Source: Promethearchaeota archaeon
GTDB taxonomy: Archaea; Asgardarchaeota; Lokiarchaeia; Sigyniarchaeales; SOKP01
Direction of reading: 5' to 3'
Assembly: GCA_019058245.1 (NCBI GenBank)
Contig: JAHPZJ010000027.1
Span: forward strand, 10,344 to 74,343
Length of the DNA: 64,000 nt
Shown here: positions 1 to 64,000 of the stretch, one piece after another
Position numbering within the stretch: the stretch's first letter is position 1
How the letters are laid out: the number at the start of each line of letters is the position of its first letter
The notes under the pieces: model-generated
Database searches by the model: none
Seen by the model: only the letters and a program-made list of their open reading frames with translations
Told to the model about the DNA's origin: nothing
Translations under genes and position numbers: made by a program

Positions 1-406
1 CATCATTCATTGAAGGATCGTCAATATCTCCCTTTTCTTCAGCAAATTCTTTTATTGTTAAAATATCTTTACTATTTATATCAAAAATATTTTGGATATC
101 TTCTTTGTGTTTGTTTGTTAAGGTAAGAATTAAATCAGCATCCTTTATATATTCATGATGCCTCTTTAAATCAATTGACAAGGCACTATCTGATAATTTA
201 ATTCCAACTTCTTCCATAACTAGTTTTGCATCCATGGAAATTGTCATTCCATCTCTGGCATTGGGAGCAATACCCCCAGAATTCACTTTAATTTCAAAAT
301 TCATTTTTTTGAAAAAATCTCTTAAAAATCCTTCTGCCATTCTTGATCTAGCAGTATTTACAGAACATACTACCAAAATAGAGTGATAAGGGAATTTATT
401 AATCAT
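1..406 (-). CDS. low-molecular-weight protein-tyrosine phosphatase / ArsC-like (C-terminus runs off the window)
   Basis: Not in the ORF track because no stop lies in the window. Reverse-strand ATG at 406. Translation MINKFPYHSILVVCSVNTARSRMAEGF... has the CX5R(S) P-loop (C-SVNTA-R-S) and a later DDP motif typical of LMW-PTPs. Confidence 0.7.
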   Translation of the reverse strand, partial: MINKFPYHSILVVCSVNTARSRMAEGFLRDFFKKMNFEIKVNSGGIAPNARDGMTISMDAKLVMEEVGIKLSDSALSIDLKRHHEYIKDADLILTLTNKHKEDIQNIFDINSKDILTIKEFAEEKGDIDDPSMND

Positions 407-445
407 TATGATGTTAAAAAGAAAGATTAAAAATAACTGTTATTA

Positions 446-1135
446 TTATCTGAAACTATCAATATCCGCAAATTTGATACCTAATTTCTTCATATTACTA
501 AGAGCATTATTTATATTGCCTTCTGGTAAATCAACTCCCCGTGTTAAACGATCTATGAAATATACTTCATAACCAAACTCAAGACCGTCCATCGCTGTAT
601 AGTAGCAACAGTAATCTAGAGCTAAGCCACATATAAAAATTCGCTGAATATTTTTTGAGTTTAGATATTTTCTCAGACCTGTTTCAGTTTTCTTATCATT
701 ATCCCGAAATCCAGAATAACTATCAACCTTGTGACGTATACCTTTTTGAATAATCTTATTTGCTAATTGTGTATTTAGATCTTTATGAAATTTTGCCCCA
801 TTAGTACCTTGTACACAGTGATCGGGCCATAAAACTGGACCAATGGCTCCATTTTTCGATATATATTCATCCCCTGGTTTTTTCCCTTCGTGATTACTAG
901 CAAATGATAAATGATTTTTTGGATGCCAATCTTGAGTTAATACAATGATGGCCTTATTATCTTTAAATTTTTTAGCGAGATTATTAATATCATCAATTAT
1001 TAAGTCTCCCTCATTAACTGCTAATGTTCCTCCGGGAATAAAATCATTTTGAATATCAATAATTATTAAAGCATCCTTATTATTAATTTGAATATTTTTT
1101 TCATACTTGTTTTGCATTTCAATAATCGCTTTCAA
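446..1135 (-). CDS. pncA: nicotinamidase/pyrazinamidase (isochorismatase-family hydrolase)
   Basis: 229-aa ORF with ALIIIDIQNDF, a DWHP..H metal-site region and the ICGLALDYCC catalytic-Cys motif. Confidence 0.75.
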   Translation of the reverse strand: MKAIIEMQNKYEKNIQINNKDALIIIDIQNDFIPGGTLAVNEGDLIIDDINNLAKKFKDNKAIIVLTQDWHPKNHLSFASNHEGKKPGDEYISKNGAIGPVLWPDHCVQGTNGAKFHKDLNTQLANKIIQKGIRHKVDSYSGFRDNDKKTETGLRKYLNSKNIQRIFICGLALDYCCYYTAMDGLEFGYEVYFIDRLTRGVDLPEGNINNALSNMKKLGIKFADIDSFR

Positions 1136-1171
1136 TAATTTAATATAATATGATGTATGGGCTAATAGTAA

Positions 1172-1858
1172 TTAAATGCTTTTGTGAAAAAGATAATAAG
1201 CATTAACTAAGTACCATAATAAAATGGAAAAAATTACTATCCATTCATAAATCGGCATTATTGTGTATATAGCACGACCAAATGAATAACATATCTCTGG
1301 AAAATAATTACAAAAATTTGTTATGAAAAATGGTATCAAATAAGAAATAAAAATCCCAGCAATTATAAAATTAAAATACATAATAGATTTTGAAAATTTA
1401 GAATTTTTTAACATTAAATATCCAAAAAGAGTGCAAGTAATAGCCCCACCAATCCAACTTAGAAGTGCCAGCGAACCATGTAAGTTACTAATGAACTCGT
1501 TTACACCAGTAAAAATTCCGGTTAATGCAGCACTTATTGATGTAAAGATCCCCACTGCAACTGTTAATTTTCTTAAATTTTCATTAATATTTTCATCTTT
1601 CAATACTCTTCCAAGATAAATAATAAAAAGAATGGCAATAATATTAGAGATTATATTTCCTAATCTCAAAAAAATTCCCCCTGTTCTATGACCTAATACG
1701 CTTATTGATTTTTCCCACATTACATAGTCTCCCATTAAACAAGATATTACAAGTGCCAAAATATCTCCGGTAAACCCAATTATAAATGTTAGGAAACCAA
1801 AGTTTTCTCCCGATATTAAATTGTATATTTTGTCAAAAAACTCATTTATTTTCTTCAT
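1172..1858 (-). CDS. polytopic membrane protein (DUF998-like), tandem paralogue of 1944..2594
   Basis: 228-aa hydrophobic ORF with about 6 TM segments. It shares the GD(I/L)xA motif, the HG.(S/I)A motif and the LWYL C-terminus with its neighbour. Confidence 0.55.
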   Translation of the reverse strand: MKKINEFFDKIYNLISGENFGFLTFIIGFTGDILALVISCLMGDYVMWEKSISVLGHRTGGIFLRLGNIISNIIAILFIIYLGRVLKDENINENLRKLTVAVGIFTSISAALTGIFTGVNEFISNLHGSLALLSWIGGAITCTLFGYLMLKNSKFSKSIMYFNFIIAGIFISYLIPFFITNFCNYFPEICYSFGRAIYTIMPIYEWIVIFSILLWYLVNAYYLFHKSI

Positions 1859-1943
1859 AATGATCTTTCTCCCTTTATAACTTTAAAATGTTTATCTAAT
1901 GGCTTAAAAATTATAATAGTAAAAATATCAAGCTAATAAATTT

Positions 1944-2594
1944 TTAAATTTTTTTATGAATAACATAAATTGATATAATCAAATACCATAAAATTAGCGA
2001 TAAAGTATTCAACCATTCCAAACTGGGTAATATAATCATTAAAAATCTCAATACTGGAAATAAATGTAATATAAAGAAAACTAACATTATACTCAAGGTA
2101 AAGGTTGTAAATAGACCACAATATCCTAAGTATTTTGAATAATTTGATGAATCAATTATTAAAGAATTATAAAGACTAATATATAATAAACCAGATATCC
2201 AAGTGGTTACAGCACTAATTCCATGAATGTATGCAATTATGAGATTAGAACCACAAAAAACACCTAATATCATAAAACTTGTACAGGAAATTATTCCTGA
2301 AATTTTAGCACACATTCTAACATTATCATTGACTTCTTCTTCATTAAATGTTTTTTCAAGATAAATCAAAAATATAAATGCAAAAAAACCCGAAATTACT
2401 GTACCTGATTGAAAAAACAGCCAACCTGGTCCTAAACATAATGAACTTACGGCTCTCCGTAGTGGATTATATTCAGGATACATTAAATATGCAACTAAAT
2501 CACCTATCCCTCCAAAAATAATAGATAATAATCCATATACTCCAAATGATATTTTCTGTAAAGATTTATTGATATTTATTCTGAACTTTACCAT
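1944..2594 (-). CDS. polytopic membrane protein (DUF998-like), tandem paralogue of 1172..1858
   Basis: 216-aa hydrophobic ORF with the same architecture and C-terminal LILWYL..IHKKI motif as its neighbour. Confidence 0.55.
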   Translation of the reverse strand: MVKFRININKSLQKISFGVYGLLSIIFGGIGDLVAYLMYPEYNPLRRAVSSLCLGPGWLFFQSGTVISGFFAFIFLIYLEKTFNEEEVNDNVRMCAKISGIISCTSFMILGVFCGSNLIIAYIHGISAVTTWISGLLYISLYNSLIIDSSNYSKYLGYCGLFTTFTLSIMLVFFILHLFPVLRFLMIILPSLEWLNTLSLILWYLIISIYVIHKKI

Positions 2595-2751
2595 TTCAAA
2601 ATGCTCCTATATTTACTTAAAAGATAATTCTATAGGTTAATTATAAATATCTTTTTGTTATTTGGAAATTAATTTAAGACTTTAAAAAGTAAAACTACTT
2701 ATAAATCCATTTATATTTCAAATTAGAGCTGTTCAGAATATTGAAAACAAG

Positions 2752-3885
2752 TTATTTAGGTAAACAGACTATAAAAGTTGATCCTTTGTTTATACCTTGA
2801 GATTTTACAATTATTTTACCCTTATGCAATTGAACTATTTCTTTCGAAATATATAAACCCAAACCTGCACCTTCAGTATTAGTTTCCAAATTATTATCAA
2901 ATCTATTGATTTTACTAAACTTCTTAAACAATTGTCCTTTCTCTTTGTTTGTTAATCCAATACCAGTATCCTTGACTGAGATTTCTATGTTTTCTTTTTT
3001 AACATTTAAGTTAATAAAAATTGTACCATTAGAGGGCGTAAATTTTAATGCATTAGATATCAGATTAATTATAACTTGCTCTAATCTAATTCGATCAATG
3101 CTCAAAATACACTTTTGAGGTACATCTACTTTGATATTAATTTTTCTTTTATGTGCTCTAAGTTTTAAATCATTAACGCAATCTTGTATTAATTCAACAA
3201 GATCTTCATCTTTCAAGTCTAATTGCAATTCATCTGATTCTAATTTAGATATATCAAGCAGATTATCAATCAAAAGGCTTAATTTTTGGCTTCCCCTATA
3301 TATTATTTCAAGGTAATTTAATTCATTCTCTCTAAATTGTTCTTTGAAATTTTTTAAGAGAAATTGGGATGCCGCATAAACAGAGTTCAATGGAGTTTTG
3401 AGTTCATGAGATGCTTTCATTATCAATTCGCTTTTTATTTGACTTAATTCTTCTAATTTTTTATATTCTTCAAGATGAATACTTTCAGACTTCTTACGTT
3501 CAGATATATCTCGGGAGATTATAACTGCTTTAGTAATTCCACCTGTATCAATAAATTTCTTCCCTTTATGTTCAAACCAGATATAATGTCCATCTTTATG
3601 CATCAGTCTCATTTCATTTCTACTTTCCCCATATTTAAAAATATTTCTTATTGTTTTAGTGGCTATTTTCAAATCATCAGGATGTATGTTAAGAAGTGGG
3701 TTCTTTCCAATTAACTCTTCTCTTAAATAGCCCAAACTATCAAAAACTGCTTTCTCATTAATATATTCATGCTCTAATTTATCATTTAAAATTGTAATTA
3801 AGTCATTAGCATTATCTAAAATCATTTTATATTTTTTCTCTGAATTACTTAATAGTTCTTCATTTGTCATAAATCCATTAAACAC
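2752..3885 (-). CDS. PAS-domain sensor histidine kinase
   Basis: N-terminal PAS-like segment, H-box SHELKTPLNS, N-box LISNALKFT, and G-boxes DTGIGL and GAGLGLYISKEIV. Confidence 0.85.
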   Translation of the reverse strand: MFNGFMTNEELLSNSEKKYKMILDNANDLITILNDKLEHEYINEKAVFDSLGYLREELIGKNPLLNIHPDDLKIATKTIRNIFKYGESRNEMRLMHKDGHYIWFEHKGKKFIDTGGITKAVIISRDISERKKSESIHLEEYKKLEELSQIKSELIMKASHELKTPLNSVYAASQFLLKNFKEQFRENELNYLEIIYRGSQKLSLLIDNLLDISKLESDELQLDLKDEDLVELIQDCVNDLKLRAHKRKINIKVDVPQKCILSIDRIRLEQVIINLISNALKFTPSNGTIFINLNVKKENIEISVKDTGIGLTNKEKGQLFKKFSKINRFDNNLETNTEGAGLGLYISKEIVQLHKGKIIVKSQGINKGSTFIVCLPK

Positions 3886-4194
3886 TTTTATTTCCTCATC
3901 TTAGCCTTTTCTATTATAGATTTTTTATTTTCATTAAATTTCTGATAAATTTTCTATATTTATCCTGTTAAAGAAAAAATTTCAGGACCTCGTCAAATCA
4001 GTATTCATCTAATGTAAATAATATGGAATACAAGGTAACTTATAGTTATATTTTTATGGAGATTGTCTATTTGTACTATATACTGATACGAAATAAGTTC
4101 TCGGATTAGTTAACAAAAAGATTTAATTTGTTATCTAATTTATGATATTTATAATAACAATAATACCCAAAAATTACAGATTCTATTATTATAG

Positions 4195-4296
4195 GCGCTC
4201 GTAGTATAGTGGTCAGTATGCTAGGTTCCCAACCTCGCGACCCGGGAAGTCATTTCATTTCGAGGTTACTCGGGATTTCAATTCCCGGCGGGCGCA
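4195..4296 (+). tRNA. tRNA-Gly(CCC) with an insertion of about 30 nt (about 4247..4276) in the T-arm
   Basis: Acceptor GCGCUCG/CGGGCGC plus A73; D-arm GUAU-AGUGGUCA-GUAU; anticodon arm CUAGG-UUCCCAA-CCUCG. T-arm CCGGG...UUCAAUU-CCCGG becomes canonical only after removing 4247..4276. Confidence 0.7.
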
Positions 4297-4395
4297 CTCT
4301 TTAAACTTTTTGAAAAACTCAATTTCAAATAAAAGTTAAGAATCTATTTTCATTTATTGACCTTCTTAAGAAGATATGTAGATTTACGAATAAGC

Positions 4396-4650
4396 TTAGT
4401 TACCTAGACTTTTAAGAAAATTAATTGAGGGGAAGGAACTAGTTTCAATTTCCTCACATAAATCAGATACTTTACCGAATAATGATGCTGCTTTTTTAAA
4501 ACTTCCATCTTTCTTATAATCTTCAGCTTCAGGCATCTTAATCATTTTAATAAGAAGTGGTTTAAATAATTCAAGTATTTCATATACATTTTCTAATATC
4601 TTTTTAGTTAAATATATTTTATTGTTAATTTCATCTTCTTTTATAGACAT
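4396..4650 (-). CDS. hypothetical protein
   Basis: 84-aa ORF only; no recognisable motif. Confidence 0.35.
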   Translation of the reverse strand: MSIKEDEINNKIYLTKKILENVYEILELFKPLLIKMIKMPEAEDYKKDGSFKKAASLFGKVSDLCEEIETSSFPSINFLKSLGN

Positions 4651-5040
4651 ATCGACTTTTCTCGGTTTTATTTATATCTTTTTAATTAAATAAAATTTAA
4701 TATGTATCTACTTAAATCTTTTGGTTTTTTTTTTTAAATTTGTATATTTACATACAAATAAATCTTAGATTTTTTTTCAAACCTTTTTTGTAGCAAAAAA
4801 GATTCATTGATTTTAATTTTTGGGATAAATTTTTGTGATTTTAAGTAAAAATTATATTTTACTTATCATGGATTTTTATCACTATTTTTATTATTTGTAA
4901 ATTTTGTGAGTACAAAATCAAGTAAGATTGAATTACCTCAAAACTTTCTTTATTTATAAAAATTCTATAAAATTTATCTTTTCTTCAAATTATAAATCTT
5001 AGAATCTAAATTAATGATGAAATGATTCAAATATTTTACT

Positions 5041-5685
5041 TTACTGGATTTTTTTTATCTTTTTTAGAAGATCACGCATATGAAGGTTCCCCATCCCAAA
5101 TTTAACTTGAAAAGCAAACATTAAAACTAAATTAAATTTTTTTCCATCAAAAGCAATAATATTTGAGATGAATTTTTCGTTATTTTCTAATTCGAGATAC
5201 ATTTTTTTAACACGAATAAGGTTTTTCTCATTTCGAACTTCAAATTCTCTAATTGTATTGAATAATGTTGTTTGAGGCAAAGATGAATATAATACTTTTC
5301 CCTCTATTGTAAAAAATCCTGAACCAATAATTTCTTTATCATCGACACATTCTCGTAATAATTTGATAATATTTTGGAAAATCGGTGAGGAAGTAAAATC
5401 TTCTGTATCATACGTATCATCGCTACTTTCATAGAACTCCATTTTAGAAAACTCAAAATCAACAGTTTGATATCCTCTTACTTTAAAATTTTTGTCTACA
5501 AAAGCCTGAAAACTATGTTCACAACATAAATTTGAAGGAATTGATATTGTAGTTAATTGTTTACTTTGATCAATAACTTTCTTAGGAATCCTCAAATGTT
5601 TATTAGTCGAACATTGTGGACATCTAATCATAATTTCCTGTAAATCAATTTTGTTATTTTGTTTTATATCCTCTTGAGCACTCAT
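5041..5685 (-). CDS. hypothetical protein with N-terminal CxxC...CC zinc-ribbon-like motif
   Basis: 214-aa ORF with RCPQCSTNKH...LCCEHSF at the N-terminus. The C-terminal half (IIGSGFFTIEGKVLYSSLP...) loosely resembles a roadblock-type fold; this is inference. Confidence 0.5.
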   Translation of the reverse strand: MSAQEDIKQNNKIDLQEIMIRCPQCSTNKHLRIPKKVIDQSKQLTTISIPSNLCCEHSFQAFVDKNFKVRGYQTVDFEFSKMEFYESSDDTYDTEDFTSSPIFQNIIKLLRECVDDKEIIGSGFFTIEGKVLYSSLPQTTLFNTIREFEVRNEKNLIRVKKMYLELENNEKFISNIIAFDGKKFNLVLMFAFQVKFGMGNLHMRDLLKKIKKIQ

Positions 5686-6171
5686 TTTTTCCCCTAATTA
5701 TTTTTAAAATAAGTAATTATAATTTTGATTTTAATATTAAAAATATTCTTTCTCCTCTTTTTAATTATTCATAAAACAACTTTAAAAAAATTATAGAGTT
5801 GTATTAAAATTTTTTTAATGTGTAAAATCAATATACTGCATACTTTTTTATATTCAAAAGTACACATATTATCTATTTTTTTAGAGTTATTTAATTTTTT
5901 GTCATACATTATCTTTCCATAAAATTTAATAATCTTGAATATAAAAAAAAAGTTTGATTAAGAAGATTTGATTCGGAGGAGTACAACTTTTATTGTAAAA
6001 AATAGATTTATATATTCCTTCTAATATATTTTTTTTAGTTCAAAATAAAGTTAGGTATATAACAAATAACAGAAATAATTAGTTTTTTACAACAATAATT
6101 AGTTCTTCTGATATATATGAAAAGAATTCTCTTAAATAATAACTCTACAAAAATATTAATATGAATCTAAT

Positions 6172-6990
6172 ATGATCGCTATGAACACCACTCGAAATCC
6201 AGATCAATCTAATAAAAAATTGCATATGCTCGGTTATGGGTTATTAAATATTTCAGATCTCAAGTCTGGTGGAAAACTTAATGTGACTTTTCAATATGGT
6301 ATAGGGGTATCGCTAATTCAAAATATTTTCGAATTATATAAAAATGAAATTGTCAGCAAAAAACAGGGAAATTCTATTGTTCCTTTAGAAGAATTTACAA
6401 TTTATATTCAGTATTTTAAAAATGGAGAAGAAAACATATCTGTAATAATATATATGGAAGAAAAGGAACCAAACGTACCTGTAAATTATCCAAAATTATA
6501 CTTTTTGTCGAAAAAAATCAATAAACAAATTCTTTCTGGGACACCCATACCAAAACTAAGAGATATTTTTAAATCTGAGATTGAGATTCCAAAATCTGAT
6601 GGGGTTATAGCAATATTCATTATTGGATCCACTGGAAGTCCATTTGTTTCAAAGATTAATAAAAGTCGTTCAAGTATAGCTGAGCATGAAGTTCACATAG
6701 GTGGATTTATTTCAGCTTTATTATCATTTTCAAATACAATTATCGGTGAGGAAACTGGCGCCAAGCTTAAAGAGATTAATTTTGGAAACCAACAATTTTA
6801 CGTCATATCAAAGAGTAATGTTATTTTTGCCTTTTTAGTTGAAAATATGAATTCATTACTTCAAAGATATATGTATCTTCTCACGGATGAATTTCTTTTC
6901 GATTTCCGCGACTATATAAAGGATTTTAATGGGGATGTTACTCCATTTAATGAATTCGAAAAGAAAATAAATCAATATTTTATAATTTAA
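6172..6990 (+). CDS. hypothetical protein; C-terminal domain paralogous to 62473..62862
   Basis: 272-aa ORF ending 18 nt before cheW. The C-terminal segment HIGGFISALLSFSNTI...LKEINFGNQQFYV...FNEFEKKI aligns by eye with LFGGLMSALNTIAETL...FQLSNMRFAI...FDDFEKEI of 62473..62862. Confidence 0.55.
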   Translation: MIAMNTTRNPDQSNKKLHMLGYGLLNISDLKSGGKLNVTFQYGIGVSLIQNIFELYKNEIVSKKQGNSIVPLEEFTIYIQYFKNGEENISVIIYMEEKEPNVPVNYPKLYFLSKKINKQILSGTPIPKLRDIFKSEIEIPKSDGVIAIFIIGSTGSPFVSKINKSRSSIAEHEVHIGGFISALLSFSNTIIGEETGAKLKEINFGNQQFYVISKSNVIFAFLVENMNSLLQRYMYLLTDEFLFDFRDYIKDFNGDVTPFNEFEKKINQYFII

Positions 6991-7008
6991 AAAAAGGTTA
7001 TCAAAAAA

Positions 7009-7542
7009 ATGAGTCAAAAACAAGAATATGAAGGAATAAATCAAGTGTCTATCCTCTCCTTCCAGATTGGATGGGAAGAGTTCTGCATTGATTTGAATGA
7101 TGTTAAGGAAATAATTCAAGCAGGGTTAGTAAGAAAATTGCCTAAAAGCTTAGATTACATAGATGGAATCTATAATTATAGAGGAGAAATTATTCATGTA
7201 ATTAACTTAAAGAAAAAACTAGAATTGGATCAATCTCTATTATATCAATCTCGAAATTCCTCATATAAACAAGATTTGAAATCTACGAAGAAATTCATCA
7301 TCATCCTAAAGATTGATAACAATTTAATTGGGGTTTATACAGATTCTATCCTTAGTATCGATCATATAAACCCTTCTGAGATAATAGGATTAAGTCCAAT
7401 CTTTCAGACCAGTGTTGCTATTGATTATATTAAAGGAATTATTAAATTCGAAGAAAGACCAAGAATTCTGCTTGATTTAAGTAAAATTTTCAATGATATT
7501 GATAAATTTAGAATTAAGCAAGATTTATCATCTTTAACATAA
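7009..7542 (+). CDS. cheW: chemotaxis coupling protein CheW
   Basis: 177-aa single CheW-like domain (SFQIGWEEFCIDLNDVKEI..., GIYNYRGEIIHVINLKK). Confidence 0.9.
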   Translation: MSQKQEYEGINQVSILSFQIGWEEFCIDLNDVKEIIQAGLVRKLPKSLDYIDGIYNYRGEIIHVINLKKKLELDQSLLYQSRNSSYKQDLKSTKKFIIILKIDNNLIGVYTDSILSIDHINPSEIIGLSPIFQTSVAIDYIKGIIKFEERPRILLDLSKIFNDIDKFRIKQDLSSLT

Positions 7543-7569
7543 AATCAAATAAAAATAGGAGTTGATAAT

Positions 7570-7956
7570 ATGGTAAAAAATGAAAAAAAGAAGGTTCTAA
7601 TAGTAGATGATGCTCAGTTTACGCGTAACATGCTTAAAAACATAATTAATAAAATTGAACAAATTGAAGTTGTAGGTGAAGCTTCAAATGGAGTAGAAGC
7701 AATCTCCTTATATAAAAAATTAAATCCAGACTTAGTTACTATGGATTTAGTAATGCCAGAAAAGGGTGGTATTGAAGCAACAGAGGAGATTCTGAAAATA
7801 AACCCAAAAGCAATAATTATTGTGGTTTCTGCACTAGGTCAAGAAGCTTTAGTTCTTGAAGCAGCAAAAAAAGGGGCAAAAGATTTCATTCAGAAGCCCT
7901 TCAAGAATGAGCAAATCTTAGAGGTAATGAACCGAATACTAAAATCTGGCGAGTAA
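7570..7956 (+). CDS. cheY: chemotaxis response regulator CheY
   Basis: 128-aa receiver domain with VLIVDD, DLVTMDLVMP and KPF; AGGAG lies upstream. Confidence 0.9.
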   Translation: MVKNEKKKVLIVDDAQFTRNMLKNIINKIEQIEVVGEASNGVEAISLYKKLNPDLVTMDLVMPEKGGIEATEEILKINPKAIIIVVSALGQEALVLEAAKKGAKDFIQKPFKNEQILEVMNRILKSGE

Positions 7957-8041
7957 ACTCACCAAGAAGAGTATTATGAATGCAATCATCAAATAAATAT
8001 AAAAAAAAGGAATTAAAATAATAAGGATATAAGGTGATTAT

Positions 8042-10117
8042 GTGTCATCTAAAGACGATATAAAACTTTTTATAAGTGAAGCTGAGGATTTGATTCAGAA
8101 GACGGAGGATGAAATTCTAACTCTGGAAGAAAATCCTAATAATTCTAAACCGATTAAAGAACTCTTCTTCACATTTCATACATTAAAGGGATTAACCGCA
8201 ATGGTTGGCTTTGACAATTTATCTAAGTTCTGCCATCATTTTGAATCATTTTTAGATAATGCTCAGAAGAATAAAGTTTCTAAAACGAAAAGAGATAATT
8301 TCATAGACATGCTATTTGAGAGTCTTGATGTGTTAAAAAATGTCTTAAATCAGGTAAAAAAAGGAGATATGAAAGATATTGATGCAAATTTTGTTGAAGA
8401 TATAAAAAATAGCTTTGAAAGTTTTGAAACTGAAGAATATGATATCACCTTTATTGAAGCTTTAAATTTAGAAGAAATTTCTAAATTACTTAATCAGAAT
8501 CAAAATAAATCATTCAAGATTTATATTCGTCTTGAAGACACCTGTGTTTTTAAAAAAGTAAGATTATTCATTATCTTTAGAGCATTAAATGAAAATGGTA
8601 AAATATGTTGGACTAATCCTGTTCCTGAGGAGTTAGAAAGAGCAACAATCAGAAATGATTTTGAAATATACTTTATCACTAAAAATAATAAAGAGAATAT
8701 TTTCCAGATTTTAGATGAGATCTTAGAAATAGAAAACATTGTTATTACACCAATAAAATCTGAAGAATTCAAGAATACAATTGCCGATCTCAAGGGAAAA
8801 TGGGAACTTCAAAAATCAGCTTCAATAAGTGATGATATAATTATTGAAGATTATGATGAAGAAGTTGATGTTGAAGAAATTGAGAGAGTTTCTCATATTA
8901 CAGAGGGTTATACAGATGGTACTGTTAAAATTATGAGTGTTAAAGTTAATATTGAATATCTAGAGGAACTAATGAATTATTTCGGAGAGTTGGTAATAAT
9001 GAAAAATCATATTAGTCAACTTTTAAAAGAAAAAGAAGATAGAACACTAGCAAGATTAATCGATAAAATGGATAAACCCTTTTTAGATATTCAAGAAATT
9101 CTTTTTAAATTAAAATTAGTTAGAGTTGAATCAACTTTCAGAAAATATAAACGCTTAGTTCGTGATGTGGCAAATGAAACAGGGAAAAAAATAAGACTAA
9201 TTTTAGAAGGAACTAATGTTGAAATCGATAGAAAAATTTTAGAAGAAATTAATTCTCCTCTAGTTCATTTACTTAGAAATGCAATTTATCATGGTATTGA
9301 ACCACCAAAAGAACGAATTAAAAAAGGTAAAGATGAATTTGGAATCTTAAAACTAAGAACATATAGAAGAGCAGGATCAATTTTTATAGAGGTCCAAGAT
9401 GATGGTGCTGGTATTAATTATGATAAAATAAGAGAACAGGTTGTGAATAAAGGATATTATGATATAGATGAGGCCAAAGAATTAACCAAAGAAGATTTAA
9501 ATCACTTTATTCTTTTACCTGGGTTTTCTACACTCTCGGATGCAGACCTTATTTCAGGGAGAGGTATGGGGTTGGCTATTGTAGCCGAGAGAATTAAGGA
9601 ATTGGGTGGTGATTTTAGCATCCATTCAGAAAAAGATATAGGTACGAAATTTACATTAGACGTACCCTTTACGAGGGCAATATTAAGAGCTCAATTAATC
9701 CAAATAGCTGATGATTTATTTGCAATTCCAACTGAAAATATAAAACAAATATATTTTTACAATCCTAACCAAGTTGAATACATTGAGGGAGAACAATATT
9801 ATAAAATAGATTCAAAAATAGTACCTTTAATTCATTTAAGTGACCATTTAAATATGGTAAATGAAAGTGAGACGAATTCTCATAAAAAAATCGCTATATG
9901 GTGCCAAAAAGATGAAGAAAATTCAGCAGTATTTGTTGCTGATAAACAACTTCAACAGTTGGATGTAGTTGTTAAACCTTTTAAATCTAATTTTTCTGAC
10001 TCTCGTGATATATTAGGTTCTACAATTACAGGTGAAGGAATTATTTGCCTAATAATTGATGTGTTGAGCATTATTACCTCTAAAACAAATGAAAAAATAA
10101 TTTCTAATTTAACATAA
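8042..10117 (+). CDS. cheA: chemotaxis histidine kinase CheA
   Basis: HPt (FHTLKG), N-box HLLRNAIYHGIE, G-boxes DDGAGI and GRGMGL, and a C-terminal CheW-like domain. GTG start follows AGGTGAT. Confidence 0.95.
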   Translation: MSSKDDIKLFISEAEDLIQKTEDEILTLEENPNNSKPIKELFFTFHTLKGLTAMVGFDNLSKFCHHFESFLDNAQKNKVSKTKRDNFIDMLFESLDVLKNVLNQVKKGDMKDIDANFVEDIKNSFESFETEEYDITFIEALNLEEISKLLNQNQNKSFKIYIRLEDTCVFKKVRLFIIFRALNENGKICWTNPVPEELERATIRNDFEIYFITKNNKENIFQILDEILEIENIVITPIKSEEFKNTIADLKGKWELQKSASISDDIIIEDYDEEVDVEEIERVSHITEGYTDGTVKIMSVKVNIEYLEELMNYFGELVIMKNHISQLLKEKEDRTLARLIDKMDKPFLDIQEILFKLKLVRVESTFRKYKRLVRDVANETGKKIRLILEGTNVEIDRKILEEINSPLVHLLRNAIYHGIEPPKERIKKGKDEFGILKLRTYRRAGSIFIEVQDDGAGINYDKIREQVVNKGYYDIDEAKELTKEDLNHFILLPGFSTLSDADLISGRGMGLAIVAERIKELGGDFSIHSEKDIGTKFTLDVPFTRAILRAQLIQIADDLFAIPTENIKQIYFYNPNQVEYIEGEQYYKIDSKIVPLIHLSDHLNMVNESETNSHKKIAIWCQKDEENSAVFVADKQLQQLDVVVKPFKSNFSDSRDILGSTITGEGIICLIIDVLSIITSKTNEKIISNLT

Positions 10118-10171
10118 TTTTTTAAGAAGAATTAAAGTATCAAAAGAAGATAAACTTGGAGGAAACATAAT

Positions 10172-12199
10172 ATGGGTTTTAAAAAAATTGATATTGACGA
10201 ATTAAAAACAAAAGCAAGCCCAACTTTTCTTGGTATACCTATCAGGGAAGGAGGTAAACTTATCCAAAAAAGCTATAGAGAAAAAAAAATTGAATCAAGT
10301 TACATGGGAACAAGCTCAGAAGTATTGATATTAAATGAAGAATTTTTGGAATATGATTATCAAAACGATGGAACAAGAAAAGGAGTTATAGGTAATGGAA
10401 ATATTTCAATTTTCAATAATTCTATTAAAGATAGAATCTGGGATGCAAATTTACAATTTTCTGGCTCACAGTTTAATAACCAGAAAGCCGAAAATAATCT
10501 TAATTTAGGTGTCTTTGAACCTAATTCAAATAAAGTATTGAAATATGAAATTATAAATTCTGAGGATTTGCCGGATTTAATAAATGTAACTGAAAGTATT
10601 GATAACCTTAATGAAGATATTGGAATCTTTAGAAATAGTTATGAGGATTTAGAATTAAGTAATCATGAAATCTTGGAAAAAAGTCAGGATAAAAATTATT
10701 TATTGTTATGGGGAAAAGAGAATAAGGTAAAATTTACAATTAACATTGCTAACGTATCATCATATACACTTGTTAATATTAAGTTTAAAAAATTATTTGC
10801 AAATGTTTTTTACGATTTGGAATTTAAGTGCGAAAAAAGTAAGGAATTTAAAGTTATTAGAAATTCTATAGAAAGTTCATTAAATAATATTAATCCAGGT
10901 GAAAGTATTGATATAGTTATTTATGCAAAAGTATTTCCCAAAAAGAAAGAAAATATCAAAACAGGAAATATTGAATTAACATTTAACTTATCAAATAGAG
11001 TAATTTCCGGAGTAACAATCGATCATTTCTCAGCATATTCTCATGCGATGCATGCCATTAAAAAAACGGAAAAGATTCACGAACCTAATAACTGGAAATG
11101 TTCTCTTATATTCGAAAACTTAAGTGATTTTTCATTAAAATTGAAATCTATCCAAATATTTGATAAAAATAAAAAAAATAAAATTCTGGATTTAGATTCT
11201 AGAACACTAAGAAAACAAGTAGTCAATCCTCATGGTAAATATAAAACAGATTCTTTTTATTTTGTTGATGAAAAGGAGCCAATATTTTCAAGAAAAGTTG
11301 AATATTCTATTGGTTACAAGACTGAAAAGAATTCAATGATTACTTCCAGATATGAAGATAATTTCTTTGTCATTGCTCATTCAACAACAAAAAAGAAATT
11401 ATCAGACGAAGAGATTAAATCATTTGAAGAGGCTTCAGTACATTCCCAAATAACAATCAGTAATCAAGGGACGATACCAATCAGGGGTCTACAAATTATA
11501 GAAAAAATACCTGAAGATTTTTTACCTACAGGAAATATTTCAGATTATACATTAAGTAAATCCTCGGGTAAATTAATAATTGATGATCTTGAATTAAAAA
11601 TAAAGCCTGATGATGAAGATTCTTCTCATGAACACACCATAGAATTAAATATCAATTTAAAAACCAGTAGTTTAAATTCAGTAATTGATGTGGATAATTT
11701 CTTAGAGTTAAAGTATCCTCTTAAAGCAGTAAACCCAGATTATAAAAGAGATTATAATTTTCCACTTAGAGTTTATATCTTTTACTCAAAATATAAGGAT
11801 TCTGATCGAAAAGAGTATTACATGATATCGGAAGATCTTTCTGATATGGATAAATCTAAAATAAGAATTACTCATAAAAGAAGAAAAGTTACTATTGGAA
11901 AACAGATTTATCCAGGAAGGAGCGCTAATGAATTTGCTATTTATATTATCGCAAAAAATGGTTCAAATATGAAAATGAATGATATAAATATTACAGATTC
12001 TTTTCCAGATTCATTTGAAATGATCTCCTCAAATGCAGAATATAAGCTCACTAAATCAAAGAAAAATGCTGAACAAAAAATATCCTTTACAGTTGATACT
12101 CTTTTACCTTACCAAGAAAAAGAGATAATGTATTATTTAAAAAATATAACTGAAAAAGAGATAAAATCATCAGAATTAGAGTCATTTTTTGTTGGATAA
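10172..12199 (+). CDS. hypothetical 675-aa protein inside the che operon
   Basis: Long ORF with a GGAGG SD and no signal peptide or TM segment. Repeated segments (INIANVSSYTLVNIKF, ITISNQGTIPIRGLQII, YIIAKNGSNMKMNDINITDSFP) resemble CARDB/DUF11-type beta-sandwich strands; this is inference. Confidence 0.65.
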   Translation: MGFKKIDIDELKTKASPTFLGIPIREGGKLIQKSYREKKIESSYMGTSSEVLILNEEFLEYDYQNDGTRKGVIGNGNISIFNNSIKDRIWDANLQFSGSQFNNQKAENNLNLGVFEPNSNKVLKYEIINSEDLPDLINVTESIDNLNEDIGIFRNSYEDLELSNHEILEKSQDKNYLLLWGKENKVKFTINIANVSSYTLVNIKFKKLFANVFYDLEFKCEKSKEFKVIRNSIESSLNNINPGESIDIVIYAKVFPKKKENIKTGNIELTFNLSNRVISGVTIDHFSAYSHAMHAIKKTEKIHEPNNWKCSLIFENLSDFSLKLKSIQIFDKNKKNKILDLDSRTLRKQVVNPHGKYKTDSFYFVDEKEPIFSRKVEYSIGYKTEKNSMITSRYEDNFFVIAHSTTKKKLSDEEIKSFEEASVHSQITISNQGTIPIRGLQIIEKIPEDFLPTGNISDYTLSKSSGKLIIDDLELKIKPDDEDSSHEHTIELNINLKTSSLNSVIDVDNFLELKYPLKAVNPDYKRDYNFPLRVYIFYSKYKDSDRKEYYMISEDLSDMDKSKIRITHKRRKVTIGKQIYPGRSANEFAIYIIAKNGSNMKMNDINITDSFPDSFEMISSNAEYKLTKSKKNAEQKISFTVDTLLPYQEKEIMYYLKNITEKEIKSSELESFFVG

Positions 12200-12237
12200 T
12201 AAAAAAATAATTAAGATAAAAATTAGGAGGAAGAAAT

Positions 12238-13080
12238 ATGAAACTACAATATTATGAAATGATGGATGATAAATCTAAAAAATATTTATTATATCTCATC
12301 GAACAAGTCTTGCCCCAATTCACTGTAAGTGAACTTAAACTTTTTTTGGAAGATTTTTCTAATAACCTTAAAAATGGAAAAAAGTCTTCAAAATCAGCTA
12401 AAAATTATGTTGAAATAGGAAATGATGCAGGAAAATTAGCTGATTTATCAAACTTAACCATAGAAGAGTTAAAATTAATGTTCCAAATTTATATAAGCCG
12501 AGAAAAAAATGATAAATTTAGTATTAAGTGGCGGTTTTATCAATATCTTAAATACATGTTAGATTTAGACCTAAAATCAGTTAAAGTTAACCAAGATCTT
12601 AATCCAGACTCATTAATTGATTTGATTGTTGAAACCGTAGAAAAAGAAGTAATTCTTATATTATGTTATGATGTTTTAAGTATAGACATTTATAATAAAG
12701 CTATAATTAAGATAAATGAATTTGCAAAGGAAGAAAATTTAATTCCTGATAGAATTATTTTTGCTGTGGGTAAATCATTTCGTAATATACCAATTGATAT
12801 ACCTATAAAAATTATCAACAAGGAGCTTATACCTGAATTATGGATTGAATGGATTGAAGAGAACTGTCCCTTCAATAGAGAAGATTTAATTATTGTAAAT
12901 GATAGAGAACTAAAACTCGCGGGTTTTAACTTTACTAATATAGAGGATATGCTGAATTATATATTTAGATATTCCAATGGTGGGCAAATTACCATATATA
13001 GACAGGTCGATTTTTTTACAGAAGTTGATGAGGATGAACCCGAATTGGAATTAATTTGGAAAGGAATTATGTTAAAATAA
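12238..13080 (+). CDS. hypothetical 280-aa protein inside the che operon
   Basis: ORF with an AGGAGG SD and no recognisable motif. It is not CheR, because no SAM-binding motif is present. Confidence 0.6.
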   Translation: MKLQYYEMMDDKSKKYLLYLIEQVLPQFTVSELKLFLEDFSNNLKNGKKSSKSAKNYVEIGNDAGKLADLSNLTIEELKLMFQIYISREKNDKFSIKWRFYQYLKYMLDLDLKSVKVNQDLNPDSLIDLIVETVEKEVILILCYDVLSIDIYNKAIIKINEFAKEENLIPDRIIFAVGKSFRNIPIDIPIKIINKELIPELWIEWIEENCPFNREDLIIVNDRELKLAGFNFTNIEDMLNYIFRYSNGGQITIYRQVDFFTEVDEDEPELELIWKGIMLK

Positions 13081-13121
13081 AAATTAAACAGAAAAAATAG
13101 GAGAAAAAAGAGGTCAACAAT

Positions 13122-15113
13122 ATGTTAGAAACTGAATTTCAAAATAACGAATTTAAAGATACAATAAACGTAGTAATTATTCAAGTTCTTGATGAAAGAT
13201 ATCTTATAGAAGTTAAAAATATAAAGGAAATTTATGTTCCAGGGGATAATATCATTCCCGTTCCTTTAACAGATAAATCCATACTTGGTATTATTAATAT
13301 AAGAGGAGAAATTTATTCAATTATCTCATTAAGACATAATATATCTGATGATAATGATATTGATTATGGTTTATCTAACACATCACGGATTTTACTATTA
13401 GAATATGAAGACTTAAAAATAGCTTTATTAGTAGATTCCGTAATTGGCGTTAAAAATATTCCCCTTTCAATCTTCAAAAAACAAGGTACTATTGTAAAAA
13501 CAAGTATTGATTTCAGATTGATAAAATTAACTGGAATTTTTCAGGATGAAGCACTTATATTATTAGACCTACAAGCTTTAATTCAACCTTATTTGAAATC
13601 TCAGGTTAAGAAAGTAGAGAAAAAGATAGAACAAAAACCTAAAGTCCTTGAACGTGCTAAAATCCACCCTAAAGTGAAGCCAAAAACAACACCAGAACCT
13701 AGCAGCATTGAATCAGCTGTTATAATCCCTCAAAAAACACCATCTGAAATGCAGCTGACTAAGATTCCAGTAGAAAAAAAACGAAAACAAGTATCATTAT
13801 CGAATGAACAGCAAGATATTCTTAGAGAGATTGGTAATATAGGAACTGGAAACGCTGTTACAGCTTTATCACGACTAGTTAAAAAGAAAATAGATGTTAC
13901 TCTCACAGATGTAGGTATTATACCTTTAAATGAATTACCAAAACAATTTGGTGGTGCTAAAGAGAAAGTATGCGGGATTTTTTGTCATATAGATAAACCA
14001 TCTCAAGCAACTATTTTAAATATTTTTGAAATGCAACCACTAATGAAATTGATAGCACAATTAGCGGGGCCTCAATCTAAGATAGATCCTAAAAAGGTGA
14101 AATCTAAAAAAGATCTTGATGATTTTGCTATTTCCACTATTGTAGAGATGGGTAATATTATGGCAGGGCATTATGCCTCTGCATTAGCTGATTTATTAGA
14201 AACAAAAATGCTGATTGATATTCCGGAATTTACAATGAGTAAAGCTGGAGAAATTGGAGAATTTCTTTCTAAAGAATTAGAATCTATTGCGGAGTATTTT
14301 ATTATAATAAAAACTTCAGTAAACGTAGCGGATTTGAAACTGACAGGTATGTTCTTCTTTATCCCTGATCTTGAAACGTTAAAGACATTTTTCAATAAAT
14401 TAGGTATTGAACATGATATACCTGTCAAGATAATGACAACTAAAAGAGCAACTGAAATCCCAAGTATCGATAAGATAAAGCTTTCAGAAGTGCAAAGAGA
14501 TGCGTTACAAGAAGTCGGAAATATTGGTGCTGGAAATGCCGCTAACGCCTTAGCTCAAATGATTAACAAAAGAGTAGATATAAATATTCCATCAGTAGAG
14601 ATGGTTGAATTGGATGAGTATGCAAATACTATGAGTAATAAAAATGAGACCCTTTTGGTCGCTTGGAGTAATGTTACTGGTAAAACTCGAGCTACTGTCC
14701 TGACATTGTTTAATATAAAAGATGCTATTGATATAACCTCAATAATAGTAGATGATAGAGATAAAAAACAAATCGATCTTAGAAAAAAAATTAGTAAAGC
14801 GTCTGATTTTCCTGAGCTTTATCATAGTGCAATATCTGAACTAGGGCATATATTAGGTAGCCATTATGTAAGTGCAATTGGGGATTTATTAGGTATAAGA
14901 TTAATGACAGAACCTCCAGATATGAGCGTGGACACGGGACGTCAATTATTTAAAATTTTAAAAGAGGAAATTGGATTACTAAAAAAATTATCACTGGTTA
15001 TTACTACAAATGTGATTATCACAGACATTAAAGTTACTGGTACTTTCTTGTTCATTCCCAACTTAGAAACATTACAAGAATTATTGGAGGCACTTTTAAA
15101 GTTTTATTCTTAA
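13122..15113 (+). CDS. CheW-CheC-CheC fusion protein (CheY-P phosphatase-like)
   Basis: The N-terminal CheW-like domain (IIQVLDERYLIEVKNIKEI..GIINIRGEIYSIISL) is followed by a Lys/Pro-rich linker. Two CheC-type modules follow, carrying ExxN sites: REIGNIGTGNAVTALS, VEMGNIMAGHYASALA, QEVGNIGAGNAANALA, and a degenerate SELGHILGSHYVSAI. Confidence 0.8.
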   Translation: MLETEFQNNEFKDTINVVIIQVLDERYLIEVKNIKEIYVPGDNIIPVPLTDKSILGIINIRGEIYSIISLRHNISDDNDIDYGLSNTSRILLLEYEDLKIALLVDSVIGVKNIPLSIFKKQGTIVKTSIDFRLIKLTGIFQDEALILLDLQALIQPYLKSQVKKVEKKIEQKPKVLERAKIHPKVKPKTTPEPSSIESAVIIPQKTPSEMQLTKIPVEKKRKQVSLSNEQQDILREIGNIGTGNAVTALSRLVKKKIDVTLTDVGIIPLNELPKQFGGAKEKVCGIFCHIDKPSQATILNIFEMQPLMKLIAQLAGPQSKIDPKKVKSKKDLDDFAISTIVEMGNIMAGHYASALADLLETKMLIDIPEFTMSKAGEIGEFLSKELESIAEYFIIIKTSVNVADLKLTGMFFFIPDLETLKTFFNKLGIEHDIPVKIMTTKRATEIPSIDKIKLSEVQRDALQEVGNIGAGNAANALAQMINKRVDINIPSVEMVELDEYANTMSNKNETLLVAWSNVTGKTRATVLTLFNIKDAIDITSIIVDDRDKKQIDLRKKISKASDFPELYHSAISELGHILGSHYVSAIGDLLGIRLMTEPPDMSVDTGRQLFKILKEEIGLLKKLSLVITTNVIITDIKVTGTFLFIPNLETLQELLEALLKFYS

Positions 15114-15234
15114 ATTAATCATTAAGAATTATTTTTATCTCAATTTTATTCTAAAATTTCAAAATCGAATGAAGAAGATTTATATTTAAAATAAATCTAA
15201 ATAGAATATTAAAAATTATAGATAGGGATTAAAT

Positions 15235-15789
15235 ATGTTAAAAAGCGGTTATTACGACTTTATTTATGAAGTACAAGGTGAAACACTTAAACTAAGGCCC
15301 GAGAAGATGTTTGATCCCAATTGCGTGTATTTAATAGTAGATAAGGAGTTAAAACTTATTTGGATCTGGGCGGGTAGTCATTCTCGATTATTTCATCGAT
15401 ATATGGCAGCTAATTTTGCAGGAAAACTCAAGACAAAAAAGAAATTTTATAATTTTAAATATGAAGTCGTTAAAGAAGGTATTGAACCTCCTGAATTTCA
15501 TATAATATACAAAGAGATTAAAGAACAAAATTCTACTATAACCTATCCTGGGCAATCTAGATATATTGTTAAACAAACTCAAGCCCCAAGTAGTTATGGG
15601 GGAACTTCATCTTTAGATACAAGTTTAGAATCTAAAATAATTCTAGATGGTCGAGAATTATCAAAATCTGTCAAATCTCGTATTAAAAAAATTTTATCTG
15701 AGATAAAAGAAATTCAATCACATATAACTTATTCAATTAATCATATCCAACAACGTTTTGCCGAAATTGAAAAATTATTAGAAAATTAG
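15235..15789 (+). CDS. gelsolin-like domain protein with C-terminal coiled coil
   Basis: The N-terminal 95 aa follow the gelsolin-repeat pattern: CVYLIVDKELKLIWIWAGSHS...AANFAGKL...EVVKEGIEPPEF. Compare the remembered gelsolin G1 pattern AYVILKT..LHYWLGNECS...QHREVQGFESATF. Confidence 0.6.
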   Translation: MLKSGYYDFIYEVQGETLKLRPEKMFDPNCVYLIVDKELKLIWIWAGSHSRLFHRYMAANFAGKLKTKKKFYNFKYEVVKEGIEPPEFHIIYKEIKEQNSTITYPGQSRYIVKQTQAPSSYGGTSSLDTSLESKIILDGRELSKSVKSRIKKILSEIKEIQSHITYSINHIQQRFAEIEKLLEN

Positions 15790-16062
15790 AGTGTTTAGAA
15801 ACGATAAGAATTAAGGATATTAGATTTGATTCGAATTATTTAAAACTGCTAACGTACCTATTAATTAATAATATTGAATTTACTTCTGATTATAATAGAA
15901 GAAATATTGTCAAAAGAAGAATCAGTTATTGAATTATTGAAAGGAGGTAAAAGTCAAGAGAATTGTTAATTTTAGGAAAAATAGAGTAAAAAATTTAATC
16001 AGAATATAATTAAAAACTTAAAGTTTGTTATAATCATATGTAATTGAAAAAAGAGGGCTCAA

Positions 16063-17205
16063 ATGTCGATTAAGGTTCTTTTAGCGGAAGATTCAAGCTA
16101 TCAGAGAAAGCTAATAACTGATATGCTATTATCAAGCAAGGAGATTTCTAAAGTAGAAGTTGCTAAAAATGGAAAAGAAGCTATTAAAAAAATTGAGTCA
16201 GTAAATCCAGATGTTTTAATTTTAGATTTAATAATGCCTAAAATAGACGGAATAACGGTGTTCAAATTCCTTTCAGAACATTATCCAATACCTACAATAA
16301 TATTTACAGCTAAATCTCCAGAAACATTAGATGATTCTGTTCAAGCTTTACTTTTAGGAGCATTTGATTTTATTGTAAAACCAAAAGGACTATGGAAAGA
16401 AGAACTCCCCAAATTAAAAGAAAAATTAATTTTTAGTACGCTTTATGCGAGTAAAATAAAAAAGACCTATGAAAAACGAAATTTATTAATAAAGAAATCT
16501 TTCGAGAAACCTCTTAATTTGATAACTGAACAATATCAAATAATTAAAAAGCCTAAACCAAAGATTGAAAAAGCTCTGAAAATAACACCCTTACTTGAAG
16601 GTAAATTAACACCCAATGCAATAGTTATAGGAACTAGTACTGGTGGTCCTAGAACCTTAAAAACAATATTAAAAGATATTCCAAAAGATTTTTCATCACC
16701 AATTTTAATGGTTCAACATTTAGATGAATTCTTTATGAAAGAATTCTCAAAATCATTAAATCAGGTCAGTAAAATTGAAGTTAAAATTCCTGTTAATGGG
16801 GAAAAAATTCTTCCAGGAATTGCTTATCTTAGTCCAGGAGAAAAACATATGGAAGTTGCCCAAAGAAACAAGATACAATACATTAAAATACTTGATGGGG
16901 AGCCTGTTAATTTTTGTAAGCCTTCGGTGGATGTTTTATTCCTTTCAGCAGCAAAAGTATATAAGGATCGAATTTTGGGGATCTTACTAACAGGTTTAGG
17001 ACAAGATGGTGCAGCTGGTTTAGAAGCAATTAAAAAAGGAGGAGGCCAAACAATTGCAGAATCAGAACAAACATGTGTGGTATATGGTATGCCTAAAGCG
17101 GCGGTAAAGAGAGGAGCTGCAAATTTAATCTTACCTAATTACCAAATTAAAGAACATATGTTAAAATTTGCTAGAAAAAATAAGGGTAATCCAATATATT
17201 CATAA
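16063..17205 (+). CDS. cheB: chemotaxis methylesterase/deamidase CheB (REC + esterase)
   Basis: Receiver domain (VLLAEDS, DVLILDLIMP) plus an esterase domain with GTSTGGP, MVQHL and GQDGAAGL. Confidence 0.9.
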   Translation: MSIKVLLAEDSSYQRKLITDMLLSSKEISKVEVAKNGKEAIKKIESVNPDVLILDLIMPKIDGITVFKFLSEHYPIPTIIFTAKSPETLDDSVQALLLGAFDFIVKPKGLWKEELPKLKEKLIFSTLYASKIKKTYEKRNLLIKKSFEKPLNLITEQYQIIKKPKPKIEKALKITPLLEGKLTPNAIVIGTSTGGPRTLKTILKDIPKDFSSPILMVQHLDEFFMKEFSKSLNQVSKIEVKIPVNGEKILPGIAYLSPGEKHMEVAQRNKIQYIKILDGEPVNFCKPSVDVLFLSAAKVYKDRILGILLTGLGQDGAAGLEAIKKGGGQTIAESEQTCVVYGMPKAAVKRGAANLILPNYQIKEHMLKFARKNKGNPIYS

Positions 17206-17226
17206 GGTTATAACCAAAACTTTAAG

Positions 17227-17775
17227 GTGAAAAAGATAAAACCCCATGGATGTATTGAAAAACCAAACACTGATGGAAAAATTATCTTACCAATAGGGCA
17301 TTATGCTATTGTAAATTGTAGAAATAAACCAAATAATATTTATACAAAAATATCAATTTATGGATTAGGGTCTTGTATTGCTCTGATACTTTTTGATAGT
17401 AAAAATAAAGTAAGTGGAATGTCTCATATATTACTTCCAAAATGTCAACTAAACAAAAAAATTGAATATCCTCACAAATATGCTGATCTCTCAGCAAATC
17501 TGTTACTTCAAGAATTATTAAACCGTGGAGCAATTAAGAAAAATATAAAAGCTGTGATTGTTGGGGGTTCAAAGATTTTTGAATTAGATGAAAATGGTAT
17601 AGGGATTAATAATATCAAAGCAATTAAAAATGAATTAAAAAAATTAGAAATTAAGATTATAGGAGAAAATACAGGAGGATCTGAAGGAAGAGTTGTCATA
17701 TTTGACACTAAAGATTTCTCAGTCTATGTTAGATTAACAAGAGAATCAAATCTTCAAAAAATAAAGTATTCATGA
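17227..17775 (+). CDS. cheD: chemoreceptor glutamine deamidase CheD
   Basis: 182 aa with GLGSCIALILFD and SHILLP motifs; GTG start. Confidence 0.85.
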   Translation: MKKIKPHGCIEKPNTDGKIILPIGHYAIVNCRNKPNNIYTKISIYGLGSCIALILFDSKNKVSGMSHILLPKCQLNKKIEYPHKYADLSANLLLQELLNRGAIKKNIKAVIVGGSKIFELDENGIGINNIKAIKNELKKLEIKIIGENTGGSEGRVVIFDTKDFSVYVRLTRESNLQKIKYS

Positions 17776-17816
17776 TATAATAATTTTAAAAAGATTTAAA
17801 ATTGAGAGGATTAAAA

Positions 17817-18470
17817 ATGAAAAAGCCAATTGATATAAAATTAACACAAGAACAATTAGACATTTTAAAAGAATTAGGTAATATCGGTTCTGGGCATGCA
17901 ATAACAGCACTTTCCAAATTACTTAATATTAAAATCGATGTTTCATTGACATCCATAGATATTGTTCCTTTTTGGAAAGTTCCCGAACTATTTAATAAGT
18001 CTGCAATTGATATGGTTGGAATCTATTCTAAGATTCCCTTTAAATCAGATTTAGCAATTATCCAATTATTTACAAAAGTATCGATAGTAAGTCTAATCAA
18101 TATTTTATCTGATAATGACAAAATTATGGTTGATGATATAAAAACTATTGATGATTTGGATGATTTTTCAGTAAGTATTATAAGTGAAATTGGAAATATC
18201 TTATCTGGTCATTATACTAATGCTTTAGCTGATATGCTATCAATTAAACTGGTACCAAATGTTCCAAAAATCGCATTAGATTCTTTGAATGCTATTTTAG
18301 AAACCTTAATTGCTAAATTTTCTCAATTGTCAGATTATATGATTTTAATAAATACAAAATTAATAGTTTTAGATGTAAATATAGAAGGTATAATCTGTCT
18401 TATCCCTTCAATCAATATCTTAAAAAATCTATTTAATATTCTAAACTTAAAATACGATCTAAATCTCTAG
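17817..18470 (+). CDS. cheC: CheY-P phosphatase CheC
   Basis: Two ExxN sites (LKELGNIGSGHAITALS and ISEIGNILSGHYTNALA). The ORF track starts at TTG 17802; the ATG at 17817 follows GAGAGGA and is preferred. Confidence 0.85.
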   Translation: MKKPIDIKLTQEQLDILKELGNIGSGHAITALSKLLNIKIDVSLTSIDIVPFWKVPELFNKSAIDMVGIYSKIPFKSDLAIIQLFTKVSIVSLINILSDNDKIMVDDIKTIDDLDDFSVSIISEIGNILSGHYTNALADMLSIKLVPNVPKIALDSLNAILETLIAKFSQLSDYMILINTKLIVLDVNIEGIICLIPSINILKNLFNILNLKYDLNL

Positions 18471-18611
18471 GAAAGATATTTGATGATATGTACAAATAAA
18501 CAAGCTTAATTTATTTTCAGTGAAATTTTATTTTTGGGTTTTAGTAACATATATATTTTCTAACTTTACTATTTATTAGAATAATTAATTAAATATAATT
18601 AGGAGAGTTAT

Positions 18612-19970
18612 TTGACGATTGATGTGGTTATTGCTGATGACAGCGCATTTTTAAGAAAAAATATAGCAAATATTCTAAAAGAACATGATTCAATTGATAT
18701 TACTGGATTTGCGAAGGATGGAGAAGAAGCTGTTAAACTTGTTAAAGAAATTAGCCCAGATGTCTTAGTTTTAGATTTAGTAATGCCTAAAATGAATGGA
18801 TTGGATGCATTCAAACTAATAATGGAGGAAAATCCCACGCCTACTGTTGTCCTTTCAGCTATTAGTCCAAAAAAACTGGACTCTTCCATTCAAGCTCTTT
18901 TAATGGGTGCTTTTGATTATATCATAAAACCAGGGGGTATTGGAGCAAAACCATTGCCAAGATTTCGTGAAGAATTACTCGCTAAAGTATTGTTAGCGTC
19001 TCAATCACAAATTAAAAAAATATTCAGAAAAGGAGAAATTATATTAAAAAAAGGAAGATCTCTCCGCCAGGAGATGGTTAATCGAATTTTTGATTTTGGA
19101 CAATATCTTAACAGATTAGAACCTATTCAAGAAATTGAGGAAGAACAAAAATACGATTCTTTCGAAATTATGAAGGTTAAGGCAATCCTCAAGGATGAAA
19201 CTAAGGGTAAATTAGCAGAGTCAGCATCGAGTGAAGAAATTAATAAGGCAATAATAAGTACATCAGAAACAAGTGAAGAAAGGATAGAACAGATATCAAG
19301 AAAATCAGCATTACTAAAAAAATCAACAAATGCACAATTTAAAAAGAGTAAAACAGTAAATATTCCTGATCTCTCCCCTATTAAAGGAACTACAATAAGT
19401 TCAAATATAATTGTTATAGGTGCTAGCGTTGGAGGACCTAGAACAATAACAACAATATTAAAAGAAATTCCAAGAAATTTTAAGGCACCAATCTTAATCG
19501 TTCAGCATTTATCTTCTCATTTTACAGATGCTTTTGCAGATAATTTAGATATGGAATGTGAACTCAAAATAAAAGTAGCTAATAATGGAGATTATATTAA
19601 ACCTGGTTATGTTTATCTTGCCCCTGGAGATGTGCATATGGAAATCTCTGTTGAAAATAATACACCTCTAATCAAAGTTTATAAAGGAAGTCCTGTTAAC
19701 TTTTGCATGCCTTCTATAGATGTATTATTTTTTTCAGCAGCAAAAGTTTATAGAAATCATGCTATGGGAATAATTCTAACTGGAATGGGCTCAGATGGTG
19801 TAGAAGGTCTGGGAGCAATTAAAAGAGTGGGTGGAAAGACAATAGCAGAAGATAAAAGTACTTCTATACTTTATGCTATGCCAAAATTTGCCTCTGAGAA
19901 AGGATATGCTAAACTTGTATTACCAAATTATAATATAAAAGATGAAATGATAAAATTCATTGGAAATTAG
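18612..19970 (+). CDS. cheB: second CheB paralogue with a long inter-domain linker
   Basis: Receiver domain (VVIADDS, DVLVLDLVMP), a long charged Ser/Glu/Lys-rich linker, then an esterase domain with GASVGGP, IVQHL and GSDGVEGL. TTG start follows AGGAG. Confidence 0.85.
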   Translation: MTIDVVIADDSAFLRKNIANILKEHDSIDITGFAKDGEEAVKLVKEISPDVLVLDLVMPKMNGLDAFKLIMEENPTPTVVLSAISPKKLDSSIQALLMGAFDYIIKPGGIGAKPLPRFREELLAKVLLASQSQIKKIFRKGEIILKKGRSLRQEMVNRIFDFGQYLNRLEPIQEIEEEQKYDSFEIMKVKAILKDETKGKLAESASSEEINKAIISTSETSEERIEQISRKSALLKKSTNAQFKKSKTVNIPDLSPIKGTTISSNIIVIGASVGGPRTITTILKEIPRNFKAPILIVQHLSSHFTDAFADNLDMECELKIKVANNGDYIKPGYVYLAPGDVHMEISVENNTPLIKVYKGSPVNFCMPSIDVLFFSAAKVYRNHAMGIILTGMGSDGVEGLGAIKRVGGKTIAEDKSTSILYAMPKFASEKGYAKLVLPNYNIKDEMIKFIGN

Positions 19971-19999
19971 AAAAAAATAATAATAGTTAATTTTTAGTT

Positions 20000-22183
20000 T
20001 TACCACGAAATGCCCTTTAAAAATTTGATATCCTGGATCAATCTTTGAGATTCATGTTTTGGAACCTCCATATACGCAAAAAATTCATTTTGCCAAAATG
20101 CTCTTCCAGAAGAAATACTACGTATCTCTTCAGTAAATTTTATAGAATTTCTAACTGATAATAATATTTCAATTATTGCTTGATATTCATTATCTTGATC
20201 AATAGTTTTAATTTTAGCCGAATATTTTGATAGTAGGGAAATTACATTTTTAATATAATTTGGGGGAAGTTGGATAATTGTGTGATATATTGGTTCCAAT
20301 AAAATTAGTTCTGCTTCAGTCAAACCTCTTTTTATAGCATCATAAAACATAGCAGATATTTCAGTAAACAAACTCTCATGGGCGATATTTTCAAAACTTA
20401 AACTTTCAATTATTAATTTAATTTCTGTGAGTTTTTCTGAACATATTGGACCATTTAAATGAATATTTTCAAATATCTCAAGAATCATATTTTTGAAAAA
20501 ATCATCTGATTCTCCCTTATAAATTATTATATTTTGATCAAAATCACATTTCCAGAAATATTCAATTTCTTCCTCACTAAGTAAAGTTTTTTCCTTCAAT
20601 ATTTCTTTTAATTTGCTAATAGGTTTAATTGTTTTATAATCAATATTTCGAAAAAACCTTAAAGTCTTGTTATCTAATCTTTCAATCTTTATTTTAAGGG
20701 AACCTTTACCATTTGGCGAAGTAACAGAAATTAAGGAAGAATTCAAACGACAAGATTCTTTAAAAACTGCTCGAGGTTCTGATATTGAAAGATTTACACC
20801 CTTCTTACCTATTTCATTAGCAGAAACTTCAAGATGTAGTGGTCCCATTCCACTCAATAAAAATTCACCATTTTCCTCATTTACTTCAAATTTTAAATTT
20901 GGATCCTCTACTAATAGATTTTCAATTAATTCTTTCATTTTATCTAAATCTCTTAAATACTCTGGTTCAATAGAAACCGTCATTACAGGATTAGTAATAT
21001 ATTTCACACTTTCGAATGGCACCATTTCGTCAATACTGTTGCTATCTATTATGGTTTCACTACTCTTTATATTTTTAAGACCTTCTATAGCTACTATATT
21101 ACCAACAGGTACTTTTTCTGCTTGTTCCCTTCTTTGACCCATAAAAATAGCAATTCGTTGAATTCTCTCATATCTATTTTCATTTAAAAGAAAAATTTCC
21201 TTTCTATTCGTACAGCTACCTGAAAATATTCTTCCAGTGGATATTAAACCATGTTTGTCTACTTGAACTTTACTTAAATATACAATTAATGGACCATTAG
21301 GATCACAATTAACCATTGCCTTTCCTAATTTAGAATTAATATCTCCATCCCATATTTTTTTAATTCTATATTTTTGTGCTTCTATAGGATTTGGTAAATG
21401 ATCAACAACCATTTCCAATATGGCTTTATGAATTGGAAAAAATGTGGCCAAATCCGCGTAAGTTTTTTTAGAATAGGTCTCTTTCTTATATCTTTCTCTA
21501 ATATCTTTAAATTTTAAGCTACTTTTTTCTAGAATACTTAATGTAAAACCCCATTTATGAAGTGCCGACCCAAAAGCAACATTACCACCAAGAGGCGAAA
21601 CTTTCCATCTTTTATTAAAAGGATGTGTAGCATATCTTTCTATAAGATCGTTGAATGATTTGATAATTCTTACATATTTCTTTCTTATATCCTCATCGGA
21701 AAGTTTCAATTCTCTTATTAAACGATCAACTTTATTAATAAATAGTATAGGCTTAACACCCTCTTGTAAAGCTTGTTTAATGACTGTTTCAGATTGACTA
21801 ATTACTTCTTCAACGGCATCAACCACCACCACTACGCCATCTACCAATCTAAGAGCTCTAGTTACTTTTCCACTGAAGTCTAAATGACCTGGAGTATCTA
21901 CTAAATTAACAAGAAAAGGATCATACCCTTCTAATGATTTCTCATAGTATAAAGATATGTTTGCAGACTTCATAGTTATGCCTCGTCTTTGTTCTTCATC
22001 AAGAAAATCTAAAGCACGGGCTTCTCCTGCTAAATCTGAGGATAGAAAACCCGCTTCGCTTAGTAGAGAATCAGAGAGTGTTGTTTTTCCATGATCTATA
22101 TGACCAACTAAACCAAAATTTCTAATATTTTGAGTTTTTTCCATAAGATTCAGTATTTCCGCAATTTCTTTTCTGCGAGGCAT
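20000..22183 (-). CDS. elongation factor 2 paralogue (aEF-2-like GTPase without a recognisable diphthamide motif)
   Basis: 727 aa with G1 GHIDHGKT, G3 DTPGH, G4 NKVD and aEF-2-like domain order. The domain IV tip reads ENIAHESLFTEISAMFYDAI where canonical aEF-2 has H-R-G-x-x-Q. Confidence 0.85.
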   Translation of the reverse strand: MPRRKEIAEILNLMEKTQNIRNFGLVGHIDHGKTTLSDSLLSEAGFLSSDLAGEARALDFLDEEQRRGITMKSANISLYYEKSLEGYDPFLVNLVDTPGHLDFSGKVTRALRLVDGVVVVVDAVEEVISQSETVIKQALQEGVKPILFINKVDRLIRELKLSDEDIRKKYVRIIKSFNDLIERYATHPFNKRWKVSPLGGNVAFGSALHKWGFTLSILEKSSLKFKDIRERYKKETYSKKTYADLATFFPIHKAILEMVVDHLPNPIEAQKYRIKKIWDGDINSKLGKAMVNCDPNGPLIVYLSKVQVDKHGLISTGRIFSGSCTNRKEIFLLNENRYERIQRIAIFMGQRREQAEKVPVGNIVAIEGLKNIKSSETIIDSNSIDEMVPFESVKYITNPVMTVSIEPEYLRDLDKMKELIENLLVEDPNLKFEVNEENGEFLLSGMGPLHLEVSANEIGKKGVNLSISEPRAVFKESCRLNSSLISVTSPNGKGSLKIKIERLDNKTLRFFRNIDYKTIKPISKLKEILKEKTLLSEEEIEYFWKCDFDQNIIIYKGESDDFFKNMILEIFENIHLNGPICSEKLTEIKLIIESLSFENIAHESLFTEISAMFYDAIKRGLTEAELILLEPIYHTIIQLPPNYIKNVISLLSKYSAKIKTIDQDNEYQAIIEILLSVRNSIKFTEEIRSISSGRAFWQNEFFAYMEVPKHESQRLIQDIKFLKGISW

Positions 22184-22391
22184 GGTTCAACTAATTTATT
22201 ATCTATAATTGTATTTAAAATTATAATTATTCTGATTAAAATTTTAGGATTTCCAAGAAATTAAATTAGCGGGAAATGATTTTTCTCACTACTCAAGATC
22301 TTCTTCATTTAATTGATTTTTTCATAATCAATCTCAGTTGGGTCAGATAGGTCAATGAAAAACTCATTTCCCTAAGTTAATAAAGTAAGAG

Positions 22392-23024
22392 TTATAATTT
22401 AACTTCTCCATCAATTCTGACTATTCTTCCGGCAATGCTCAATTTCCCATCACAGAATAGTTCTATAGCTTTTGGAAATACTTTATGTTCCCATTTTAAT
22501 ATTCTAGGCCCTAATGTTTCTTTTGTATCTGTATCATAAACAGGTACACATTTCTGCATTATAATCGGACCATGATCTTCATGATTGTCAACAAAATGGA
22601 CAGTTACTCCAGAAACTTTAACTCCATAGGCTAAAGTATCTTCGTGGGCATGCATACCTTTGAAACTTGGAAGTAGAGCAGGGTGAATATTCATTATATT
22701 CCCTTTATAATGATTTATGAACATTTCACTGACAAAACGCATGTAACCAACTAGTACAATAAGCTCACATTTGTAATTATCTATTACATTGATCATTTTC
22801 TGGTCATATTCTTCTCTAGATCCTCGATCTTTATCTGATTCAATCAAAACATATGGAATCTTATGGTTTTTAGCTCTTTCTATACAATAGGCTCCTGCTT
22901 TATTGCAAATAAGTACTTCTACTGTGGCCTTATCTTTTAAAATCCCGGTTTCACATGCATTAACTATTGCTTCAAAATTAGAACCTGAACCAGAAGCAAT
23001 AGCACCTACTTTAATTTTTCTCAT
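22392..23024 (-). CDS. purN: phosphoribosylglycinamide formyltransferase
   Basis: 210 aa with GSGSNFEAI, NIHPALLPSFKG and the HFVDNHEDHGPII motif. Confidence 0.9.
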   Translation of the reverse strand: MRKIKVGAIASGSGSNFEAIVNACETGILKDKATVEVLICNKAGAYCIERAKNHKIPYVLIESDKDRGSREEYDQKMINVIDNYKCELIVLVGYMRFVSEMFINHYKGNIMNIHPALLPSFKGMHAHEDTLAYGVKVSGVTVHFVDNHEDHGPIIMQKCVPVYDTDTKETLGPRILKWEHKVFPKAIELFCDGKLSIAGRIVRIDGEVKL

Positions 23025-23452
23025 AATTCAATTTAGTCTATCTTCACAAAAAAATATATCCAAATAATTAAAAATTATCAAATGGAAAAAAGATACAATA
23101 TAATAATACAATAATTATTTTAGTTTTATTATAATGATAATGTTTTTATTTGATTGCACCATATCTATCCTAGAAATTTAGTAATATTTCATTCTAAAAA
23201 TTATTCTCTTTCGAAAAAAATATTATTCCGTGAGAGAATACGATACTATTTATTTAAAATAAGCATTTACAAATAACAAAACCATATCTATATAAAAATT
23301 AAATTTCAATTGTTATTATTGAACACGTAACTACATAATTATATTTAAATCAAAAACCCCAAAAAATATGGATAAAAATCTAAATCTTACGATTTAACCA
23401 TACTATTAAAAACGTATTTAGAAATATTAATTAACTAGCGTATTGAAGATTT

Positions 23453-25363
23453 ATGAGTTTTGAAAGTGAATTGAAACGAATCAAGGATGAAATTGTCCAG
23501 AACCTTCCACCAGAAATAAGAGTCAAGAAGATTGAGTTTGAAGGACCTGAGATAGCTGTTTATTCTGAAAATTCAGACGTAGATGCAATTGAAAGCTCAA
23601 CTATTTTAAAAGATTTAGCAAAAACAATGCGAAAAAGAGTTGTTTTTCGATGGAATGTTGATAAACGCAAAGATCCTGTTGAAACAGAAAGTTATATTAG
23701 AAATTTAGTAGCTGAAGATGCAGAAATTTCTAATATTGAATTTGATCATACCAGAGGAGAAGTAATAATAGAATCTGGGAAACCTGGACTCGTTATTGGT
23801 AAAAAAGGAGTTAATCTAAAAGAAATCAGGACTAACACATATTGGCAACCTAAAACTATAAGAACACCACCATTAACCTCAAGAACAATTCAATTAATAA
23901 GAGGAATGCTTTCAAAAGAACGTCAAACTCAAAAGGATATTCTTTTAAGAATCGGTAAAAGAATTCATAGACCTGCTCTTTTTAAAAACTTAAACATTAG
24001 GTTAAGTGCCTTAGGTGGTTTTAGAGAAGTAGGGAGATCTTGCATATTAATGCAAACAAGGGATAGTAATGTACTACTAGATTGTGGATTGAATGTTGGG
24101 AATATCAATGATAGATTTCCATACTTTGATGTTCCTGAATTTTCATTAAGAGATCTTGATGCTGTTATTATATCACATGCTCATATGGATCATTGTGGCC
24201 TTGTTCCATTTCTATACAAATATGGTTATCGTGGACCTATTTATTCCACATTACCAACACGAAATCTATCAACAATGCATCAATTAGATTTCATTCAAGT
24301 TTGTGAAAAGGAAGGCGTTCCATCACCGTATTCGAAAAGGGATGTAAAATCAACAGTCCTTCATACAATCCCACTTTCATGGGGGAAAGTAACCGATATT
24401 GCACCAGATATAAAATTAACACTTCACAATTCTGGGCATATATTAGGATCATCAATGGTACATTTGCATTTTGGAAAAGGGGACTATAATTTTGTTTATA
24501 CAGGAGATTTTAAATTTCAAAAAACAAGATTATTAGAGAAAGCTGCTGTGAAATTCCCTAGAGTAGAAAGCCTATTAATTGAAGCCACTTATGGTGGTCC
24601 TCAAGATAGAATTCCTAGTAGACAAGAATCTGAAAAAGAACTCAAACAAATATTAAACTCTACCCTTAAAAGAGGTGGAAAAATTTTAGTTCCAGTTTTA
24701 GCTGTAGGTAGAGCTCAAGAATTGTTAATAGTCTTGGAAGAATATATTTCGAAAGGCTTTATTGATAAAGTACCAATCTTTATAGATGGATTGATAAGTG
24801 AAGCAACCGCAATTCATACTGCTAATCCTGATTTTCTTAGTAGCGATTTAAGAGAAAAAATCTTACATCAAGGAAAGAATCCATTTCTAAGTGATTACTT
24901 TGAAACAGTTTCAGCTCAAGAGGAAAGATTAGATATTATAAAAGGTGGACCATGTATAATCATGGCAACTAGTGGAATGCTTATTGGAGGGCCATCTGTG
25001 CAATATTTAAAAGGATTAGCTAATGATGCAAAAAATTCATTGGTTTTTGTATCCTATCAAGTTTCAGGTACACTAGGGAGTCGAATTCAGCGTGGATTTC
25101 GAGAATTTCAGTATGTTGATGCTAAAGGACGAACCCAACTCGTAAGATTGAACTTAAAAGTATTTACTCTTGAAGGTTTCAGTGGTCATTCATCTCGTAG
25201 TCAAATATCTCAATTTTTGAGAAGAATTCAACCACGACCTAAAACAATTATAGTAAACCATGGGGAAGAAAGTAAGTGTATCAGTCTATCGACAATGATA
25301 CATAAGAAACTCAGAAAGAGTACAAAGAGCCCGAAGAATCTTGAAACTGTATTCTTAAAATAA
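23453..25363 (+). CDS. archaeal CPSF1-type KH / beta-CASP ribonuclease
   Basis: 636 aa with N-terminal KH segments (VIGKKGVNLKEI), metallo-beta-lactamase motif HAHMDHCG and a beta-CASP region. Confidence 0.9.
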   Translation: MSFESELKRIKDEIVQNLPPEIRVKKIEFEGPEIAVYSENSDVDAIESSTILKDLAKTMRKRVVFRWNVDKRKDPVETESYIRNLVAEDAEISNIEFDHTRGEVIIESGKPGLVIGKKGVNLKEIRTNTYWQPKTIRTPPLTSRTIQLIRGMLSKERQTQKDILLRIGKRIHRPALFKNLNIRLSALGGFREVGRSCILMQTRDSNVLLDCGLNVGNINDRFPYFDVPEFSLRDLDAVIISHAHMDHCGLVPFLYKYGYRGPIYSTLPTRNLSTMHQLDFIQVCEKEGVPSPYSKRDVKSTVLHTIPLSWGKVTDIAPDIKLTLHNSGHILGSSMVHLHFGKGDYNFVYTGDFKFQKTRLLEKAAVKFPRVESLLIEATYGGPQDRIPSRQESEKELKQILNSTLKRGGKILVPVLAVGRAQELLIVLEEYISKGFIDKVPIFIDGLISEATAIHTANPDFLSSDLREKILHQGKNPFLSDYFETVSAQEERLDIIKGGPCIIMATSGMLIGGPSVQYLKGLANDAKNSLVFVSYQVSGTLGSRIQRGFREFQYVDAKGRTQLVRLNLKVFTLEGFSGHSSRSQISQFLRRIQPRPKTIIVNHGEESKCISLSTMIHKKLRKSTKSPKNLETVFLK

Positions 25364-25559
25364 GCGTGATTAGTGAACTGGAAAAATTGATGCCCTAAAA
25401 TTAATCGATTGTTTATTTACATAAAAATATCGAATAATCAGGACATTAAAAATAATAAACTCATAATCTATTATTATTCTTTTGTCAATTTTTCGGAGAA
25501 AAAATAATTTTTTTAAATAGCATTAATTACTCTTTTTAAATAGTATTTTGTGGTAATCT

Positions 25560-26501
25560 TTGAATTTAAAAGACATTCATATTAAAAATCATTTGGTAAC
25601 TATTTTTAGACATATTATACAAATTATCGCTTTTATTCTTATTAATTATCTGATTTTGGAATTTATCTTTAAAATTAATTTAAAGGCTTTAGAGAACTTT
25701 TTTAGAATACTACCAATTTTGAATTCTCCCCGAAATCCACTTTCAAAGGGCGCTGGAATTACAGAATATATTTTCTTTTCATTTACAGAAGGGATTATAC
25801 CAGTCTTTTTAATTGGAATTTTTATCCTAATCATTCTATTTACAAACAGATTCTTTTGTGGGTGGATTTGCCCCATAGGTACCATTCAAGACGCGTGTGC
25901 TGCGATACCAACTAATAAAAAGACTTTAAAGATTAGTACTCATAATTCTTTACTAAAACTTAAATATATAGTTATAATCATTTTAGTGATTCTTCTTATT
26001 CCATTAGCTCTTACTAAAGAGACGAATATAACCTACTATTTAGAATTTAGAGCCAGTATAGGAGATTTTGGGGATAAACCATTATCTTATTTCTCACTTT
26101 CTGAATATATTTTTTATTTCTTTCCAAATATAGCAATAAATGTCTTTCAAACTGCCAGTTTAGGACCTCTTTTTAAAAATTTTTTAGTTTTCTTTCTGAC
26201 AATCTTCTATTTAATTATTATAGTTTTATCAGTTTGGTATCCACGAATATACTGTAGATATATTTGTCCATTTGCAGCATTATCTTCTACTATTAGTTCT
26301 TATTCATTCCTTAAATTGTCAAGAAGCCCTGTAAGATGTTTAGGAAGAACAGAGTGTGGTGTTTGTGAAAAAGTTTGCCCAAAACAAATAAGGATACTAG
26401 ATGAACCCTTTGAATTCTTTACAGGAAAAGGCGAGTGTAATTATTGTCTAAAATGCAAAGAAGTGTGTCCACATGATGCGATAAATATTAAATTTGGATG
26501 A
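25560..26501 (+). CDS. membrane-bound 4Fe-4S ferredoxin-type protein (NapH/NosR-like)
   Basis: Several TM segments, with FFCGWICPIGT, CRYICPFAA, CGVCEKVCP and CNYCLKCKEVCP motifs. TTG start. Confidence 0.6.
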   Translation: MNLKDIHIKNHLVTIFRHIIQIIAFILINYLILEFIFKINLKALENFFRILPILNSPRNPLSKGAGITEYIFFSFTEGIIPVFLIGIFILIILFTNRFFCGWICPIGTIQDACAAIPTNKKTLKISTHNSLLKLKYIVIIILVILLIPLALTKETNITYYLEFRASIGDFGDKPLSYFSLSEYIFYFFPNIAINVFQTASLGPLFKNFLVFFLTIFYLIIIVLSVWYPRIYCRYICPFAALSSTISSYSFLKLSRSPVRCLGRTECGVCEKVCPKQIRILDEPFEFFTGKGECNYCLKCKEVCPHDAINIKFG

Positions 26502-26597
26502 AAAATGCGATAAATTTTAATATTGAAGTGATATAATCTTCTTAAGATTCAATTCTTTCATATATCACTCTTATTTTTAATATAAATACATAATCAT

Positions 26598-27815
26598 ATG
26601 GTTTTTAAAGTCATGGATAAACGAACAATTAAACTTTTGCAGACACGAATGAAAAGGGATGTGAATGTAGGAATTCATGGTATATTAGATTCAGAAGCTA
26701 GCAGATATTATAAAGAAGAAAGTGAAGAAATAAGACCTCCATTCTTTAGAGATGTTGATAGAATAGTTCATTCCAAAGCTTATGCCCGTTATATTGATAA
26801 ATCTCAAGTATTTTTCGATATTAATAATGCAAACATCACTCATCGCTCATTACATGTTCATATTGTTTCAAGGATTGCTCGTCAGATAGGAAGAGTTTTA
26901 AGATTAAATACCGATCTAATAGAAGCAATTTCATTGGGGCATGATATTGGACATGCCCCATTTGGACATCTGGGTGAAGATATTTTAAATGAAATAAGCA
27001 AAAACTATAAAATTGGGTCTTTTACTCATAATGCACAGGGAATTAGATGGCTTTCATATCTTGAAAAAAGAAATCCAGAACGTCCTGCTAATGGACTTAA
27101 TTTAACATTGCAGGTTCTCGATGGGATATTATGTCATGATGGTGAAGTTAATGAGCAAAAATTAAAACCTATAAAAAGAAATGGAAAGTCTTGGGAAGAT
27201 CATTTCAAAGAATATGAGGACTGTTTTAATGAGAATAAAATTAAGAGAATACCTATGACTTATGAAGCTATAGTAACTCGGTTCAGTGATACTATCAGCT
27301 ATATAGGCAGAGATATTGAAGATGCAATTTTATTGAAATTAGTTTCTCGAGACCAAATTCCTAAATATTGCAAAAAAATTCTCGGAGATACAAATGCAAA
27401 AATAATAGATACTTTAATAACTGATTTACTGAACTTTAGTTTAGATAATGATATAATCGGTTATAGTGATGAAATTTTTCAAGCGCTAAAAGACCTGAAA
27501 ACATTTAATTATGAAAATATATATATTAGAAGAGATTTAGAAGAGACATCCTCTACAAGGACATACTTAGATGAATTAAAAGAAAAATTTTTCCTTATTT
27601 TCGAAAGATCATTAATAGATTTAGAGGAGGGAAATTATGAAGCACCCATCTTTAAAGACCATATTGAATATATTGATGATAAAAATTATTCTACATATTA
27701 TTTTCCACTTAAAGATGATAAAAAGCTAACTCTAATAACAAGAGATTATATTGCAGGGATGTCTGATAAATACTTTAATGAGATATTTAGCCAGTTTCAT
27801 AAAAAAGTAATTTAA
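26598..27815 (+). CDS. HD-domain dNTP triphosphohydrolase-like protein (dGTPase family)
   Basis: 405 aa with RSLHVHIVSRIARQIG and GHDIGHAPFGH motifs. Confidence 0.75.
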   Translation: MVFKVMDKRTIKLLQTRMKRDVNVGIHGILDSEASRYYKEESEEIRPPFFRDVDRIVHSKAYARYIDKSQVFFDINNANITHRSLHVHIVSRIARQIGRVLRLNTDLIEAISLGHDIGHAPFGHLGEDILNEISKNYKIGSFTHNAQGIRWLSYLEKRNPERPANGLNLTLQVLDGILCHDGEVNEQKLKPIKRNGKSWEDHFKEYEDCFNENKIKRIPMTYEAIVTRFSDTISYIGRDIEDAILLKLVSRDQIPKYCKKILGDTNAKIIDTLITDLLNFSLDNDIIGYSDEIFQALKDLKTFNYENIYIRRDLEETSSTRTYLDELKEKFFLIFERSLIDLEEGNYEAPIFKDHIEYIDDKNYSTYYFPLKDDKKLTLITRDYIAGMSDKYFNEIFSQFHKKVI

Positions 27816-27925
27816 TTAATTTTACTTTTTTAATTCATATTTTCCCCATATACATCCCAATTTTTCTTTTATTCAAATTTGATTATATTATACTTATATC
27901 ATAATGTATTTAATAATAAAAGGGT

Positions 27926-28066
27926 GGATTACACTAGGAGGATTATTGTAAAAAAGTATTTTCAGTTTATACGGGGTTTTTTTTTTCAGTCACACGGGGT
28001 TTTAAAAACTAGTTTTTTTTAAACTGATCTCTTTTTAAAATCCTCCAAAACAAGTGTGTGTAATCC
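27926..28066. repeat. nested imperfect inverted repeat enclosing a tandem direct repeat (MITE-like or structured RNA)
   Basis: GGATTACAC (27926..27934) pairs with GTGTAATCC (28058..28066). GGAGGATT (27937..27944) pairs with AATCCTCC (28039..28046). TCAGTTT (27962..27968) pairs with AAACTGA (28021..28027). The core holds two copies of TTTCAGT-N3/4-ACGGGGTTTT and the palindrome AAAAACTAGTTTTT. Confidence 0.6.
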
Positions 28067-28297
28067 AAGTAAATTAATATTGATCTTAATAAATAAATCT
28101 ATCTTATTTGACAAAAAAATAAAAATAAAAAAATAGTTATAATTTACAAGCTTTTTAATAATATTCTTATGAATTAAGATGTTGCTATCATGATATTAAT
28201 TCGATTCATAAGTTATTTTACCAAATTTTAATTGTTAGATAAATAATTAGGATCCTTTAGATTTCTAAATAATTCATATTAAAGATTTTATTTTACT

Positions 28298-29080
28298 TTA
28301 TATCATTAAATTTCTGACTTTTAAACATTTTCGGAATATATAAATATAAATTAATACGAAAATTATATCTGTAATTAAATTACCTATTCGATATATAAGC
28401 AATGAATTATTGATGTATCTCAAAAAATCAATAGTATTACTAATAAATTCAGATATTGTATTTAGAAAGCTAATTATTCCCAATATCGACATAACATATA
28501 AAACACAAGCGGAAGATGTATTTATCTTAAAATCAAACCATTTCACTCCATCTGTCGTATTGTTCAAATGAGATTTTCTAAATTTTAGACAACAAACTAA
28601 TGAATATAAATAAAACCCTAAAACAATCGATGGTATCAGGAAAAACAGTAAAATTGAAAAAATATCAGAGGGAATAATAGTTAAAGTAAAATCGAAAATA
28701 TAGATAAATATTATAGAGCAGATACTTATAATACCAATCGTGGTTCTAATAAATATAATTAAAGTAGAGGTGCTATTTAATTCAAATCTAAAAAATTTTG
28801 TTTTATTACTATTCTCATCTGTAAGAGGCTCCATCTTCTTTCTATCTCTTTTTGAGAATAATAAGCATTTATATATTGTATATCCATCAATCAGAGCAAA
28901 AAAGATTGCTTCAATTAAAATCAATATAATTGGCATAAGAAAAATAAATATTCCCGGTAAATCTATGAACCTATTCAAGCTAAAAATTATTATATAAATT
29001 GTTCCATAAATCCCTGCAAAAAAACTAATTAATCCAAATAATGACATAAAGAAAAGAACAGTGGCAGAAGTTCTGTTCAT
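28298..29080 (-). CDS. repeat-module membrane protein (modules 2-4), in frame with 29111..29440
   Basis: 260 aa with three copies of a two-TM module that starts [FW]F.F.(L/I)N.(T)S and ends with a Cys-Leu motif. Confidence 0.6.
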   Translation of the reverse strand: MNRTSATVLFFMSLFGLISFFAGIYGTIYIIIFSLNRFIDLPGIFIFLMPIILILIEAIFFALIDGYTIYKCLLFSKRDRKKMEPLTDENSNKTKFFRFELNSTSTLIIFIRTTIGIISICSIIFIYIFDFTLTIIPSDIFSILLFFLIPSIVLGFYLYSLVCCLKFRKSHLNNTTDGVKWFDFKINTSSACVLYVMSILGIISFLNTISEFISNTIDFLRYINNSLLIYRIGNLITDIIFVLIYIYIFRKCLKVRNLMI

Positions 29081-29110
29081 ACTAAATCCAAACCAATCTA
29101 TAGAATTATT

Positions 29111-29440
29111 TTAATCAATTAAATACTTATCTCTCGTTATTAAACAAGAAAATAAAGTATAAACCATTATTGATAGTTGTATCAAATAGAGGATACTACC
29201 AATTAAAGTAATTATTAAATCGTTGATTGGAGGTATTGGTTGCATGTCGATAAAATCAAGGATATAATTATAACCGGTTGATATTGAAGAAATTAGAAAT
29301 GCTATAACTAAATAAAAGAGAATTACTGTAGAAGTCTGGTCTAAACTAAATCCAAAAAACTTTAACTCTTCATTTCTCTGATCATCCACGGATATCACCT
29401 TATCTATGAAAAGTAAATATATGTATTTAAAATTAATCAA
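29111..29440 (-). CDS. membrane protein carrying module 1 of the same repeat
   Basis: 109 aa. KFFGFSLDQTSTVILFY plus two TM segments plus SCLITR. The TAA at 29111..29113 is in frame with the downstream ORF. Confidence 0.55.
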   Translation of the reverse strand: MINFKYIYLLFIDKVISVDDQRNEELKFFGFSLDQTSTVILFYLVIAFLISSISTGYNYILDFIDMQPIPPINDLIITLIGSILYLIQLSIMVYTLFSCLITRDKYLID

Positions 29441-29504
29441 TATAGGTTTAGATTTAAAAATTGAGAAAGTTTTTTAGAATTATCAACTTATTAATAATTA
29501 AATC

Positions 29505-29606
29505 AGCCCAGTGGTGTAGCGGTCAAGCATCGGGGGCCCTGATAAGTCTAAACGTCTAGGATCTTGGAGATACCCCTGAACCACGGTTCGAATCCGTGCT
29601 GGGCTA
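29505..29606 (+). tRNA. intron-containing tRNA, probably tRNA-Gln(CUG)
   Basis: Acceptor AGCCCAG/CUGGGCU (A1:U72) plus A73; D-arm GUGU-AGCGGUCAA-GCAU; anticodon stem GGGGG/CCCCU; T-arm CACGG-UUCGAAU-CCGUG. 36 nt lie between the anticodon-stem halves. A canonical 37/38 intron (29543..29571) gives the loop CCCUGAA. Confidence 0.8.
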
Positions 29607-29649
29607 TTTTTATACTGGTATTCTTTGTTATCTACTTATATTTATATAA

Positions 29650-30411
29650 TTGAATTTTCTTATTCTTAATTACAAACTAAGGAAAATGATAGAAATGTTA
29701 ATTGATCCAAAAGTAAATAAATTGATAATCTTTAATGGTGGCGGTGGTATTGTTGAAAGACAGATTAAACTATCCTTAAATCAAGGTTTAAATAAATTTG
29801 AGATTGCCAATGTACCCGCTTCATTTGATCCTAATTCTGCAGATATCCAATTAGAATTTATTAATCCAGGAGATAAAGATTCAATCACCTTACAGCAAAC
29901 AATTGTATCACTTCCAGATAGAAATACTTCTCAGCAGATTATAGACCGAGAAAAATCCGCAGCAACCAGTATTATTTCATATGCTATTGATTTTACGCGT
30001 GAATTAAGAGAAAAAGTTTCTAATATATGTGAAGCAAGTTCTTATAGAACATTTGCGGATATGAAGGGTGTATTTGATTTTATAATAAGTGCTTCAAAAG
30101 TGGGTGAAATAATTGTAAAGATAATATATTTCATTGCAGATCTCCGTATTAAATGGCAAACTACATTGCAAGTTGATATAAAAAATGATGGCAAAAATGC
30201 TCAAATCGAAGGATTTCTCGTTGTGGATAATCAAACAGGATTTTCTTATGAAAATGTAGAACTTGGTTTTGCAATTTTCGAGTTACCGAGTACTGACATG
30301 GAGATACAATATGATAATTTTGGTGAAGCCGAAGAAGAAATGGCTCAACAGGCGATTTCGAGCCTATCAAAACAAAAAAGAACTCAACGAATGAGGAATT
30401 TAATGCTCTGA
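29650..30411 (+). CDS. hypothetical protein
   Basis: 253-aa ORF from a TTG start; ATG codons 11-15 codons further in are alternatives. No firm motif. Confidence 0.5.
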   Translation: MNFLILNYKLRKMIEMLIDPKVNKLIIFNGGGGIVERQIKLSLNQGLNKFEIANVPASFDPNSADIQLEFINPGDKDSITLQQTIVSLPDRNTSQQIIDREKSAATSIISYAIDFTRELREKVSNICEASSYRTFADMKGVFDFIISASKVGEIIVKIIYFIADLRIKWQTTLQVDIKNDGKNAQIEGFLVVDNQTGFSYENVELGFAIFELPSTDMEIQYDNFGEAEEEMAQQAISSLSKQKRTQRMRNLML

Positions 30412-30412
30412 G

Positions 30413-31102
30413 GTGAAAAAAGTGAAAGCTAATGTACCTACTCGTAAAAAAATAAAGCTTAATTGGTTTAAATCGAATTGTGCATTGAATATTGAGCGCA
30501 AGATTGCAATTGAATATAATACCAATTCAGTAACTTATAATAAAATAACTTGGGATGTTTTAGTTCAATATGTTCTCACAAAAGAGGGAGATCCTAAAGA
30601 AATTCCTGCAAATTCCCCAATGACGCTCTACAAGGGAGGCTTACCTTTCCTTTTCTTATCAACTTCAGTAACAATTGGGAATAAAATAATCTCAGAGGAA
30701 CTGATTGATTCAGATATTACTGTTGACGATGATATTATAAATGTTGATGAAGGAGAAGATAAAGTCACCTACGAAGATGCTCGGGATCCTAAAGAGCATA
30801 TTGAGGTAAGAACTCGACTTGATAAAATTACAAGGAAAATTACTATTGAAAACAAACTAGACAATGAAATAGATTTAGAACTTAATTTCAAACAAACAAA
30901 AGATGTTTCTTTTATAAAATCACAACCTGAACCATCAAAAGTCGAAGAACCTAATTATAATTATAATATAAAAATACCTTCAGAGCAAAAAGGCAGTGTA
31001 ATCTTAGATCTTCAAGCAAAAATTGTGAAAAGAGTTACAAGAATTAAACCAGAATATTTAAAATTAGAAGAAAATAGAATTAATAGGTTTAAAGATAAAT
31101 AA
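30413..31102 (+). CDS. hypothetical protein, translationally coupled to 29650..30411
   Basis: 229-aa ORF. GAGGTGA overlaps the upstream TGA; GTG starts are possible at 30413 or 30422. Confidence 0.5.
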   Translation: MKKVKANVPTRKKIKLNWFKSNCALNIERKIAIEYNTNSVTYNKITWDVLVQYVLTKEGDPKEIPANSPMTLYKGGLPFLFLSTSVTIGNKIISEELIDSDITVDDDIINVDEGEDKVTYEDARDPKEHIEVRTRLDKITRKITIENKLDNEIDLELNFKQTKDVSFIKSQPEPSKVEEPNYNYNIKIPSEQKGSVILDLQAKIVKRVTRIKPEYLKLEENRINRFKDK

Positions 31103-31285
31103 CTAATTTTTTTTATTTTAAGCAAAAAAATTTTGATATTTTAGGTTGTCCCTAGTACATTGGGATTTTTTTTCTATATTTGATATCTATTAAAATTCAA
31201 AAGTATAGGTATAAAACATTTAAAATTACAAATGTATTTTTATTACATAATTAAAACTTAAATTAATATAAAAAGTAGAAGTCCA

Positions 31286-31537
31286 ATGAAACTGGAACGT
31301 ATTAAAATTGAAAAAAAAAGATTTCTTACCCTTACGGTTATCTTCATAATAGCAGGGTCAATTCTTCTTGTTTTATCTGGTATTTGGGTTGTATCATGAG
31401 GTGAAATCGTGTATTCTTACGAATATTTAATGATTCCCGCAATAATATGCTATGTGGGGGCAATTGCTTTTTTTATAGTATATTTAATAGTAGTTATAAT
31501 GCAATTTCGAATGAAAAGAATAAATCAAGCAAATTAA
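31286..31537 (+). CDS. candidate small membrane selenoprotein, copy A (UGA at 31397..31399 read as Sec)
   Basis: ATG 31286 to TAA 31537 is open except for one TGA. There are two predicted TM helices. The post-TGA frame is conserved with copy B (PAIIC[YF]VGAI), and a SECIS-like element lies 48 nt downstream. Confidence 0.55.
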
Positions 31538-31584
31538 AAATTATATCGAGAAAATGAGTATATATAAGATCTAACTTGAGAAAA

Positions 31585-31637
31585 ATGATTTCTATAAAAA
31601 AATTTTAGTTATAGGATGATTATCCCCGCAAGGGACT
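31585..31637 (+). promoter_or_regulatory. SECIS-like 3' stem-loop, copy A
   Basis: AUGAU, then an 8-bp helix (31590..31597 with 31609..31616) with an A-rich loop, then UGAU, then the hairpin UCCC-CGCAA-GGGA. It is near-identical to 32052..32102. Confidence 0.5.
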
Positions 31638-31774
31638 CAAGTTTTTTTATTTATATTTATAATGAATCATAAAAAAATAATCAAGAATTTCACACACTAA
31701 TATTAAAAAGAAAAAACTGATTTATATAGAATAATTATATAATAAATTAATCAACATTTAAAGGGAAAGATTCA

Positions 31775-31990
31775 ATGAAATATAGCACAAGTAGAGAAAT
31801 ATTTTCTGGATTTACGGTTTTCTTTGTAATTATCGGTATATGTCTTCTTTTATTATCTGGTCTTATGGCTTGAGGAACACAAGTATTTCCATACGCGTGG
31901 GTTCCAGCAATTATATGTTTTGTTGGTGCGATAATTTCCTATGATTCATATAAAAAAGTAGTAAAACAAGATTCTCGAAATAAAAAATAA
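31775..31990 (+). CDS. candidate small membrane selenoprotein, copy B (UGA at 31871..31873 read as Sec)
   Basis: ATG 31775 to TAA 31990 is open except for one TGA at the position homologous to copy A. No in-frame ATG/GTG/TTG follows the TGA. A SECIS-like element lies 62 nt downstream. Confidence 0.55.
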
Positions 31991-32051
31991 ATTATGTTCC
32001 TAAAGAATATACTGATAAACTCTGTTTAATTGTCATCATTAATCCAAAAAA

Positions 32052-32102
32052 ATGATTCCTATAAAAAAATCTTAGTTGTAGGATGATTATCCCCGCAAGG
32101 GA
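32052..32102 (+). promoter_or_regulatory. SECIS-like 3' stem-loop, copy B
   Basis: AUGAU, then an 8-bp helix (32057..32064 with 32076..32083), then UGAU, then the hairpin UCCC-CGCAA-GGGA (32090..32102). Confidence 0.5.
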
Positions 32103-32120
32103 TTTGGATTACATATTTTT

Positions 32121-32480
32121 TTAACCAGTTCTTTTGATTATATGATATCCAAATTTGGACTTTACTGGTTGTGAAATCTCACCTATCTTCAAATTCGTGC
32201 ATGCATTCCAGAACTCCGGAACCATATCTCCTTTAGCAAATTCACCTAAATTACCACCTCTTTTCTTACTCGAACATGTGGAATATTGGTTTGCCAATTG
32301 CTCAAATTTTTCACCTGCCTTTAAATCCTCATAAATCTCTTGAGCTTTAGTAAATTTTTCTACTAAGATGTGACTTGCTTTAATTTTTCCTCCACGAATG
32401 GGATTCCCTCCTGTTTTTGAGCCTCCTCCTTTTGATTGTGATCCTTTTTGAAATCCCTTTCCATATTTATTTTTTCCCAT
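32121..32480 (-). CDS. parvulin-type peptidyl-prolyl isomerase with Gly/Lys-rich N-terminal tail (Par14-like)
   Basis: 119 aa. The tail MGKNKYGKGFQKGSQSKGGGSKTGGNPIRGGK is followed by a PpiC domain (ASHILV, GGNLGEF, FGYHIIKR). Confidence 0.85.
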   Translation of the reverse strand: MGKNKYGKGFQKGSQSKGGGSKTGGNPIRGGKIKASHILVEKFTKAQEIYEDLKAGEKFEQLANQYSTCSSKKRGGNLGEFAKGDMVPEFWNACTNLKIGEISQPVKSKFGYHIIKRTG

Positions 32481-32559
32481 ATAAATTCACTATAATTGAA
32501 TAAATTTAGTTAAAAATTTCTGATATACTTTTTATAAGTCAAAAAATAAGTTAAATAGA

Positions 32560-32976
32560 TTAATTGATTATGAGATACCTGAAATTCTTAATCTCTTCAA
32601 TGCTGTTTATTTCGACAACAAGTCTTTGGAATCCTTGAAGAGTTCCATCATAAACCATGAATGTGATAAAATTATTATTAACAAAATTTTGGTTTTTACT
32701 TACTATTTCTTCTTTATACTCATTTTCAATTCGGTTTAGTTTCTTTTGAACATAATGATCATTTGGAGCAACTATAATCATATTACCAATTATATTTTTT
32801 GTGATTGGGAGTAACTCGCTAGATGAATCGAGACTAGAGGATATATCCTCTGTTGACATTAAGCGTAATAAAGCATCTCGGATTAATTTAGACTTATTAT
32901 CATAATGATTTTTTGAAACAAGCTTATTTATGAACTTTTTAAGACTCTCGTTAATACTAATACTTATAATGGGCAA
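32560..32976 (-). CDS. NikR-family ribbon-helix-helix regulator (metal ligands not evident)
   Basis: 138 aa. The N-terminal RHH (IISISINESL...NKSKLIRDALLRL) resembles the NikR GYxNRSEAIRDLLR region. The C-terminal ACT-like part lacks the His cluster. Confidence 0.55.
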   Translation of the reverse strand: MPIISISINESLKKFINKLVSKNHYDNKSKLIRDALLRLMSTEDISSSLDSSSELLPITKNIIGNMIIVAPNDHYVQKKLNRIENEYKEEIVSKNQNFVNNNFITFMVYDGTLQGFQRLVVEINSIEEIKNFRYLIIN

Positions 32977-33051
32977 GTTTTTTCCTCTTTATTTCCTATT
33001 TAATATTAATACTAGATAAACAGATTTATAAATTTTTTTTACAAAATAGTC

Positions 33052-35424
33052 TTATAATTTAATAGATCTCGCAATAACAGTTCTGAAATTTTCGACATCA
33101 TTAACTAATTTATCAGCGTCTTCATCGTTAATCTTATCATCTTTACCGTATTTATTCAATTGAGTAAGCCAAAACTCAATTCTACCAAGAATAGCTTCTT
33201 TTTCACCTAGTACTTTTCGCAGTCGTACAAAAGTATCATGTAATTTGTTTCTTATATTTTGAGCTTTCCATCTCAACATACAATAATCAGAAATTTCTGC
33301 CAAATTTTGGGTTATCGCCATTACATCAATAGTTTTTTCTCGTTCCTCTGATTTAATCTTCCGTATTATATTTATTTCCTCAAATAAAAGCTCTATTATC
33401 TTAGCAAGGAAGCCAGTAAGTTGACCTGAATGGTTACACCAAACTCTAACCTCTAAAGACTGATTTACCTCAGATACATAAACTCGTGTTACAATTCTTC
33501 CACCACCAACCTTTGCTTCGGAACAATGCCAACTTTCTGCTTCATATTTTCCTTTCGCATCACTACCTTCATGAGAAGTGACTGTACTTACTTCAAAACG
33601 CTTTATTGTTCTTACTGCCGCTCTAAATGCTAAGCGGGGGTCTAAATCAGCAATTAAAAATGCTCGAGCATCATTAGGAAGATCTGCAATAGCTATTTGG
33701 ATATCTTCAATTGTAGCTAAACAAGAAACTACCAAAGGACATTTTATTTGCACTTCTTTTTTTCTTATATGGACAGTTTTTTTGTCTCCTGATGCCGTTT
33801 TGTAGATTACATCACCACCAATATTCGATATCCCACATTCTTTTGGTTCTAAATAGAAATCAACACCTCTAGAATTTTTAGCTTCGATAACTGGTATATT
33901 TATTAGATGATCCTTCGCTTTATAACTAGTTGGTACATCTAAGAGTACTTTAACTGAATTAATTGTCATACTACCTTGATTACGGATGACTACTTTAAAG
34001 TGTAATTGACCTCCAATAAAATCATATTCACGAACTACTTCAATTTTCCCACCATCAGTAGGTTCTTTAGTAATTTTCTGTGTTGATTGATCTTTTACTT
34101 CCATTGGTACACTATAAGCCACAAATGTTCTCTTTGACATATCAATATATCCATCAATATCACCGCGAGCAATAATCTGAGCTAAATTTTCTTCAATGCT
34201 TGATTCAGTTACTCCTAATCTATTAGCTAATTCTCTTAAAGGCATAGTTCTATATGCTCTTGCAAGTTCTTTTATTTTCTTCTCCATATATTTATTTGTC
34301 ATAAATTCTCTTCTTTGTGTAAAGATTCCTTTGATAGAACCTGTTTTTATAAGTTCATGAAGGCTTTTTCTTGCTAATTCTACAGCAATTTTTAATTTTG
34401 TGGCTAGTTTTGAAAGCTCAAATAATCCTGTCTCTTTAGAATAGTTTTTAATATCTTGATAAATTTGATCTGCTGTAATGATTTCATTTCCACGATCTGC
34501 AAAAAATCCGTTAATGGATTTTGTTCTCATTATGTTTACACAAAATGACTTTACAAGTTCCGTTGGAATGTGAAAATTATTTGCAAGTTGTTTTAAGGAG
34601 ACCCTACCTTTAGATTTTACTTCTTTTATCAAATTATCTAGGATATATTTTTGAGTATAATACGTCTCTTTATCTAATGAGAAAGATCCTTTTATTTGGA
34701 ATTGATTAATTAATTTATAAATTACTTTTATAGCTATATCAGAACTCATATCAAGCATTATTCCTAAATCTGCTACCTTAACTGAACCTTCACTCTGAAA
34801 CTTTGCTAATACTTTTTTCCGTATTTCGGTAGAGATATAATAAAACATCTGATTTTTTTGATCAATAATTCCATAGATTCTTTCTTCTTCTATATATTTA
34901 TTGATGAATTTAACCATCTGTTCGGCTGAGATATTAAATGAATTCATAATTGTTGAAAAGTTAATTATCGGGGCTCTTTTTAATAGATCCAAGAAACATT
35001 TAGGACATACTTCCCTTCCTATAATATGTCTTAATTTCTTACTACATAATGTCATTTTACTTCCTTTCATAAGGCCATATCTTATCGCTTCTCTTGCTAA
35101 TTTCTCTTTTGATGGAAAAAATAAACCTGGGGTTTTTAGATATGAATTCCAAGCTTCTGGACAATCAGTATTAGTACATTCTAAATAATATTGACCTGAA
35201 GATAACCTTTCCAATCTTAAAAGATGCTTACAAACAGGACATTCACTATTATCTACAACGGTACATTTATAGTTTCTTTCTATTGCCTTTACTTTTGAAT
35301 AGAAGAGATTGTGTTTTCGACACTCATGAGTTTCTGTGGTTGCTATATGATTAATACAGAAACTGGAATTACATTTTTCACACGTAAAGTCGATTCTTTC
35401 GCTTTCACAAAATAAACATTTCAT
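33052..35424 (-). CDS. large multidomain protein: AN1-like zinc finger, further CxxC ribbons, four winged-helix-like repeats, beta-sandwich-like C-terminal region
   Basis: 790 aa. C3-x2-C6-x8-C15-x2-C18-x4-C23-x2-H26-x6-H33-x-C35 is close to the AN1 pattern. Four segments of about 60 aa repeat, each ending ...G(S/D)I(K/D)G(I/Y/F)F. Confidence 0.55.
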   Translation of the reverse strand: MKCLFCESERIDFTCEKCNSSFCINHIATTETHECRKHNLFYSKVKAIERNYKCTVVDNSECPVCKHLLRLERLSSGQYYLECTNTDCPEAWNSYLKTPGLFFPSKEKLAREAIRYGLMKGSKMTLCSKKLRHIIGREVCPKCFLDLLKRAPIINFSTIMNSFNISAEQMVKFINKYIEEERIYGIIDQKNQMFYYISTEIRKKVLAKFQSEGSVKVADLGIMLDMSSDIAIKVIYKLINQFQIKGSFSLDKETYYTQKYILDNLIKEVKSKGRVSLKQLANNFHIPTELVKSFCVNIMRTKSINGFFADRGNEIITADQIYQDIKNYSKETGLFELSKLATKLKIAVELARKSLHELIKTGSIKGIFTQRREFMTNKYMEKKIKELARAYRTMPLRELANRLGVTESSIEENLAQIIARGDIDGYIDMSKRTFVAYSVPMEVKDQSTQKITKEPTDGGKIEVVREYDFIGGQLHFKVVIRNQGSMTINSVKVLLDVPTSYKAKDHLINIPVIEAKNSRGVDFYLEPKECGISNIGGDVIYKTASGDKKTVHIRKKEVQIKCPLVVSCLATIEDIQIAIADLPNDARAFLIADLDPRLAFRAAVRTIKRFEVSTVTSHEGSDAKGKYEAESWHCSEAKVGGGRIVTRVYVSEVNQSLEVRVWCNHSGQLTGFLAKIIELLFEEINIIRKIKSEEREKTIDVMAITQNLAEISDYCMLRWKAQNIRNKLHDTFVRLRKVLGEKEAILGRIEFWLTQLNKYGKDDKINDEDADKLVNDVENFRTVIARSIKL

Positions 35425-35584
35425 AGTTTGAAATATAATTTTAATTTTTGAATCTATATTATATTTAAAAAAATTCTAATTTAATATTTTATTGGGAGAC
35501 CAATTTTATTTTTTTAATATCATTGGAATTTTATATAGGATTTTAATTTTTGCATTATAATGTGAGAATTATTTCTGAAATAAA

Positions 35585-36316
35585 CTAAAAAGAAGATTCT
35601 GGGAATATATAAACCCCTAAAAATGATAAGATCATAATTATAGTATTAACTAATATTATAATAATTAACATAGTTAATATTATCCAATTCCTTTTGGATG
35701 GAGCAGATTTCATAATTTGAGATGTTCCATGCTTAGCTAAAGCTAAGGGAAATAATCCGATAAATGTACCTAATGAAAAATAAAACACAGTAAAAATTCC
35801 ATCAATAAACCCCAACCAACCACTTAACGAAAATGCTAAACATTGAGAATAAATGAAAAGCTCAAAAATACATGGAGCAAATCCTGCTAATATCCCAAAT
35901 AAATAAGGAGTCTTGTTTTTTTCCCAATTAAATTCAAATATTTCATCTTTTCTTTTTGAATGAGGCATATAACCCTTGCTTGCATAAATAAATAACAAAA
36001 TAAATCCTGCAAACATGGATGTTAATGCTCCAAAAAAATAGATTACATTTTTTGGTATTTCATGTATTCCTGGTATCAAGAGACGAGGAATAAAACTAAT
36101 TAAAATAGTAATGCTGGCAATTAACATATTAGAGGTCATTAATCCTAAGCCATAAAGTACTAAGATAATGAGACTTTTTTTAGGAGTTTTCGAGATCCCA
36201 AATGACCAAAAGAAAAATATTGCTTTATCTTCACAAGGCATTAAAGTATGGAATATTCCTATAATAAAAGCGGGAGCAAAAATTAGTAATAATGGCTGAG
36301 GATTAAATTCTAACAT
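35585..36316 (-). CDS. polytopic membrane protein (DsbD_2/UreH-like, putative transporter)
   Basis: 243 aa with about 6 TM segments. GIFHTLMPCEDKA and FAPCIFELF motifs; the assignment is weak. Confidence 0.4.
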   Translation of the reverse strand: MLEFNPQPLLLIFAPAFIIGIFHTLMPCEDKAIFFFWSFGISKTPKKSLIILVLYGLGLMTSNMLIASITILISFIPRLLIPGIHEIPKNVIYFFGALTSMFAGFILLFIYASKGYMPHSKRKDEIFEFNWEKNKTPYLFGILAGFAPCIFELFIYSQCLAFSLSGWLGFIDGIFTVFYFSLGTFIGLFPLALAKHGTSQIMKSAPSKRNWIILTMLIIIILVNTIIMILSFLGVYIFPESSF

Positions 36317-36390
36317 TTTTGTTTTAAATTTTAATTTAATGATAAAATATCGGATTTTTTTATCTGTTTATATATCTTCAATTATTATAT

Positions 36391-37686
36391 TTAGAATTTA
36401 TTATTAATTTTAGGCGTATTTCTTATTAAACAAGATTTACAAATGCTATAAAAAATTAATAACAAAAAAACAGTACTCGCAAAATTAAAAGGAAACCATC
36501 TTTGTGTAAGAACCCATATTCCAAAAAATGCTAAATCAAAGAAATTCAAGAAGAAAAAACTAGGTTTATTAAATTTTCTAGTTAAATCTGAATTTTTAGG
36601 TAAATTAAATATGATGATTATCAAAAGTGGTGTTAGGATCAGAATGTGATGATCCCAAGAATCGAAATATCCCAAAAGCATAATTAAAATACCAAAAGTA
36701 TATCCATAAATTAAATCATTATCCTCAAATCTTCTAACCAAATAAGTTATAAATCCTATTCCACCTAAAATAAAAAGAATAACTAGAAAAATTGGTAATT
36801 GAAAACTTAATAACTGTTCTTGTGAAAAACCTATAACTATAAGAAAGTTTTGAATTAATTTAGTTATACTAAATGAATGATTCACAATAACAGTATCCTC
36901 TCCAGTAAGATTTACATTTAAAAACCCATGCAATAATTCAGGATGTATGAAAAATATGAAGAAATTTAACGATACTGGAATTAGAAAACCAACCAAACGA
37001 ATAATTGACTTAATAAATTTAATTTCAAATTTCTTTTGCTCTAAGTCAAAATGAACCAACATTAAAAAGGGGAGCAAAAAGATAGTAATAGGTTTAAATA
37101 ATATGCTAATCCCTAAAATAATACTTGCTATAAAATTATGTTTAGTATCTTCATATTTTAGGAAGAGAAAAAGCGATATTAAAATTAAGAGTGTAATATA
37201 TAAATTAATTTGTCCCAAAATGTAATTAAATAGGTTAGGTAATCCAATTAGGAACAAACTAACATATAATACAATTCTTTTATCCCCTTGTTCATGGTCT
37301 TCTCTTCTAATAAGAACAATTAATTTATAGAGAACTAAAAAGATTAAAATATTTAATATTAGATTAATGAGTGTGAATACTATGAATCCTAAATCAAAAC
37401 CCATTAAATAAAAAGGGACAAAAAAAAGAGCAGATATTGGAAAATATCTAAATGGCCAACGACTATAATTATTTTTGTTGTATAATTCATTCACATTGTT
37501 AATAAAAACTTTCCCTCCTTCATAATAAACTAAAAAATCATTTTGATCTCTCAAAAAAACCAGAGTTAAAATTAGCGCTAATATAAAGTAAAAAATGTGA
37601 ATTATTACAGCATATCGAAAGATCTTGAATTCCCATAATTCCCTAAATCTTCTTTTTATTATACTCATATGAGTTTTCATAATCAA
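36391..37686 (-). CDS. GT-C type membrane glycosyltransferase-like protein (DUF2029/GT87-like), paralogue of 38452..39726
   Basis: 431-aa polytopic protein with FRYFPISALFFVPF and GQINLYITLLIL motifs. It aligns along its whole length with 38452..39726. Confidence 0.5.
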   Translation of the reverse strand: MIMKTHMSIIKRRFRELWEFKIFRYAVIIHIFYFILALILTLVFLRDQNDFLVYYEGGKVFINNVNELYNKNNYSRWPFRYFPISALFFVPFYLMGFDLGFIVFTLINLILNILIFLVLYKLIVLIRREDHEQGDKRIVLYVSLFLIGLPNLFNYILGQINLYITLLILISLFLFLKYEDTKHNFIASIILGISILFKPITIFLLPFLMLVHFDLEQKKFEIKFIKSIIRLVGFLIPVSLNFFIFFIHPELLHGFLNVNLTGEDTVIVNHSFSITKLIQNFLIVIGFSQEQLLSFQLPIFLVILFILGGIGFITYLVRRFEDNDLIYGYTFGILIMLLGYFDSWDHHILILTPLLIIIIFNLPKNSDLTRKFNKPSFFFLNFFDLAFFGIWVLTQRWFPFNFASTVFLLLIFYSICKSCLIRNTPKINNKF

Positions 37687-37696
37687 TCTCTATTAT

Positions 37697-38455
37697 TTAT
37701 TCTCTATTTCTAGAAAATACCCATTTTTTCTTTTTTATTATAATTATTGTTAATGCTAAAAGGAATAAAAAAACCAATCCAATCAATGTAGGTACGACAT
37801 AAACAGGTAAATAATCTAAATTAATATCTAAAATTACATGATAATCCCCTATATAAAGTTTATAAGAATCTAGTATTCCTTGATCATTATAGATAGCGAT
37901 AATTTTAATATCTTTTGAGGGAACTCCATTTGATATTGCATTTTCTCTAATCTCAACATTTAAAGTAGGTAAAACTCTATTATCTACATCATACCAATTA
38001 TTAAGACTTAATTCTCCCATGTATTCTCCTACAGGAATAGGAAACCAAAATGGTACAAGAGAAGAATACTCAGAAAAATTCAATATTTGAGAGTAATCAT
38101 TAGGATTGGAATAATAGGTTATTTCAGAATCATTATCTTTTACACCCCAATTGTCCTTATTATTCCATCTCCATATACTAAAATTTAAACTTATGAATAC
38201 CTCATCAGATTCAATATTATTAATTCTCCATTTCATACTTTTACCTTGACTCATGTTTTCGAAAATTCCTGAATCATCCCATCCTTCACCAAAAATACTA
38301 GTTATTTGCCTTTCATTACATACTTTACATTTCCATATTAATTCTTGATCGTTTTGTATCCCTATACTATAAGCAGCAACACTAATATGCAAAATTCCAA
38401 TATATAATAGTAATAAAATGAGAGTAAAGTTCAATAGAATAACCTTCCTCTTCAA
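37697..38455 (-). CDS. secreted protein with C-terminal membrane anchor
   Basis: 252 aa with an N-terminal signal-like hydrophobic stretch, several N-x-S/T sequons and a C-terminal TM plus KKKK. The 4-nt overlap with the upstream gene reads ATGA on the coding (minus) strand. Confidence 0.55.
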   Translation of the reverse strand: MKRKVILLNFTLILLLLYIGILHISVAAYSIGIQNDQELIWKCKVCNERQITSIFGEGWDDSGIFENMSQGKSMKWRINNIESDEVFISLNFSIWRWNNKDNWGVKDNDSEITYYSNPNDYSQILNFSEYSSLVPFWFPIPVGEYMGELSLNNWYDVDNRVLPTLNVEIRENAISNGVPSKDIKIIAIYNDQGILDSYKLYIGDYHVILDINLDYLPVYVVPTLIGLVFLFLLALTIIIIKKKKWVFSRNRE

Positions 38456-39726
38456 TATTTTTCAACTCCCATTCTTTTTTTTCCTTTATACTTTCGTAAA
38501 CAGTATTTACATATTCCATAGAATGATAAAATCAAAAAGAACGTAGCTGCAATATTATATGGAAATAATGGATATATAAGGTACCAAACACCTACAAAAG
38601 CAAGATCAAAAAAACTAAAGAAAAATAGACTTAATTTTATTGAACCAGTTATTTCAGAGTAACGAGGCATGTTAAAAATAATTAATATTAAGATAGGTGT
38701 TAAATTAAGTAAATGGTGATCCCATGAATCAAAATAAGTTAGCAACATAATTATAATTCCAAAAGCATAACCATATATAATAGAATCCTTTTCTAATCGA
38801 TTTATTATAAAAACGATGAATCCTAATCCTCCAACTATGCTAATTACAACTAAAAATATAAAAATTTGATTAAATGGAATATTGTAAAAATAACAGAAGT
38901 TAATAATTATTTTAGTTATACTGAAAGAAAAGTTTAGAGCAATTGGATTATTACCTGTAAAATTAGTATTTAGGAATCCTTCCCATATACCAGGGACTAG
39001 CAAAAATATAATGAAATTAAATAAAACAGGTATAATAACTCCTATTATTCGAATTGCACTTTTAAAAAAGTCGAATTTTAACCTTTTATTCTCTAAATCA
39101 ATATTAAATATGATTAAAAATGGTATCAAGAAAAAAGCAGTTGGTTTAATAATAATACTTATTCCTAGAATAATGCTTCCAATCAATTGCCATTTAAAAT
39201 CTTTATATTTGAGAAAAATATAGAGAGATAATAGGATAAGAAGGGTGATATACAAGTTTATTTGACCATATATATAATTTAATACATGTGGTAGGCCCAT
39301 CAAGTAAATAGAGATATATAAAATGACTCTTTTATCGTCCTTTTCATGATCTTCATTTCTGATTAACAAAATTATTTTGAAAAGAAAAATACAAATCAGA
39401 AAGTTAAGGAATAAATTACAAATATTAAAAAATATAAATCCAACTTGAAAATTCAAAAGAGAAAATGGAATAAAAAATAATGCAGATAATGGTAGATATC
39501 TAAAATCCCATAAATAATATGTTTGATTGTAAAGATTCTCAATATCATTGAGAAATATCTTACCTACATTATAAAATATTATAAAATCATTTTTTTCTTG
39601 ATTAAAGGCAAAAAAAAGTATGATTGAAAGAATAAAATAAAAACTATGAAGTATTAAGGCATATCTAAATACTTTGTGTTCCCAAAGTTCTTTAATTCTA
39701 TGGATGCTTCTGAAAATTAAATTCAT
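38452..39726 (-). CDS. GT-C type membrane glycosyltransferase-like protein, paralogue of 36391..37686
   Basis: 424-aa polytopic protein with FRYLPLSALFFIPF and GQINLYITLLIL motifs. Confidence 0.5.
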   Translation of the reverse strand: MNLIFRSIHRIKELWEHKVFRYALILHSFYFILSIILFFAFNQEKNDFIIFYNVGKIFLNDIENLYNQTYYLWDFRYLPLSALFFIPFSLLNFQVGFIFFNICNLFLNFLICIFLFKIILLIRNEDHEKDDKRVILYISIYLMGLPHVLNYIYGQINLYITLLILLSLYIFLKYKDFKWQLIGSIILGISIIIKPTAFFLIPFLIIFNIDLENKRLKFDFFKSAIRIIGVIIPVLFNFIIFLLVPGIWEGFLNTNFTGNNPIALNFSFSITKIIINFCYFYNIPFNQIFIFLVVISIVGGLGFIVFIINRLEKDSIIYGYAFGIIIMLLTYFDSWDHHLLNLTPILILIIFNMPRYSEITGSIKLSLFFFSFFDLAFVGVWYLIYPLFPYNIAATFFLILSFYGICKYCLRKYKGKKRMGVEKY

Positions 39727-39874
39727 TGAGCTATTTTCAAATATTTATTTTTATTTTAAATTGTTAAATTAAATTACTTTAATTATAAATTAAAATATTT
39801 AATATTTTATATTAAAAAGCTCTTTCAATATATCTTGGTTATAAAAATAGTTTTCATAATAAAGGAAAGTATCC

Positions 39875-40969
39875 TCATTTTTTTCTATTTATCGAGAATT
39901 CTTTCTGAAAAAAACCTGATTCAATAATTTTCTTTTTCTTTTCACTGAAATCTGAAAGGATTTCAAATGGATAATAAATATTTTTTTCTTCTTGATATTT
40001 TAATATCCTTTTTCTAGTTAAATATATCGAGTATTTGGAAATATCACACCCTATCCATCTCCTCTTTAATTTTTCAGCTATTAATAATGTCGTACCAGAA
40101 CCACAAAAAAAATCAGCAACTAAGTCTCCTTCATTGGAGCCTATTTTAATGATTCTTTCAAGTAATTTATGATGTTTTTGAGTAGGAAAACCAGTATATT
40201 CTTTTGAAGCAGGTTGTAAACAAGGAATTTTCCACACGTCATCCATCTTTTTGTCTGTAACAATTCTGTAGATTACATGTCCATTCTCATCTTTCGCATT
40301 TTTTAAAACACCATTTACCATCTTTCTTTTTAATTGTTTTTGAGGTTTTTTTCGAGCTATTCTAATTTGATTAAAAGTATAGTTATTAGATTTTGAATAT
40401 ACTAAAATTGTATCATAAGCTCTTGGTAGGTTTTTTTTTCCAGCAGAATATTTGTTATAATAATACCAAATAATATTATTGATAAATCTATTCTTACCAA
40501 AAATATCATCTAATATTAATCGAATATAGTGATTCGCATGCCAGTCTGAATGGATAAAAATTAAACCCGTTTTTGATAAAATTTTCTTGAATAAAATTAT
40601 TCTATCATACAGCATTTGTAAATAAGAATCTAAATCTCTATCCCAATGGTCATAATATGCAATAGAATCATAATGATTATCTTTTTCTTTTATTTTAATG
40701 TGGTAATTAGTACCAGAGAAGAAAGGGGGATCAATGTAAATTAAATCTATTTTTTCTTTGAAATTGTTTAATAAATAATATAAAACCTTTAAGTTGTCTC
40801 CCCAAAAAATCTTATTTATCCAGATTTTAGAGCGGTTAAAATTCTCTCTATTTTCATTAAAATTAGCTCTATGATATTCAAAATATTTAAAAAAATCAGG
40901 ATGAAATTCTTTTTGCTCTCCTAATTTAAAATTATTAACTTTTTTATTTTCCCAAATTAATTTTACCAT
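39875..40969 (-). CDS. DNA methyltransferase (beta-class N6-adenine/N4-cytosine)
   Basis: Motif IV DLIYIDPPF lies N-terminal to motif I DFFCGSGTT. No endonuclease is recognisable nearby. Confidence 0.8.
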   Translation of the reverse strand: MVKLIWENKKVNNFKLGEQKEFHPDFFKYFEYHRANFNENRENFNRSKIWINKIFWGDNLKVLYYLLNNFKEKIDLIYIDPPFFSGTNYHIKIKEKDNHYDSIAYYDHWDRDLDSYLQMLYDRIILFKKILSKTGLIFIHSDWHANHYIRLILDDIFGKNRFINNIIWYYYNKYSAGKKNLPRAYDTILVYSKSNNYTFNQIRIARKKPQKQLKRKMVNGVLKNAKDENGHVIYRIVTDKKMDDVWKIPCLQPASKEYTGFPTQKHHKLLERIIKIGSNEGDLVADFFCGSGTTLLIAEKLKRRWIGCDISKYSIYLTRKRILKYQEEKNIYYPFEILSDFSEKKKKIIESGFFQKEFSINRKK

Positions 40970-41003
40970 TCTTATAATAAAAAGAAGTTATCTTATTAAT
41001 CTC

Positions 41004-41732
41004 CTATTTGTTTTGTTCTAAGAGATTATCAAATTCTCTATCTGAAAGAAATCCTTTATGGATCATAATCTCTTTTACTTTTTCAATAAGTTGAGGTGCT
41101 ACTTTAGCTTCTGCGATTGTTTCCTCAAGTGAAGCAATATTTTGCTTTAGATCTTTAATTTCTTTTTCTTTAGTTTCTCGTTCCTCTTTTAGACTTTCAG
41201 TTTCTACATATTTATCTGAAACTGATTTTTGTAATTCCTTTTTAATACTCTCAATCTCATTTTCTCGTTGTATCAGATCTGCTTTAATATCTTCATTTTC
41301 TTTTTCTAATTTAGATTTAGTTTTATTTTCCTCCTTTTCTAAAACTTCAATCTTTATATTAGCCTCTTTTAATTTATTTTCCAATTCTTCAACTTTAGAA
41401 TTAGTTTCAGTTACTTTCTTTTCTAAATCCACTTTTGACGATTTCAATTTATTAATTTCAGCATCACCATAAAGCTTCTCTTCTTTTGCTCTTTCATAAT
41501 TTTTATTTATCTCCATAAATTTATTATTTAATTCTTCAAGTTTTTTACTTGTTTCAGTTAAATCTTCTTTAGTCCTCTTAAACTCACTTGAAATTTTTTC
41601 TAAATCTTTTGTTTTTTGAGTTAATTGCTTTTCTAAACTATTAATCTTTGCTCTAAGATCTAGCAAAATTTTGCCCTCAATAGCAAGCTTCTTTTCTGGT
41701 TTTTCTTCTGCTTTTGCCCAATCAATTGAAAT
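41004..41732 (-). CDS. coiled-coil protein, paralogue of 41888..42616 (start extended to a conserved ATT; ORF-track TTG start is at 41666)
   Basis: Heptad-rich Glu/Lys sequence with a C-terminal KGFLSDREFDNLLE motif. The 22 codons upstream of the TTG are conserved at protein level with the paralogue. Confidence 0.5.
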   Translation of the reverse strand: MSIDWAKAEEKPEKKLAIEGKILLDLRAKINSLEKQLTQKTKDLEKISSEFKRTKEDLTETSKKLEELNNKFMEINKNYERAKEEKLYGDAEINKLKSSKVDLEKKVTETNSKVEELENKLKEANIKIEVLEKEENKTKSKLEKENEDIKADLIQRENEIESIKKELQKSVSDKYVETESLKEERETKEKEIKDLKQNIASLEETIAEAKVAPQLIEKVKEIMIHKGFLSDREFDNLLEQNK

Positions 41733-41887
41733 TTCTCTTCCACCTTTACAATTTTTTGATAATTTTTATTTTTTTGATAATTGTAATTTTGTATTATAAT
41801 ATATTTGTTTACTTAAAATTGATTATATATAAGATATACATCACAATATTTAATATAAATTTGAGAAAATGAAGTATAAATAATTTT

Positions 41888-42616
41888 TTAATCTTCAATT
41901 TCTTCTAATAATGGTTCAAGCTCTTTATCAGATAAAAATCCTTTTATCTCTAATATATTTTTAATTTTAGTTATTATTTTTGATGCATTTATGATTTTTG
42001 ATACTTTAATTTTATAATCTTGCAGTTTTTGAATCTGCTCTTCCATATTTTTTTTTTCCAAATTTAATTTTGTTTTTAGATTTTCAATATCTTTGTTTTT
42101 ATTATCTATCTCACTCTTAAATTCTTGAATTTGTTTATCCTTGCTTAGAAGCTCTTTTGTTTTATTTAATATCTCTTCTTCCTTAATTTGAATTTCTCTA
42201 TCCTTATTTAGGATTTTTTGTTCGTGATTAGTTGAACTTTCTACCAGGTAATTTAATTGATCCTCAAGATTTGAAACTTTTGCTAACGTATCAGTAAATT
42301 TCTCATTCAAATTTGACTTTTCCTCTTTCAATTTAGCAAATTTGATATCTAAGAGTAGCTTTTCTTCCTTGACTTGGTCCAAAGATTTTCTAGCAGAAGA
42401 TCTTCTTTCCGTTAGTTCTGTCAGACTAATTTCTCGACCACTTAATTTTTCTTTAGTTATTTTTAATTCATTTTGAGTTTTTTCTAGTTTTTTTTTATTT
42501 TTCTCCAATTCTATCTCTAATTCCTTTATGTTCGCTCTGAGTTCTAGTAAAAATTTTCCTTCAATGGAGAATTTCTTTTCCGGTTTTTCCTCAGCTTTAA
42601 CCCAGTCGATTGAAAT
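41888..42616 (-). CDS. coiled-coil protein, paralogue of 41004..41732 (start extended to a conserved ATT; ORF-track TTG start is at 42508)
   Basis: Same architecture, with a C-terminal KGFLSDKELEPLLE motif. Conserved ISIDWVKAEEKPEKK lies upstream of the called start. Confidence 0.5.
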   Translation of the reverse strand: MSIDWVKAEEKPEKKFSIEGKFLLELRANIKELEIELEKNKKKLEKTQNELKITKEKLSGREISLTELTERRSSARKSLDQVKEEKLLLDIKFAKLKEEKSNLNEKFTDTLAKVSNLEDQLNYLVESSTNHEQKILNKDREIQIKEEEILNKTKELLSKDKQIQEFKSEIDNKNKDIENLKTKLNLEKKNMEEQIQKLQDYKIKVSKIINASKIITKIKNILEIKGFLSDKELEPLLEEIED

Positions 42617-42742
42617 TTTTATATCACCTTTTAAACCTAATTTTTGAGAATATTTAAACTATCTATAATCTTTTATAAAAAACAATTTTTTTAATTTAAA
42701 AAAATTGAATCATTTAAAGAATAGTGTTTAATCTTAAATTTA

Positions 42743-43543
42743 ATGGTTAAAATAACGTTTGGGACTGCTGGCTTTTTCTATCAAGACTGGATAGGTTCAT
42801 TTTATCCTAAAAGATTAGACAATTCACAATTTTTAAGATATTTATCAAAATACTTCAATATTGTCGAAATTAATTCAACATTTTATAATTTACCATCTGC
42901 AGAAATGTTAATTAACTGGTATAATCTTGTGCCAGAAAGATTTCGTTTTATAATCAAAATATGGCAAAAAATAACTCATAATCTTAATGATCCCGAAATT
43001 GATTATAGAATCAATGAATTTTTCAGTAGATTAAGCCTTTTAAAGGGAAAAATTTTTGGTTTCCTTTTACAATTTCCTCCCTGGTTTAAATATACTCCCA
43101 CTCACTTTAATCAATTAATATCTTTAATCAAAAATGTTCCACCTCAATATAAATACATAATCGAATTAAGACATAATTCTTGGTTTGATAAGGATTATCT
43201 ACTTGAAATTATTGATGGTCATAATATAATACTTGGAACTACATACATGCCAGAAATTTTGCCCTACTATATGCAAAATCAAAAATTCTATTATATTAGG
43301 TTGATAGGAGATAGAACTCTTACAAAATTTAATCGAATTCAAAGAAGCCAAAAAGATAGTTATAAAGACTTGTTCAAGAATATTCAAAACATATTAAAAG
43401 ATAAAAATATATATGAAATATTTATCATTGTCAATAACCACTTCCAAGGACATGCTCCTGAGTCAATTAATTTAATACAACAAAAGCTTGGTTTATCTTA
43501 TCATAATTTTAATAACCAAAAGAATATATTTGACTTCATCTAA
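42743..43543 (+). CDS. DUF72 family protein
   Basis: 266 aa with FGTAGFFYQDWIGSFYP and INSTFYNLP motifs. Confidence 0.8.
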   Translation: MVKITFGTAGFFYQDWIGSFYPKRLDNSQFLRYLSKYFNIVEINSTFYNLPSAEMLINWYNLVPERFRFIIKIWQKITHNLNDPEIDYRINEFFSRLSLLKGKIFGFLLQFPPWFKYTPTHFNQLISLIKNVPPQYKYIIELRHNSWFDKDYLLEIIDGHNIILGTTYMPEILPYYMQNQKFYYIRLIGDRTLTKFNRIQRSQKDSYKDLFKNIQNILKDKNIYEIFIIVNNHFQGHAPESINLIQQKLGLSYHNFNNQKNIFDFI

Positions 43544-43610
43544 TAATATTCTTTTAATTCTTAATCTTGAATAAGAAACCTTTAAATATATTTGATTTAA
43601 CTATTTTTTT

Positions 43611-44873
43611 ATGGAATTTATTGATAATTTAAAGAAATTAGGTAAGGACTGGAGATTATTAGTCATAGTAATTTGGATGCTAGTCGGAATTGCTTTAATT
43701 CCCATTCGCGATCCTCCTATTGTTTCTTTAATCGGTATAATAATATATTTCCCTTTTTTAGTTTTTTTGATGTATTTATTTTTACTTTCACTGGTTTCTA
43801 AGAAAAACATATTTGAATACCCCACTTGGAAAATAATATTACTTTTAGTATTATCATTACCGATTATGTTGCTAATTTCAATAATACTAATAGCATTATT
43901 TTTAATTTCAGTTATAACTTATTTCTTTTTTACATCTTGGTTTATTTTATATGGGTGTTTTTTAACAGGGAAGAGTGTCGACAATCAGTTATCTAAGACT
44001 CCCAAAGCAAAACCATTTATAAGAACACTTATTTTTATTGGAGGTTTAGGTGGATCTCTAGCGTTATTATATTTTTTTCAAATTATACCTACAATAATAG
44101 ATCTCTCGGTAATAACGGACATCTCTATTGATTTTCCCTGGTATTTAGATGGTGTTTTTATACTTATTGGAGCAATATTAGTTGGATTCGGGATTACTGT
44201 TATCATTTACAAATTTAAAAAGGTTTTTAATGGCTGGTTTGGAATATTTGCACTCCTAGTTACATTTTATACATTATTTCTCGCACTTAAGATCCATCTT
44301 TATGGTGCTGAAACAGAACCTAAAGGATATGAAGATATTTGGGCGTATTTTACATTAATAATTCCAGATATGATTATTATCTTTTATTCTTTGAGCATGC
44401 TTATGGGATCTCAAGCAGAATTATTAAGCAAGAGACTTAAAAGATTTGGACTTGATACCGTGATAATCTGGTTAATATTATCAAAAGTTACTTATGAATT
44501 TATACATTATTTTCCATATGATGAATTAAGTATTTTTAAGATTCCTTTAATTCAATGGTTTGCTGAGAATATAGATAATGATTTTATTAACTATATTAAG
44601 AATATTGCAGTTTTGGCCTTTTTTGTATTATTATTGATTATTATAGGAATCTATGAAATTCGAAAATATTCTATAGAACAATTAAATCTATCAAAATTAC
44701 CTGAAGACGAAATTAAAGAAACTTTACCTTTACTACCTACTACTGAAGACCAGACTTCTCCTTATGAAGAATCTGATCAAATTTCAGAGGAGCGTAAAAT
44801 AAGTGAGAATAATGAAACATTAAGTAATGCTAGAGAAGACTCTGAAAATGACTATACTGATGAAATTGGATAA
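43611..44873 (+). CDS. polytopic membrane protein with acidic C-terminal tail
   Basis: 420-aa hydrophobic ORF; no family recognised. Confidence 0.55.
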   Translation: MEFIDNLKKLGKDWRLLVIVIWMLVGIALIPIRDPPIVSLIGIIIYFPFLVFLMYLFLLSLVSKKNIFEYPTWKIILLLVLSLPIMLLISIILIALFLISVITYFFFTSWFILYGCFLTGKSVDNQLSKTPKAKPFIRTLIFIGGLGGSLALLYFFQIIPTIIDLSVITDISIDFPWYLDGVFILIGAILVGFGITVIIYKFKKVFNGWFGIFALLVTFYTLFLALKIHLYGAETEPKGYEDIWAYFTLIIPDMIIIFYSLSMLMGSQAELLSKRLKRFGLDTVIIWLILSKVTYEFIHYFPYDELSIFKIPLIQWFAENIDNDFINYIKNIAVLAFFVLLLIIIGIYEIRKYSIEQLNLSKLPEDEIKETLPLLPTTEDQTSPYEESDQISEERKISENNETLSNAREDSENDYTDEIG

Positions 44874-45030
44874 ATTTTTTTAAACTATAAGTTATTTTTT
44901 ATTTCTAAAAGTTCTTTTTTCCTTTATATCGCTAATTCAGAATAAATCAAAAATCTCTCATAGATTAATAGTTTAATAAATAGTTTTATTAAAGACTAAT
45001 TCAAAAATTATCATACGTAATCTATAATCC

Positions 45031-45558
45031 GTGTTTGATATGAGTGATTTTGAAACTAATTCTGAGGAAATCTTTCTTAAGAAATTTGAAAAGTTAGCTT
45101 TAAATATTGAAAAATTGACAGATGAAATTTCAAATATGAAGAGAAAATTAGATAAGAATTATAAAATTAATAGAACTTTCGGTTTAAAATCTGTCAGAAA
45201 TTCTGAACCCTTAAATTTTGCAAGAGATGTCATGGGAATTGGAAGTCCTACTAAAAGATATCTTCTCTCATTGAGAGCAATAACTGAAGAATGGAAAGGG
45301 AGAAAGAATGACATTCTGATTACAATTAGACAGCAAGAGAAAGAAACTCATATGGATTTGAAAGCTCTTGGGATTAGAATTTCAATAAGTGATGTTAAAA
45401 ATATTCGTGTCTTATCGAAACAAATTCTCTCATTATTGTATATCTCATGTGAATTACAGGGACTCGCCATTAACGAGATTTTAAGAGAAATCCTAACAGA
45501 AATAAATGAAGAAGGAACAAAAATGCTTCAAGAAATTAGACAAAAAATGTTATTTTAA
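45031..45558 (+). CDS. hypothetical protein
   Basis: 175-aa ORF with a GTG start; no motif. Confidence 0.45.
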   Translation: MFDMSDFETNSEEIFLKKFEKLALNIEKLTDEISNMKRKLDKNYKINRTFGLKSVRNSEPLNFARDVMGIGSPTKRYLLSLRAITEEWKGRKNDILITIRQQEKETHMDLKALGIRISISDVKNIRVLSKQILSLLYISCELQGLAINEILREILTEINEEGTKMLQEIRQKMLF

Positions 45559-45781
45559 GATTTCCTCAAATCATACAGAGATTAATCCTCTCCTCTCTGA
45601 GAAAACTTAGTAATTATATTTACATTTTACTTAAAAAGGTTCGTGAAACAAGAATTTCACGATCAAAAATTAGCAACTCTATTATTATTGTATCTTTAAA
45701 AAGCATAAATATTATATTTTGTTCAAATCAAGGATTATTCATTAGAATTTAAATAAAATAAAAAAAAAGAGGGAGTATAAT

Positions 45782-46579
45782 ATGGAATATAAAGAAATTA
45801 TTTTTCAAAAAAAGAATAGAATTGCCTCTATAACCATTAATCGACCTCAGCGATATAATGCTTGCAATCTCCGCACTGTTTATGAGTTAATCGATGCATT
45901 CGACCAATGCTGGGATAATGAAATTGGTGTTATTATTTTTACTGGAATAGGAGAAAAAGCCTTTTGTACTGGTGGAGATCAAACAACACGCGAGAAGGGT
46001 GGGTATGAGGGGGAATTACTATTACCACTTGAAGTTGGTTGGCAACGTGTAACAAATTTAATCCGTACCTTACCTAAACCTGTTATTGCTCGAGTTAATG
46101 GTTATGCGATTGGCGGTGGTCATGTTTGGCATGTAAATTGTGATCTCAGTATTGCAGCTGAGCATGCACAATTTGGACAAGCAGGACCACGTGTGGGGTC
46201 ATTTGATCCAGGATATGGAACGGGAGATTTAATGCGTGCAGTAGGGATAAAACGTGCAAAAGAGATTTGGTATTTATGTCGCCGTTATACAGCACACCAA
46301 GCTTTACAAATGGGGCTTGTGAATTCTGTTGTTCCTTATGAAAAATTAGATGAAGAAATAGATCAATGGTGTCAAGAATTATTGGAAAAAAGTCCTATAG
46401 CTTTAAAAATGTTAAAATATGCCTTTTTAGCTGAAACTGATGGAGTAACAGGTATTACTCAACTGGGTGTTGGCGGGCTTTCTCTATATTATGGTACTGA
46501 TGAAGCTGTAGAAGGAAAGAATGCTTTTATAGAAAAACGAAAAGCCGATTTTAATCAATTTAGAAAGAAACAGTCATAA
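45782..46579 (+). CDS. MenB-family crotonase (1,4-dihydroxy-2-naphthoyl-CoA synthase / BadI-like)
   Basis: 265 aa with ITINRPQRYNA, AFCTGGDQTTREKGGY, GYAIGGGHVWHVNCDL and FGQAGPRVGSFD. It is visibly more G+C-rich than its surroundings. Confidence 0.8.
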   Translation: MEYKEIIFQKKNRIASITINRPQRYNACNLRTVYELIDAFDQCWDNEIGVIIFTGIGEKAFCTGGDQTTREKGGYEGELLLPLEVGWQRVTNLIRTLPKPVIARVNGYAIGGGHVWHVNCDLSIAAEHAQFGQAGPRVGSFDPGYGTGDLMRAVGIKRAKEIWYLCRRYTAHQALQMGLVNSVVPYEKLDEEIDQWCQELLEKSPIALKMLKYAFLAETDGVTGITQLGVGGLSLYYGTDEAVEGKNAFIEKRKADFNQFRKKQS

Positions 46580-46586
46580 TTGAGAA

Positions 46587-48335
46587 TTATTTCTCTATTA
46601 GGATAAGCTTATTTTCATCCAATATAATTTTATTCTTATTTAAGGGACTAAGGTTATAAGTATTTTTCATTGTATTAACAATTAGATTTCCAATAAACCT
46701 AAGCTTAAGTGTATTAAATAAATCATTAATCATTTGTAGATCTTGGGGAATTGAGACTCCAAAAAAGGGATTTAAAAATAAGTATATACTTGCACAAATT
46801 ATCATCCCTATGATCAAACTTATCGTACCATCAAATGGAAAGATTAATAGAATGAAGAATAAAATCAATAAATTAGGAATCAATCTATATAATTGAAAGT
46901 TATATTTAATTTCTAATTTTTTTTTGAGTTGAAATAAAATATAAGGTAATAAAAAAAGTGAAGAAATAATCATAACAATCCCTATTCCTAGTATCTTAAA
47001 AAGGAAAATAAAAAACGGAGTAGTTGCAATTATTATTAATAAAGTTATTCCAAAACCTTTAGCAGCTACGTCGGCATTTCCCGAGCCTATTAGAGCATTT
47101 CCAAATAATGTTGCATATCCATAGATAAATTGCCCTGAAATAATAAGAATGAATAAAGTTTGAGCCATATTGAATTGATCTTTATTAAAAACCCCATTTT
47201 CTATAAAAAAGCCTCTATGTAAGTAAAATAATATTTCCCCAGAAAGAGCAATCATTGCAGTCATAAAACCTAATGCTAAAATACTCGAGATTCGTGTAGA
47301 AGCATTTATAGACTCCTCTATGGTCTCATGATTATCTTTTACATTTGCTTCAGCTATTTCAATATTTAATGGAGCAGAATAATAAAGAATTACCGATTTT
47401 ACAGCACCATAAGTTAACAAAACAGTCAATAAACTCAAACCAAATCCTTGTGTTGAAGGATCGGTAAAAACTGCTAGGTAGATTGCAGCAAAAAAAAATA
47501 AAATATCTTCAAAAAATCTAGAGTTTTGAATATTCGTTATCATAGAATACACCGAATTTTTCATATAATCCCATATTTGATGTTTTTTAATCAAATTTCT
47601 GTATTTTGAGGGTGCTTTCTTTCTCATAGCTTGAGATGTTAGATGCGACTTCAAAATCTCAAATATAGAATAAGGTGCTAATCGTATAAAAAAATAAATT
47701 AAGAGAATTAAGGTAATTATATTGAAACATGGATAAAATGCAAATAAAGAAGGATTCAGATTAAATGATATGAAAATATATGCAAATATTAATAAAAATA
47801 TTCCATTAAATATTGATGTAAAAGCAATTATATCATATCTATTTCTAATTTCAATTCCAATTTGAAACATTAATGTACCATAAATCAAAAAAGTAGAGAA
47901 ACCAGAAGCAAAGATACATTCTCTTAATAATATATTTGTTAAAAAAAACCAAAAAATAAAAGGAATAATTATCATAATTAATCCTAATCCTAATCCAATT
48001 AATAATAATAGCTTGGAGTAAGTAGTAGCTTTCAATCGTCCAAATTCCTCATCAATAACAAATGCAGCTTTAATTTCCGCGATAAAATATCTAGAAATCC
48101 CAATTCCAATTAAACTAACAATCCCATTAATAGCTGTTGTTAATCCAAAATATTGTAACCCATCCCAACCTGTACCTAATATTACAAAAATCCAAATACA
48201 AGCTGCATTAATTAATGAAAAGAACATATTAAGAGATCCAGAAGTGACTGCTCGCGAACTACCTTCTTTTGCAAAAAAATTATGTTCTCTTATGAATTCA
48301 ATTTGGAATTTTTCTTTTTCTGGTTTTTTTTCCAT
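46587..48335 (-). CDS. polytopic membrane protein (MOP/Wzx-type flippase-like)
   Basis: 582 aa with about 14 TM segments; the assignment rests on topology only. Confidence 0.4.
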   Translation of the reverse strand: MEKKPEKEKFQIEFIREHNFFAKEGSSRAVTSGSLNMFFSLINAACIWIFVILGTGWDGLQYFGLTTAINGIVSLIGIGISRYFIAEIKAAFVIDEEFGRLKATTYSKLLLLIGLGLGLIMIIIPFIFWFFLTNILLRECIFASGFSTFLIYGTLMFQIGIEIRNRYDIIAFTSIFNGIFLLIFAYIFISFNLNPSLFAFYPCFNIITLILLIYFFIRLAPYSIFEILKSHLTSQAMRKKAPSKYRNLIKKHQIWDYMKNSVYSMITNIQNSRFFEDILFFFAAIYLAVFTDPSTQGFGLSLLTVLLTYGAVKSVILYYSAPLNIEIAEANVKDNHETIEESINASTRISSILALGFMTAMIALSGEILFYLHRGFFIENGVFNKDQFNMAQTLFILIISGQFIYGYATLFGNALIGSGNADVAAKGFGITLLIIIATTPFFIFLFKILGIGIVMIISSLFLLPYILFQLKKKLEIKYNFQLYRLIPNLLILFFILLIFPFDGTISLIIGMIICASIYLFLNPFFGVSIPQDLQMINDLFNTLKLRFIGNLIVNTMKNTYNLSPLNKNKIILDENKLILIEK

Positions 48336-48519
48336 ATATGGAGTATACTCTAAACTAATTATTGATATTGAATTAAAGGGATGTAAAAAAGTTTTAGAAA
48401 TTAAAAAACTAAAGAGTAAATCTCATATTAAAAATTTTTATTCATCGAATAATAAAACATATTTTTATGAAAGCTTTTTTAATCAGCATAATTAAAATTC
48501 AAAAATTTATATCATAAAA

Positions 48520-48693
48520 ATGAATAAAGAAGAAATCATATGTGCGAATTGTGGAGAAAATACATCCAATGAATTATATGAATGTATCGAATGTTATAAT
48601 CAAATATGTGAAGAATGTGCTAATATCTGCAAGAAATGTGGAAATTATTTATGTGATGGTTGTTATCATGAACATAAGAAGAATTGTAGATAA
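48520..48693 (+). CDS. small Cys-rich zinc-finger protein (57 aa), not in the ORF track
   Basis: MNKEEIICANCGENTSNELYECIECYNQICEECANICKKCGNYLCDGCYHEHKKNCR has five CxxC pairs. Its TAA is immediately followed by the ATG of the next gene. Confidence 0.5.
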   Translation: MNKEEIICANCGENTSNELYECIECYNQICEECANICKKCGNYLCDGCYHEHKKNCR

Positions 48694-49098
48694 ATGAAAG
48701 GCTCTTATATCTTAGTTATATTTTTTGGAACAGGAAAAGAGATTAGAATTGGTGCTCTTGGAAAGATTTTTTTTTCTAATGGGTATTATTGTTATATAGG
48801 ATCTGGTATGGGGAATATTGGATCTTCTACATTATTGAACAGAGTAAAAAGACATATTCTAAACCAGAGTGAAAAAAAAATCCATTGGCATATAGATTAT
48901 ATGTTAGCAGATACAGCTTCCATAATAACTAAAATCTACTTAATCCCTTCAATTGAACGATTAGAATGCATTATTGCTCAAGAACTATCTAATTATTCTG
49001 ATGATTTTATAAAAAATTTTGGCTCTTCTGACTGTAACTGTGAAAGTCATTTGTTCTATTTTAAGAACTTCACAAAATTAAGTAAATTATTGCGATAA
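48694..49098 (+). CDS. DUF123 / GIY-YIG-like (Uri superfamily) protein
   Basis: 134 aa with GYYCYIGSG, RVKRH and HWHIDYM motifs. Confidence 0.7.
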   Translation: MKGSYILVIFFGTGKEIRIGALGKIFFSNGYYCYIGSGMGNIGSSTLLNRVKRHILNQSEKKIHWHIDYMLADTASIITKIYLIPSIERLECIIAQELSNYSDDFIKNFGSSDCNCESHLFYFKNFTKLSKLLR

Positions 49099-49484
49099 AT
49101 ATGGAAAAAAAAATAATATCAAAATTGCTCCTGAGCTATAAACAAGTATATACCAGTAAAGCCAAAATATATCTCCTTTTTGGGGTTCAGTTGGATGATA
49201 TGTAATAAGGATGAAAGCATCATTAATAAAGTGAGATAAAAAAGCAAATAAAATGGTAAATATAATATTAATCGGAAATATAAAAATCTTAAAACAAAAG
49301 ATCTGGATTAATTTACCAGTTAGAACATGAGTAGGTAAATTTATTATCTTCTGCTTTAGATAAAAAGATCATAATCCAGATAAAAATAATGATAATAAAA
49401 ATTCTTAAGTTTAGAAATAATTTTTTATTAGTACATATTATTTAAAACAAAAGAAGATAACTCAAATAATGAAAAATAGAGAGT

Positions 49485-50432
49485 GTGAAAATTATTATGG
49501 GAATGTTAGATGGAAAAGTAGCAATTATTACAGGTGCTGGTAGGGGATTAGGTCGTGAAGAAGCTTTACTTTTTGCCAAAGAAGGGTGTAATTTAGTTGT
49601 TAACGATTTAGGTGCAGGTTTTGATGGTAGTGGGGCTGAAACAAAGGTTGCTGATGAGATAGTAAAAGATTGCGAGAATTTGGGAGCAAAAGCTATAGCA
49701 AATTATGATTCCGTAACAGATTTCAATAAAGCTAAAGCCATGATCGACCAAGCAGTTTCTGAATTTGGGAAATTGGACATTCTTGTAAACAATGCAGGTA
49801 TTCTTAGAGATCGAATGCTTTTTAATATGACAGAGCAAGAATTTGATGATGTTGTTGCTGTACATCTAAAAGGTACTTTTAATATGACTCGTCATGCTGC
49901 TGCTTATTTTAGAACCACTGTTAAGGCAAATGAGTCACTTGGAAATTTCGGAAGAGTTATTAATACAGCATCTGATGCAGGTCTAACCGGGAATTTGGGG
50001 CAAACTAATTATGGAGCAGCAAAAGCCGGTATTGCAGCATTTACTATGAATGCTTCGATGGAACTAAAAAAGTATGCTACAGTTAATTGTATCGTTCCAT
50101 TAGCAAGAACTCGTTTAACTGTTGATGCAACTCCACAAACTGCTGAATTTATGAAGAAACTCGATAAATCAGGCTATGATATTTTTAATCCTGTTAATGT
50201 AGCACCTATGGTTGCATTTCTAGCATCAGATAAAGCTTCAAAAATCAATGGTGAAGTATTTAGAGTTGTAGGAGATCGTATTATGTTATTCCAAGGATGG
50301 CATACTGTTCATCAAATTAACAATGATCATAAGCCATTTACCCCTCAATTGATAGCGGAAAGAATTAACGAATTAATAAAAGCAGCACCCAAAAAAGAAA
50401 ATTTATTTGGTCTTTTAGGAGATCTGGTTTAG
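49485..50432 (+). CDS. short-chain dehydrogenase of the MFE-2/HSD17B4 type (3-hydroxyacyl-CoA dehydrogenase-like)
   Basis: [39 protein letters not shown] and NYGAAKAG motifs. It aligns by eye along its whole length with the remembered N-terminal domain of HSD17B4. The ATG at 49497 is a likely true start. Confidence 0.8.
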
Positions 50433-50498
50433 CAATATTTTAAATTTCTTTTTTTCTTTAATTTTTTTTTTTTTCTATAAGTGATTTGTGTGAAATAT

Positions 50499-50777
50499 TT
50501 ATTCCAAATTATGAGTTATTTCTCTGAAAATATGATAAATAAGCATAATAATTCTATCAAAATCTTTTTCAGATATATTAGAGTTATTGTTTTCCAGTTT
50601 GTTTAACAAAAACTCTAATTTATCTAATCCATTTTTGAGATATGAAATTTCTTGTTTATTTCTTGTTCTTTCAAATCGAGTTTTTAAAAAAATTATCTCA
50701 CTTAAAAGCATTTTTACCATCTTTACTTTTCTTAGTTGAATAATATTATCATACGACCACAAAACTATTTTACTCAT
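50499..50777 (-). CDS. hypothetical protein
   Basis: 92-aa ORF only. Confidence 0.35.
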   Translation of the reverse strand: MSKIVLWSYDNIIQLRKVKMVKMLLSEIIFLKTRFERTRNKQEISYLKNGLDKLEFLLNKLENNNSNISEKDFDRIIMLIYHIFREITHNLE

Positions 50778-51003
50778 TTTTAAACCTCTAAAGTGATATT
50801 TTTCCTAAATTATAATAAATAAAAAGTGAATAAATGTCTTAAAGAGACCAATATTTAAGATTCAATTTATTATTAAAATTTTAAATAATCTTAAACTTAC
50901 ATTTAAAAAAAATTTAAGAATTTGGATTTAGTATTAAATGAAAAGAAAGCGCTATGATTATATGTAATCTAATTTATTTCTCTCTTTGTTTACACTCTTT
51001 TAA

Positions 51004-51474
51004 TCATTTTTCCTCAATTAAATCTTTATAGAAGTCATCACTATACATATCTTCATCATCTTTTTCTCTTTTCATATCCAGATACATATAGTAAGCACTT
51101 ATTAAAGCCCCTCCAAGTAATCCAACAGGAATTCCTGTTAAGACGACATTTAAAAACCAAACTAAAAAAAAAACAATGTTAGGATAATAGATTAATGTAT
51201 CCAATAAAGAGATTAGGAACGCTGACATAATACCTCCAAATATTCCTACTATTATACCACATGATAATATTTTTTGATTCTTAGATCTATTTCTTAACGC
51301 ATAAAACACTCCAATAACAGTACCAATTAAAAATTGAAGATCATAAATAAGATATAAACGTACAAAAAAAGTATGAGTAGTTAAATAAGCTATAGCTGAG
51401 ACTATAACATTAAAACTTAAACCTAATTTAACATTGCGTTCTTGAAAATATTCAATAAAATTCAAAATATCCAC
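51004..51474 (-). CDS. small membrane protein
   Basis: 156 aa with about 4 TM segments and an acidic C-terminus. Confidence 0.5.
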   Translation of the reverse strand: MDILNFIEYFQERNVKLGLSFNVIVSAIAYLTTHTFFVRLYLIYDLQFLIGTVIGVFYALRNRSKNQKILSCGIIVGIFGGIMSAFLISLLDTLIYYPNIVFFLVWFLNVVLTGIPVGLLGGALISAYYMYLDMKREKDDEDMYSDDFYKDLIEEK

Positions 51475-51552
51475 TGAAATATTGATTTTTCAAAATAATG
51501 GAATTAAGAAAATGAAAAAACAATAATATAAGAAACTTTTCAAAATAAATTG

Positions 51553-52344
51553 TTATCTGTCAGCACCAGGTATGTCCTTACCTTTTGTTATTGCCTTTGT
51601 TATTCCTTTTTTTACTATTTTTGTAGGATCCACCAGATTTTTTAGACCCTGTACTGCGGCATCTCCTGCCTGTCCAAGAACATCACCACTAATTGTGCCT
51701 CCACCAATCAATTCTTCCGCAATAACTCCTACAGCTGGAGTTAATGCGGCAGATACAATTGTGGTAACTGCTGCTATGGCTACAAACTTTGCAATTTTTA
51801 GGGCAATTGGACTATCATTTCCTTTTTTAGCCTTTTCATCATCTCCTACAGCTTCTAAGGATCTTGTAAGCCCCTTTATTAATCTATTTAAAGCATCTTC
51901 CTTCTTCAATTTATTACCTTTATAATAAATACCATCCTTATAAGCAACCTCTAAGAATTTTGTTAAAGATTTATATTTTACAACTTTTTTATATCCATTC
52001 CAGCCCTCTTCTTGGAAATTTGTCAATATAGAAGTGCATGGTTTACCATTCTTTACATTGAATACATAGATTTTTGGCTCTTTTTTATCACTAAGATAAA
52101 TAGCTTCATAAATAAAATCTCCAATTTCTTCTTTATTACCTATTAATATCCTAAAATTAATTTTATCAGTATTACCTATCAAACCCTTAGAAAATTTTGC
52201 TAAAGCTACTTTTCCTTTTTTCGCTTTTTTTTCTTCCTCCATAACTGTGTCAGAACGTTTTTCTTCAAAATAATCATTTAGAACATCAAAAGCATCTTTA
52301 AATACCTTTTTAGCCTTATCAATCTCCTTTCCCATAAATTTCAC
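51553..52344 (-). CDS. hypothetical protein with Gly/Ala-rich hydrophobic C-terminal region
   Basis: 263-aa ORF; no family recognised. Confidence 0.5.
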   Translation of the reverse strand: MKFMGKEIDKAKKVFKDAFDVLNDYFEEKRSDTVMEEEKKAKKGKVALAKFSKGLIGNTDKINFRILIGNKEEIGDFIYEAIYLSDKKEPKIYVFNVKNGKPCTSILTNFQEEGWNGYKKVVKYKSLTKFLEVAYKDGIYYKGNKLKKEDALNRLIKGLTRSLEAVGDDEKAKKGNDSPIALKIAKFVAIAAVTTIVSAALTPAVGVIAEELIGGGTISGDVLGQAGDAAVQGLKNLVDPTKIVKKGITKAITKGKDIPGADR

Positions 52345-52633
52345 TTCACTTTAATAGATTTGGGTTACATTAAATATTAAAATCAAAATATTTATGTTTA
52401 TTTCTTTTGAAAAGCTTTATTAAGCAAAATAGTTAATGAAATCTAGTCATTTATATTGTAATTACTATATAAAATATTTTTATTTTCTGGAATTCATTCT
52501 TTTAAGATTTTTCTCATCAGATATTAAGAAAAATTTGATTTTTAAACAAGATTCCTATACTTAAATAATAATAAATCTTAAATAATAATTATAGAATTAA
52601 TCTTCTCAATAACATAAATGTAAATTGAGTTAA

Positions 52634-52987
52634 ATGAGTGAAAGAATAACTGAAATACTCGATAGTTTAAAGTCAATAAAAGGGGTACATGGTGCTGCTT
52701 TAATTGAGAAATTTGGCCTAATAAAAGGGAGTGCTCTGCCTGGTTGGGTTGATCCTGAAGCCGTTGCCGCAATGGTGACATTGATATTAAAGGCGAGCCA
52801 GAGAGCAACGAAAGAATTGGAACAGGGTCAATTTTTTAGTGCTATTATAGAATCTGAAAAAGGCAAAATCCTTTTTAGCGAAATTAAAGGAAATATTTTG
52901 ACTATAATTACCACTCGTGAAGCAAAATTAGGTATAATTAATTTAAAACTAGATGCTGCTAGTTCAGCATTAGGTGAATTGATTTAA
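52634..52987 (+). CDS. Roadblock/LC7 (MglB-like) domain protein
   Basis: 117 aa. ILDSLKSIKGVHGAALIEKFGLIKGSALP...ILTIITTREAKLGII follows the Robl_LC7 pattern. Confidence 0.7.
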   Translation: MSERITEILDSLKSIKGVHGAALIEKFGLIKGSALPGWVDPEAVAAMVTLILKASQRATKELEQGQFFSAIIESEKGKILFSEIKGNILTIITTREAKLGIINLKLDAASSALGELI

Positions 52988-53104
52988 TTTTTTTATTCTT
53001 TTTTTTTAAATAAGATATTAAAAAGTTTATTATCTTCTTCTCAAAATTCATTACTTAAGATTTAAAACTTAATAAAAATAAATATATTACAGTATAATAG
53101 AGAG

Positions 53105-54019
53105 GTGATTTATCTGGTATTTATAAATTTAGAAGGTAAATTTGATAATAATTATTATTTATTAGATGGTATGACTATGGGAACGCAGAAGTATCTTTCA
53201 ATTTATATCATAGAACATAATGGAATGCGATTAATGATTGATGTTGGAGAATCTTTCAAAATTCGTAAAATTTTAAAAAAACTCAAAGATATGGGATTAT
53301 ATCCAATCCATAAAATCTTATTAACTCATTCTCATTGGGATCATGCTCAAGGGCTTTCAAAAATAATTAGTTCTATGAAGGATTTGGATATTGAAATATT
53401 AGCTTCTGAAAATGCTATTGAGAATTTAAAGCATCCTGAAAATATGATTAAAGGATTTGAAAATATGGGTGATTTATATCCTTTTGATGAAGAGATTACT
53501 CCTTTGAAGGAAGGAGACATTATTGATATAAATGGATTAGAATTAGAAATAGTCAACTTATTTGGGCATACTAAGGATTCTATAGGGATTATTGATAAAA
53601 TCAATAAAAATATATTCGTGGGAGATGCAATTTTAGAGAGATTAGATCAAAATGCTTTTTTTGTACCTCTCATGCCCCCTGATTTTCATGAAGAAGAACT
53701 TCTGAAAACATTTAATAAATTACGAAATATGAAGGATGAGTTAAACTCTATCTCTTTAAGTCATTTTGGAGTATGGAAAGATAATCATTTTGAACAAATA
53801 TTAGATGAGATGGAATCTTTATACTTTAAAGTCAAGAACTCCTTAATTGAATGGTATATAGAAGATCCATCTATAGACTCTATAGTAAATAAATATTTTA
53901 GAAACTTTACACCTAATTCCAAAATTTGGAATGAGAAGGCATTTGTATTTATTATCGATATGATGCTAAATGGTTTAAAAATTTGTGGATTAATAAAAGA
54001 ACAACCTATCTCACACTGA
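53105..54019 (+). CDS. metallo-beta-lactamase fold hydrolase
   Basis: LLTHSHWDHAQG motif plus downstream His and Asp residues. GTG start. Confidence 0.8.
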   Translation: MIYLVFINLEGKFDNNYYLLDGMTMGTQKYLSIYIIEHNGMRLMIDVGESFKIRKILKKLKDMGLYPIHKILLTHSHWDHAQGLSKIISSMKDLDIEILASENAIENLKHPENMIKGFENMGDLYPFDEEITPLKEGDIIDINGLELEIVNLFGHTKDSIGIIDKINKNIFVGDAILERLDQNAFFVPLMPPDFHEEELLKTFNKLRNMKDELNSISLSHFGVWKDNHFEQILDEMESLYFKVKNSLIEWYIEDPSIDSIVNKYFRNFTPNSKIWNEKAFVFIIDMMLNGLKICGLIKEQPISH

Positions 54020-54032
54020 TCAAATTAATTTT

Positions 54033-55517
54033 TTAGTCAATTATTCCTTTTTTTTCTAATATTTTAAGTATAATATTTCTAGCAATGTGAGGATCTGCTT
54101 GTCCTTTAGTTTTTTGCATTATTTTTCCAATTAATGCTTCTTTTGCTTTTGGATTTACACGACAATCTTTTACAATATTTGGATTTTCTTCTATAACTTC
54201 ATTCCCTAATTTTATAAGAAAATTTTCATCAGAGATCCTTTTTTTACCTTTTATTTCAAGAATTTCTGAAATTGAAAAACCTTCTAACATATCTTCTATC
54301 ATAGTTTTTGCAATTTTGGTGGTAATTTTTCCTTCATTAATGTATCTGATAATATCAACTATTTGATGAGGGTGTAATTTTGTATCTTTTATTGTTTTAT
54401 TTTGTTCATTTAATACTCTTAAAATATCATTCATTAACCAATTACAATATTGTTTATATTCATTTGGTCCAAATGAAGCATCCGAATTTACCCCTTCCTC
54501 GTAGAAATCGGCTATATCTTTATCCAAAACTAAGTTATCTGAATCAAATTCTGACAAATCATATTCTCTTCTAAGTCTTAATGACCTTTCATTCGGCATT
54601 TCAGGCAAATCATCTTTAACTTGTTGTATAAAACGATTATCAATTTCTATTGGAACCAAATCCTCTTCAGGAAAATAACGATAATCTGCTTCAAATTCTT
54701 TAGTTCTTAAAGAGATTGTAATTCTTCTTTTATCATCCCAATGTCTTGTTTCCTGTATTAAATCTTTTCCTCTTTTAAGTAGGTTTTTTTGTCTTACAAT
54801 TTCATGTCTCAGAGCTCGTTCTACTTCTTTAAAACTATTGATATTTTTAACCTCACTACGCTCATGTCCTTTTATTGAGATATTTGCGTCAACTCTTACT
54901 GAGCCTTCAAGATCTAGTCTTGAGATTCCCGAATATTGAACTATTGATTTTAATTGCTTTAAAAATTCACGGGCTTCTTCAGGTGAACTCATAACAGGTT
55001 CAGTCACTATTTCTATTAATGTAACTCCCGATCTATTATAATCAACCAGTGTATAAGGTGAGGTTGCTATACTTCCTTTATGAACTAATCTTGCTGGGTC
55101 TTCTTCTAGATGAATTCGATTAAGAATTACATCTTTCTTATGGGAATTTAATTTAATAGTGATTTTTCCTCCATCCGCGAAAGCTTTTCCTCCTGCTTTA
55201 TTATATTGGCTAATTTGAAAGTTTTTAGACATATCCGGATAAAAATAATTCTTTCTAAAAAAATACATAGATTTATTTATTTCACAATTTAACGCAATCG
55301 CTAATCTAGTTGCAAAATTAATTGCTTTTTTATTTATCACTGGAAGAGATCCTGGCAATCCAATACAAACTGGACAAACATAAGTATTTGGATCTTTTCC
55401 ACGATAATCATTGCTACAGCTACAAAAGAGTTTTGTTTTGAGATTTGTTAATTGAATATGAACTTCTAAACCAATGATAACATCATTATTTTGAATACTC
55501 ATATTTAATTTCCTCAT
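54033..55517 (-). CDS. gatB: aspartyl/glutamyl-tRNA amidotransferase subunit B
   Basis: 494 aa with IGLEVHIQL and CPVCIGLPGSLPV motifs and a C-terminal YqeY-like tail. It overlaps gatA by 4 nt. Confidence 0.9.
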   Translation of the reverse strand: MRKLNMSIQNNDVIIGLEVHIQLTNLKTKLFCSCSNDYRGKDPNTYVCPVCIGLPGSLPVINKKAINFATRLAIALNCEINKSMYFFRKNYFYPDMSKNFQISQYNKAGGKAFADGGKITIKLNSHKKDVILNRIHLEEDPARLVHKGSIATSPYTLVDYNRSGVTLIEIVTEPVMSSPEEAREFLKQLKSIVQYSGISRLDLEGSVRVDANISIKGHERSEVKNINSFKEVERALRHEIVRQKNLLKRGKDLIQETRHWDDKRRITISLRTKEFEADYRYFPEEDLVPIEIDNRFIQQVKDDLPEMPNERSLRLRREYDLSEFDSDNLVLDKDIADFYEEGVNSDASFGPNEYKQYCNWLMNDILRVLNEQNKTIKDTKLHPHQIVDIIRYINEGKITTKIAKTMIEDMLEGFSISEILEIKGKKRISDENFLIKLGNEVIEENPNIVKDCRVNPKAKEALIGKIMQKTKGQADPHIARNIILKILEKKGIID

Positions 55518-56986
55518 TTAGTTACTGGTGCAATTTTACGATAGATATTTAATTCTTGTTCCAGCTGATAAGCAATGTTAAGAATTCCTTCCTCATCAAA
55601 ATAATCTCCAATTATTTGAAATCCTACTGGCATGTTATTACTATTAAATCCACATGGGATTGTTATTGCTGGAATACCTGCTAAATTGACAGGACAAGTT
55701 AAAATATCTGCGAGATACATCTGCAAAGGATCATTAATGAATTCTCCAATTTTAAAAGCTGTAGAAGGCATAGTAGGAGAAACAATGGCATCACAATTTT
55801 TAAAGGCTTCTATAAAATCATTTTTTATTAAAGTTCTAACTTTAAGAGCCTTAATATAGAACATATCATAATATCCCGCAGAAAGAGTATATGTTCCTAA
55901 AAAAATTCTTCTTCTCACTTCAGGACCAAAATTTTCATCTCTAGTCCTACTAAAAACGTCATAGACATCTCCTGAAAGATTTTTACTCATAATTCCATAT
56001 CTTAAACCATCATATCTCGCCAAATTTGAACTTGCTTCACTCATACAAATCAAATAATATGTGGCAACAGTATATTCTAAATGAGGTATTGAAACAGAAA
56101 TTATTTTTGCCCCTAATCCTTCTAATTTAGTAATAGCCTTTTTAACAACATTCTCTACTTCTTTATTAACTCCTTCTCCAAAGAATTCTTTTGGAACTCC
56201 TATAACTTTTTTATTTATTGGTTTATCTAATCCTTTAGTATATTTTTCAACTTTTTTATCTACTGAAGTAGAATCAAGGGGATCTTTGCCTGAAATTATT
56301 TCAAGCATTAAGGCGGAGTCATAAACGCACTTAGTAATTGTACCAATTTGATCTAATGAATTTGCAAAGGCTACTAACCCATACCTAGAGACTCTTCCAT
56401 AGGTTGGTTTTAATCCCACCTTTCCGCAAAATGAGGCTGGACAACGAATACTACCACCAGTATCACTTCCTAAAGCTAGTATTGCTTGTCCTGATGCGAT
56501 ACTAGCAGCACTACCACCACTCGATCCTCCTGGTACCCTTGTTATATCCCAAGGATTATAAGTAGGACCATAACAACTGTTTTCTGTAGAAGTACCCATA
56601 GCAAATTCATCCATATTTGTATTACCGATATGAATTGCTCCTTGATCCTCAATAAGACGTTCAATAACAAACGCATTATAAGGTGGTCGATAACCTTTCA
56701 ATATTTTTGAACAACAAGTTGTTGGAAAATCTTTAACACATATAAGATCTTTATTCGCTAGAGGTAAACCATACAAACCTCCAATTTTTTTACCGTTTTT
56801 TAGATCTTTATCAAGTAATTTTGCTTTATCTAAAGCTTTTTCTTTCGAGAAATTAACAAAAGAGTGTAATGAACCCTCTGTCTCCTCTATTCTTACAAAA
56901 CAACTTTCTAATAACTCTTGAACTGAGATATCCTTATTTTTTATCTTTTCAATTAATTCATATCCCATATATTCTAAGAGTTTCAT
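55514..56986 (-). CDS. gatA: aspartyl/glutamyl-tRNA amidotransferase subunit A
   Basis: 490 aa with the amidase signature GGSSGGSAASIA and GSDTGGSIR. Confidence 0.9.
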   Translation of the reverse strand: MKLLEYMGYELIEKIKNKDISVQELLESCFVRIEETEGSLHSFVNFSKEKALDKAKLLDKDLKNGKKIGGLYGLPLANKDLICVKDFPTTCCSKILKGYRPPYNAFVIERLIEDQGAIHIGNTNMDEFAMGTSTENSCYGPTYNPWDITRVPGGSSGGSAASIASGQAILALGSDTGGSIRCPASFCGKVGLKPTYGRVSRYGLVAFANSLDQIGTITKCVYDSALMLEIISGKDPLDSTSVDKKVEKYTKGLDKPINKKVIGVPKEFFGEGVNKEVENVVKKAITKLEGLGAKIISVSIPHLEYTVATYYLICMSEASSNLARYDGLRYGIMSKNLSGDVYDVFSRTRDENFGPEVRRRIFLGTYTLSAGYYDMFYIKALKVRTLIKNDFIEAFKNCDAIVSPTMPSTAFKIGEFINDPLQMYLADILTCPVNLAGIPAITIPCGFNSNNMPVGFQIIGDYFDEEGILNIAYQLEQELNIYRKIAPVTK

Positions 56987-57400
56987 ATAAATTAAGCCAA
57001 AATCTATTGCAAGTTTTATGATAAATAAAAAATAGAAAACAATTAATACTTAAGTATGAAAATCAACTTTAATTTCTTAGGGTGATTTTCTTAGCATAAT
57101 TAAGAAAAAAGATTTTCATATCTCATAATTAATTAAATATTGATTTTTTGTTCAATTATGTATGAAAATATAGAGAAAAATATTATTGTATACTATTAAT
57201 TTATCTAATTAATGGCTATATCCGTCTTTATATGTTATTACATCAATTTTTTCTTCCTTAGAAAATAAGTTCGGAAAAAACACCTATGTTATTAGAAAAA
57301 CAAGAGATTGAAAGAAAAGTTCTATCCATAGAATAAATTTTTTATAATTTAATCAATATTTTTTTTATATTATTAAGAAATTTAAGGATAAGATGTAAAT

Positions 57401-58702
57401 TTGATATTTAAATTCCATGATTATTTACCCGAAGAATTAAAGACAAAATATTTCGATTTTATACCAAATTATTACCCAAATGATAAGTTTTGTAAAGATT
57501 TATTAGAACAAATAAAAGCATCCTATAACAATTGTAGATACTATAAAGAAAGTCTCTGTAAAAATTTTAATTTTACAATACCTGAGGATTTATCAATTGA
57601 AGATTTAGAAACAATACCATATCTTCCAACAGATATTTATAAAAAATCAGAGGAACGGACAATGCAACTTTTAAAAGTACCTCTTGATAAAATTGCACTC
57701 TTTTCCTGCTCATCATCTACATCGGGTGATCCCTCAATAGTTCCTAGAACATTAGGGGATTTTGATCAATTGCAATATAATTCAATTAAAGTCTTTACAG
57801 AATTCTTTAAATGGAAGGATTATAAAGTTGGTTCTAAAAGAAGTGTTGCTTTTAATTTTGCCCCAGATCGCTTGTTTATGTCATTGATGGTGAGAAAGAA
57901 TGCTAAAGGATTTGAATTTATTGAAAAAACTCGCTATTTCACGGCTTGTATGAACAAACCTTGGGAATATTATGGGTATGAGGAATATTTAGTAAAAATG
58001 AAAATTTTAAAAACAATTTGGGCAATTATTTCGACTTTTTCAATAAAGGGGGGCTTTATTTTAGATGTAACAAAAATGTTAAAAATGATTAAAACAATTT
58101 TGAAAACTGCATATTGGAAAAAAATAGAAGTAAGTAAAATTATATTCGGTGGAAGCCCACTCTTAATGAATAATATGTTTGAGAAAAGATTATTAAAAGA
58201 AAATATATTTTATGACCTTGATGGAATATCCTTTGTTGGGTGTGGTGGTGGTGGTTGGGAGGGTGTTAAAGGTGAGGCAAAGTTAGATGCCGTAAATAAA
58301 GTTAAATTTATAGAAAATTATGAAAAAGTTTTTAACATTAAACCAAAATGTATTGCGGATATTTATGCATTTACAGAAGGACCAACACTTTTTGGAGGAC
58401 ATTGGTCTGAAAAATACCAGGATTTCTTATTACATTGTCCAGATACATCTAGGATAATTGTAAGAGATATTGAAAAATTAGAACCTGTTAATGAGGGGAT
58501 GGAAGGTTTATTAGAAGTAATTACACCATATGGCGTAAATGGTACTATAAATCAAGCAGTTCTAATTGATGATATTGTAGAGCTCATTTCAAAAGATAGG
58601 TGCCCGGAGTGTGGTTATCAAGGTGCTACATTTAGAATTTTGGGACGGTTAAAAAATCTTCAAGGTAGAAGTTGTTCATCTATTATTAACTGGATTTATT
58701 AA
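57401..58702 (+). CDS. adenylate-forming enzyme-like protein (LuxE/PaaK-like), tentative
   Basis: 433 aa with SCSSSTSGDPSIVPRT, which resembles the SSGTTG P-loop region, and a C-terminal CPECG. TTG start. Confidence 0.4.
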   Translation: MIFKFHDYLPEELKTKYFDFIPNYYPNDKFCKDLLEQIKASYNNCRYYKESLCKNFNFTIPEDLSIEDLETIPYLPTDIYKKSEERTMQLLKVPLDKIALFSCSSSTSGDPSIVPRTLGDFDQLQYNSIKVFTEFFKWKDYKVGSKRSVAFNFAPDRLFMSLMVRKNAKGFEFIEKTRYFTACMNKPWEYYGYEEYLVKMKILKTIWAIISTFSIKGGFILDVTKMLKMIKTILKTAYWKKIEVSKIIFGGSPLLMNNMFEKRLLKENIFYDLDGISFVGCGGGGWEGVKGEAKLDAVNKVKFIENYEKVFNIKPKCIADIYAFTEGPTLFGGHWSEKYQDFLLHCPDTSRIIVRDIEKLEPVNEGMEGLLEVITPYGVNGTINQAVLIDDIVELISKDRCPECGYQGATFRILGRLKNLQGRSCSSIINWIY

Positions 58703-58978
58703 TGTTTCTTAATAATTTTCTTGTTATTTATTTTCTTATTTTAGGATCTTTTGATGTTGATATTAGAACCTTATAGGCAATAAAAATGAGTATATTAATC
58801 AAGTGGATTACTATATTCAATCACCTTGATTTGTTTAAGTTTGAAAAAAGATCTAAGAGATTAAAAGAAGTCTATAGAATAGTGCTGAGAAAGACAAATT
58901 TGGCTATGAGACAATCAAATTTAAAATTTTGGGAACACATTTATAAGTTCTGAACTACAACTTCCTTTATCATTTTTC

Positions 58979-60280
58979 TTAGGGCGTCTTCCTTGTTAGA
59001 GTACGAGGAAACGGTATAGCATCTTTAATATTATCTATTCCACATAGCCACATAACAACCCTTTCAACTCCTACGCCATAACCAGAATGGGGAACACTAC
59101 CATAGCGTCTTAATTCAAAATACCACTCATAATTTTCAGGATTTTCACCGTCAGATTCTATTCTTCTCATCATATCATCAATTAATAAAGAACGTTCTGA
59201 TCCCCCTACAATTTCACAATATCCTTCTGGTGCTAGCATATCAAAACATAGCGCTTCTTTAGGATTGTCATTACTAGGTGGTTTGTAAAACCCCATGATC
59301 TCTATAGGATAATGAGTTACTACAACAGGAACCTTAAAATGATCTGCTATCTTTGCTTCTTCAATGGTTCTTAAATCCTTACCCCAAGGAACATTCATAT
59401 TGTATTTAGAATTGAGAATTTCTAAGGCTTCCGAATATTTAATAGTAGGATATTCTGCTTCAGCATAATGCTCTAGTAATTTAATATCTCTTTCTAAAAT
59501 TTCTAATTCTTTTCTATTATGTTGTAAAACTTGCTTAACAATAAATCTAATCTCATCCTTCGCAACATCGGTAACCTCATCTAATTGCATCCAAGCAGCT
59601 TCCATTTCTGCCATCCAAAATTCTGATAAATGTCTTGAAGTTTTAGATTTTTCAGCTCTGAAAGTTGGTCCCATATTATATATTTTCCCTAATGAAAAAA
59701 TACCTGCTTCAGCATATAATTGCCATGTTTGGCTAAGATATATTATATCATTGAAATATTTTACTTCAAATAAGGTAGCTCCTCCCTCAGATTGGCTAGG
59801 CTGAAAAATTGGGGCATCAAACTCATAAAATCCATTACTTCTAAAAAATTCATGGATCGCTCCAACAATAGTATGTCGTACTTTTAAAATAGCATTTAAT
59901 TTTCTGGATCTTAACCATAAATGTCTATTATCGTATAATAATTCTGGAGATTGGTGTTCTGTAATTGGAAACGGTTCAGCAATTTGAATTATTTCCAAAT
60001 CTGAAACTGAAACTTCGTAACCTGTAGGTGCTCTATCATCTTTCTTTAATTCACCTGATACTTTTACGGAAGATTCAATTGTTAGTTTTTCAGCCATTTC
60101 AAAGATCTCTGGATTCTTAGCTTTAGAAACAACACACTGAATTATATCTGATTCATCTCTTAATACAATGAAAATAAATTTATTCGATTTTCGTTCTCTG
60201 TAAATCCAACCTCTCAAATTTACCTTCACTGTGCCTTTCTGAAGAGCTTCATCAATTGTTGTGTATTTTAAATTTCTCAT
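58979..60280 (-). CDS. asnS: asparaginyl-tRNA synthetase
   Basis: 433 aa, class IIb. FRAEKSKTSRHLSEFWMAEME, GGSERS and YEWYFELRRYGSVPHSGYGVGVERV, ending in PFPR. Confidence 0.8.
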   Translation of the reverse strand: MRNLKYTTIDEALQKGTVKVNLRGWIYRERKSNKFIFIVLRDESDIIQCVVSKAKNPEIFEMAEKLTIESSVKVSGELKKDDRAPTGYEVSVSDLEIIQIAEPFPITEHQSPELLYDNRHLWLRSRKLNAILKVRHTIVGAIHEFFRSNGFYEFDAPIFQPSQSEGGATLFEVKYFNDIIYLSQTWQLYAEAGIFSLGKIYNMGPTFRAEKSKTSRHLSEFWMAEMEAAWMQLDEVTDVAKDEIRFIVKQVLQHNRKELEILERDIKLLEHYAEAEYPTIKYSEALEILNSKYNMNVPWGKDLRTIEEAKIADHFKVPVVVTHYPIEIMGFYKPPSNDNPKEALCFDMLAPEGYCEIVGGSERSLLIDDMMRRIESDGENPENYEWYFELRRYGSVPHSGYGVGVERVVMWLCGIDNIKDAIPFPRTLTRKTP

Positions 60281-60383
60281 TGTTAGATATACGATTATCT
60301 ATATATATTTACATTGTATATTCAAAATTTATAACTAAATTAATAGGAGATATCTAAAAAATTTGACTGTAATATTAAAAAAT

Positions 60384-61169
60384 CTATTCTTCTTCTTGTT
60401 TCTTGAGAAGATATTTGGAGAAAATATTCATGTAAAGACACTCTTCTGGGCTCATCTCCGGAGTTAGCTGAGGATTATCTGTAAATACTACATTACTATT
60501 CCTAATTATAACTACTGGTGTTTGTTGATCAGCTTCACTTAATAGAAATTGAGCAGCACTCGCAAGATCATCCGCTATTGCTCTCATTGTTATTTCCATA
60601 GGTCTTTTGAAAAGATCAGGATTCCCACGTAAATCCTCAACAGGTTCAAATCCAGCTGTTGCTATAGCTATTCCAATAGTCCCTTTTCTAAGGGGTTGAA
60701 CTCTAGAATCTGCAATAATTACACCAAAATTATTAACTTTAAATTCTTTCTTTAAATGTCTCCAATAAGACCAAACCACTTCATTTAAATCTTTTGGTAA
60801 CAACACAACATTTCCTATACCCGCATTTGATTGATCAATTCCGGCATTAGCTATTAAAAAGTCATTAATTTTTGCTAAAATAACATGCCTCATCCCTCCA
60901 AGAATCATAGAGGATTCTTGCAAAATTAATTCGACAAATCTCTCATCCATATCATATTCTTTTGCTAACATTTTAGCTCTTTTTGACACTTTTTCTACTT
61001 CAGATAAATTAATTACCCTTCCCTGAGATGTAGCAATTACTTTTTCAGCAATTACAATGATATCTCCTTCGATGATTGATTTTCCTTGATCCTTAATAGT
61101 GTGAATAATAATTTCTAATAAAGGATCTCGTTTTTTAATGAGGGGTAGCTTTATTGAAAATAATTCCAT
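60384..61169 (-). CDS. CofE-like gamma-glutamyl ligase (F420-0:L-glutamate ligase family)
   Basis: 261 aa with GDIIVIAEKVIATSQGRV and IANAGIDQSN motifs. Confidence 0.75.
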   Translation of the reverse strand: MELFSIKLPLIKKRDPLLEIIIHTIKDQGKSIIEGDIIVIAEKVIATSQGRVINLSEVEKVSKRAKMLAKEYDMDERFVELILQESSMILGGMRHVILAKINDFLIANAGIDQSNAGIGNVVLLPKDLNEVVWSYWRHLKKEFKVNNFGVIIADSRVQPLRKGTIGIAIATAGFEPVEDLRGNPDLFKRPMEITMRAIADDLASAAQFLLSEADQQTPVVIIRNSNVVFTDNPQLTPEMSPEECLYMNIFSKYLLKKQEEE

Positions 61170-61226
61170 AGCAGATAATAGAATAATACTTATTTGATAT
61201 ATTTTTTTCCAATTAATAGATAAGCA

Positions 61227-62090
61227 ATGAAGAAGATATACTCAAAATTATTTAATTTTTTAGAAATCGGTGATGATTTACCCACTATAATAGTTGGGGT
61301 TATAAATCTAAGCCCTGAATCATTTTATAAAGGTTCAGTTTATTTAGAACCTGAGAAAATTAAAAATGCTGCTTTAGATATGATAGAAAATGGCGCTCAG
61401 ATTCTTGATATTGGGGGACGTTCTACTGCCCCTTGGTCTGAGAAAATTACGATAGAAGAAGAAATAAATCGCATAAAAACTGCTATGGAATCCGTATGTA
61501 ACGTTATTCCAGATAATATAATAATATCAGTGGATACTCAATACAGTAAAGTTGCTGAAGTTGCTTTTGAAATTGCTGATAAAAAAAACAAAAGAATAAT
61601 TATCAACGATGTAAGTTGTTTAAAAACAGATCCTTCTTTAGAAGATTATATAATTGCTAAAGATCTTCCAATTATTATAATGGCATCAAAAAAAATTCCT
61701 GGAGATCTATGTACTATTGAGGAAATTTCAGAAGAATTCAAAAATATTATTATATCTCTAAAAAATAAGGGTTATGATGATAATAAGATTATACTGGATC
61801 CTGGAATTGGCCATTGGATTGAAAAAAAAACTCATATATACGATTTAAAGATAATAGGACACTTATCTAAACTTAAAGAATTAGGAAAACCAATATTGGT
61901 TGCAATATCTAGAAAATCCTTTATAGGAACGACTCTAAATATACCTGAACCTGAAAAAAGATTAGATGGAACGCTTGCAGCAACTGCAATTGCAATTTTT
62001 AATGGTGCGCATTTAGTGCGAACTCATGATGTTAATATACAACTTTTAGACTTTGTTAAAATGGCAGAAGAACTTCGAAAAAATAAGTAA
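61227..62090 (+). CDS. folP: dihydropteroate synthase (pterin-binding domain)
   Basis: VGVINLSPESF, DIGGRSTAPW, SVDT, INDVS, DPGIGH, SRKSFIG and VRTHDV motifs. Confidence 0.85.
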   Translation: MKKIYSKLFNFLEIGDDLPTIIVGVINLSPESFYKGSVYLEPEKIKNAALDMIENGAQILDIGGRSTAPWSEKITIEEEINRIKTAMESVCNVIPDNIIISVDTQYSKVAEVAFEIADKKNKRIIINDVSCLKTDPSLEDYIIAKDLPIIIMASKKIPGDLCTIEEISEEFKNIIISLKNKGYDDNKIILDPGIGHWIEKKTHIYDLKIIGHLSKLKELGKPILVAISRKSFIGTTLNIPEPEKRLDGTLAATAIAIFNGAHLVRTHDVNIQLLDFVKMAEELRKNK

Positions 62091-62472
62091 CTTTGTTATT
62101 CTTACATTCTAAAACATTTAGTTAATTTGTGAATTTTATATATATTTACTTTTATCATATTAGTAATATATTAATATAGAAGATCTTATCTATTATAGAT
62201 TAATTTATAAAAAAATTGTATTTTTTTAGTTACCTAGTTAAACAAATCAATTGATTAAAAAAATGGGATTCGAAGGCTAATATGACCGTATTCCTAATAA
62301 TAACTCGATTTACCCTAATTTCCAGCTCACTTGAGTATTATCTCAGATTTTTCTTGCCTAAAGTATTAGCCAATGGAGTGAATAAAGTTAAAAACTAGTT
62401 AACTTTTTTTTAAATTAAAATTTTAAATTCCCAAATTCGGAGTGAGAACCTCTGGCGAAGATTTTTCAAGAT

Positions 62473-62862
62473 TTGTGGATTATGTCTGAAGAAGGAATTG
62501 TCTTATTCAGTCGCGTTTTTGATCCCAAGGTTGATGATCAATTATTTGGGGGACTAATGAGTGCTTTGAATACTATTGCAGAGACACTTTCTGAGGGAGG
62601 GTTATCCAATTTTCAATTAAGCAATATGCGATTTGCGATAATGAAAATGAATAATATCTTATTCATCGCAAATGCCTCACTTTCGATTAAAGATAAAAAA
62701 CTTAGAGAAGAAATACAAAAGATTGCCGAAAAATTTTTCGTAAAATATCCAAAGAATATAATTATGGATTGGGACAATGATATAAGCATATTCGATGATT
62801 TTGAAAAGGAGATCGAAAATACCTTGAAAAATCCTATGAAAAAATTCTGGAATGGATTTTAA
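62473..62862 (+). CDS. small protein paralogous to the C-terminal domain of 6172..6990
   Basis: 129 aa with GIVLFSRVF...LFGGLMSALNTIAETL...FDDFEKEI. TTG start; the ATG at 62482 is an alternative. Confidence 0.5.
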   Translation: MWIMSEEGIVLFSRVFDPKVDDQLFGGLMSALNTIAETLSEGGLSNFQLSNMRFAIMKMNNILFIANASLSIKDKKLREEIQKIAEKFFVKYPKNIIMDWDNDISIFDDFEKEIENTLKNPMKKFWNGF

Positions 62863-63185
62863 GTAAAAATTATTGATTAATTTAAGCAACTAGTCTCAAA
62901 TATTTATTTAAAACACGAATTTTATAAGAAATCTTCTTTGAAGAATATGACTTGTAGATTGAATATCTGCAAGAATTATGAATATTTAAGTAAAATCATA
63001 TTGATAAATGAACAAATCCTTTTATTTGGTCTAGATATTCCGAGATATCTTATTTTTGAGCGTTGAAAAACTGCACATATATTTAAATGCGTGGCTTTCC
63101 TTTATTTATATGTAGATCAATAAAATATCATGGTATTTTGAATATTTTTATGATTTAAAATTAAAATTTCAAAGCTAGTTCTCTC

Positions 63186-64000
63186 ATGCCTGGTAAACCT
63201 TCTAGTCAAGATTCTTATGCTGCAGACGATATTAAGGTGTTGAAAGGCCTTGAAGGTGTACGTAAGCGCCCAGCCATGTATATAGGTGACCAAGGTAAAC
63301 AGGGACTCCACCATCTTATATTTGAGGTTTTGGATAATTCTGTTGACGAAGCGATGGGAGGGTATGCTGATGAGATAAAAGTTACTCTTTATAATGATAA
63401 TTCAGTTCAAGTATTCGATAATGGACGCGGAATTCCAATTGATACGCACCCCGAATATAAAAAACCTGCTGTAGAAGTAATTATGGAATACTTACATTCT
63501 GGAGGCAAATTTGATAGTAAAAGTTATAAAGTCTCAGGTGGTTTACATGGTGTTGGATTATCAGTTGTTAATGCCTTGACAGATTGGATGGAAATTGAGG
63601 TTTGTCGAGATGGACAAAACTATACACAACGATTTTCAAAAGGGAAAAAAGCTTCAGAGCCAAAAGTGGTAGAATCTAACAATAAAGAGTCATATACAAA
63701 GATACACTTCTATCCTGATAAAGAGATTTTTGATTTCTTACCAAATGAACCTATTTTTAATGCTCATACCATTAGCAATAGAATGCGTGAATTAGCCTTT
63801 CTTACACCCCATACTAGGTTTGAACTTCATGATAAATTCAAAGATGAAAAAGAAGAATATCACTTTGAAGGTGGAATAACAGAATTTATTTCATATCTAA
63901 ATAAGGATAAACAACCATTACATAGTGATATAATCTATGTAAGTGATTCTGCTAAAGAGGAGGATGGTGAAACAATATTCGTAGACTTCGCGATGCAATA
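63186..64000 (+). CDS. gyrB: DNA gyrase subunit B (N-terminal part, runs off the window)
   Basis: Not in the ORF track because no stop lies in the window. ATG 63186; VLKGLEGVRKRPAMYIG, HHLIFEVLDNSVDEA, DNGRGIP and GGLHGVG (GHKL ATPase) motifs. Confidence 0.9.
   Translation, partial: MPGKPSSQDSYAADDIKVLKGLEGVRKRPAMYIGDQGKQGLHHLIFEVLDNSVDEAMGGYADEIKVTLYNDNSVQVFDNGRGIPIDTHPEYKKPAVEVIMEYLHSGGKFDSKSYKVSGGLHGVGLSVVNALTDWMEIEVCRDGQNYTQRFSKGKKASEPKVVESNNKESYTKIHFYPDKEIFDFLPNEPIFNAHTISNRMRELAFLTPHTRFELHDKFKDEKEEYHFEGGITEFISYLNKDKQPLHSDIIYVSDSAKEEDGETIFVDFAMQ

Follow-up and report, generated by a model that had tools for sequence, protein, structure and literature searches.

A chemotaxis gene cluster of Lokiarchaeia-type Asgard archaea carries gelsolin-type and predicted double-longin genes

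What could be the output of a chemosensory gene cluster that has no receptor or motor adaptor beside it and includes several genes of no known chemotaxis role? The question is raised by a locus in a 64,000-nucleotide stretch of a Promethearchaeota archaeon genome (contig JAHPZJ010000027.1; hereafter the window), which belongs to an Asgard archaeon of the Lokiarchaeia type. An earlier note, based on sequence alone, described a chemotaxis-like cluster of twelve co-directional genes with short gaps and Shine-Dalgarno motifs, four of them without a known chemotaxis role. It remarked on the presence of two methylesterases and a deamidase and on the absence of CheR, MCP, CheF and archaellum genes, and proposed that the pathway must feed a different output if the genome lacks an archaellum. 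We find that the observation itself is real, whereas the interpretation drawn from it is supported only in part.

The twelve open reading frames and their coordinates are as described (Table 1). The gaps between the genes span 18–141 bp, with one further gap of 273 bp, and nine of the twelve starts are preceded by an SD-like motif. Pfam searches identify the chemotaxis genes. No MCPsignal, CheR, CheF-arch or archaellum family was found in any open reading frame of 120 aa or more in the window. One correction concerns the 273-bp gap at 15790-16062, which is not empty: it holds a decayed stub of cheR, indicating that CheR was deleted here.

Table 1. Features of the cluster and its divergent neighbour, in window coordinates. 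L003 and L004 are two of the related loci, which are numbered with the prefix L throughout.
Positions	Strand	Feature	Description	Supporting data
5041..5685	-	u214	Divergently transcribed 214-aa protein; N-terminal CPxC...CxH zinc-ribbon-like motif, highly conserved C-terminal domain	No Pfam, PDB-sequence or hhalign match
6172..6990	+	LONG2	272-aa cytoplasmic protein, first gene of the operon; two tandem longin-type domains (predicted)	No Pfam hit; AlphaFold2 pLDDT 85, pTM 0.81; dN/dS 0.08-0.11; no TM segment
7009..7542	+	CheW	Coupling protein	Pfam CheW, E 2e-24
7570..7956	+	CheY	Response regulator; keeps DD13/14, D59 and K109-type residues	Pfam Response_reg, E 5e-28; 72-98% identical across all loci
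8042..10117	+	CheA	Histidine kinase (Hpt-P2-dimerisation-HATPase-CheW)	Five Pfam domains; HTLKG phospho-His motif in the translation
10172..12199	+	U675	675-aa cytoplasmic protein with Ig-like beta-sandwich (DUF11/DUF7507) domains	DUF11 in 23/23 and DUF7507 in 13/23 orthologues; no TM segment or signal peptide; no PDB sequence match
12238..13080	+	U280	280-aa protein of an Asgard-restricted family	AlphaFold2 pLDDT 78; dN/dS 0.15-0.17
13122..15113	+	WCC	Fusion of one CheW domain with two CheC phosphatase modules	Pfam CheW (residues 17-155) plus CheC repeats, E 1e-37; three canonical [DS]xxxExxN sites and one degenerate site (N replaced by H)
15235..15789	+	GEL	184-aa protein; one gelsolin domain (residues ~10-95), variable linker, conserved C-terminal amphipathic helix (~140-184)	Pfam gelsolin only weak, E 0.01; dN/dS 0.12-0.14
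15801..15932	+	cheR relic	Decayed remnant of the first ~43 codons of the CheR methyltransferase gene; start codon mutated to ACG, stops downstream	tblastn of L003 CheR residues 2-41: 45% identity, E 2e-5; DNA aligns with intact cheR 5' ends of L003 and L004
16063..17205	+	CheB1	Methylesterase (REC + CheB_methylest)	Pfam E 3e-58; GTSTGG Ser, His and Asp motifs retained
17227..17775	+	CheD	Deamidase / CheC partner	Pfam CheD, E 7e-22
17802..18470	+	CheC	Stand-alone phosphatase	Pfam CheC, E 5e-21; two [DS]xxxExxN sites
18612..19970	+	CheB2	Second methylesterase; ~155-aa charged linker between the REC and catalytic domains	Pfam E 1e-58; GASVGG Ser, His and Asp motifs retained

Is the association of the unusual genes with the che genes more than chance? 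It is. All twelve genes are under purifying selection, with dN/dS of 0.03-0.37 against three relatives, and the extra genes (0.08-0.23) are as constrained as the che genes and have no TM segment or signal peptide. The order LONG2-CheW-CheY-CheA-U675-U280-WCC-GEL is kept in about 35 related loci and is invariant in every locus long enough to show it, from 92% down to 49% CheA identity. The earlier note had set a lack of synteny between the unknown genes and che genes in relatives as grounds for rejecting its reading; on the contrary, all four unknowns are syntenic with che genes in every related locus long enough to show them. The same context is recovered when the search starts from homologues of GEL (L035-L037) or of LONG2 (L038-L041), and the association is therefore not an artefact of anchoring on CheA. 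U675 always lies directly downstream of cheA, the CheW-CheC-CheC fusion is conserved in all loci, and u214, which may be a regulator or partner, adjoins the cluster in 15 loci, including a distant one (L024, 50% identity).

What, then, are the embedded genes? The AlphaFold2 model of LONG2 consists of two tandem beta-beta-alpha-beta-beta-beta-alpha-alpha domains, and its best Foldseek matches in the PDB are Fuzzy-Inturned, Mon1-Ccz1, Roadblock/LC7, Ragulator and AP sigma/mu longin domains, so that the ‘roadblock/longin-like’ assignment of the earlier note is right. The family has 142 clusters; every named member among the top 120 listed is an Asgard ‘hypothetical protein’, and none has a Pfam domain. 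In L040, a LONG2 paralogue sits between an MCP and a CheY paralogue, a second module that independently ties the longin family to CheY and MCP. For GEL, a profile of 22 orthologues matches solved gelsolins, namely Thor ProGel (7c2f_B, E 4e-7), villin (3e-5), Heimdall 2DGel (4e-5) and Loki 2DGel (4e-3). The family comprises 223 clusters, of which the 120 listed are 172-218 aa long, and none has a Pfam annotation. Distant relatives carry versions of U675 reaching 1040-1778 aa. The U280 family has 168 clusters, none with a name or a Pfam domain, and only 60 representatives among 1.84 billion proteins; Foldseek gives merely a weak PD-(D/E)xK nuclease-like similarity (best E 8e-3), and no conserved catalytic motif is apparent. 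The C-terminal domain of u214 gives a roadblock-like impression, but by appearance alone.

Most relatives additionally carry a gene for a Roadblock domain fused to a Rab-like GTPase. It is found in the cluster in 16 CheA-anchored loci. It directly follows GEL in L024, L026, L035, L036 and L037, while in L028 cheR lies between them, and in L005, L010, L018 and L030 it lies directly upstream of the CheB2 orthologue. The GTPase has intact G1-G5 motifs, and its closest solved relatives are eukaryotic Rabs and a Thorarchaeota Rab (E about 1e-30). The window, however, contains no GTPase gene in the cluster or anywhere in its 64 kb.

These comparisons also bear on the missing components. The absence of CheR and MCP is not a feature of the system: CheR sits between the gelsolin gene and cheB in at least 12 relatives, MCP genes lie directly upstream of the cluster in distant relatives, and Ca. 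L. ossiferum encodes 15 MCPs plus cheR (PMC9834061). The premise of a missing archaellum may be false as well, since Ca. L. ossiferum, a cultured member of the same class, is reported to encode archaellins, FlaI and ‘an archaellum machinery’; a conventional output is therefore available in at least one relative. The idea of a non-archaellar output nevertheless gains support from another direction, which is the nature of the embedded genes themselves.

We interpret the region as the main chemosensory operon of a Lokiarchaeia-type Asgard archaeon. The analysis establishes a standard archaeal/Bacillus-type core, with a CheW-CheC-CheC fusion that would place a CheY-P phosphatase in the receptor array; four lineage-specific cytoplasmic genes built into the operon throughout the clade; the Roadblock and Rab/Ras-like GTPase gene in most relatives; and, in this genome, a cluster that has lost cheR and carries no GTPase gene. 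The rest is inferred, including actin binding by GEL and any GEF or GAP activity of LONG2. We tentatively hypothesize that MCP arrays encoded elsewhere control CheA, that CheY-P, or CheA/CheW through the fusion protein, acts on the longin protein, and that the latter, like other longin/roadblock platforms, regulates a small GTPase. Together with the gelsolin-domain protein, this switch would locally change Lokiactin filament dynamics. Longin and roadblock proteins such as Mon1-Ccz1, Fuzzy-Inturned, Ragulator and MglB are GEFs, GAPs or platforms for small GTPases. Asgard gelsolin-domain proteins, including the single-domain + X type, bind and sever actin in vitro (PMC7444086), and Ca. L. ossiferum shows putative chemoreceptor arrays (PMC9834061) and actin-dependent crawling (bioRxiv 10.1101/2025.11.30.690169). 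The proposed link rests on gene neighbourhood and fold alone, and we found no paper describing it. The gelsolin match is of moderate strength, the protein is much shorter than Thor 1DGelX, U280 and U675 are left unexplained, and the window itself lacks the GTPase. We could not show that L. ossiferum, the organism with the imaging data, has this exact cluster, and the crawling preprint does not mention chemotaxis at all.

Could the output be conventional after all? CheY-P might act through CheF on an ArlCDE-type archaellum encoded elsewhere, the extra genes being lineage-specific accessory or scaffold proteins of the array, or unrelated passengers. The core genes form a complete, standard archaeal Che set, relatives have cheR and MCP genes in or next to the cluster, the archaellum genes of Ca. 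L. ossiferum are reported together with its che genes, and N. marumarumayae is reported to have ‘chemotaxis and archaellum motility machineries’, so that an ordinary archaellum output cannot be excluded. We consider it less likely, however, because no archaellum or cheF gene lies within about 10 kb of the cluster in any of roughly 40 loci or in the 64-kb window, although che and arl genes are often adjacent in euryarchaea, and because TFF/archaellum systems are reported to be rare in Asgard genomes. Nor would this reading explain why a gelsolin-domain gene, a longin gene and a Rab-like GTPase gene are fixed inside the operon over this depth of divergence.

Somewhat less likely still, the gelsolin-domain protein, longin protein and GTPase might position the arrays on the Lokiactin cytoskeleton or in protrusions, by analogy with the ParA-like systems (ParC, PpfA) that position arrays in bacteria, with the signalling output going elsewhere. 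The same neighbourhood evidence applies to this reading; the fusion protein encoded next to GEL would be an array component, the coiled-coil-like tail of GEL would suit tethering, and cells with long protrusions plausibly need a way to place their arrays. On the other hand, no precedent is known for gelsolin domains acting as static tethers, the characterised Asgard gelsolins sever, cap or bundle actin (PMC7444086), and there are no data placing arrays relative to filaments, only two putative arrays having been seen by cryo-ET (PMC9834061). A pathway that does not steer movement at all, but serves cell-cell contact, membrane trafficking or remodelling through a Rab-like GTPase, or gene regulation, with the gelsolin fold in a role unrelated to actin, appears the least likely. 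The Rab-like character of the GTPase, the typical occurrence of longin domains in trafficking regulators and the loss of cheR from the operon in several lineages, which could mean a relaxed need for classical adaptation, speak in its favour, and cell-cell communication has been mentioned as a possible role (PMC9834061). Yet both CheB genes, CheD and CheC are intact and constrained, arguing for a working methylation and adaptation system typical of taxis, and the gelsolin domain matches actin-binding Asgard gelsolins best.

Comparison with described systems places the cluster in context. The archaeal chemotaxis system of Halobacterium, Haloferax and Methanococcus, acting through CheF on the ArlCDE archaellum switch, shares the core proteins and domain architectures, including CheA with a P2 domain, the CheC/CheD phosphatase-deamidase pair and REC-CheB. 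It differs from the present cluster in the absence here of nearby CheF and archaellum genes, the reduction of cheR to a stub, the CheW-CheC-CheC fusion and the four to five embedded genes (tandem longin, DUF11-type, U280, gelsolin-domain and Roadblock-Rab-like GTPase), which are not known from euryarchaeal che clusters. The Frz pathway of Myxococcus xanthus, which controls the polarity switch formed by MglA (a Ras-like GTPase) and MglB (a Roadblock GAP), likewise associates a Che-type kinase pathway with a small Ras-superfamily GTPase and roadblock/longin-fold regulators, and its output is surface motility rather than a rotary filament (PMC9481161; PMC13408092). There, frz and mglBA are separate loci, whereas here the genes share one operon, although the window lacks the GTPase; the GTPase of the relatives is Rab-like with a fused N-terminal Roadblock domain rather than MglA-type, a gelsolin-domain protein is included, and no FrzZ/FrzX-type or RomR-type regulators were identified.

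The architecture of GEL resembles that of the single-domain + ‘X’ Asgard gelsolins (Thor 1DGelX; L. ossiferum B35_GelX / B35_Gel), with one gelsolin/cofilin-type domain followed by a non-gelsolin extension predicted to be helical or coiled-coil. Thor 1DGelX, however, migrates near actin on gels and so is much larger, while the GEL family stands apart and was found in che operons in every context examined; no such context was mentioned for the known gelsolins in the papers we read. LONG2 has its predicted fold in tandem, and its best structural matches are the eukaryotic longin-domain GTPase regulators (Mon1-Ccz1, Fuzzy-Inturned/CPLANE, Ragulator/LAMTOR) and bacterial Roadblock/LC7 proteins such as CvnB of the Streptomyces conservon, which likewise combines a sensor kinase-like protein, a roadblock protein and a small GTPase. 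There is no detectable sequence similarity to these proteins, and LONG2 has two domains rather than three and is encoded as the first gene of a che operon. By inference only, the system also recalls eukaryotic chemotaxis, in which receptors act through Ras/Rap/Rac GTPases on actin regulators, as a sensory pathway coupled to a small GTPase and an actin-filament regulator in an organism that crawls using actin. Its sensor side, however, is a prokaryotic two-component MCP-CheA-CheY system and not GPCR/G-protein, and no Arp2/3, formin or WASP-type component is in the cluster.

If the tentative reading holds, chemical gradients would bias protrusion growth or the actin-dependent crawling recently seen in cultured Lokiarchaeia, and this output could work alongside an archaellum if the genome has one. 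The conserved presence of a gelsolin-type gene, a predicted double-longin gene and usually a Rab-like GTPase gene within the cluster suggests that bacterial-style chemical sensing is connected to the eukaryote-like cytoskeleton in the closest relatives of eukaryotes.

The chemotaxis-type cluster is real as described in the earlier note: twelve co-directional open reading frames separated by gaps of 18-141 bp, plus one of 273 bp, with an SD-like motif upstream of nine of the twelve starts. Pfam searches confirm CheW, CheY, CheA, a fusion of one CheW domain with two CheC modules, two REC-CheB proteins, CheD and CheC. CheA displays Hpt, P2, dimerisation, HATPase_c and CheW domains, and its HTLKG motif is visible in the translation, while CheY retains the DD, D59 and K residues of the conserved acidic pocket. 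Both CheB proteins keep the GxSxGG serine and the His and Asp motifs, and the fusion protein keeps three canonical [DS]xxxExxN CheC sites. The second CheB is further distinguished by a charged, apparently disordered linker of ~155 aa between the REC and esterase domains. Every other window ORF of 120 aa or more was scanned against Pfam, and none is an MCP, CheR, CheF or archaellum protein. The window has about 28% G+C and also encodes typical Asgard 'eukaryotic signature' proteins, among them a multidomain protein with an unusual combination of UFMylation-type and ESCRT-I-type domains and a small stand-alone longin protein.

Coordinates of the cluster genes, of other features in the window and of features in related loci (L-numbers)
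Sequence	Position	Strand	Feature
window	6172-19970		whole cluster of twelve co-directional ORFs
window	6172-6990		LONG2, two predicted tandem longin-type domains
window	starts at 7009		CheW
window	7570-7956	+	CheY
window	8042-10117		CheA
window	10172-12199		U675, DUF11/DUF7507 Ig-like beta-sandwich domains
window	12238-13080		U280
window	starts at 13122		CheW/CheC/CheC fusion
window	15235-15789		GEL, gelsolin-domain protein
window	15801-15932		relic of the first ~43 codons of cheR
window	starts at 16063		CheB (REC-CheB)
window	starts at 17227		CheD
window	starts at 17802		CheC
window	18612-19970	+	CheB2, second REC-CheB
window	5041-5685	-	u214, 214-aa protein with a CPxC...CxH zinc-ribbon-like motif
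window	33052-35424	-	790-aa protein with Pfam hits to PCI, E3_UFM1_ligase, DDRGK and the C-terminal part of VPS28
window	36391-40969	-	two GT87-family glycosyltransferases flanking an unknown gene, next to an N6/N4 DNA methylase; unrelated to the che cluster
window	62473-62862	+	129-aa stand-alone longin protein, near-threshold hit to the first longin domain of FUZ/MON1/HPS1 (E 1.4e-5)
L002	~17735-17860		cheR 5' stub
L005	13619-13717		cheR 5' stub
L007	17757-17903		cheR 5' stub
L010	8033-8176		cheR 5' stub
L040	1264-3614		mini-module MCP - LONG2 paralogue - CheY paralogue
L035	11632-13965		low-molecular-weight phosphotyrosine phosphatase, BacA and Ins(1,3,4)P3 5/6-kinase-like ATP-grasp genes

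A scan of one genome per prokaryotic species with the CheA sequence returned 30 Asgard loci, almost all labelled Promethearchaeota or Lokiarchaeia, with CheA identity ranging from 92% in the nearest species representative down to 49%. We mapped all twelve window proteins onto these loci and separately clustered all their ORFs, and both analyses give one consensus order: [MCP] - LONG2 - CheW - CheY - CheA - U675 - U280 - CheW/CheC/CheC - GEL - [CheR] - CheB - CheD - CheC - [Roadblock-GTPase] - [CheB2]. The eight genes from LONG2 to GEL are present, in that order, in every locus long enough to show them. The association does not depend on the choice of CheA as anchor, because contigs found through GEL homologues (L035-L037) and through LONG2 homologues (L038-L041) show the same neighbourhood. 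Several related MAGs, including those of loci L001, L013, L017 and L025 and of several protein hits, are labelled Odin-, Hod-, Hermod- or Thorarchaeota, but their clusters are 70-92% identical to those of Promethearchaeota/Lokiarchaeia MAGs from the same project. These labels look unreliable, and we did not take them as evidence that the cluster occurs in other Asgard classes.

All twelve genes are under purifying selection, with dN/dS of 0.03-0.37 overall and 0.08-0.23 for the four unknowns, the same range as the che genes. The condition set beforehand as a refutation, that the unknown genes would not be syntenic with che genes in relatives, is therefore not fulfilled. CheY is far more conserved than any other gene in the cluster, at 89-98% identity where CheA is 72-92% and with dN/dS of 0.03-0.04, which fits a protein with many interaction partners.

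The first of the unknowns, LONG2, has no match in Pfam or, by orthologue profile, among PDB sequences. Its family has 142 clusters; every named member among the top 120 is an Asgard 'hypothetical protein', and none has a Pfam domain. An AlphaFold2 model built on 38 sequences is confident (pLDDT 85, pTM 0.81) and shows two tandem beta-beta-alpha-beta-beta-beta-alpha-alpha domains. The best Foldseek PDB matches, with probabilities of 0.97-1.0 to Fuzzy-Inturned, Mon1-Ccz1, Roadblock/LC7 and LAMTOR, are the tri-longin Rab GEFs Fuzzy-Inturned and Mon1-Ccz1, bacterial Roadblock/LC7, Ragulator LAMTOR subunits and AP-complex longin domains—all platforms or regulators for small GTPases. For GEL, the single-sequence Pfam match to gelsolin is only E 0.01, below the cut-off, but a profile of 22 orthologues matches solved Asgard gelsolins, with Thor ProGel (7c2f_B) at E 4e-7 over residues 24-89 and further hits to Heimdall and Loki 2DGel, villin and CapG. 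The gelsolin domain spans residues ~10-95 and is followed by a variable linker and a conserved amphipathic helix at ~140-184. This resembles the '1DGelX' architecture, whose Thor representative nucleates and severs actin in vitro (PMC7444086), although the protein here is much shorter and forms its own short family of about 223 clusters; action on actin filaments can be inferred for it only from the precedent of other Asgard gelsolins.

U675 is a cytoplasmic protein with DUF11/DUF7507 Ig-like beta-sandwich domains and without a TM segment or signal peptide; distant relatives carry versions of 1040-1778 aa. Its orthologue profile matched no PDB sequence. An 'Adap_comp_sub' hit in one orthologue, hinting at mu homology, is below the Pfam cut-off and overlaps the DUF11 hit, and was rejected as generic beta-sandwich similarity. 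U280 gave nothing in Pfam or in a profile search of PDB sequences. Its model has a pLDDT of 78, but Foldseek returned only insignificant PD-(D/E)xK nuclease-like matches (best E 8e-3) and no conserved catalytic motif was seen, so that this fold was not assigned. A profile search of 1.84 billion representative proteins found only 60 relatives of U280, and the distant ones have no Pfam domain. The u214 gene is transcribed divergently from the operon in 15 loci, including a distant one, and has a very conserved C-terminal domain; it has no match in Pfam, PDB sequences or hhalign, and may be a regulator or partner of the cluster. The roadblock-like look of its C-terminal domain is no more than an impression; hhalign detected no relatedness among LONG2, u214 and the Roadblock domain of the GTPase found in relatives.

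This GTPase, a Roadblock + Ras-family protein of about 318 aa, lies in the cluster in 16 CheA-anchored loci and in 3 GEL-anchored loci. It directly follows GEL in L024, L026 and L035-L037, whereas in L028 cheR lies between the two; in four relatives it precedes CheB2. It has intact G1-G5 motifs but lacks the catalytic Gln after DxxG, so that a trans-acting GAP is plausible, and its closest solved relatives are eukaryotic Rabs and a Thorarchaeota Rab, at E about 1e-30, making it Rab-like rather than MglA-like. The window, L002 and L007 lack the gene, and we found no trace of it in the 141-bp gap before CheB2 or anywhere else in the window. The cheR gene lies between GEL and CheB in at least twelve loci. 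In the window, the 273-bp gap at this place contains a decayed relic of its 5' end, with the start codon mutated to ACG and stops following, and within the window this stub stands beside two intact cheB genes. A similar stub, estimated at 45-49 codons or more broadly at about the first 33-49 codons, remains in L002, L005, L007 and L010, lineages that have otherwise lost cheR from the operon. Either one old deletion was inherited in a pattern that does not follow CheA identity, or this stretch is retained because it overlaps something functional, such as the cheB promoter. MCP genes lie directly upstream of LONG2 in the more distant loci (L024, L026-L029 and L040). The window is a degenerate example of the cluster, with no GTPase gene and only a cheR stub.

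The longin family is tied to CheY and MCP a second time in L040, where about 7 kb upstream of the main cluster there is a mini-module of an MCP, a LONG2 paralogue (22% identity over 230 aa, E 1e-12) and a CheY paralogue (60% identity); a PAS histidine kinase, a HisKA-REC protein and a dCache MCP lie between the module and the cluster. In the flanks of L002-L019 and L029, a low-molecular-weight phosphotyrosine phosphatase, BacA, an Ins(1,3,4)P3 5/6-kinase-like ATP-grasp protein and, in three loci, myo-inositol-1-phosphate synthase travel with the che cluster, and the 5' edge of the window carries members of the same clusters. In L035 the first three directly follow the GTPase gene. Inositol and phosphoinositide metabolism has been discussed in connection with profilin/actin regulation in the preprint on crawling (bioRxiv 10.1101/2025.11.30.690169).

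The interpretation offered in the earlier note, of an atypical Che cluster whose pathway must feed a different output if the genome lacks an archaellum, is partly supported. The unknown genes are conserved parts of the cluster, but the receptor and methyltransferase missing from the window are local features of this genome's cluster and not of the system. Ca. L. ossiferum encodes 15 MCPs plus cheA/B/C/D/R/W/Y (PMC9834061). The note's key condition, absence of an archaellum, can be judged here only within the window and its related loci.

What could be the role of the embedded genes? The sequence analysis establishes a complete CheA-CheW-CheY core, CheC-type phosphatases, one of them fused to a CheW domain and so probably located in the array, CheD, two competent CheB esterases, and four or five conserved cytoplasmic partners with longin, Ig-like, unknown, gelsolin and Roadblock-Rab-like folds. 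That these partners connect the pathway to a small-GTPase switch and to Lokiactin is inferred from gene neighbourhood and predicted folds alone, as are any action of LONG2 on the GTPase, functional coupling of the GTPase to the pathway and actin binding by GEL. In the version we tentatively prefer, CheY-P, or the array itself through the CheW-CheC fusion, acts on LONG2, LONG2 regulates the GTPase, and the GTPase and GEL locally alter actin filament turnover, which would bias protrusion dynamics or crawling. The context makes this plausible, though it comes in part from Ca. L. ossiferum, which was not itself shown to have this cluster. Putative chemoreceptor arrays have been seen in this organism (PMC9834061), L. 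ossiferum and M. peptidophilum crawl by actin-dependent protrusions, and Lokiactin co-immunoprecipitates five gelsolin-homology proteins and an Arf-family GTPase; the authors of the latter preprint do not mention chemotaxis (bioRxiv 10.1101/2025.11.30.690169).

Other possibilities for the nature of this cluster remain, each of which we consider unlikely to a varying degree. A conventional archaellar output, with the extra genes acting as array accessories, is suggested by reports that L. ossiferum encodes archaellins, FlaI and 'an archaellum machinery'. However, no arl or cheF gene is found in the window or within about 10 kb either side of any of about 40 related loci, and this explanation gives no reason for the gelsolin, longin and GTPase genes to be fixed in the operon. 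Positioning of the arrays on the actin cytoskeleton, rather than output, is slightly less likely still, and a chemosensory-like pathway serving another function, such as trafficking or cell-cell contact, appears the least likely of the three.

The core of the cluster belongs to the archaeal/Bacillus-type Che family, although the window has no MCP gene and only a stub of cheR. In its logic, the closest known system is the Myxococcus Frz pathway, which controls the MglA GTPase and its Roadblock GAP MglB; here the GTPase is Rab-like with a fused Roadblock domain, the genes share one operon, and a gelsolin-domain protein is included. The Streptomyces conservon, which combines a sensor kinase-like protein, a roadblock protein and a small GTPase, is another loose analogue. 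Full-text literature searches found no paper describing che genes linked to gelsolin, longin or GTPase genes in Asgard archaea, although papers outside the collection searched cannot be excluded. What appears to be new is the set of conserved partners of an otherwise familiar chemosensory pathway.

A more far-reaching possibility, doubtful on present evidence, is that in Lokiarchaeia a bacterial-type MCP-CheA-CheY pathway steers eukaryote-like, actin-based protrusion and crawling, with CheY-P acting on the tandem-longin protein, which would control the Roadblock-Rab-like GTPase and a dedicated gelsolin-domain protein that remodels Lokiactin. This would be a hybrid of prokaryotic sensing and eukaryote-type cytoskeletal output that existed before eukaryogenesis.

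Cultured Lokiarchaeia were recently shown to crawl using an actin cytoskeleton and to have putative chemoreceptor arrays, while nothing is known about how, or whether, that movement is directed. The operon described here hard-wires a gelsolin-domain gene, a longin gene and usually a Rab-like GTPase gene into the chemotaxis genes, and supplies named candidates for the missing link between sensing and the cytoskeleton, and for how the closest relatives of eukaryotes might direct actin-based movement. If the link is not real, the cluster still defines four or five new, conserved components of archaeal chemosensory systems. If it is real, coupling of signal transduction to small GTPases and actin regulators predates eukaryotes, and it was first built on a two-component system.

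What the first reader, a model, noticed from the sequence alone, without database searches (positions are those of the whole stretch)
13122..15113. CheW-CheC-CheC fusion protein
A single 663-aa ORF joins an N-terminal CheW-type domain to two complete CheC-type phosphatase modules through a Lys/Pro-rich linker. Three of the four half-sites keep the E-x2-N signature (EIGN, EMGN, EVGN), and the fourth reads ELGH. I know CheW fused to a receiver (CheV) and CheC-type modules in FliY and CheX. I do not recall a CheW-CheC2 architecture. It would tether CheY-P phosphatase activity directly to the CheA/receptor array. A separate stand-alone cheC (17817..18470) is also present.
Basis: partly seen in the sequence, partly recalled or inferred. 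Interest (0 to 1): 0.6.

Follow-up and report, generated by a model that had tools for sequence, protein, structure and literature searches.

The report
Asgard CheW fused to two CheC modules
This is a real, strongly conserved gene of Loki-type Asgard archaea that joins the chemoreceptor-array adaptor CheW to two CheC-type CheY-P phosphatase modules. It most likely tethers the signal "off" enzyme to the sensory array, in cells where no archaellum or pilus machinery was found.

Summary
ORF 13122..15113 (+) encodes one 663-aa protein. It has a CheW domain (aa 14-160), a disordered Lys/Pro-rich tether (161-222), CheC module M1 (223-433), a short linker, and CheC module M2 (449-663).

The fusion is not an assembly artefact. 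More than 100 listed independently assembled homologues share the architecture. In 22 of 24 species-representative genomes the gene is matched over essentially its full length.

The half-site pattern is conserved:
- M1 site 2 and M2 site 1 carry the full CheC motif (D/S-x3-E-x2-N-x22-P).
- M1 site 1 keeps Glu and Asn but has an invariant Thr in place of Pro.
- M2 site 2 reads E-x2-H, and the His is invariant.

The CheW domain keeps the equivalents of E. coli E38, R62, G57 and G63. The best reading is an auxiliary array adaptor that holds CheY-P phosphatase next to CheA.

New context:
- A family at 24-31% identity in other Asgard-type che operons has the same architecture.
- Both families sit directly after the same two unknown genes.
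- Independent CheW-CheC (Methanocella) and P2-CheC fusions exist.
- No archaellin, CheF or T2SSF platform protein was found in five carrier genomes.

Databases list the layout, but no paper I found describes it. I rate it a new variant of a known kind, of moderate interest.

The parts
13122..15113 (+). Whole gene: CheW-linker-CheC(M1)-linker-CheC(M2), 663 aa
   Evidence: Conserved full length in other genomes.
13161..13601 (+). CheW domain (aa 14-160). E36, R61, G56 and G62 are the equivalents of E. coli CheW E38, R62, G57 and G63.
   Evidence: Pfam CheW E 2.3e-19. Foldseek to 8c5v_E TMt 0.81 and 2ch4_W TMt 0.84. Alignment to E. coli CheW. E36, R61 and G56 are invariant and G62 is at least 90% conserved in 45 homologues.
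13602..13787 (+). Lys/Pro-rich disordered tether (aa 161-222)
   Evidence: 15 Lys and 8 Pro in 62 residues. pLDDT below 50. Only 34% mean identity, against 68-82% in the domains.
13788..14420 (+). CheC module M1 (aa 223-433). Site 1 is D232-x3-E236-x2-N239, with T262 where CheC has Pro. Site 2 is S338-x3-E342-x2-N345-x22-P368, the full motif.
   Evidence: phmmer to 1xkr_A E 4.1e-21. Foldseek to 1xkr TMt 0.86. Motif table. In the tree it groups with stand-alone Asgard CheC (support 100/98).
14421..14465 (+). Short variable linker (aa 434-448)
   Evidence: pLDDT below 50. 14% mean identity. It carries long Ala/Lys/Pro-rich inserts in some homologues.
14466..15110 (+). CheC module M2 (aa 449-663). 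Site 1 is D460-x3-E464-x2-N467-x22-P490, the full motif and invariant. Site 2 is S569-x3-E573-x2-H576-x22-P599, where His replaces the catalytic Asn and is invariant.
   Evidence: It is the most conserved segment, with 82% mean identity. It forms a separate, well-supported clade (100/99).
10172..12199 (+). Co-conserved 675-aa unknown with DUF11-type beta-sandwich repeats. It lies upstream of the fusion in both the near and the distant family.
   Evidence: Pfam DUF11 E 6.6e-6. Synteny. blastp to the L033 and L034 homologues E 1e-15 to 1e-19.
12238..13080 (+). Co-conserved 280-aa unknown, immediately upstream of the fusion in both families
   Evidence: No Pfam or NCBIfam hit. blastp to the L033 and L034 homologues E 1e-10 to 1e-23. 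AF2 pLDDT 81, pTM 0.81. Only weak resemblance to nuclease-like folds.
15235..15789 (+). Gelsolin-like 184-aa gene directly downstream. Conserved in the near family.
   Evidence: Pfam Gelsolin E 0.01, below the cut-off. Synteny.
7009..10117 (+). Stand-alone cheW (7009..7542), cheY (7570..7956) and cheA (8042..10117): the presumed partners and substrate
   Evidence: Pfam. Conserved order.
16063..19970 (+). cheB (16063..17205), cheD (17227..17775), stand-alone cheC (17802..18470) and a second cheB (18612..19970)
   Evidence: Pfam. Conserved order.

Best explanation
One gene encodes an auxiliary chemosensory-array adaptor that carries its own CheY-P phosphatase. The N-terminal CheW domain inserts into the MCP/CheA/CheW lattice alongside the separate single-domain CheW. 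A roughly 60-residue disordered Lys/Pro-rich tether lets two CheC modules sweep the space under the array. There they dephosphorylate CheY-P close to where CheA makes it. Catalysis would use the two complete sites (E342/N345 in M1 and E464/N467 in M2) and probably the near-complete site E236/N239. The fourth site (E573/H576) is likely not catalytic, yet it is conserved, so it probably serves a binding role. What is shown: a single conserved ORF, the domain identities and folds, the motif pattern and the operon context. What is inferred: docking to the array, phosphatase activity and its substrate.
For: Domain identity: Pfam and NCBIfam, PDB sequence hits to CheC 1xkr/2f9z and to CheW, and Foldseek TMt 0.86 to CheC and 0.81-0.84 to CheW in solved array complexes. 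Not an artefact: more than 100 listed homologues with the same Pfam architecture, 24 species-representative loci, and 15 of 301 phylum genomes with no internal stops. CheW competence: E36, R61, G56 and G62 align with E. coli E38, R62, G57 and G63 and are invariant or nearly so. Catalytic motifs: M1 site 2 and M2 site 1 keep D/S-x3-E-x2-N-x22-P in 45/45 near and 13/13 distant homologues, apart from N to H at M1 site 2 in 2 of the 45 near homologues. Selection: the fusion averages 75% identity, level with CheA and second only to CheY (91%) in the operon, while both linkers drift at 34% and 14%. Context: it always lies in a che operon with cheW, cheY, cheA, cheB, cheD and cheC. The distant-family loci show no separate cheC in the part of the operon recovered, so there the fusion may supply the CheC function. 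Convergence: an independently derived CheW-CheC in Methanocella and P2-CheC fusions in Asgard show that attaching CheC to a kinase- or array-docking domain arose repeatedly. Putative chemoreceptor arrays were seen by cryo-ET in Lokiarchaeum ossiferum (PMC9834061). Kinase-proximal phosphatase placement is an established principle (E. coli CheZ with CheA-short; from my own knowledge).
Against: No biochemical or localisation data exist for any member. Stand-alone CheC enzymes are weak phosphatases unless CheD activates them (own knowledge), so activity here may also be low. One half-site is degenerate and another lacks the motif Pro. The operon already has a stand-alone CheW and a stand-alone CheC, so the fusion is not simply needed for either basic function. 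The AF2 model gives no confident inter-domain geometry (pTM 0.38). The tight linkage to two unknown proteins, and the lack of any known motility output, hint at a role beyond signal termination.
Confidence: 0.6

Rival explanations
1. Output adaptor rather than terminator. The CheC modules share a fold with the FliM middle domain. They would act mainly as CheY-P docking sites. Together with the co-conserved DUF11-type protein, the 280-aa protein and (in this family) the gelsolin-like protein, they would couple the array to a non-archaellar effector.
For: The three-gene block (DUF11-type protein, ~270-aa protein, CheW-CheC-CheC) is conserved between families only 24-31% identical. No archaellin (PF01917), CheF (PF04283) or T2SSF platform protein (PF00482) was found in five carrier genomes, while the control genomes were positive. 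Foldseek also matches FliM middle domains, TMt about 0.75. The invariant non-catalytic His site and the very high conservation of M2 suggest a binding surface. A gelsolin-like gene lies directly downstream.
Against: Two complete catalytic motifs are strictly conserved, which a pure docking role does not require. FliM itself lacks these residues (own knowledge). The neighbours have no known function and no interaction has been shown. The gelsolin-like gene is absent from the two distant-family loci. Gene linkage alone is weak evidence. The own genome is only 76% complete, and the 'chromosome' record CP070831 contains a run of 100 N.
Confidence: 0.2
2. Array-resident CheD regulator. As in the Bacillus subtilis CheC-CheD-CheY-P feedback, the tethered CheC modules would chiefly bind and release the deamidase CheD at the receptors. 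That would tune adaptation rather than CheY-P lifetime.
For: cheD is present in every operon that carries the fusion. M1 belongs to the same clade as the cheD-adjacent stand-alone CheC (100/98). The distant-family loci have cheD but show no separate cheC. The closest solved structure includes the CheC-CheD complex 2f9z.
Against: I did not test conservation of the CheD-binding surface. In this window a stand-alone CheC sits right next to cheD and is the more obvious CheD partner. This role is compatible with the phosphatase role rather than exclusive of it.
Confidence: 0.15
3. Assembly or gene-calling artefact that joins a cheW gene to one or two cheC genes.
For: The window comes from a metagenome-assembled genome (31 contigs, 76% complete).
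Against: The same continuous ORF is found in more than 100 listed independently assembled sequences from NCBI, JGI, ENA and Logan. Full-length matches occur in 22 of 24 species representatives. Matches in 15 genomes have no internal stops. A distant family has the same architecture.
Confidence: 0.02

Closest known systems
Class I CheC CheY-P phosphatase (Thermotoga maritima CheC, PDB 1XKR; CheC-CheD complex 2F9Z)
   Same: Each module has the CheC fold (TMt 0.86-0.89, ~30% identity) and the internally duplicated two-half-site layout. The complete D/S-x3-E-x2-N-x22-P motif is present in M1 site 2 and M2 site 1. It sits in an operon with cheD.
   Different: There are two modules in tandem, fused behind a CheW domain. 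One half-site is degenerate (His for Asn) and one lacks the motif Pro. M2 forms its own clade, found only fused to CheW or P2 apart from two short single-module sequences at its base.
E. coli CheZ recruited to receptor arrays by CheA-short (functional analogue; own knowledge)
   Same: The proposed principle is the same: the CheY-P phosphatase is held at the kinase/receptor array.
   Different: The phosphatase family is unrelated, and here the attachment is covalent through a CheW domain rather than by non-covalent binding to a CheA isoform. Localisation has not been shown here.
CheV (CheW-REC auxiliary adaptor)
   Same: It is a CheW-domain protein that coexists with a plain CheW and carries an extra signalling domain into the array.
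   Different: The appended domains are CheC phosphatase modules, not a receiver. No Response_reg hit was found.
FliY (CheC-like phosphatase of the flagellar switch, PDB 4HYN)
   Same: It is a CheC-type module localised by fusion to a structural docking domain. Foldseek TMt 0.72-0.74.
   Different: The C-terminal FliN/SpoA domain is missing (no PF01052 hit). The docking domain is CheW (array), not FliN (motor). The NCBIfam FliY score of 98.9 is far below the cut-off of 218.
Methanocella CheW-CheC (single-module) proteins, e.g. Methanocella sp. CWC-04 and MCL-LM, annotated 'CheW' or 'hypothetical'
   Same: An N-terminal CheW domain is fused to a CheC module.
   Different: They have one module, not two. 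Their CheC part belongs to the euryarchaeal and bacterial-type CheC clade, so the fusion arose independently. In MCL-LM the gene lies outside any che operon.
Survey of CheW-like domain architectures (Vass et al., bioRxiv 10.1101/2022.05.07.491037)
   Same: It catalogues proteins containing PF01584.
   Different: Its 16 architectures cover about 94% of CheW-like domains and are all of the CheA, CheW or CheV lineages. CheW-CheC is not among them.

Membership tests
CheW-like domain (PF01584) | HMM score above the Pfam gathering threshold | tested here: met
   69.8 bits against 23.5, aa 17-155.
CheW-like domain (PF01584) | Double beta-barrel CheW fold | tested here: met
   AF2 model pLDDT about 63-87 over most of this domain. 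Foldseek to 8c5v_E TMt 0.81 and 2ch4_W TMt 0.84.
CheW-like domain (PF01584) | Conserved Glu-Arg pair and glycines of functional CheW (E. coli E38, R62, G57, G63) | tested here: met
   E36, R61, G56 and G62 align to them. E36, R61 and G56 are invariant and G62 is at least 90% conserved in 45 homologues.
CheW-like domain (PF01584) | Binds CheA P5 and receptor tips in an array | not testable with these tools
   Needs binding assays, complex modelling or cryo-ET.
CheC-type CheY-P phosphatase (PF04509, class I CheC) | HMM score above the Pfam gathering threshold | tested here: met
   128.3 bits against 22. Two complete modules by module HMM, E 1.5e-100 and 1.9e-97. The NCBIfam equivalog CheC_Thtogales scores 220.7, below its cut-off of 250.
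CheC-type CheY-P phosphatase (PF04509, class I CheC) | CheC alpha/beta fold with internal pseudo-twofold symmetry | tested here: met
   Foldseek to 1xkr E 5.8e-14, TMt 0.86. Both modules show the same order of secondary-structure elements.
CheC-type CheY-P phosphatase (PF04509, class I CheC) | Active-site motif D/S-x3-E-x2-N-x22-P in each half-site | tested here: inconclusive
   Complete in 2 of 4 half-sites (M1 site 2, M2 site 1). M1 site 1 has Glu and Asn but Thr for Pro, as do six of the eight Asgard-type stand-alone CheCs aligned. M2 site 2 has His for Asn.
CheC-type CheY-P phosphatase (PF04509, class I CheC) | Accelerates CheY-P dephosphorylation; stimulated by CheD | not testable with these tools
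   Needs an enzyme assay.
FliY | C-terminal FliN/SpoA (PF01052) domain and motor association | tested here: not met
   No PF01052 hit. NCBIfam FliY scores 98.9 against a cut-off of 218.
CheX | Single active site per subunit, CheX-type topology, best match to PF13690 | tested here: not met
   PF13690 scores 34.9 bits with no stretch passing on its own, and it lies under a much stronger CheC match. Foldseek to CheX 1xko gives TMt 0.60, against 0.86 for CheC.
CheV | CheW domain plus receiver (REC) domain | tested here: not met
   No Response_reg hit in P0001.

The most novel reading that the evidence does not exclude
The CheW-CheC-CheC protein would be the hub of an Asgard-specific output module. 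Through its CheW domain it would sit in the chemoreceptor array. Through its CheC modules, in particular the conserved non-catalytic His site of M2, it would bind CheY-P. It would also recruit the two co-conserved unknown proteins (the DUF11-type protein and the 280-aa protein) and, in this family, the gelsolin-like protein. Bacterial-type chemosensing would then steer something other than an archaellum or pilus, possibly the actin-based cell architecture of these archaea.
Probability: 0.12. Interest if true: 0.85.

Novelty: new variant of a known kind. Interest (0 to 1): 0.5.

Why it matters
Where the CheY-P phosphatase sits shapes how a chemotaxis pathway responds. Until now the array-tethered solution has been known only for CheZ-type enzymes. 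Here a CheC-type enzyme appears to be attached covalently to the array adaptor. Fusions of CheC to CheW arose at least twice (Asgard and Methanocella), and a P2-CheC variant also exists. The carriers are Loki-type Asgard archaea, in which I found no archaellin, CheF or type-IV-filament platform protein, so what their Che pathway controls is an open question. This protein and the two unknown genes that always precede it are specific, clonable candidates for addressing that question.

Tried and rejected
1. Assembly or frameshift artefact: rejected on comparative grounds.

2. Literature search for the architecture. None of the 20 best-ranked of 27 hits held 'CheW-CheC', 'CheC-CheW' or 'CheW-CheC-CheC'; every listed hit came from the unrelated term 'chewc'. 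Searches on Asgard plus Che genes found only gene lists. The Lokiarchaeum ossiferum paper lists cheA/B/C/D/R/W/Y and putative arrays but not the fusion. My first search was wasted because word-start matching made 'chec' match 'check'.

3. Filing the protein as FliY, CheX or CheV: rejected (see the membership tests).

4. Function of the co-conserved 280-aa protein. The AF2 model is good (pTM 0.81), but Foldseek gave no match at E <= 0.001. There were only weak similarities to PD-(D/E)xK-type nuclease domains at TM 0.2-0.3, so I draw no conclusion.

5. The idea that the downstream small gene is gelsolin-like in all families: rejected. In the two distant-family loci the small downstream genes have no blastp similarity to 15235..15789.

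6. Taking CP070831 as a gap-free reference: its locus holds a run of 100 N upstream of the fusion, and the upstream che genes are missing there.
Full report
**The observation**

The window holds a single open reading frame at 13122..15113 (+) of 663 codons. A GAGGT motif lies about 8 nt upstream of its ATG. Pfam finds a CheW-like domain at aa 17-155 (E 2.3e-19) and CheC repeats (E 9.9e-38). NCBIfam's CheC model matches in two stretches, the best at aa 226-429. A module HMM that I built finds two complete CheC modules, at aa 220-433 and 449-663.

The linker (aa 161-222) has 15 Lys and 8 Pro in 62 residues. A stand-alone cheC is present at 17802..18470.

**Not an artefact**

A search of 5.8 billion clustered proteins found 208 relatives. 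All but one of the 120 listed (a partial record) carry the same CheW+CheC Pfam architecture, at 57-93% identity. They come from independent NCBI, JGI, ENA and Logan assemblies, and where named they are labelled as Asgard archaea (Promethearchaeota, Lokiarchaeia and others) with the name 'chemotaxis protein CheC'.

In the species-representative genome collection, 24 loci encode it. In 22 of them the match covers essentially the whole protein. In a sample of 301 genomes of the phylum, it occurs without internal stops in 15. All 15 belong to one GTDB family, in 4 of 70 genera, and it is present in about half the listed species of the window's own genus. The comparative evidence makes a false join very unlikely.

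**Anatomy and structure**

An AlphaFold2 model built on 45 homologues has mean pLDDT 68. It shows three folded domains, with disordered segments at aa 161-222 and 434-448 and no confident inter-domain packing (pTM 0.38).

- Foldseek against the PDB matches T. maritima CheC (1xkr, E 5.8e-14, TMt 0.86) and the CheC-CheD complex (2f9z).
- It matches a haloarchaeal CheC-like protein and FliY more weakly.
- The N-terminal domain matches CheW from solved array complexes (8c5v_E TMt 0.81; 2ch4_W TMt 0.84).
- Sequence search of the PDB agrees.

**The CheW domain**

Aligned to E. coli CheW, residues E36, R61, G56 and G62 correspond to E38, R62, G57 and G63. From my own knowledge, E38 and R62 form the conserved salt-bridge pair, and these glycines are needed for CheA and receptor binding. 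E36, R61 and G56 are invariant and G62 is at least 90% conserved across 45 homologues. The domain therefore looks like a working scaffold domain and not a relic.

**The four half-sites**

Positions were compared with the CheC motif D/S-x3-E-x2-N-x22-P in 45 near-family and 13 distant-family proteins.

| Half-site | Residues in this protein | State | Conservation |
|---|---|---|---|
| M1 site 1 | D232, E236, N239, T262 | Glu and Asn kept; Thr in place of Pro | Thr invariant in the near family; six of eight Asgard-type stand-alone CheCs, including this window's, also have Thr |
| M1 site 2 | S338, E342, N345, P368 | Full motif | Complete in both families; N to H in 2 of 45 near-family proteins |
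| M2 site 1 | D460, E464, N467, P490 | Full motif | Invariant in the near family; Glu, Asn and Pro invariant in the distant family |
| M2 site 2 | S569, E573, H576, P599 | Degenerate: His for Asn | His invariant in the near family; S/N/E/Q and almost never Pro (1 of 13) in the distant family |

So there are two canonical sites, one near-canonical site and one degenerate site. The degenerate site is nevertheless under strong constraint in this family.

**Conservation**

Across 13 loci with the complete operon, the fusion averages 75% identity. That is level with CheA (75%) and below only CheY (91%). It is above the stand-alone CheW (71%), CheC (64%) and CheD (64%). Within the protein, M2 is the most conserved segment (82%), followed by M1 (74%) and CheW (68%). 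The two linkers drift freely at 34% and 14%. This is the pattern expected for folded functional domains joined by flexible tethers.

**Context**

The gene order is conserved across the loci:

1. a 272-aa unknown
2. cheW
3. cheY
4. cheA
5. a 675-aa protein with DUF11-type repeats
6. a 280-aa unknown
7. the fusion
8. a 184-aa gelsolin-like protein
9. cheB
10. cheD
11. cheC
12. a second cheB

The genome is 3.09 Mb in 31 contigs and 76% complete. It has ten MCP signalling-domain genes elsewhere.

Six-frame HMM searches found no archaellin (PF01917), no CheF (PF04283) and no T2SSF-type platform protein (PF00482). This held in the window's genome and in four other carrier genomes, while the control genomes scored as expected. 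Two caveats apply: the genomes are incomplete or gapped, and divergent archaellins might escape the model. A 2026 survey reports archaellum components in some Asgard genomes, including L. ossiferum (PMC13705601).

**A deeper family and related fusions**

An exhaustive search of 1.84 billion cluster representatives found further 650-760-aa proteins at 24-31% identity with the same CheW-CheC-CheC architecture. Those that carry a name are again labelled Promethearchaeota.

Two of their loci show this order: MCP, cheW, cheY, cheB, cheA, cheD, a 959-1026-aa DUF11-type protein, a 255-273-aa unknown, then the fusion (followed by cheR in one of them). Arf/Ras-type GTPase genes lie nearby. The large protein and the ~270-aa protein are homologous to the window's 675-aa and 280-aa genes (blastp E 1e-15 to 1e-19 and 1e-10 to 1e-23). 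This three-gene block is therefore older than the split between the two families. The gelsolin-like gene is not part of it in those two loci.

A maximum-likelihood tree of 101 CheC modules gives the following:

- Near-family M1 groups with the stand-alone Asgard CheCs, including this window's (support 100/98). Distant-family M1 is its sister (90/75).
- Near-family M2 and distant-family M2 each form well-supported clades (100/99). They are neighbours in the unrooted tree.
- This fits one ancient CheW-M1-M2 origin, but the tree does not prove it.

The same searches uncovered other fusions:

- Single-module CheW-CheC proteins (379-542 aa) and P2-CheC proteins, in which the CheY-binding P2 domain of CheA is fused to an M2-like module. 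The named ones are from Lokiarchaeia or Promethearchaeota.
- One CheW-CheC group belongs to Methanocella, including isolate genomes. There it is annotated 'CheW' or 'hypothetical'.
- The Methanocella CheC part falls in the euryarchaeal and bacterial-type CheC clade, so that fusion is independent. In Methanocella sp. MCL-LM the gene lies outside any che operon.

**Mechanism**

The best-supported reading is an auxiliary array adaptor carrying a tethered CheY-P phosphatase. The CheW domain docks in the receptor/CheA/CheW lattice. The ~60-residue tether lets M1 and M2 act on CheY-P where it is produced.

This is the CheC-family counterpart of E. coli CheZ held at the array by CheA-short. In layout it resembles CheV, a CheW domain plus an extra signalling domain (own knowledge). 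Repeated independent attachment of CheC to CheW or P2 domains argues that the proximity is selected for. Docking and catalysis remain inferred.

Two non-exclusive rivals remain:

- A CheY-P-binding output hub, working with the co-conserved unknown proteins. The lack of any known motility output, the conserved non-catalytic His site and the old gene linkage favour this reading.
- An array-resident regulator of CheD.

**Novelty**

The open literature I could search does not describe the architecture. The L. ossiferum paper lists che genes and reports putative arrays but does not mention a fusion. The broad survey of CheW-domain architectures covers 16 CheA, CheW and CheV types, and CheW-CheC is not among them.

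The proteins are in public databases under generic names. The underlying ideas, auxiliary CheW fusions and phosphatase localisation, are established. I therefore rate this a new variant of a known kind. Its interest is moderate, and is raised by the Asgard context and the unknown output of these Che systems.

**Earlier notes of this scan**

Earlier notes had already flagged the gelsolin-like neighbour, the two unknown genes and the cluster as a whole. One later check priced the 'Che steers actin' reading at about 12/100. I used these notes as leads only. They tempered the probability I give the bold reading.

Noticed in passing
window 10172..13080; L033 6338..9994; L034 6064..9981: The DUF11-type large protein and the ~270-aa unknown always sit directly upstream of the CheW-CheC-CheC gene. 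This holds even in a family only 24-31% identical, so the three genes form an old conserved block of unknown function.
   Followed up: partly
window 12238..13080: The 280-aa unknown folds confidently (pLDDT 81, pTM 0.81). It has no significant PDB neighbour, only weak similarity to PD-(D/E)xK-type nuclease domains (Can2, Card1, restriction enzymes). Invariant D128, R182, E204 and D216 might be a remnant of such a site.
   Followed up: partly
P0133, P0136, P0142 (Promethearchaeota/Lokiarchaeota proteins); G277:C67:36750-37463: P2-CheC fusions exist: in P0133, a CheA-type P2 (CheY-binding) domain is joined to an M2-like CheC module. P0136 and P0142 cluster with it in the tree. In G277, a 396-aa ORF with an M2-like module coexists with the full CheW-CheC-CheC gene.
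   Followed up: partly
L035 9001..10314 (Methanocella sp. MCL-LM, CP187259.1): An independently evolved single-module CheW-CheC fusion occurs in Methanocella. In this complete genome it lies outside any che operon.
   Followed up: partly
whole genome G000 and the genomes of L018, L004, L012 and L022: No archaellin (PF01917), CheF (PF04283) or T2SSF platform protein (PF00482) was detected, although there is a full che operon and ten MCP genes. The output of this Che system is unknown.
   Followed up: partly
window 15235..15789: The 184-aa gene directly downstream has a weak Gelsolin-repeat match (E 0.01, below the cut-off). It is syntenic in all near-family loci that extend that far, but absent from the two distant-family loci.
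   Followed up: partly
window 6172..6990; L033 13025..13432; L034 12072..12536: The first gene of the operon (272 aa) and the small genes after the fusion in the distant loci share a 'GF(I/F)SA(L/I)..F(S/A)' motif that may mark a Roadblock/longin-type fold. No blastp similarity was detected between them.
   Followed up: no
alignment A1, linker 2 (P0061, P0072): Some homologues carry long Ala/Lys/Pro-rich low-complexity inserts between the two CheC modules. The spacing between M1 and M2 is therefore not constrained.
   Followed up: no
L018 1..8000 (CP070831.1): This record is labelled 'chromosome', yet it has a run of 100 N upstream of the fusion. It also lacks cheW, cheY, cheA and the two unknown genes at that place, which probably reflects a scaffolding join.
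   Followed up: partly
window 18612..19970: A second CheB (452 aa) with a much longer REC-esterase linker ends the cluster. It is conserved in most loci.
   Followed up: no

Follow-up and report, generated by a model that had tools for sequence, protein, structure and literature searches.

A predicted gelsolin-fold protein in a conserved Asgard chemosensory gene cluster hints at a link between chemical sensing and actin

The chemosensory (che) gene cluster in the analysed window (the whole 64-kb stretch of DNA) contains a gene, here called GEL, whose product almost certainly belongs to the gelsolin fold, and GEL has become fixed in one chemosensory gene cluster of the lokiarchaeial type. Asgard archaea possess actin filaments, profilins and gelsolins, and in some of them chemotaxis genes of the bacterial type are present and chemoreceptor arrays are visible. 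The finding hints that chemical sensing is wired to the actin skeleton in one Asgard group. The best explanation appears to be that GEL, as a Che-cluster gelsolin of the 1DGelX type, joins the chemoreceptor array or CheY-P to actin filaments; we place the probability of this reading at roughly 0.4. With GEL, a physical link of chemosensing to actin gains its first concrete candidate, in a cluster that encodes small-GTPase-type regulators as well, and the role of chemosensing and the control of Lokiactin turn into questions for experiments with small soluble proteins. Its fixed place beside the CheW-CheC-CheC fusion is a new result, Asgard single-domain gelsolins with a coiled coil being already known. 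No earlier description that associates a gelsolin or a GTPase with che genes in Asgard archaea was found in the full-text literature, a body of text that mostly leaves out subscription journals.

Fold and conserved elements of the GEL protein

GEL occupies positions 15235..15789 of the plus strand, starts with ATG and encodes 184 amino acids (21.6 kDa, pI 9.3). It has 148 end-to-end homologues, every named one from an Asgard MAG. Compared with its nearest relative, dN/dS amounts to 0.12 for the whole gene and 0.03 for codons 1-100. The gene is real and purifying selection on it is strong; the homologues together with these dN/dS values rule out a chance or spurious ORF.

The gelsolin-fold domain extends over residues ~6-100 (15250..15534, plus strand), as delimited by the AlphaFold (AF2) model, Foldseek and the family profile. 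The model is confident throughout this part (pLDDT 85-96 across the domain and above 85 for residues 1-115) and lays out a beta-hairpin, two core strands, a long helix, a strand and a short helix: strands at 10-14, 17-20, 31-36, 41-46 and 75-80, helices at 52-65 and 86-97. In this predicted structure a mixed beta-sheet has a short helix on one side and, on the other, a long helix running parallel to its strands, the arrangement by which the gelsolin fold is recognized. The top Foldseek match in the PDB is 7c2f_B, from the Thorarchaeota ProGel/actin complex (E 1.7e-6, target TM 0.75, rmsd 2.1 A, 24% identity over 79 aligned columns), and all 36 PDB matches at E<=1e-3 are gelsolin-family domains; G2, G3, adseverin A3 and villin V6 are matched at 3e-5 to 1e-3. 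Searched against 177,635 PDB sequences, the family profile finds the same ProGel chain at E 1.1e-6, and two 2DGel chains, 2DGel3 and Heimdall 2DGel, at E 9.5e-4. The gelsolin fold proposed in an earlier, sequence-only reading of this DNA is thus borne out by model and profile. The proposed check against Pfam PF00626 gave a divided answer: GEL alone scores 16.1 bits (E 0.01), under the gathering cutoff of 21, whereas E<=0.1 is reached by 24 of 40 family members, the best of them at 1.9e-4, and a search of 1.84 billion sequences with the family profile recovers genuine PF00626 proteins at E 1e-15 to 1e-9. The recovered proteins themselves score 1e-11 to 1e-59 against PF00626, with the multi-repeat gelsolins among them at 1e-31 to 1e-59.

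The motifs of a gelsolin repeat named in the sequence-only reading (a hydrophobic strand followed by D, the strand IWIWAGSHS, a long helix and EVVKEGIEPPEF) are all present and conserved. In 40 sequences, D36 on the strand VYLIVD, W43, W45 and G47 on the strand IWIWAGSHS, and E84, P85 and F88 within EVVKEGIEPPEF are invariant. D36, W45 and G47 make up the DWG motif, D36...W45-x-G47 (15340..15375, plus strand), in which an Asp is hydrogen-bonded to a Trp that precedes an obligatory Gly, and which distinguishes gelsolin from cofilin domains (bioRxiv 10.1101/768580; PMC7444086). The E-P-x-x-F ending of the repeat (EPPEF, 15484..15498, plus strand) aligns with EPAAF and EPAEF of ProGel and 2DGel3. 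ADF/cofilin domains differ from gelsolin domains in a WP motif and in extra helices about the core. An ADF/cofilin identity was considered and discarded, the DWG motif standing in place of the WP motif; ADF/cofilin entries are absent from the 50 Foldseek matches listed (all E <= 1.8e-3), and Pfam Cofilin_ADF does not match GEL.

The long helix is the most conserved part of the domain. It had been read from the sequence as AANFAGKL; the helix is there, and its true extent in the model is residues 52-65 (LFHRYMAANFAGKL). Together with its N-cap (residues 51-66, RLFHRYMAANFAGKLK; 15385..15432, plus strand) it is nearly invariant across the family, with a mean column entropy of 0.13 bits against 0.84-1.2 elsewhere in the domain. 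It aligns with the ProGel helix ELFKKLMGTRVAAKL under the common pattern xLFxxxMxxxxAxKL. In gelsolin G1, cofilin and ProGel the long helix occupies the cleft that separates subdomains 1 and 3 of actin.

A calcium-regulated gelsolin of the 2DGel or eukaryotic type was rejected. When the family profile is aligned to domain 1 of 2DGel3, the Asp of GDCYL ahead of the core strand and the Glu of VDEKF at the start of the long helix, which we take from known gelsolin sites to be the type-II Ca2+ ligands, pair with C/G30 and H54 of GEL. The helix-start position is Glu in 2DGel3, Lys in ProGel, which is without Ca2+ sites, and His in GEL. Because both aligned acidic positions are non-acidic in GEL, the type-II Ca2+ site is presumably absent from it.

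The remainder of the protein had been described as a coiled coil, which holds for residues 144-183 but not for the two segments preceding them. Residues 101-115 comprise a conserved YPGQSR motif and a short helix; within the P-G-x-S-R motif proper (PGQSR, preceded by Y104; 15547..15561, plus strand), P105, G106 and R109 are invariant and S108 is kept in at least 90% of sequences. Residues 116-143 (15580..15663, plus strand) form a variable and probably disordered linker (pLDDT <50 at 116-137; entropy 2.9 bits). The C-terminal amphipathic helix (15664..15783, plus strand; pLDDT about 73-92 per 10-residue block) consists of five coiled-coil-forming heptads, whose 'a' positions in GEL are all Ile (I150, I157, I164, I171, I178); in 40 sequences this register is 100% hydrophobic, with a periodicity peak of 3.5. 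The helix is a predicted oligomerisation or docking element. Docking specific to Che proteins is not its obvious role, because paralogues outside che clusters have the helix too: the profile match to them extends into the C-terminal part (query positions 10-177). A WH2-like motif, 'IKKI', in this helix was dropped from consideration, as it is not conserved across the family.

The che cluster and its conservation in relatives

All genes of the cluster lie on the plus strand and, apart from GEL and the longin/roadblock and GTPase parts, represent the canonical Che set. The first gene (6172..6990) encodes a 272-aa protein with a tandem longin/roadblock fold (AF2 pLDDT 84, pTM 0.79), matched by Foldseek to Fuzzy/CPLANE (4.7e-5), Mon1-Ccz1, Roadblock/LC7 and LAMTOR; this fold is used by GEF/GAP platforms of small GTPases. 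It is followed by cheW (7009-7542), cheY (7570-7956) and cheA (8042-10117), assigned by Pfam, in the case of cheA through CheA domains precomputed for orthologues. Two conserved genes of 675 aa and 280 aa occupy 10172..13080; the former gives a weak DUF11/CLIPPER beta-sandwich signal. Neither the 272-aa nor the 280-aa protein has a match in Pfam, NCBIfam or PDB sequences, family profiles included. CheF was sought among these neighbours and found no support, the 272-aa protein being a tandem longin/roadblock fold by structure.

Immediately upstream of GEL lies a CheW-CheC-CheC fusion of 663 aa (13122..15113; Pfam CheW 2e-19, CheC 1e-37 in four stretches; NCBIfam CheC 1.8e-65). As the sequence-only reading had it, GEL sits between che genes on the same strand, directly after this fusion, with cheB (16063-17205), cheD (17227-17775), cheC (17802-18470) and a second cheB (18612-19970), all assigned by Pfam, downstream. 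A cheR relic lies within 15790..16062, where tblastn detects about 45 codons of its N-terminal part (15804-15938) and about 18 of its C-terminal part (15933-15986). The cluster in this window lacks the Roadblock-small-GTPase fusion. GEL has been retained at dN/dS 0.03 in a lineage from which cheR and the GTPase have been lost.

The spacer between the fusion and GEL is 121 bp long (15114..15234) and contains a T5 run followed by A/T-rich sequence; the spacers of relatives carry runs of T8-T12. Oligo-T is an archaeal terminator. Judged from sequence, the spacer probably holds a terminator and a promoter, and GEL therefore probably heads a second operon of the cluster. The probable terminator between cheW-cheC and GEL counts against the favoured link to actin.

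Absence of GEL from the che clusters of related genomes had been named beforehand as grounds for abandoning the proposal. The CheW-CheC fusion lies directly upstream of GEL in all 33 evaluable GTDB species representatives, all of them Asgard, at a distance of 66-201 bp (median 114). The gene that follows GEL varies (n=29: CheR 15, CheB 7, GTPase 3, CheD 3, none 1), yet the upstream neighbour stays constant through this rearrangement in relatives down to 41% identity, and the most divergent member found has the same arrangement with CheW-CheC. Pattern scans of species-representative genomes found the family only in such che clusters. A fusion of Roadblock and small GTPase belongs to the cluster in 21 of 26 relatives, and the 675-aa and 280-aa genes accompany GEL in nearly all loci whose upstream DNA is present, locus L021, where the 10 kb upstream of cheW-cheC contain neither of them, being an exception. 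Among the matches listed in a CheW-CheC profile scan, all 17 Asgard CheW-CheC-CheC fusions are in GEL-carrying genomes, including one (L062) whose fusion ends at a contig edge with GEL on another contig; the other matches listed are bacterial CheC/FliY. Scans of species-representative genomes with peptide patterns and with degenerate DNA gave no record of L. ossiferum, and the family is therefore probably absent from this cultured species. None of 113 profile matches fuses a GEL-type gelsolin to a Che domain, and GEL itself matches no Che family (CheF, CheZ, CheX, CheV, CheW) in Pfam or NCBIfam.

Actin and the alternative partners of GEL

In the mechanism we favour, GEL would physically bridge the chemoreceptor array or CheY-P signalling and actin filaments. 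The linker and five-heptad helix might oligomerise GEL or serve to dock it, within the chemosensory apparatus, onto a helical partner; the prime candidate is the CheW-CheC-CheC scaffold, which is expected to reside in the receptor array and to bind CheY-P. GEL could act as an output, with local severing, capping or bundling of filaments biasing the growth of protrusions, or alternatively as a tether positioning the arrays on the cytoskeleton. With its tandem longin/roadblock protein and, in most relatives, the fusion of Roadblock and small GTPase, the cluster as a whole would then constitute a pathway from chemosensing to polarity and the cytoskeleton, similar in logic to that leading from Frz to MglA/MglB in Myxococcus. 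Each step carries its own uncertainty. Actin binding by GEL is predicted from sequence and model at about even odds; the near-invariance of the long helix and its resemblance to the ProGel helix argue indirectly for it. Fold homology, on the other side, is no guarantee of affinity, as the ~337 uM of ProGel and the case of Sec23a illustrate, and the near-invariant helix is equally plausible as an interface to a Che protein. Coupling of chemosensing to actin through GEL is a tentative proposition. The fullest version, in which an MCP-CheA-CheY pathway signals to actin, CheW-CheC-CheC reading CheY-P and passing it to a dedicated gelsolin (with a GTPase/longin module in most relatives) for Lokiactin remodelling and chemotropism of protrusions, is rather unlikely as a whole.

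Among the rival explanations, the weightiest, unlikely in our estimate but to be taken seriously, holds that the gelsolin fold was reused, its invariant helix binding a Che component (CheY-P, a CheC domain, CheA or CheD) or the GTPase/longin-roadblock proteins with no contact to actin, in the manner of the gelsolin-like domains of Sec23/24. The strict adjacency to cheW-cheC and the occurrence only in che clusters fit such a role, as does a degree of helix conservation beyond what the weak binding of ProGel suggests actin needs. CheY-type receiver domains are acidic, and the basic pI of GEL (9.3) is consistent with a partner of this kind. The Sec23a gelsolin-like domain, which is not known to bind actin, provides a precedent (PMC7444086). 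However, the nearest relatives of GEL in both sequence and fold are actin-binding Asgard gelsolins, the helix pattern is the same in those relatives and in the non-che paralogues, and fusion to a Che domain occurs in 0 of 113 profile matches. It is less probable still that GEL serves only to position arrays, tethering them to Lokiactin (for instance into protrusions) while the signal goes to another motor. Bacterial ParC/ParP and PpfA serve the analogous purpose of array placement and partition. An actin-type domain, a flexible linker and a coiled coil are the anatomy of an adaptor, and the invariant partner gene encodes an array-type scaffold with a CheW domain; che-bearing Asgard archaea may, moreover, have archaella. 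Chemoreceptor arrays and actin filaments do coexist in the same cells in L. ossiferum (PMC9834061), but this species yielded no record among the pattern-scan matches for the GEL family, and a tether and an effector look alike at the sequence level.

The motor itself enters the argument in another way. Archaella have been reported in other che-bearing Asgard archaea, so the output of the Che system need not be actin, and the option raised in the sequence-only reading that actin could take the place of a rotary motor is weakened. Archaeal Che systems normally require a CheF-like adaptor, and PF04283 was not detected among the unknown genes of the cluster; GEL might fill this position as the link from CheY-P to a type-IV-filament motor, be it an archaellum or another, with its gelsolin ancestry irrelevant. 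This we regard as highly improbable: archaellum genes are missing both among the ORFs of at least 120 aa in the window and among the genes called in the listed loci of relatives, and GEL has no similarity to CheF. That GEL is a hitch-hiker merely sitting in the cluster, or a spurious ORF, might be suggested by the probable terminator and promoter in the spacer before it, but the data on synteny and selection effectively refute it: 33/33 adjacency to 41% identity despite downstream rearrangement, dN/dS of 0.03-0.12 and 148 homologues.

If the favoured link between the array or CheY-P and actin is true, a prokaryotic sensory pathway drove a eukaryote-style cytoskeletal response before eukaryotes arose; in the fullest version described above, a prokaryotic sensory front end would be set on a eukaryote-style back end of receptor, GTPase and actin regulator. 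If it is false, GEL still represents a clear recruitment of the gelsolin fold into a signalling complex.

Comparison with known systems

The Frz pathway of Myxococcus xanthus is a Che-type pathway with the Ras-like GTPase MglA, the Roadblock-fold MglB and an actin-family cytoskeleton, so that its associations extend beyond a rotary motor. Its likeness to the GEL cluster is one of logic only, relatives encoding a tandem longin/roadblock protein together with a fusion of Roadblock and GTPase; Frz is without a gelsolin, whereas the GEL window is without a GTPase, an absence that weakens the polarity analogy here. Eukaryotic gelsolin, villin and CapG (PF00626) share with GEL the fold, the DWG motif and the E-P-x-x-F ending, but consist of 3-6 repeats against its single one.

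Closer counterparts are found among Asgard proteins. The paralogous Asgard family of gelsolins with a C-terminal helix (P0145-P0160) has the same architecture, a length of 170-240 aa and 40% domain identity to GEL. These paralogues, unlike GEL alone, pass the Pfam Gelsolin cutoff, and their conserved neighbourhood is free of che genes, consisting of unknown genes of 135 aa and 341 aa, the gelsolin, FIST, LuxE and LuxC. ProGel (7c2f) shares with GEL the DWG motif and a similar long helix and is its best match by profile and structure. ProGel consists of the domain alone (~90 aa) and binds actin very weakly (Kd ~337 uM for rabbit actin; PMC7444086). GEL has the YPGQSR motif, the linker and the coiled-coil helix in addition, and its conservation is far above that of ProGel.

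The Thorarchaeota proteins ProGel, 1DGelX and 2DGel all bind rabbit actin (PMC7444086). 1DGelX, a gelsolin domain followed by a coiled-coil X, does so with a Kd of 7.7 uM and needs no Ca2+ to sever filaments (PMC7444086). GEL, with its domain at 6-100 and heptad helix at 144-183, has a 1DGelX-type architecture, a likeness of architecture drawn from the description of 1DGelX. The two are alike (Akil et al. 2020, PMC7444086) in having one gelsolin/cofilin-type domain and then a coiled coil, in being confined to Asgard archaea and in that calcium control is not expected. On gels Thorarchaeota 1DGelX runs close to the 42 kDa of actin. GEL, at 21.6 kDa, has a helix of only 40 residues, a coiled-coil part far below the length implied for 1DGelX. 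MK-D1 carries two 1DGelX genes and is without the che gene set. The main texts on 1DGelX make no mention of a che-cluster context, whereas GEL sits in a che cluster.

The gelsolin domain of the che-cluster protein

The open reading frame at 15235..15789 (+) of the AT-rich window (G+C 27.9%) encodes a gelsolin-type protein of 184 residues and 21.6 kDa, here termed GEL. It is a real gene: homologues at E≤1e-3 number 148, mostly aligned across 99-100% of its length, and comparison with the closest relative gives a dN/dS of 0.12 for the whole gene and 0.03 for the first 100 codons. All named homologues of window genes come from metagenome-assembled genomes (MAGs) of Asgard archaea (Promethearchaeota), and the GEL family members are all labelled 'hypothetical protein' and have no precomputed Pfam domain. 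An alignment of 40 members (45-84% identity) shows D36, W43, W45, G47, S50-Y56, A58-N60, G63-K66, Y76, E77, E84, P85 and F88 to be invariant, and the motifs named in the sequence-only reading are present and conserved in it.

Judged from profiles and a predicted structure, the gelsolin signal of GEL is weak singly, yet consistent and specific. Against Pfam PF00626 the single sequence stays below the threshold (16.1 bits against 21, E 0.01), and 24/40 family members match at E≤0.1. A phmmer search of PDB sequences retrieves villin (1.3e-4), the Asgard gelsolin ProGel in its actin complex (7c2f, 2.1e-4), 2DGel3 and a Heimdall 2DGel; the remaining matches listed are nearly all gelsolin-family chains, four weak unrelated ones having E 0.19-6.6. 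With the family profile, the match to ProGel improves to 1.1e-6. Searched exhaustively against 1.84 billion representative proteins, the profile returned the GEL family itself as 17 representatives at E≤1e-30, followed at E 1e-15 to 1e-4 by a paralogous Asgard family and multi-repeat gelsolins, whose own PF00626 scores are as strong as 1e-59. The AlphaFold2 model (pLDDT 85-96 for residues 11-110, 80 for 1-10) has the strand and helix order of gelsolin. Its top Foldseek match in the PDB is actin-bound ProGel (E 1.7e-6, target TM 0.75, rmsd 2.1 Å), and none of the 36 matches at E≤1e-3 falls outside the gelsolin, adseverin, villin, CapG and Asgard gelsolin domains. The D...W.G motif (D36...W45-x-G47 in GEL), the criterion by which the Robinson laboratory parts gelsolin from cofilin domains (PMC7444086; bioRxiv 10.1101/768580), is invariant in the 40 sequences. 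The gelsolin-repeat pattern first read from the sequence at the N-terminus is supported by the family profile, the model and the motif.

The long helix, previously placed at AANFAGKL, is present but extends over residues 52-65 in the model, and is nearly invariant, with a mean column entropy of 0.13 bits against 0.84-1.2 elsewhere in the domain. The remainder of the protein, read as coiled coil throughout, has this character only in residues 144-183, a 40-residue helix made up of five heptads, with 100% hydrophobic residues at the 'a' position family-wide. Residues 101-115 contain a conserved Y-P-G-x-S-R motif and a short helix, and residues 116-143 form a variable linker (column entropy 2.9 bits; pLDDT <50 over 116-137). 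Profile alignment sets C/G30 and H54 of GEL against the Asp (GDCYL) and Glu (VDEKF) of 2DGel3 domain 1, which we take, from known gelsolin sites, to be type-II Ca2+ ligands; the substitutions suggest that calcium control is absent from GEL. ProGel, which is calcium-free, carries Lys at the Glu position.

Composition and conservation of the che cluster

The cluster lies on the forward strand and begins with a gene for a 272-residue protein (6172-6990), followed by cheW (7009-7542), cheY (7570-7956), cheA (8042-10117), genes for proteins of 675 (10172-12199) and 280 residues (12238-13080), and cheW-cheC, which encodes a CheW-CheC-CheC fusion (13122-15113). Downstream of GEL are cheB (16063-17205), cheD (17227-17775), cheC (17802-18470) and a second cheB (18612-19970). 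A PAS-histidine kinase is encoded upstream of the cluster (2752-3885 (-)).

Every cluster gene was mapped in 35 loci of GTDB species-representative genomes, all Promethearchaeota MAGs. Absence of GEL from related che clusters, named beforehand as a possible refutation, is clearly not what was found: cheW-cheC lies directly upstream in all 33 loci with sufficient upstream DNA, at a gap of 66-201 bp (median 114). The same adjacency is seen on metagenomic contigs and in the most divergent GEL member found. The downstream neighbour varies (cheR 15, cheB 7, small GTPase 3, cheD 3, nothing che-like 1). The cluster is splittable: the 10-kb flank of the closed chromosome CP070831.1 (L021) lacks the genes that precede cheW-cheC elsewhere, and in locus L041 nothing che-like follows GEL; the cheW-cheC/GEL pair is kept together in both. 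When 596 Gb were scanned with a degenerate DNA pattern for G-x-x-S-R-L-F-H-R-Y-[MI]-A-A, 30 stretches matched; every one lies in an Asgard MAG, on a contig that the first scan had also yielded. Conversely, there are at least 17 Asgard CheW-CheC-CheC fusions, and 17/17 among the matches listed are in GEL-carrying genomes. The next-best matches among those listed (L067-L128) are Bacillota-type CheC/FliY proteins of ~30% identity, the closest relatives outside Asgard archaea, in that listing, of the fusion's CheC part; this would fit che genes of bacterial origin.

Oligo-T tracts serve as archaeal terminators. In most relatives a T8-T12 run directly follows the cheW-cheC stop codon and gives way to A/T-rich sequence; the window spacer (15114-15234) has T5 followed by A/T-rich sequence. 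This spacer resembles an archaeal terminator and promoter dividing the cluster into two operons, the second of which, given the oligo-T run, is probably headed by GEL and comprises cheR, cheB, cheD and cheC. Intact cheR directly follows GEL in 15/29 related species. In the window, the 273-bp gap after GEL (15790-16062) holds a cheR relic with the methyltransferase core deleted: ~45 N-terminal codons at 15804-15938, which share 38% identity with residues 6-50 of CheR, and ~18 C-terminal codons at 15933-15986. No other cheR was found within the window; its nearest relatives likewise have no cheR, one retaining a 68-residue stub.

The cluster has further non-canonical members. The 272-residue protein has no sequence-family match; its model (pLDDT 84, pTM 0.79) shows two longin/roadblock-type domains, the best structural matches in the PDB being Fuzzy (CPLANE), Mon1-Ccz1, bacterial and Thorarchaeota Roadblock/LC7 proteins and LAMTOR subunits, and a tandem longin/roadblock fold is predicted. 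Small-GTPase GEFs and GAPs use such folds as platforms. Nearly every related cluster contains the gene where the fetched DNA extends that far. In 21/26 related loci with sufficient downstream DNA, a 319-residue protein is encoded between cheC and the second cheB (L004:14058-15017 and equivalents), in which an N-terminus resembling Roadblock/LC7 (E 1e-3 in Pfam, under the cutoff) is fused to a small GTPase that matches TIGR00231 at 1e-21 and is classed as Arf/Ras/Roc in the precomputed Pfam annotation. The window's che cluster has no such gene, and a 141-bp gap (18471-18611) lies at that place. The 675- and 280-residue genes are conserved in the cluster to the same degree as GEL; the former gives weak DUF11/CLIPPER beta-sandwich signals and has no signal peptide evident by eye, and for the latter neither the sequence nor a family profile gives a match in Pfam, NCBIfam or the sequences of the PDB.

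Elsewhere in the window, a 790-residue protein (33052-35424 (-)) matches the Pfam families DDRGK, E3 UFM1-ligase-like, PCI and VPS28-like, a eukaryote-signature UFMylation/ESCRT-like mosaic. A 129-residue protein (62473-62862 (+)) scores 25.7 bits against PF19036, the family of the first FUZ/MON1/HPS1 longin domain, just below the cutoff of 26.1 bits. Other genes encode an unknown protein between two GT87-family glycosyltransferases (36391-39726 (-)), two adjacent coiled-coil proteins (41004-42508 (-)) and a LuxE-like acyl-protein synthetase (57401-58702 (+)).

Possible role of GEL and comparison with known systems

We place the probability that GEL is a gelsolin-fold protein dedicated to the Che cluster at about 0.9. 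Its functional link to chemosensing and the cytoskeleton is still guilt by association. A role model can be built on the DWG gelsolin domain, the near-invariant helix, the flexible linker, the coiled-coil helix and the constant adjacency to a CheW-domain, double-CheC scaffold gene. In crystal structures of ProGel, 2DGel, gelsolin G1 and the cofilin family, the long helix occupies the cleft that lies between subdomains 1 and 3 of actin (PMC7444086), and the helix of GEL would do the same. The coiled coil would serve self-oligomerisation or docking onto the chemosensory apparatus, and GEL, joining the two functions, would connect the array or CheY-P signalling to Lokiactin, either as an output altering filament dynamics or as a tether placing arrays.

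The chances that GEL binds actin appear about even, and true coupling of chemosensing to actin is a more tentative proposition. ProGel, the structurally closest protein, has a very low affinity for rabbit actin (Kd ~337 uM), and the gelsolin-like domain of Sec23a is not known as an actin binder (PMC7444086); both count against actin binding by GEL. The main rival, that the near-invariant helix is an interface for a Che protein, we regard as less likely than not. The C-terminal helix is not evidently Che-specific, because paralogues outside che clusters carry such a helix too. The earlier suggestion that actin coupling might operate rather than a rotary motor is weakened by the archaellum machinery reported for che-bearing Asgard archaea: Lokiarchaeum ossiferum, in which che genes and chemoreceptor arrays are present (PMC9834061), encodes archaellum machinery according to a 2026 preprint, and both chemotaxis and archaellum machineries are reported for N. 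marumarumayae. No archaellum genes were found among the window ORFs of ≥120 residues scanned or among called neighbour genes in five related-locus lookups. Peptide-pattern and degenerate-DNA scans gave no GEL match in the L. ossiferum record, from which the family seems to be absent.

Asgard gelsolins, the gelsolin-plus-coiled-coil type included, are already known, as are che genes in Lokiarchaeia (PMC9834061). Full-text searches, largely of papers from outside subscription journals, found no published account of a dedicated gelsolin subfamily fixed in a che cluster, or of the longin/roadblock and Roadblock-GTPase genes that go with it. GEL is a specific and cheaply testable candidate link between prokaryotic chemosensing and a eukaryote-like cytoskeleton.

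Akil et al. described three Asgard gelsolin architectures, ProGel, 2DGel and 1DGelX, the last having a single gelsolin domain and, after it, a domain X predicted to be a coiled coil; Thor 1DGelX has a Kd of 7.7 uM for rabbit actin and shows calcium-independent filament severing (PMC7444086). GEL has the layout of a miniature 1DGelX: Thor 1DGelX migrates near actin on SDS gels (PMC7444086), whereas GEL has a mass of 21.6 kDa. The closest non-che relatives of GEL are the paralogous family P0145-P0160, proteins of 170-240 residues with the same domain-linker-helix layout and 40% identity within the domain. They exceed the Pfam gelsolin cutoff, and they occupy another conserved neighbourhood, comprising two unknown genes (135 and 341 residues), the gelsolin, a FIST sensor-domain protein, LuxE and LuxC (L047:74-601, L048:8001-8564, L049:3788-4351). 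This cluster is bordered by Arf-like GTPase genes and presents a second Asgard gelsolin adjoining a sensory-domain gene. This makes GEL a specialised derivative of a pre-existing Asgard gelsolin type. By analogy only, a che cluster with longin/roadblock and GTPase genes may be likened in its logic to the Frz-MglA/MglB pathway of Myxococcus.

Follow-up and report, generated by a model that had tools for sequence, protein, structure and literature searches.

No known organisms are more closely related to eukaryotes than Asgard archaea, whose selenocysteine (Sec) insertion signals (SECIS elements) are regarded as the link that joins the Sec system of archaea to that of eukaryotes. As relayed in a review (PMC13188914), Sec is used by most Lokiarchaeia (PMC11227280). 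Seven selenoprotein families are described in Asgard archaea, namely SelD, FrhA/VhuU, HdrA, FrhD/VhuD, PrxL, AhpF-N and DsbA-like (PMC11227280; 2026 review PMC13188914). The element of these archaea, named lokiSECIS, is defined by six features (Mariotti et al. 2016, PMC4989117). Three concern the stem (AUGA before it, a length of 9 bp, and GA, rarely AA, after it) and three the loop (a length of 11 nt, A at the first five positions, and a final G preceded by A). The same authors reported that standard SECIS tools miss the Loki elements, and that a SECIS-first scan of Loki, in which upstream UGA-containing ORFs were reported, gave 'no further selenoprotein candidate' (Mariotti et al., PMC4989117).

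Here, a stretch of 64 kb with a G+C content of 27.9% (hereafter the window) was analysed. The window is Asgard archaeal DNA, from the group in which the lokiSECIS type operates. Synteny was found with one genome record only, a MAG of the Promethearchaeota (Lokiarchaeia) (locus L006); a neighbouring gene encodes a 790-residue protein of the ESP type (eukaryotic signature protein) with PCI, UFM1-ligase, DDRGK and VPS28 domains, and an FttA/aCPSF1 gene is located upstream. Sequence comparison indicates that the window very probably carries two paralogous genes of an undescribed family of 66–83-residue hairpin membrane proteins, in which a single in-frame UGA would be decoded as Sec.

Copy A extends over positions 31286..31537 of the plus strand (ATG at 31286, TAA at 31535–31537; 83 codons including the TGA) and would encode an 83-residue product, MKLERIKIEKKRFLTLTVIFIIAGSILLVLSGIWVVS-U-GEIVYSYEYLMIPAIICYVGAIAFFIVYLIVVIMQFRMKRINQAN, with two hydrophobic helices. 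Its in-frame TGA, the proposed Sec codon, is at 31397..31399 (plus strand), at the predicted outer end of helix 1 and before a Gly codon. Copy B extends over 31775..31990 of the same strand (ATG at 31775, TAA at 31988–31990; 71 codons) and would encode a 71-residue product, MKYSTSREIFSGFTVFFVIIGICLLLLSGLMA-U-GTQVFPYAWVPAIICFVGAIISYDSYKKVVKQDSRNKK, with the proposed Sec codon at 31871..31873 (plus strand). The coordinates and sequences of both copies, first given by a reading made from the letters of the window alone (the sequence-only reading), all proved correct when they were re-read from the sequence. Both are two-helix membrane ORFs interrupted by a single TGA each, and they are paralogues of one another. 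Their joined products are 42% identical with the TGAs aligned, and a GG[TA] (Gly) codon directly follows the TGA in both, as expected from the claim that the TGA has a homologous position followed by Gly. In the block [IV]PAIIC[YF]VGAI, located after the TGA, seven of the 11 codons differ between copies by a synonymous third-position change only, two by a conservative replacement, and two are identical, which bears out the claim of protein-level conservation in this part. It had also been stated that copy B has no start codon in frame after its TGA, and none of ATG, GTG and TTG is present there. Copy B, including its TGA and downstream element, was base-identical in the Logan assemblies of SRR26074165 and SRR26074226, indicating that its TGA is not an assembly error, given that these are two independent assemblies of other sequencing runs.

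Elsewhere in the window, TGA is a normal stop codon, as the sequence-only reading had held. Among the 49 frames that are open for at least 150 codons, 33 end with TAA, nine with TGA and seven with TAG, and the TGA-terminated set consists of cheD (17773–17775), the ORF ending at 26501 and seven further long ORFs. A genome-wide reassignment of TGA to Trp or Gly was ruled out, because nine of 49 long ORFs terminate at this codon. No gene for tRNA-Sec, SelB/EFSec, SPS, PSTK or SepSecS was found within the 64-kb window, a search that did not cover the rest of the genome. Indirect support for such machinery comes from a PrxL gene with an in-frame TGA in SRR26074220, SRR26074165 and SRR26074226, three sequencing runs in which genes of the window are also present, and from the use of Sec by most Lokiarchaeia.

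Each copy is followed, in the 3′-UTR, by a block of about 55 nt that differs between the copies at just three positions and whose flanks cannot be aligned. The order within the block is AUGA, a 9-nt strand, an 11-nt loop, the complementary 9-nt strand, GA, four nucleotides and the hairpin CCCCGCAAGGG. The claim that the same conserved stem-loop follows each copy was confirmed: the window contains exactly two instances of the 22-mer GGATGATTATCCCCGCAAGGGA, at 31614 and 32081 (0 in 100 shuffles). The element after copy A (SECIS A, 31575..31641, plus strand) is enclosed by an outer helix of CUUGAG (31575–80) and CUCAAG (31636–41). Inside this helix are AUGA at 31585–88, a 9-bp stem formed by 31589–97 with 31609–17, an 11-nt loop (AAAAAUUUUAG, 31598–608), GA at 31618–19 and the 3′ mini-hairpin at 31624–34, and a run of seven T follows at 31642–48. 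The element after copy B (SECIS B, 32040..32111, plus strand) has an outer helix of UAAUCCAAA (32040–48) and UUUGGAUUA (32103–11), AUGA at 32052–55, a stem formed by 32056–64 with 32076–84, the loop AAAAAUCUUAG (32065–75), GA at 32085–86, a mini-hairpin at 32091–101 and a T-run at about 32116–22; its fold z-score is −3.1. The outer helix differs in sequence between the two elements and retains its pairing. The elements lie 47 nt (copy A) and 61 nt (copy B) after the stop codon and 185 and 178 nt, respectively, after the UGA; this spacing of 178–185 nt and the location in the 3′-UTR agree with known archaeal and Asgard genes.

Comparison with the published descriptors showed that both elements have all six lokiSECIS features, with the 11-nt loop consensus AAAAAnnnnAG for the elements of this type in the window. 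As a positive control, PrxL (peroxiredoxin-like) genes with the motif FFRGNWU[SN]HC(KKHL), taken from the supplement of PMC11227280, were examined at six Asgard loci. Their 3′ flanks read gaAUGA-9-AAAAAAACGAG-9-GA-CAA-CCUUGCAAGGG-UUUUGGG, which matches the window elements in both core and 3′ mini-hairpin. These six PrxL elements alone were used to build a covariance model, designated R1, which was run over both strands of the 64 kb with filters off. SECIS B (28.8 bits, E 4e-5, 32049–32109) and SECIS A (23.7 bits, E 7e-4, 31582–31642) were the only two significant matches, the next best reaching 11.6 bits. The claim that the stem-loop is a candidate Sec insertion signal is thus supported by the published descriptors and by R1, both of which identify it as a lokiSECIS. 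On 20 Asgard loci, R1 recovered 19 elements at 25–47 bits, with no match in L012 under default filters. Rfam gave no SECIS match in the window at gathering or E-value thresholds, as expected from the absence of lokiSECIS from Rfam. A second PrxL type, LFRDINUPFC, was tried as a control and rejected: its loop is similarly A-rich, AUGA/GA is missing from the base of its hairpin, and R1 misses it. A C/D-box sRNA was ruled out, there being no CUGA D box and the element having a fixed position after UGA-containing ORFs.

Conservation of the RNA was evaluated in 23 elements, which were aligned without gaps. G19, A20, G50 and A51 were invariant, as were columns 30–34 (A) and 39–40 (AG), and U18 was present in 22 of the 23. 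In the main stem, 8/8 canonical (Watson–Crick or GU) pairs were changed on both sides. Pairing was found in 94.6% of stem cells, compared to 39–46% (about 41%) with the partner columns slid, and the covariation score was reached by 0 of 500 shuffles.

Since protein searches had given nothing, DNA collections were scanned with SECIS patterns. The SECIS pattern found 16 loci in GTDB genomes, 15 in Asgard MAGs and one in Fluviicola, and a family-specific pattern found seven loci in metagenomes, five of them real. The Fluviicola locus is a chance match and was rejected by R1, which rejects all three chance loci. Translation upstream of the elements revealed nine additional family members on at least four other Asgard contigs, giving the eleven analysed here: two in the window, one at L006, one at L019/L024, three at L020, one at L022 and three at L023. 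L006B is a syntenic orthologue; L024 is identical to L019; the three copies of L020 are in tandem with a single SECIS after the third, and those of L023 are also in tandem. The members share a short N-terminus (basic in most), followed by helix 1, in which one Gly is nearly invariant, and by the TGA; a loop of roughly 8–12 residues then leads to helix 2, which usually starts with [IY]P[AG]I, and the C-terminus is basic. Their length is 66–83 residues. The TGA is at the boundary between helix 1 and the loop in all eleven members, from at least five organisms, and the Sec column (U written as C) is one of only two invariant columns of the alignment. Homologues ending at the TGA would have refuted the sequence-only reading; the members instead keep both the TGA position and an open, conserved frame downstream of it. 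That reading had also listed a Cys in helix 2 (PAIIC), which is present in copies A and B but is not a family feature, the position being Cys in four of eleven members and Ser, Thr or Phe in the other seven.

Some relatives show decay. L006 retains merely the last 18 or so codons of copy A, L023_2 has no in-frame start, and a fourth L023 copy has no U and a degenerate SECIS. Two other families of small ORFs with an in-frame TGA and an element of the lokiSECIS type were also seen in other Asgard genomes, one a single-pass GGG-U-x-C protein and the other a zinc-ribbon-like ORF ending in U. Homology of the twin-ORF family to the GGG-U-x-C family was rejected (hhalign probability 0.7%).

Among the alternatives to Sec, it could be considered that the UGA is read through by a near-cognate Trp or Cys tRNA or by some local recoding, and that the kink-turn serves another purpose, such as L7Ae binding. 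The Sec machinery of this genome is unverified, kink-turns generally bind L7Ae-family proteins (PMC4989117), and at a membrane interface a Trp would make chemical sense. However, the resemblance to the PrxL SECIS goes beyond the kink-turn core and includes the stem length, the loop length, AAAAA..AG and the mini-hairpin, and the UGA of the control PrxL genes aligns with the catalytic Cys/Sec of peroxiredoxins. Moreover, none of the eleven members has TGG or TGY at the Sec position. This alternative is given very little weight; it is unlikely, although it cannot be excluded without mass spectrometry.

If, on the other hand, the TGA were a true stop, the products would be single-helix micropeptides of 32–37 residues, the downstream part would either form a small ORF of its own or remain untranslated, and the stem-loop would function as a terminator or stability element. 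In agreement with this, public gene calls contain only the 37-residue N-terminal fragment of copy A, which ends at the TGA; this genome uses TGA as a regular stop; in copy A, a GTG lies in frame three codons past the TGA; and a T-run stands behind each element. However, the frame after the TGA is open for 32–45 codons in 10 of the 11 members, yet six of the 11 have no usable in-frame start in this part. The exception, L020_3, has one additional in-frame TGA, and no other in-frame stop exists in the family, while the other two frames of the post-TGA part contain up to 10 stops. In shuffles of this A+T-rich DNA, an open frame arose by chance with P of 0.01–0.19 per member, and the log10 P values summed to −15.8 (P about 1e-16) with the members taken as independent, which is reasonable given their identities of 24–50%. 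The post-TGA part is also conserved as protein across organisms. HMMs were built separately for the pre- and post-TGA halves from the eight members that belong neither to the window nor to L006, and retrieved both halves of the window copies. The post-TGA model ranked copy A 31400–31534 first among 1516 window segments (E 4.5e-7), and the pre-TGA model ranked the two pre-TGA segments first and second, with 31262–31396 first. The dN/dS values of the post-TGA part (0.29–0.85, eight pairs) were broadly similar to those of the pre-TGA part (0.11–1.13); they are noisy and near saturation, and hence only supporting evidence. Finally, the element matches a model derived from SECIS elements of known selenoprotein genes, and ordinary genes lack it, with just two copies in the window. 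Termination at the TGA is consequently regarded as highly improbable. The idea of nonsense-mutated pseudogenes, or of a TGA created by faulty sequencing or assembly, has hardly any credibility and is effectively already refuted by the comparative data, for in spite of the decay seen in relatives (the copy A remnant of L006, L023_2 and the fourth L023 copy) the TGA has the same position in 11 genes from at least five organisms and three independent assemblies, and apart from the one TGA in L020_3 no further in-frame stops occur.

In the favoured Sec interpretation, an Asgard SECIS of the Lokiarchaeota (eukaryote-like) type would act from the 3′-UTR of the mRNA, about 180 nt past the UGA. The element has a kink-turn-type core (AUGA...GA) at the foot of the 9-bp helix, an A-rich loop of 11 nt on top of this helix and a small G+C hairpin behind it, and an outer helix closes the whole. 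By analogy with the Asgard, archaeal and eukaryotic systems, this SECIS would recruit the Sec-specific elongation factor and Sec-tRNA(Sec) to the UGA, and the ribosome would then proceed into helix 2 rather than terminate. The central claim of the sequence-only reading, UGA as Sec in a two-helix membrane family, gains support from the lokiSECIS, the TGA kept in homologues and the conserved open frame, while the Sec machinery of the source genome has not been checked. The support for recoding comes from comparison and not from experiment. To our knowledge, no experiment has yet demonstrated Sec insertion in an Asgard archaeon, and 'lokiSECIS' itself therefore rests on comparative genomics.

Investigation of protein databases revealed no described relative of the family, in line with the sequence-only reading, which did not recognize it: no Pfam, NCBIfam or published family matches. 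The best Pfam/NCBIfam match was DUF2269, at 22 bits against a cut-off of 28 bits, with none above cut-off, and at E ≤ 1 no SELENOK/SELENOS or MerT-like family was found. A word-indexed protein search with the joined sequences (U changed to C) returned nothing, and an exhaustive HMMER search with the post-TGA profile returned solely a spurious repeat protein. A protein-pattern scan of GTDB genomes was likewise negative, in part since one of the patterns extended across the Sec position. Nearly every known selenoprotein family has Cys homologues (PMC13188914). None was detected for this family among 5.8 billion clustered proteins, 1.84 billion representatives, GTDB genomes and the fetched loci, at a sensitivity that is low for hydrophobic proteins of about 70 residues; searches easily miss such short hydrophobic sequences, and the negative carries little weight in either direction. 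Full-text literature searches found no paper on archaeal membrane selenoproteins. Taken together, the recoding system is the known Asgard one and the protein family is previously undescribed.

In a crude hydropathy scan, 10 of the 11 members showed two hydrophobic segments. Lys and Arg are concentrated in the N- and C-terminal tails, and the loop contains 0–1 basic and 0–2 acidic residues. Under the positive-inside rule, such Lys/Arg-rich ends and a loop that is not predict that both termini are cytoplasmic and that Sec is at the extracytoplasmic end of helix 1. A fixed Sec–Cys redox pair is unlikely, as only four of the 11 members have the helix 2 Cys. The paralogues are tandem, co-oriented and sometimes overlapping, and elsewhere two or three of them share one SECIS; this arrangement suggests homo- or hetero-oligomers, which could unite two or more selenolates. 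No consistently adjacent redox partner was found. A parvulin gene and an HD-domain gene are nearby both in the window and in L006, a context unlike that of the L019–L023 group, whose neighbourhood includes a KaiC/RadB-like ATPase and a zinc-ribbon protein. As to function, a membrane-anchored selenolate on the outer face, engaged in redox chemistry or in binding thiophilic metals or chalcogens, can be proposed only speculatively and with low confidence, as there is no direct evidence.

The Asgard selenoproteome has so far been catalogued by homology only, as seven families that are all soluble redox or hydrogenase-related proteins. Discovery from the SECIS side shows that this catalogue is incomplete, and the family found is tiny, embedded in the membrane and without a detectable Cys counterpart; it is the first candidate archaeal membrane selenoprotein. 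Present annotation truncates or overlooks such genes. With a size of about 350 nt (ORF plus SECIS), they would make handy test cassettes for how an Asgard SECIS reaches the ribosome without SBP2. A broader interpretation, put forward only tentatively and with more doubt than confidence, is that Asgard archaea have a hidden repertoire of obligately Sec-containing micro-membrane proteins. This would comprise at least three unrelated lokiSECIS families of 36–83 residues (the two-helix family, the single-pass GGG-U-x-C family and the zinc-ribbon-like ORF ending in U), with selenolates on the outer face and assemblies of tandem paralogues. If this were true, these proteins would not be Sec versions of known thiol enzymes but would constitute a new functional class, and Asgard selenoproteomes, now counted at seven families, would be systematically undercounted by homology-based pipelines.

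The closest described genes are those for Asgard PrxL, HdrA-VhuD and VhuU (PMC4989117; Huang et al. 2024, PMC11227280), which have the same combination of an in-frame UGA and a SECIS in the 3′-UTR near the stop. Their SECIS is the one found here: it has AUGA/GA, a stem of 9 bp, the mini-hairpin CCNNGCAAGGG and an A-rich loop, 11 nt long, that ends in AG. The single SECIS reported for the tandem HdrA-VhuD genes has its counterpart in relatives of the twin ORFs. The protein itself is unrelated to the seven Asgard families, being an integral membrane hairpin of 66–83 residues that lacks a thioredoxin fold, an Fe-S domain, a UxxC/CxxU motif and a detected Cys homologue. SELENOK, SELENOS and the algal MSP are very small membrane-anchored proteins whose single Sec is their sole notable feature and whose genes have a kink-turn SECIS in the 3′-UTR, and the twin ORFs likewise combine a tiny membrane protein, a single proposed Sec and a 3′-UTR kink-turn SECIS. 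However, SELENOK and SELENOS are single-pass proteins with Sec near a cytosolic Gly-rich C-terminus, whereas the twin-ORF products have two helices, with the proposed Sec in the predicted external loop, and no sequence similarity to them. A Sec-containing putative mercuric transport protein is listed in a review (PMC13188914). This MerT-like selenoprotein (PF02411) and MerF/MerE share with the twin-ORF products a small size, a fold of two or three helices and the placing of a chalcogen ligand within or at helix 1. The twin-ORF products differ from the MerT-like type in having no Pfam/NCBIfam match and no vicinal Cys/Sec pair, and the MerT-like gene uses a bacterial in-frame SECIS, whereas the SECIS of the twin ORFs is archaeal and located in the 3′-UTR.

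In 12 Asgard MAGs, a SECIS of the type seen with the two-helix family is preceded by a second, unrelated family of small ORFs. Among the public loci fetched for comparison, members of this GGG-U-x-C family are located at L004:1833-2027, L005:604-804, L007:7501-7695 (minus strand), L009:259-444, L010:4539-4733 (minus strand), L011:3643-3837, L013:3535-3729, L015:574-762 (minus strand), L017:4244-4444 and L018:6027-6218, with further members in L012 and L014. The products are 61-66 residues long, contain a single helix and follow the pattern MPIKLLQDPRKKRIFL...N-GGG-U-[PGQS]-C, or UPSTC. The spacing from the UGA to the SECIS is almost constant (50-57 nt), and in six loci a second TGA forms the end of the ORF, 3 nt upstream of the SECIS AUGA. 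In public collections the family is represented only by a 47-residue fragment terminating at the first TGA.

Another type of ORF with a SECIS, zinc-ribbon-like and 36 residues long, was observed in L008 (~6870-7030, plus strand; SECIS at L008:7031) and L016 (minus strand; SECIS at L016:7608). It reads MLFCLKCKTKTIGTEEGYYYCKVCKK..RFK, followed by TGA and TAA, and its SECIS, about 45 nt downstream, scores high (41.7-47.3 bits). The TGA is either a codon for C-terminal Sec or an ordinary stop adjoining a SECIS that serves something else.

Irregular and decayed members were seen in the two-helix family. In L006:2609-2800 (minus strand), the syntenic locus of a related MAG, only the last ~18 codons of copy A, one of the two paralogues in the window, remain (..IQFRMKRINHTN*). 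The SECIS of this remnant retains the kink-turn hairpin and its mini-hairpin is mutated (CCAUGUCAGGG). The reduction of copy A together with the mutated mini-hairpin shows turnover of the family. Of the tandem copies elsewhere, L020_3 (L020:1091-1306, minus strand) carries a second in-frame TGA inside helix 2, at a position occupied by Gly in five of 10 paralogues; L023_2 (L023:1442-1669, minus strand) has no in-frame start, possibly owing to an A6 homopolymer frameshift; and the fourth L023 copy (L023:818-970, minus strand) lacks U, contains an NN gap and has a degenerate SECIS.

The remnant in L006 directly abuts the counterpart of an intron-containing tRNA gene at window 29505-29606. The Rfam model for tRNA found this gene (40.2 bits) and a second one, also with an intron, at 4195-4296 (37.1 bits), both on the plus strand; ARAGORN missed them. 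On the same strand, the ORF at 29650-30411, with a weak DUF4140 match and TGA as its stop codon, is followed two bases further on by the GTG start of an ORF in a different frame (30413-31102). This pair may represent a single gene that is split or frameshifted, and neither ORF is present in L006. Two membrane proteins on the minus strand (28298-29080 and 29111-29440) belong to no Pfam family and showed no detected relation to the selenoprotein family; the larger (28298-29080) seems to consist of a two-helix unit repeated three times in tandem. Also on the minus strand, a 790-residue Asgard protein of the eukaryotic signature type (33052-35424; PCI, UFM1-ligase, DDRGK and VPS28-like domains) adjoins a DsbD_2/CcdA-like thiol-disulfide membrane transporter (35585-36316), which lies 3.6 kb from copy B, with no link between them shown. 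Elsewhere, Pfam matches identified a large plus-strand chemotaxis cluster (7009-19970) in the order CheW, CheY-like receiver, CheA, CheW-CheC/CheX fusion, CheB, CheD, CheC and second CheB, interspersed with unannotated ORFs.

Among known selenoproteins, PrxL genes of the LFRDINUPFCRWH type have a conserved three-way structure at the 3' side (L026:1268-1345, L027:1271-1345 and L031:1277-1350). No AUGA/GA was found at the base of its main hairpin in these loci, and the structure was not detected by the PrxL type 2 model, a covariance model from six SECIS of FFRGNWU[SN]HC-type genes. Two of the three loci instead have an AUGA or GUGA overlapping the stop codon, and the third has ACGA there. The apical loop, AAAAAAAAUGAG, is the same as in other lokiSECIS elements, and the three-way structure may be a distinct SECIS variant.
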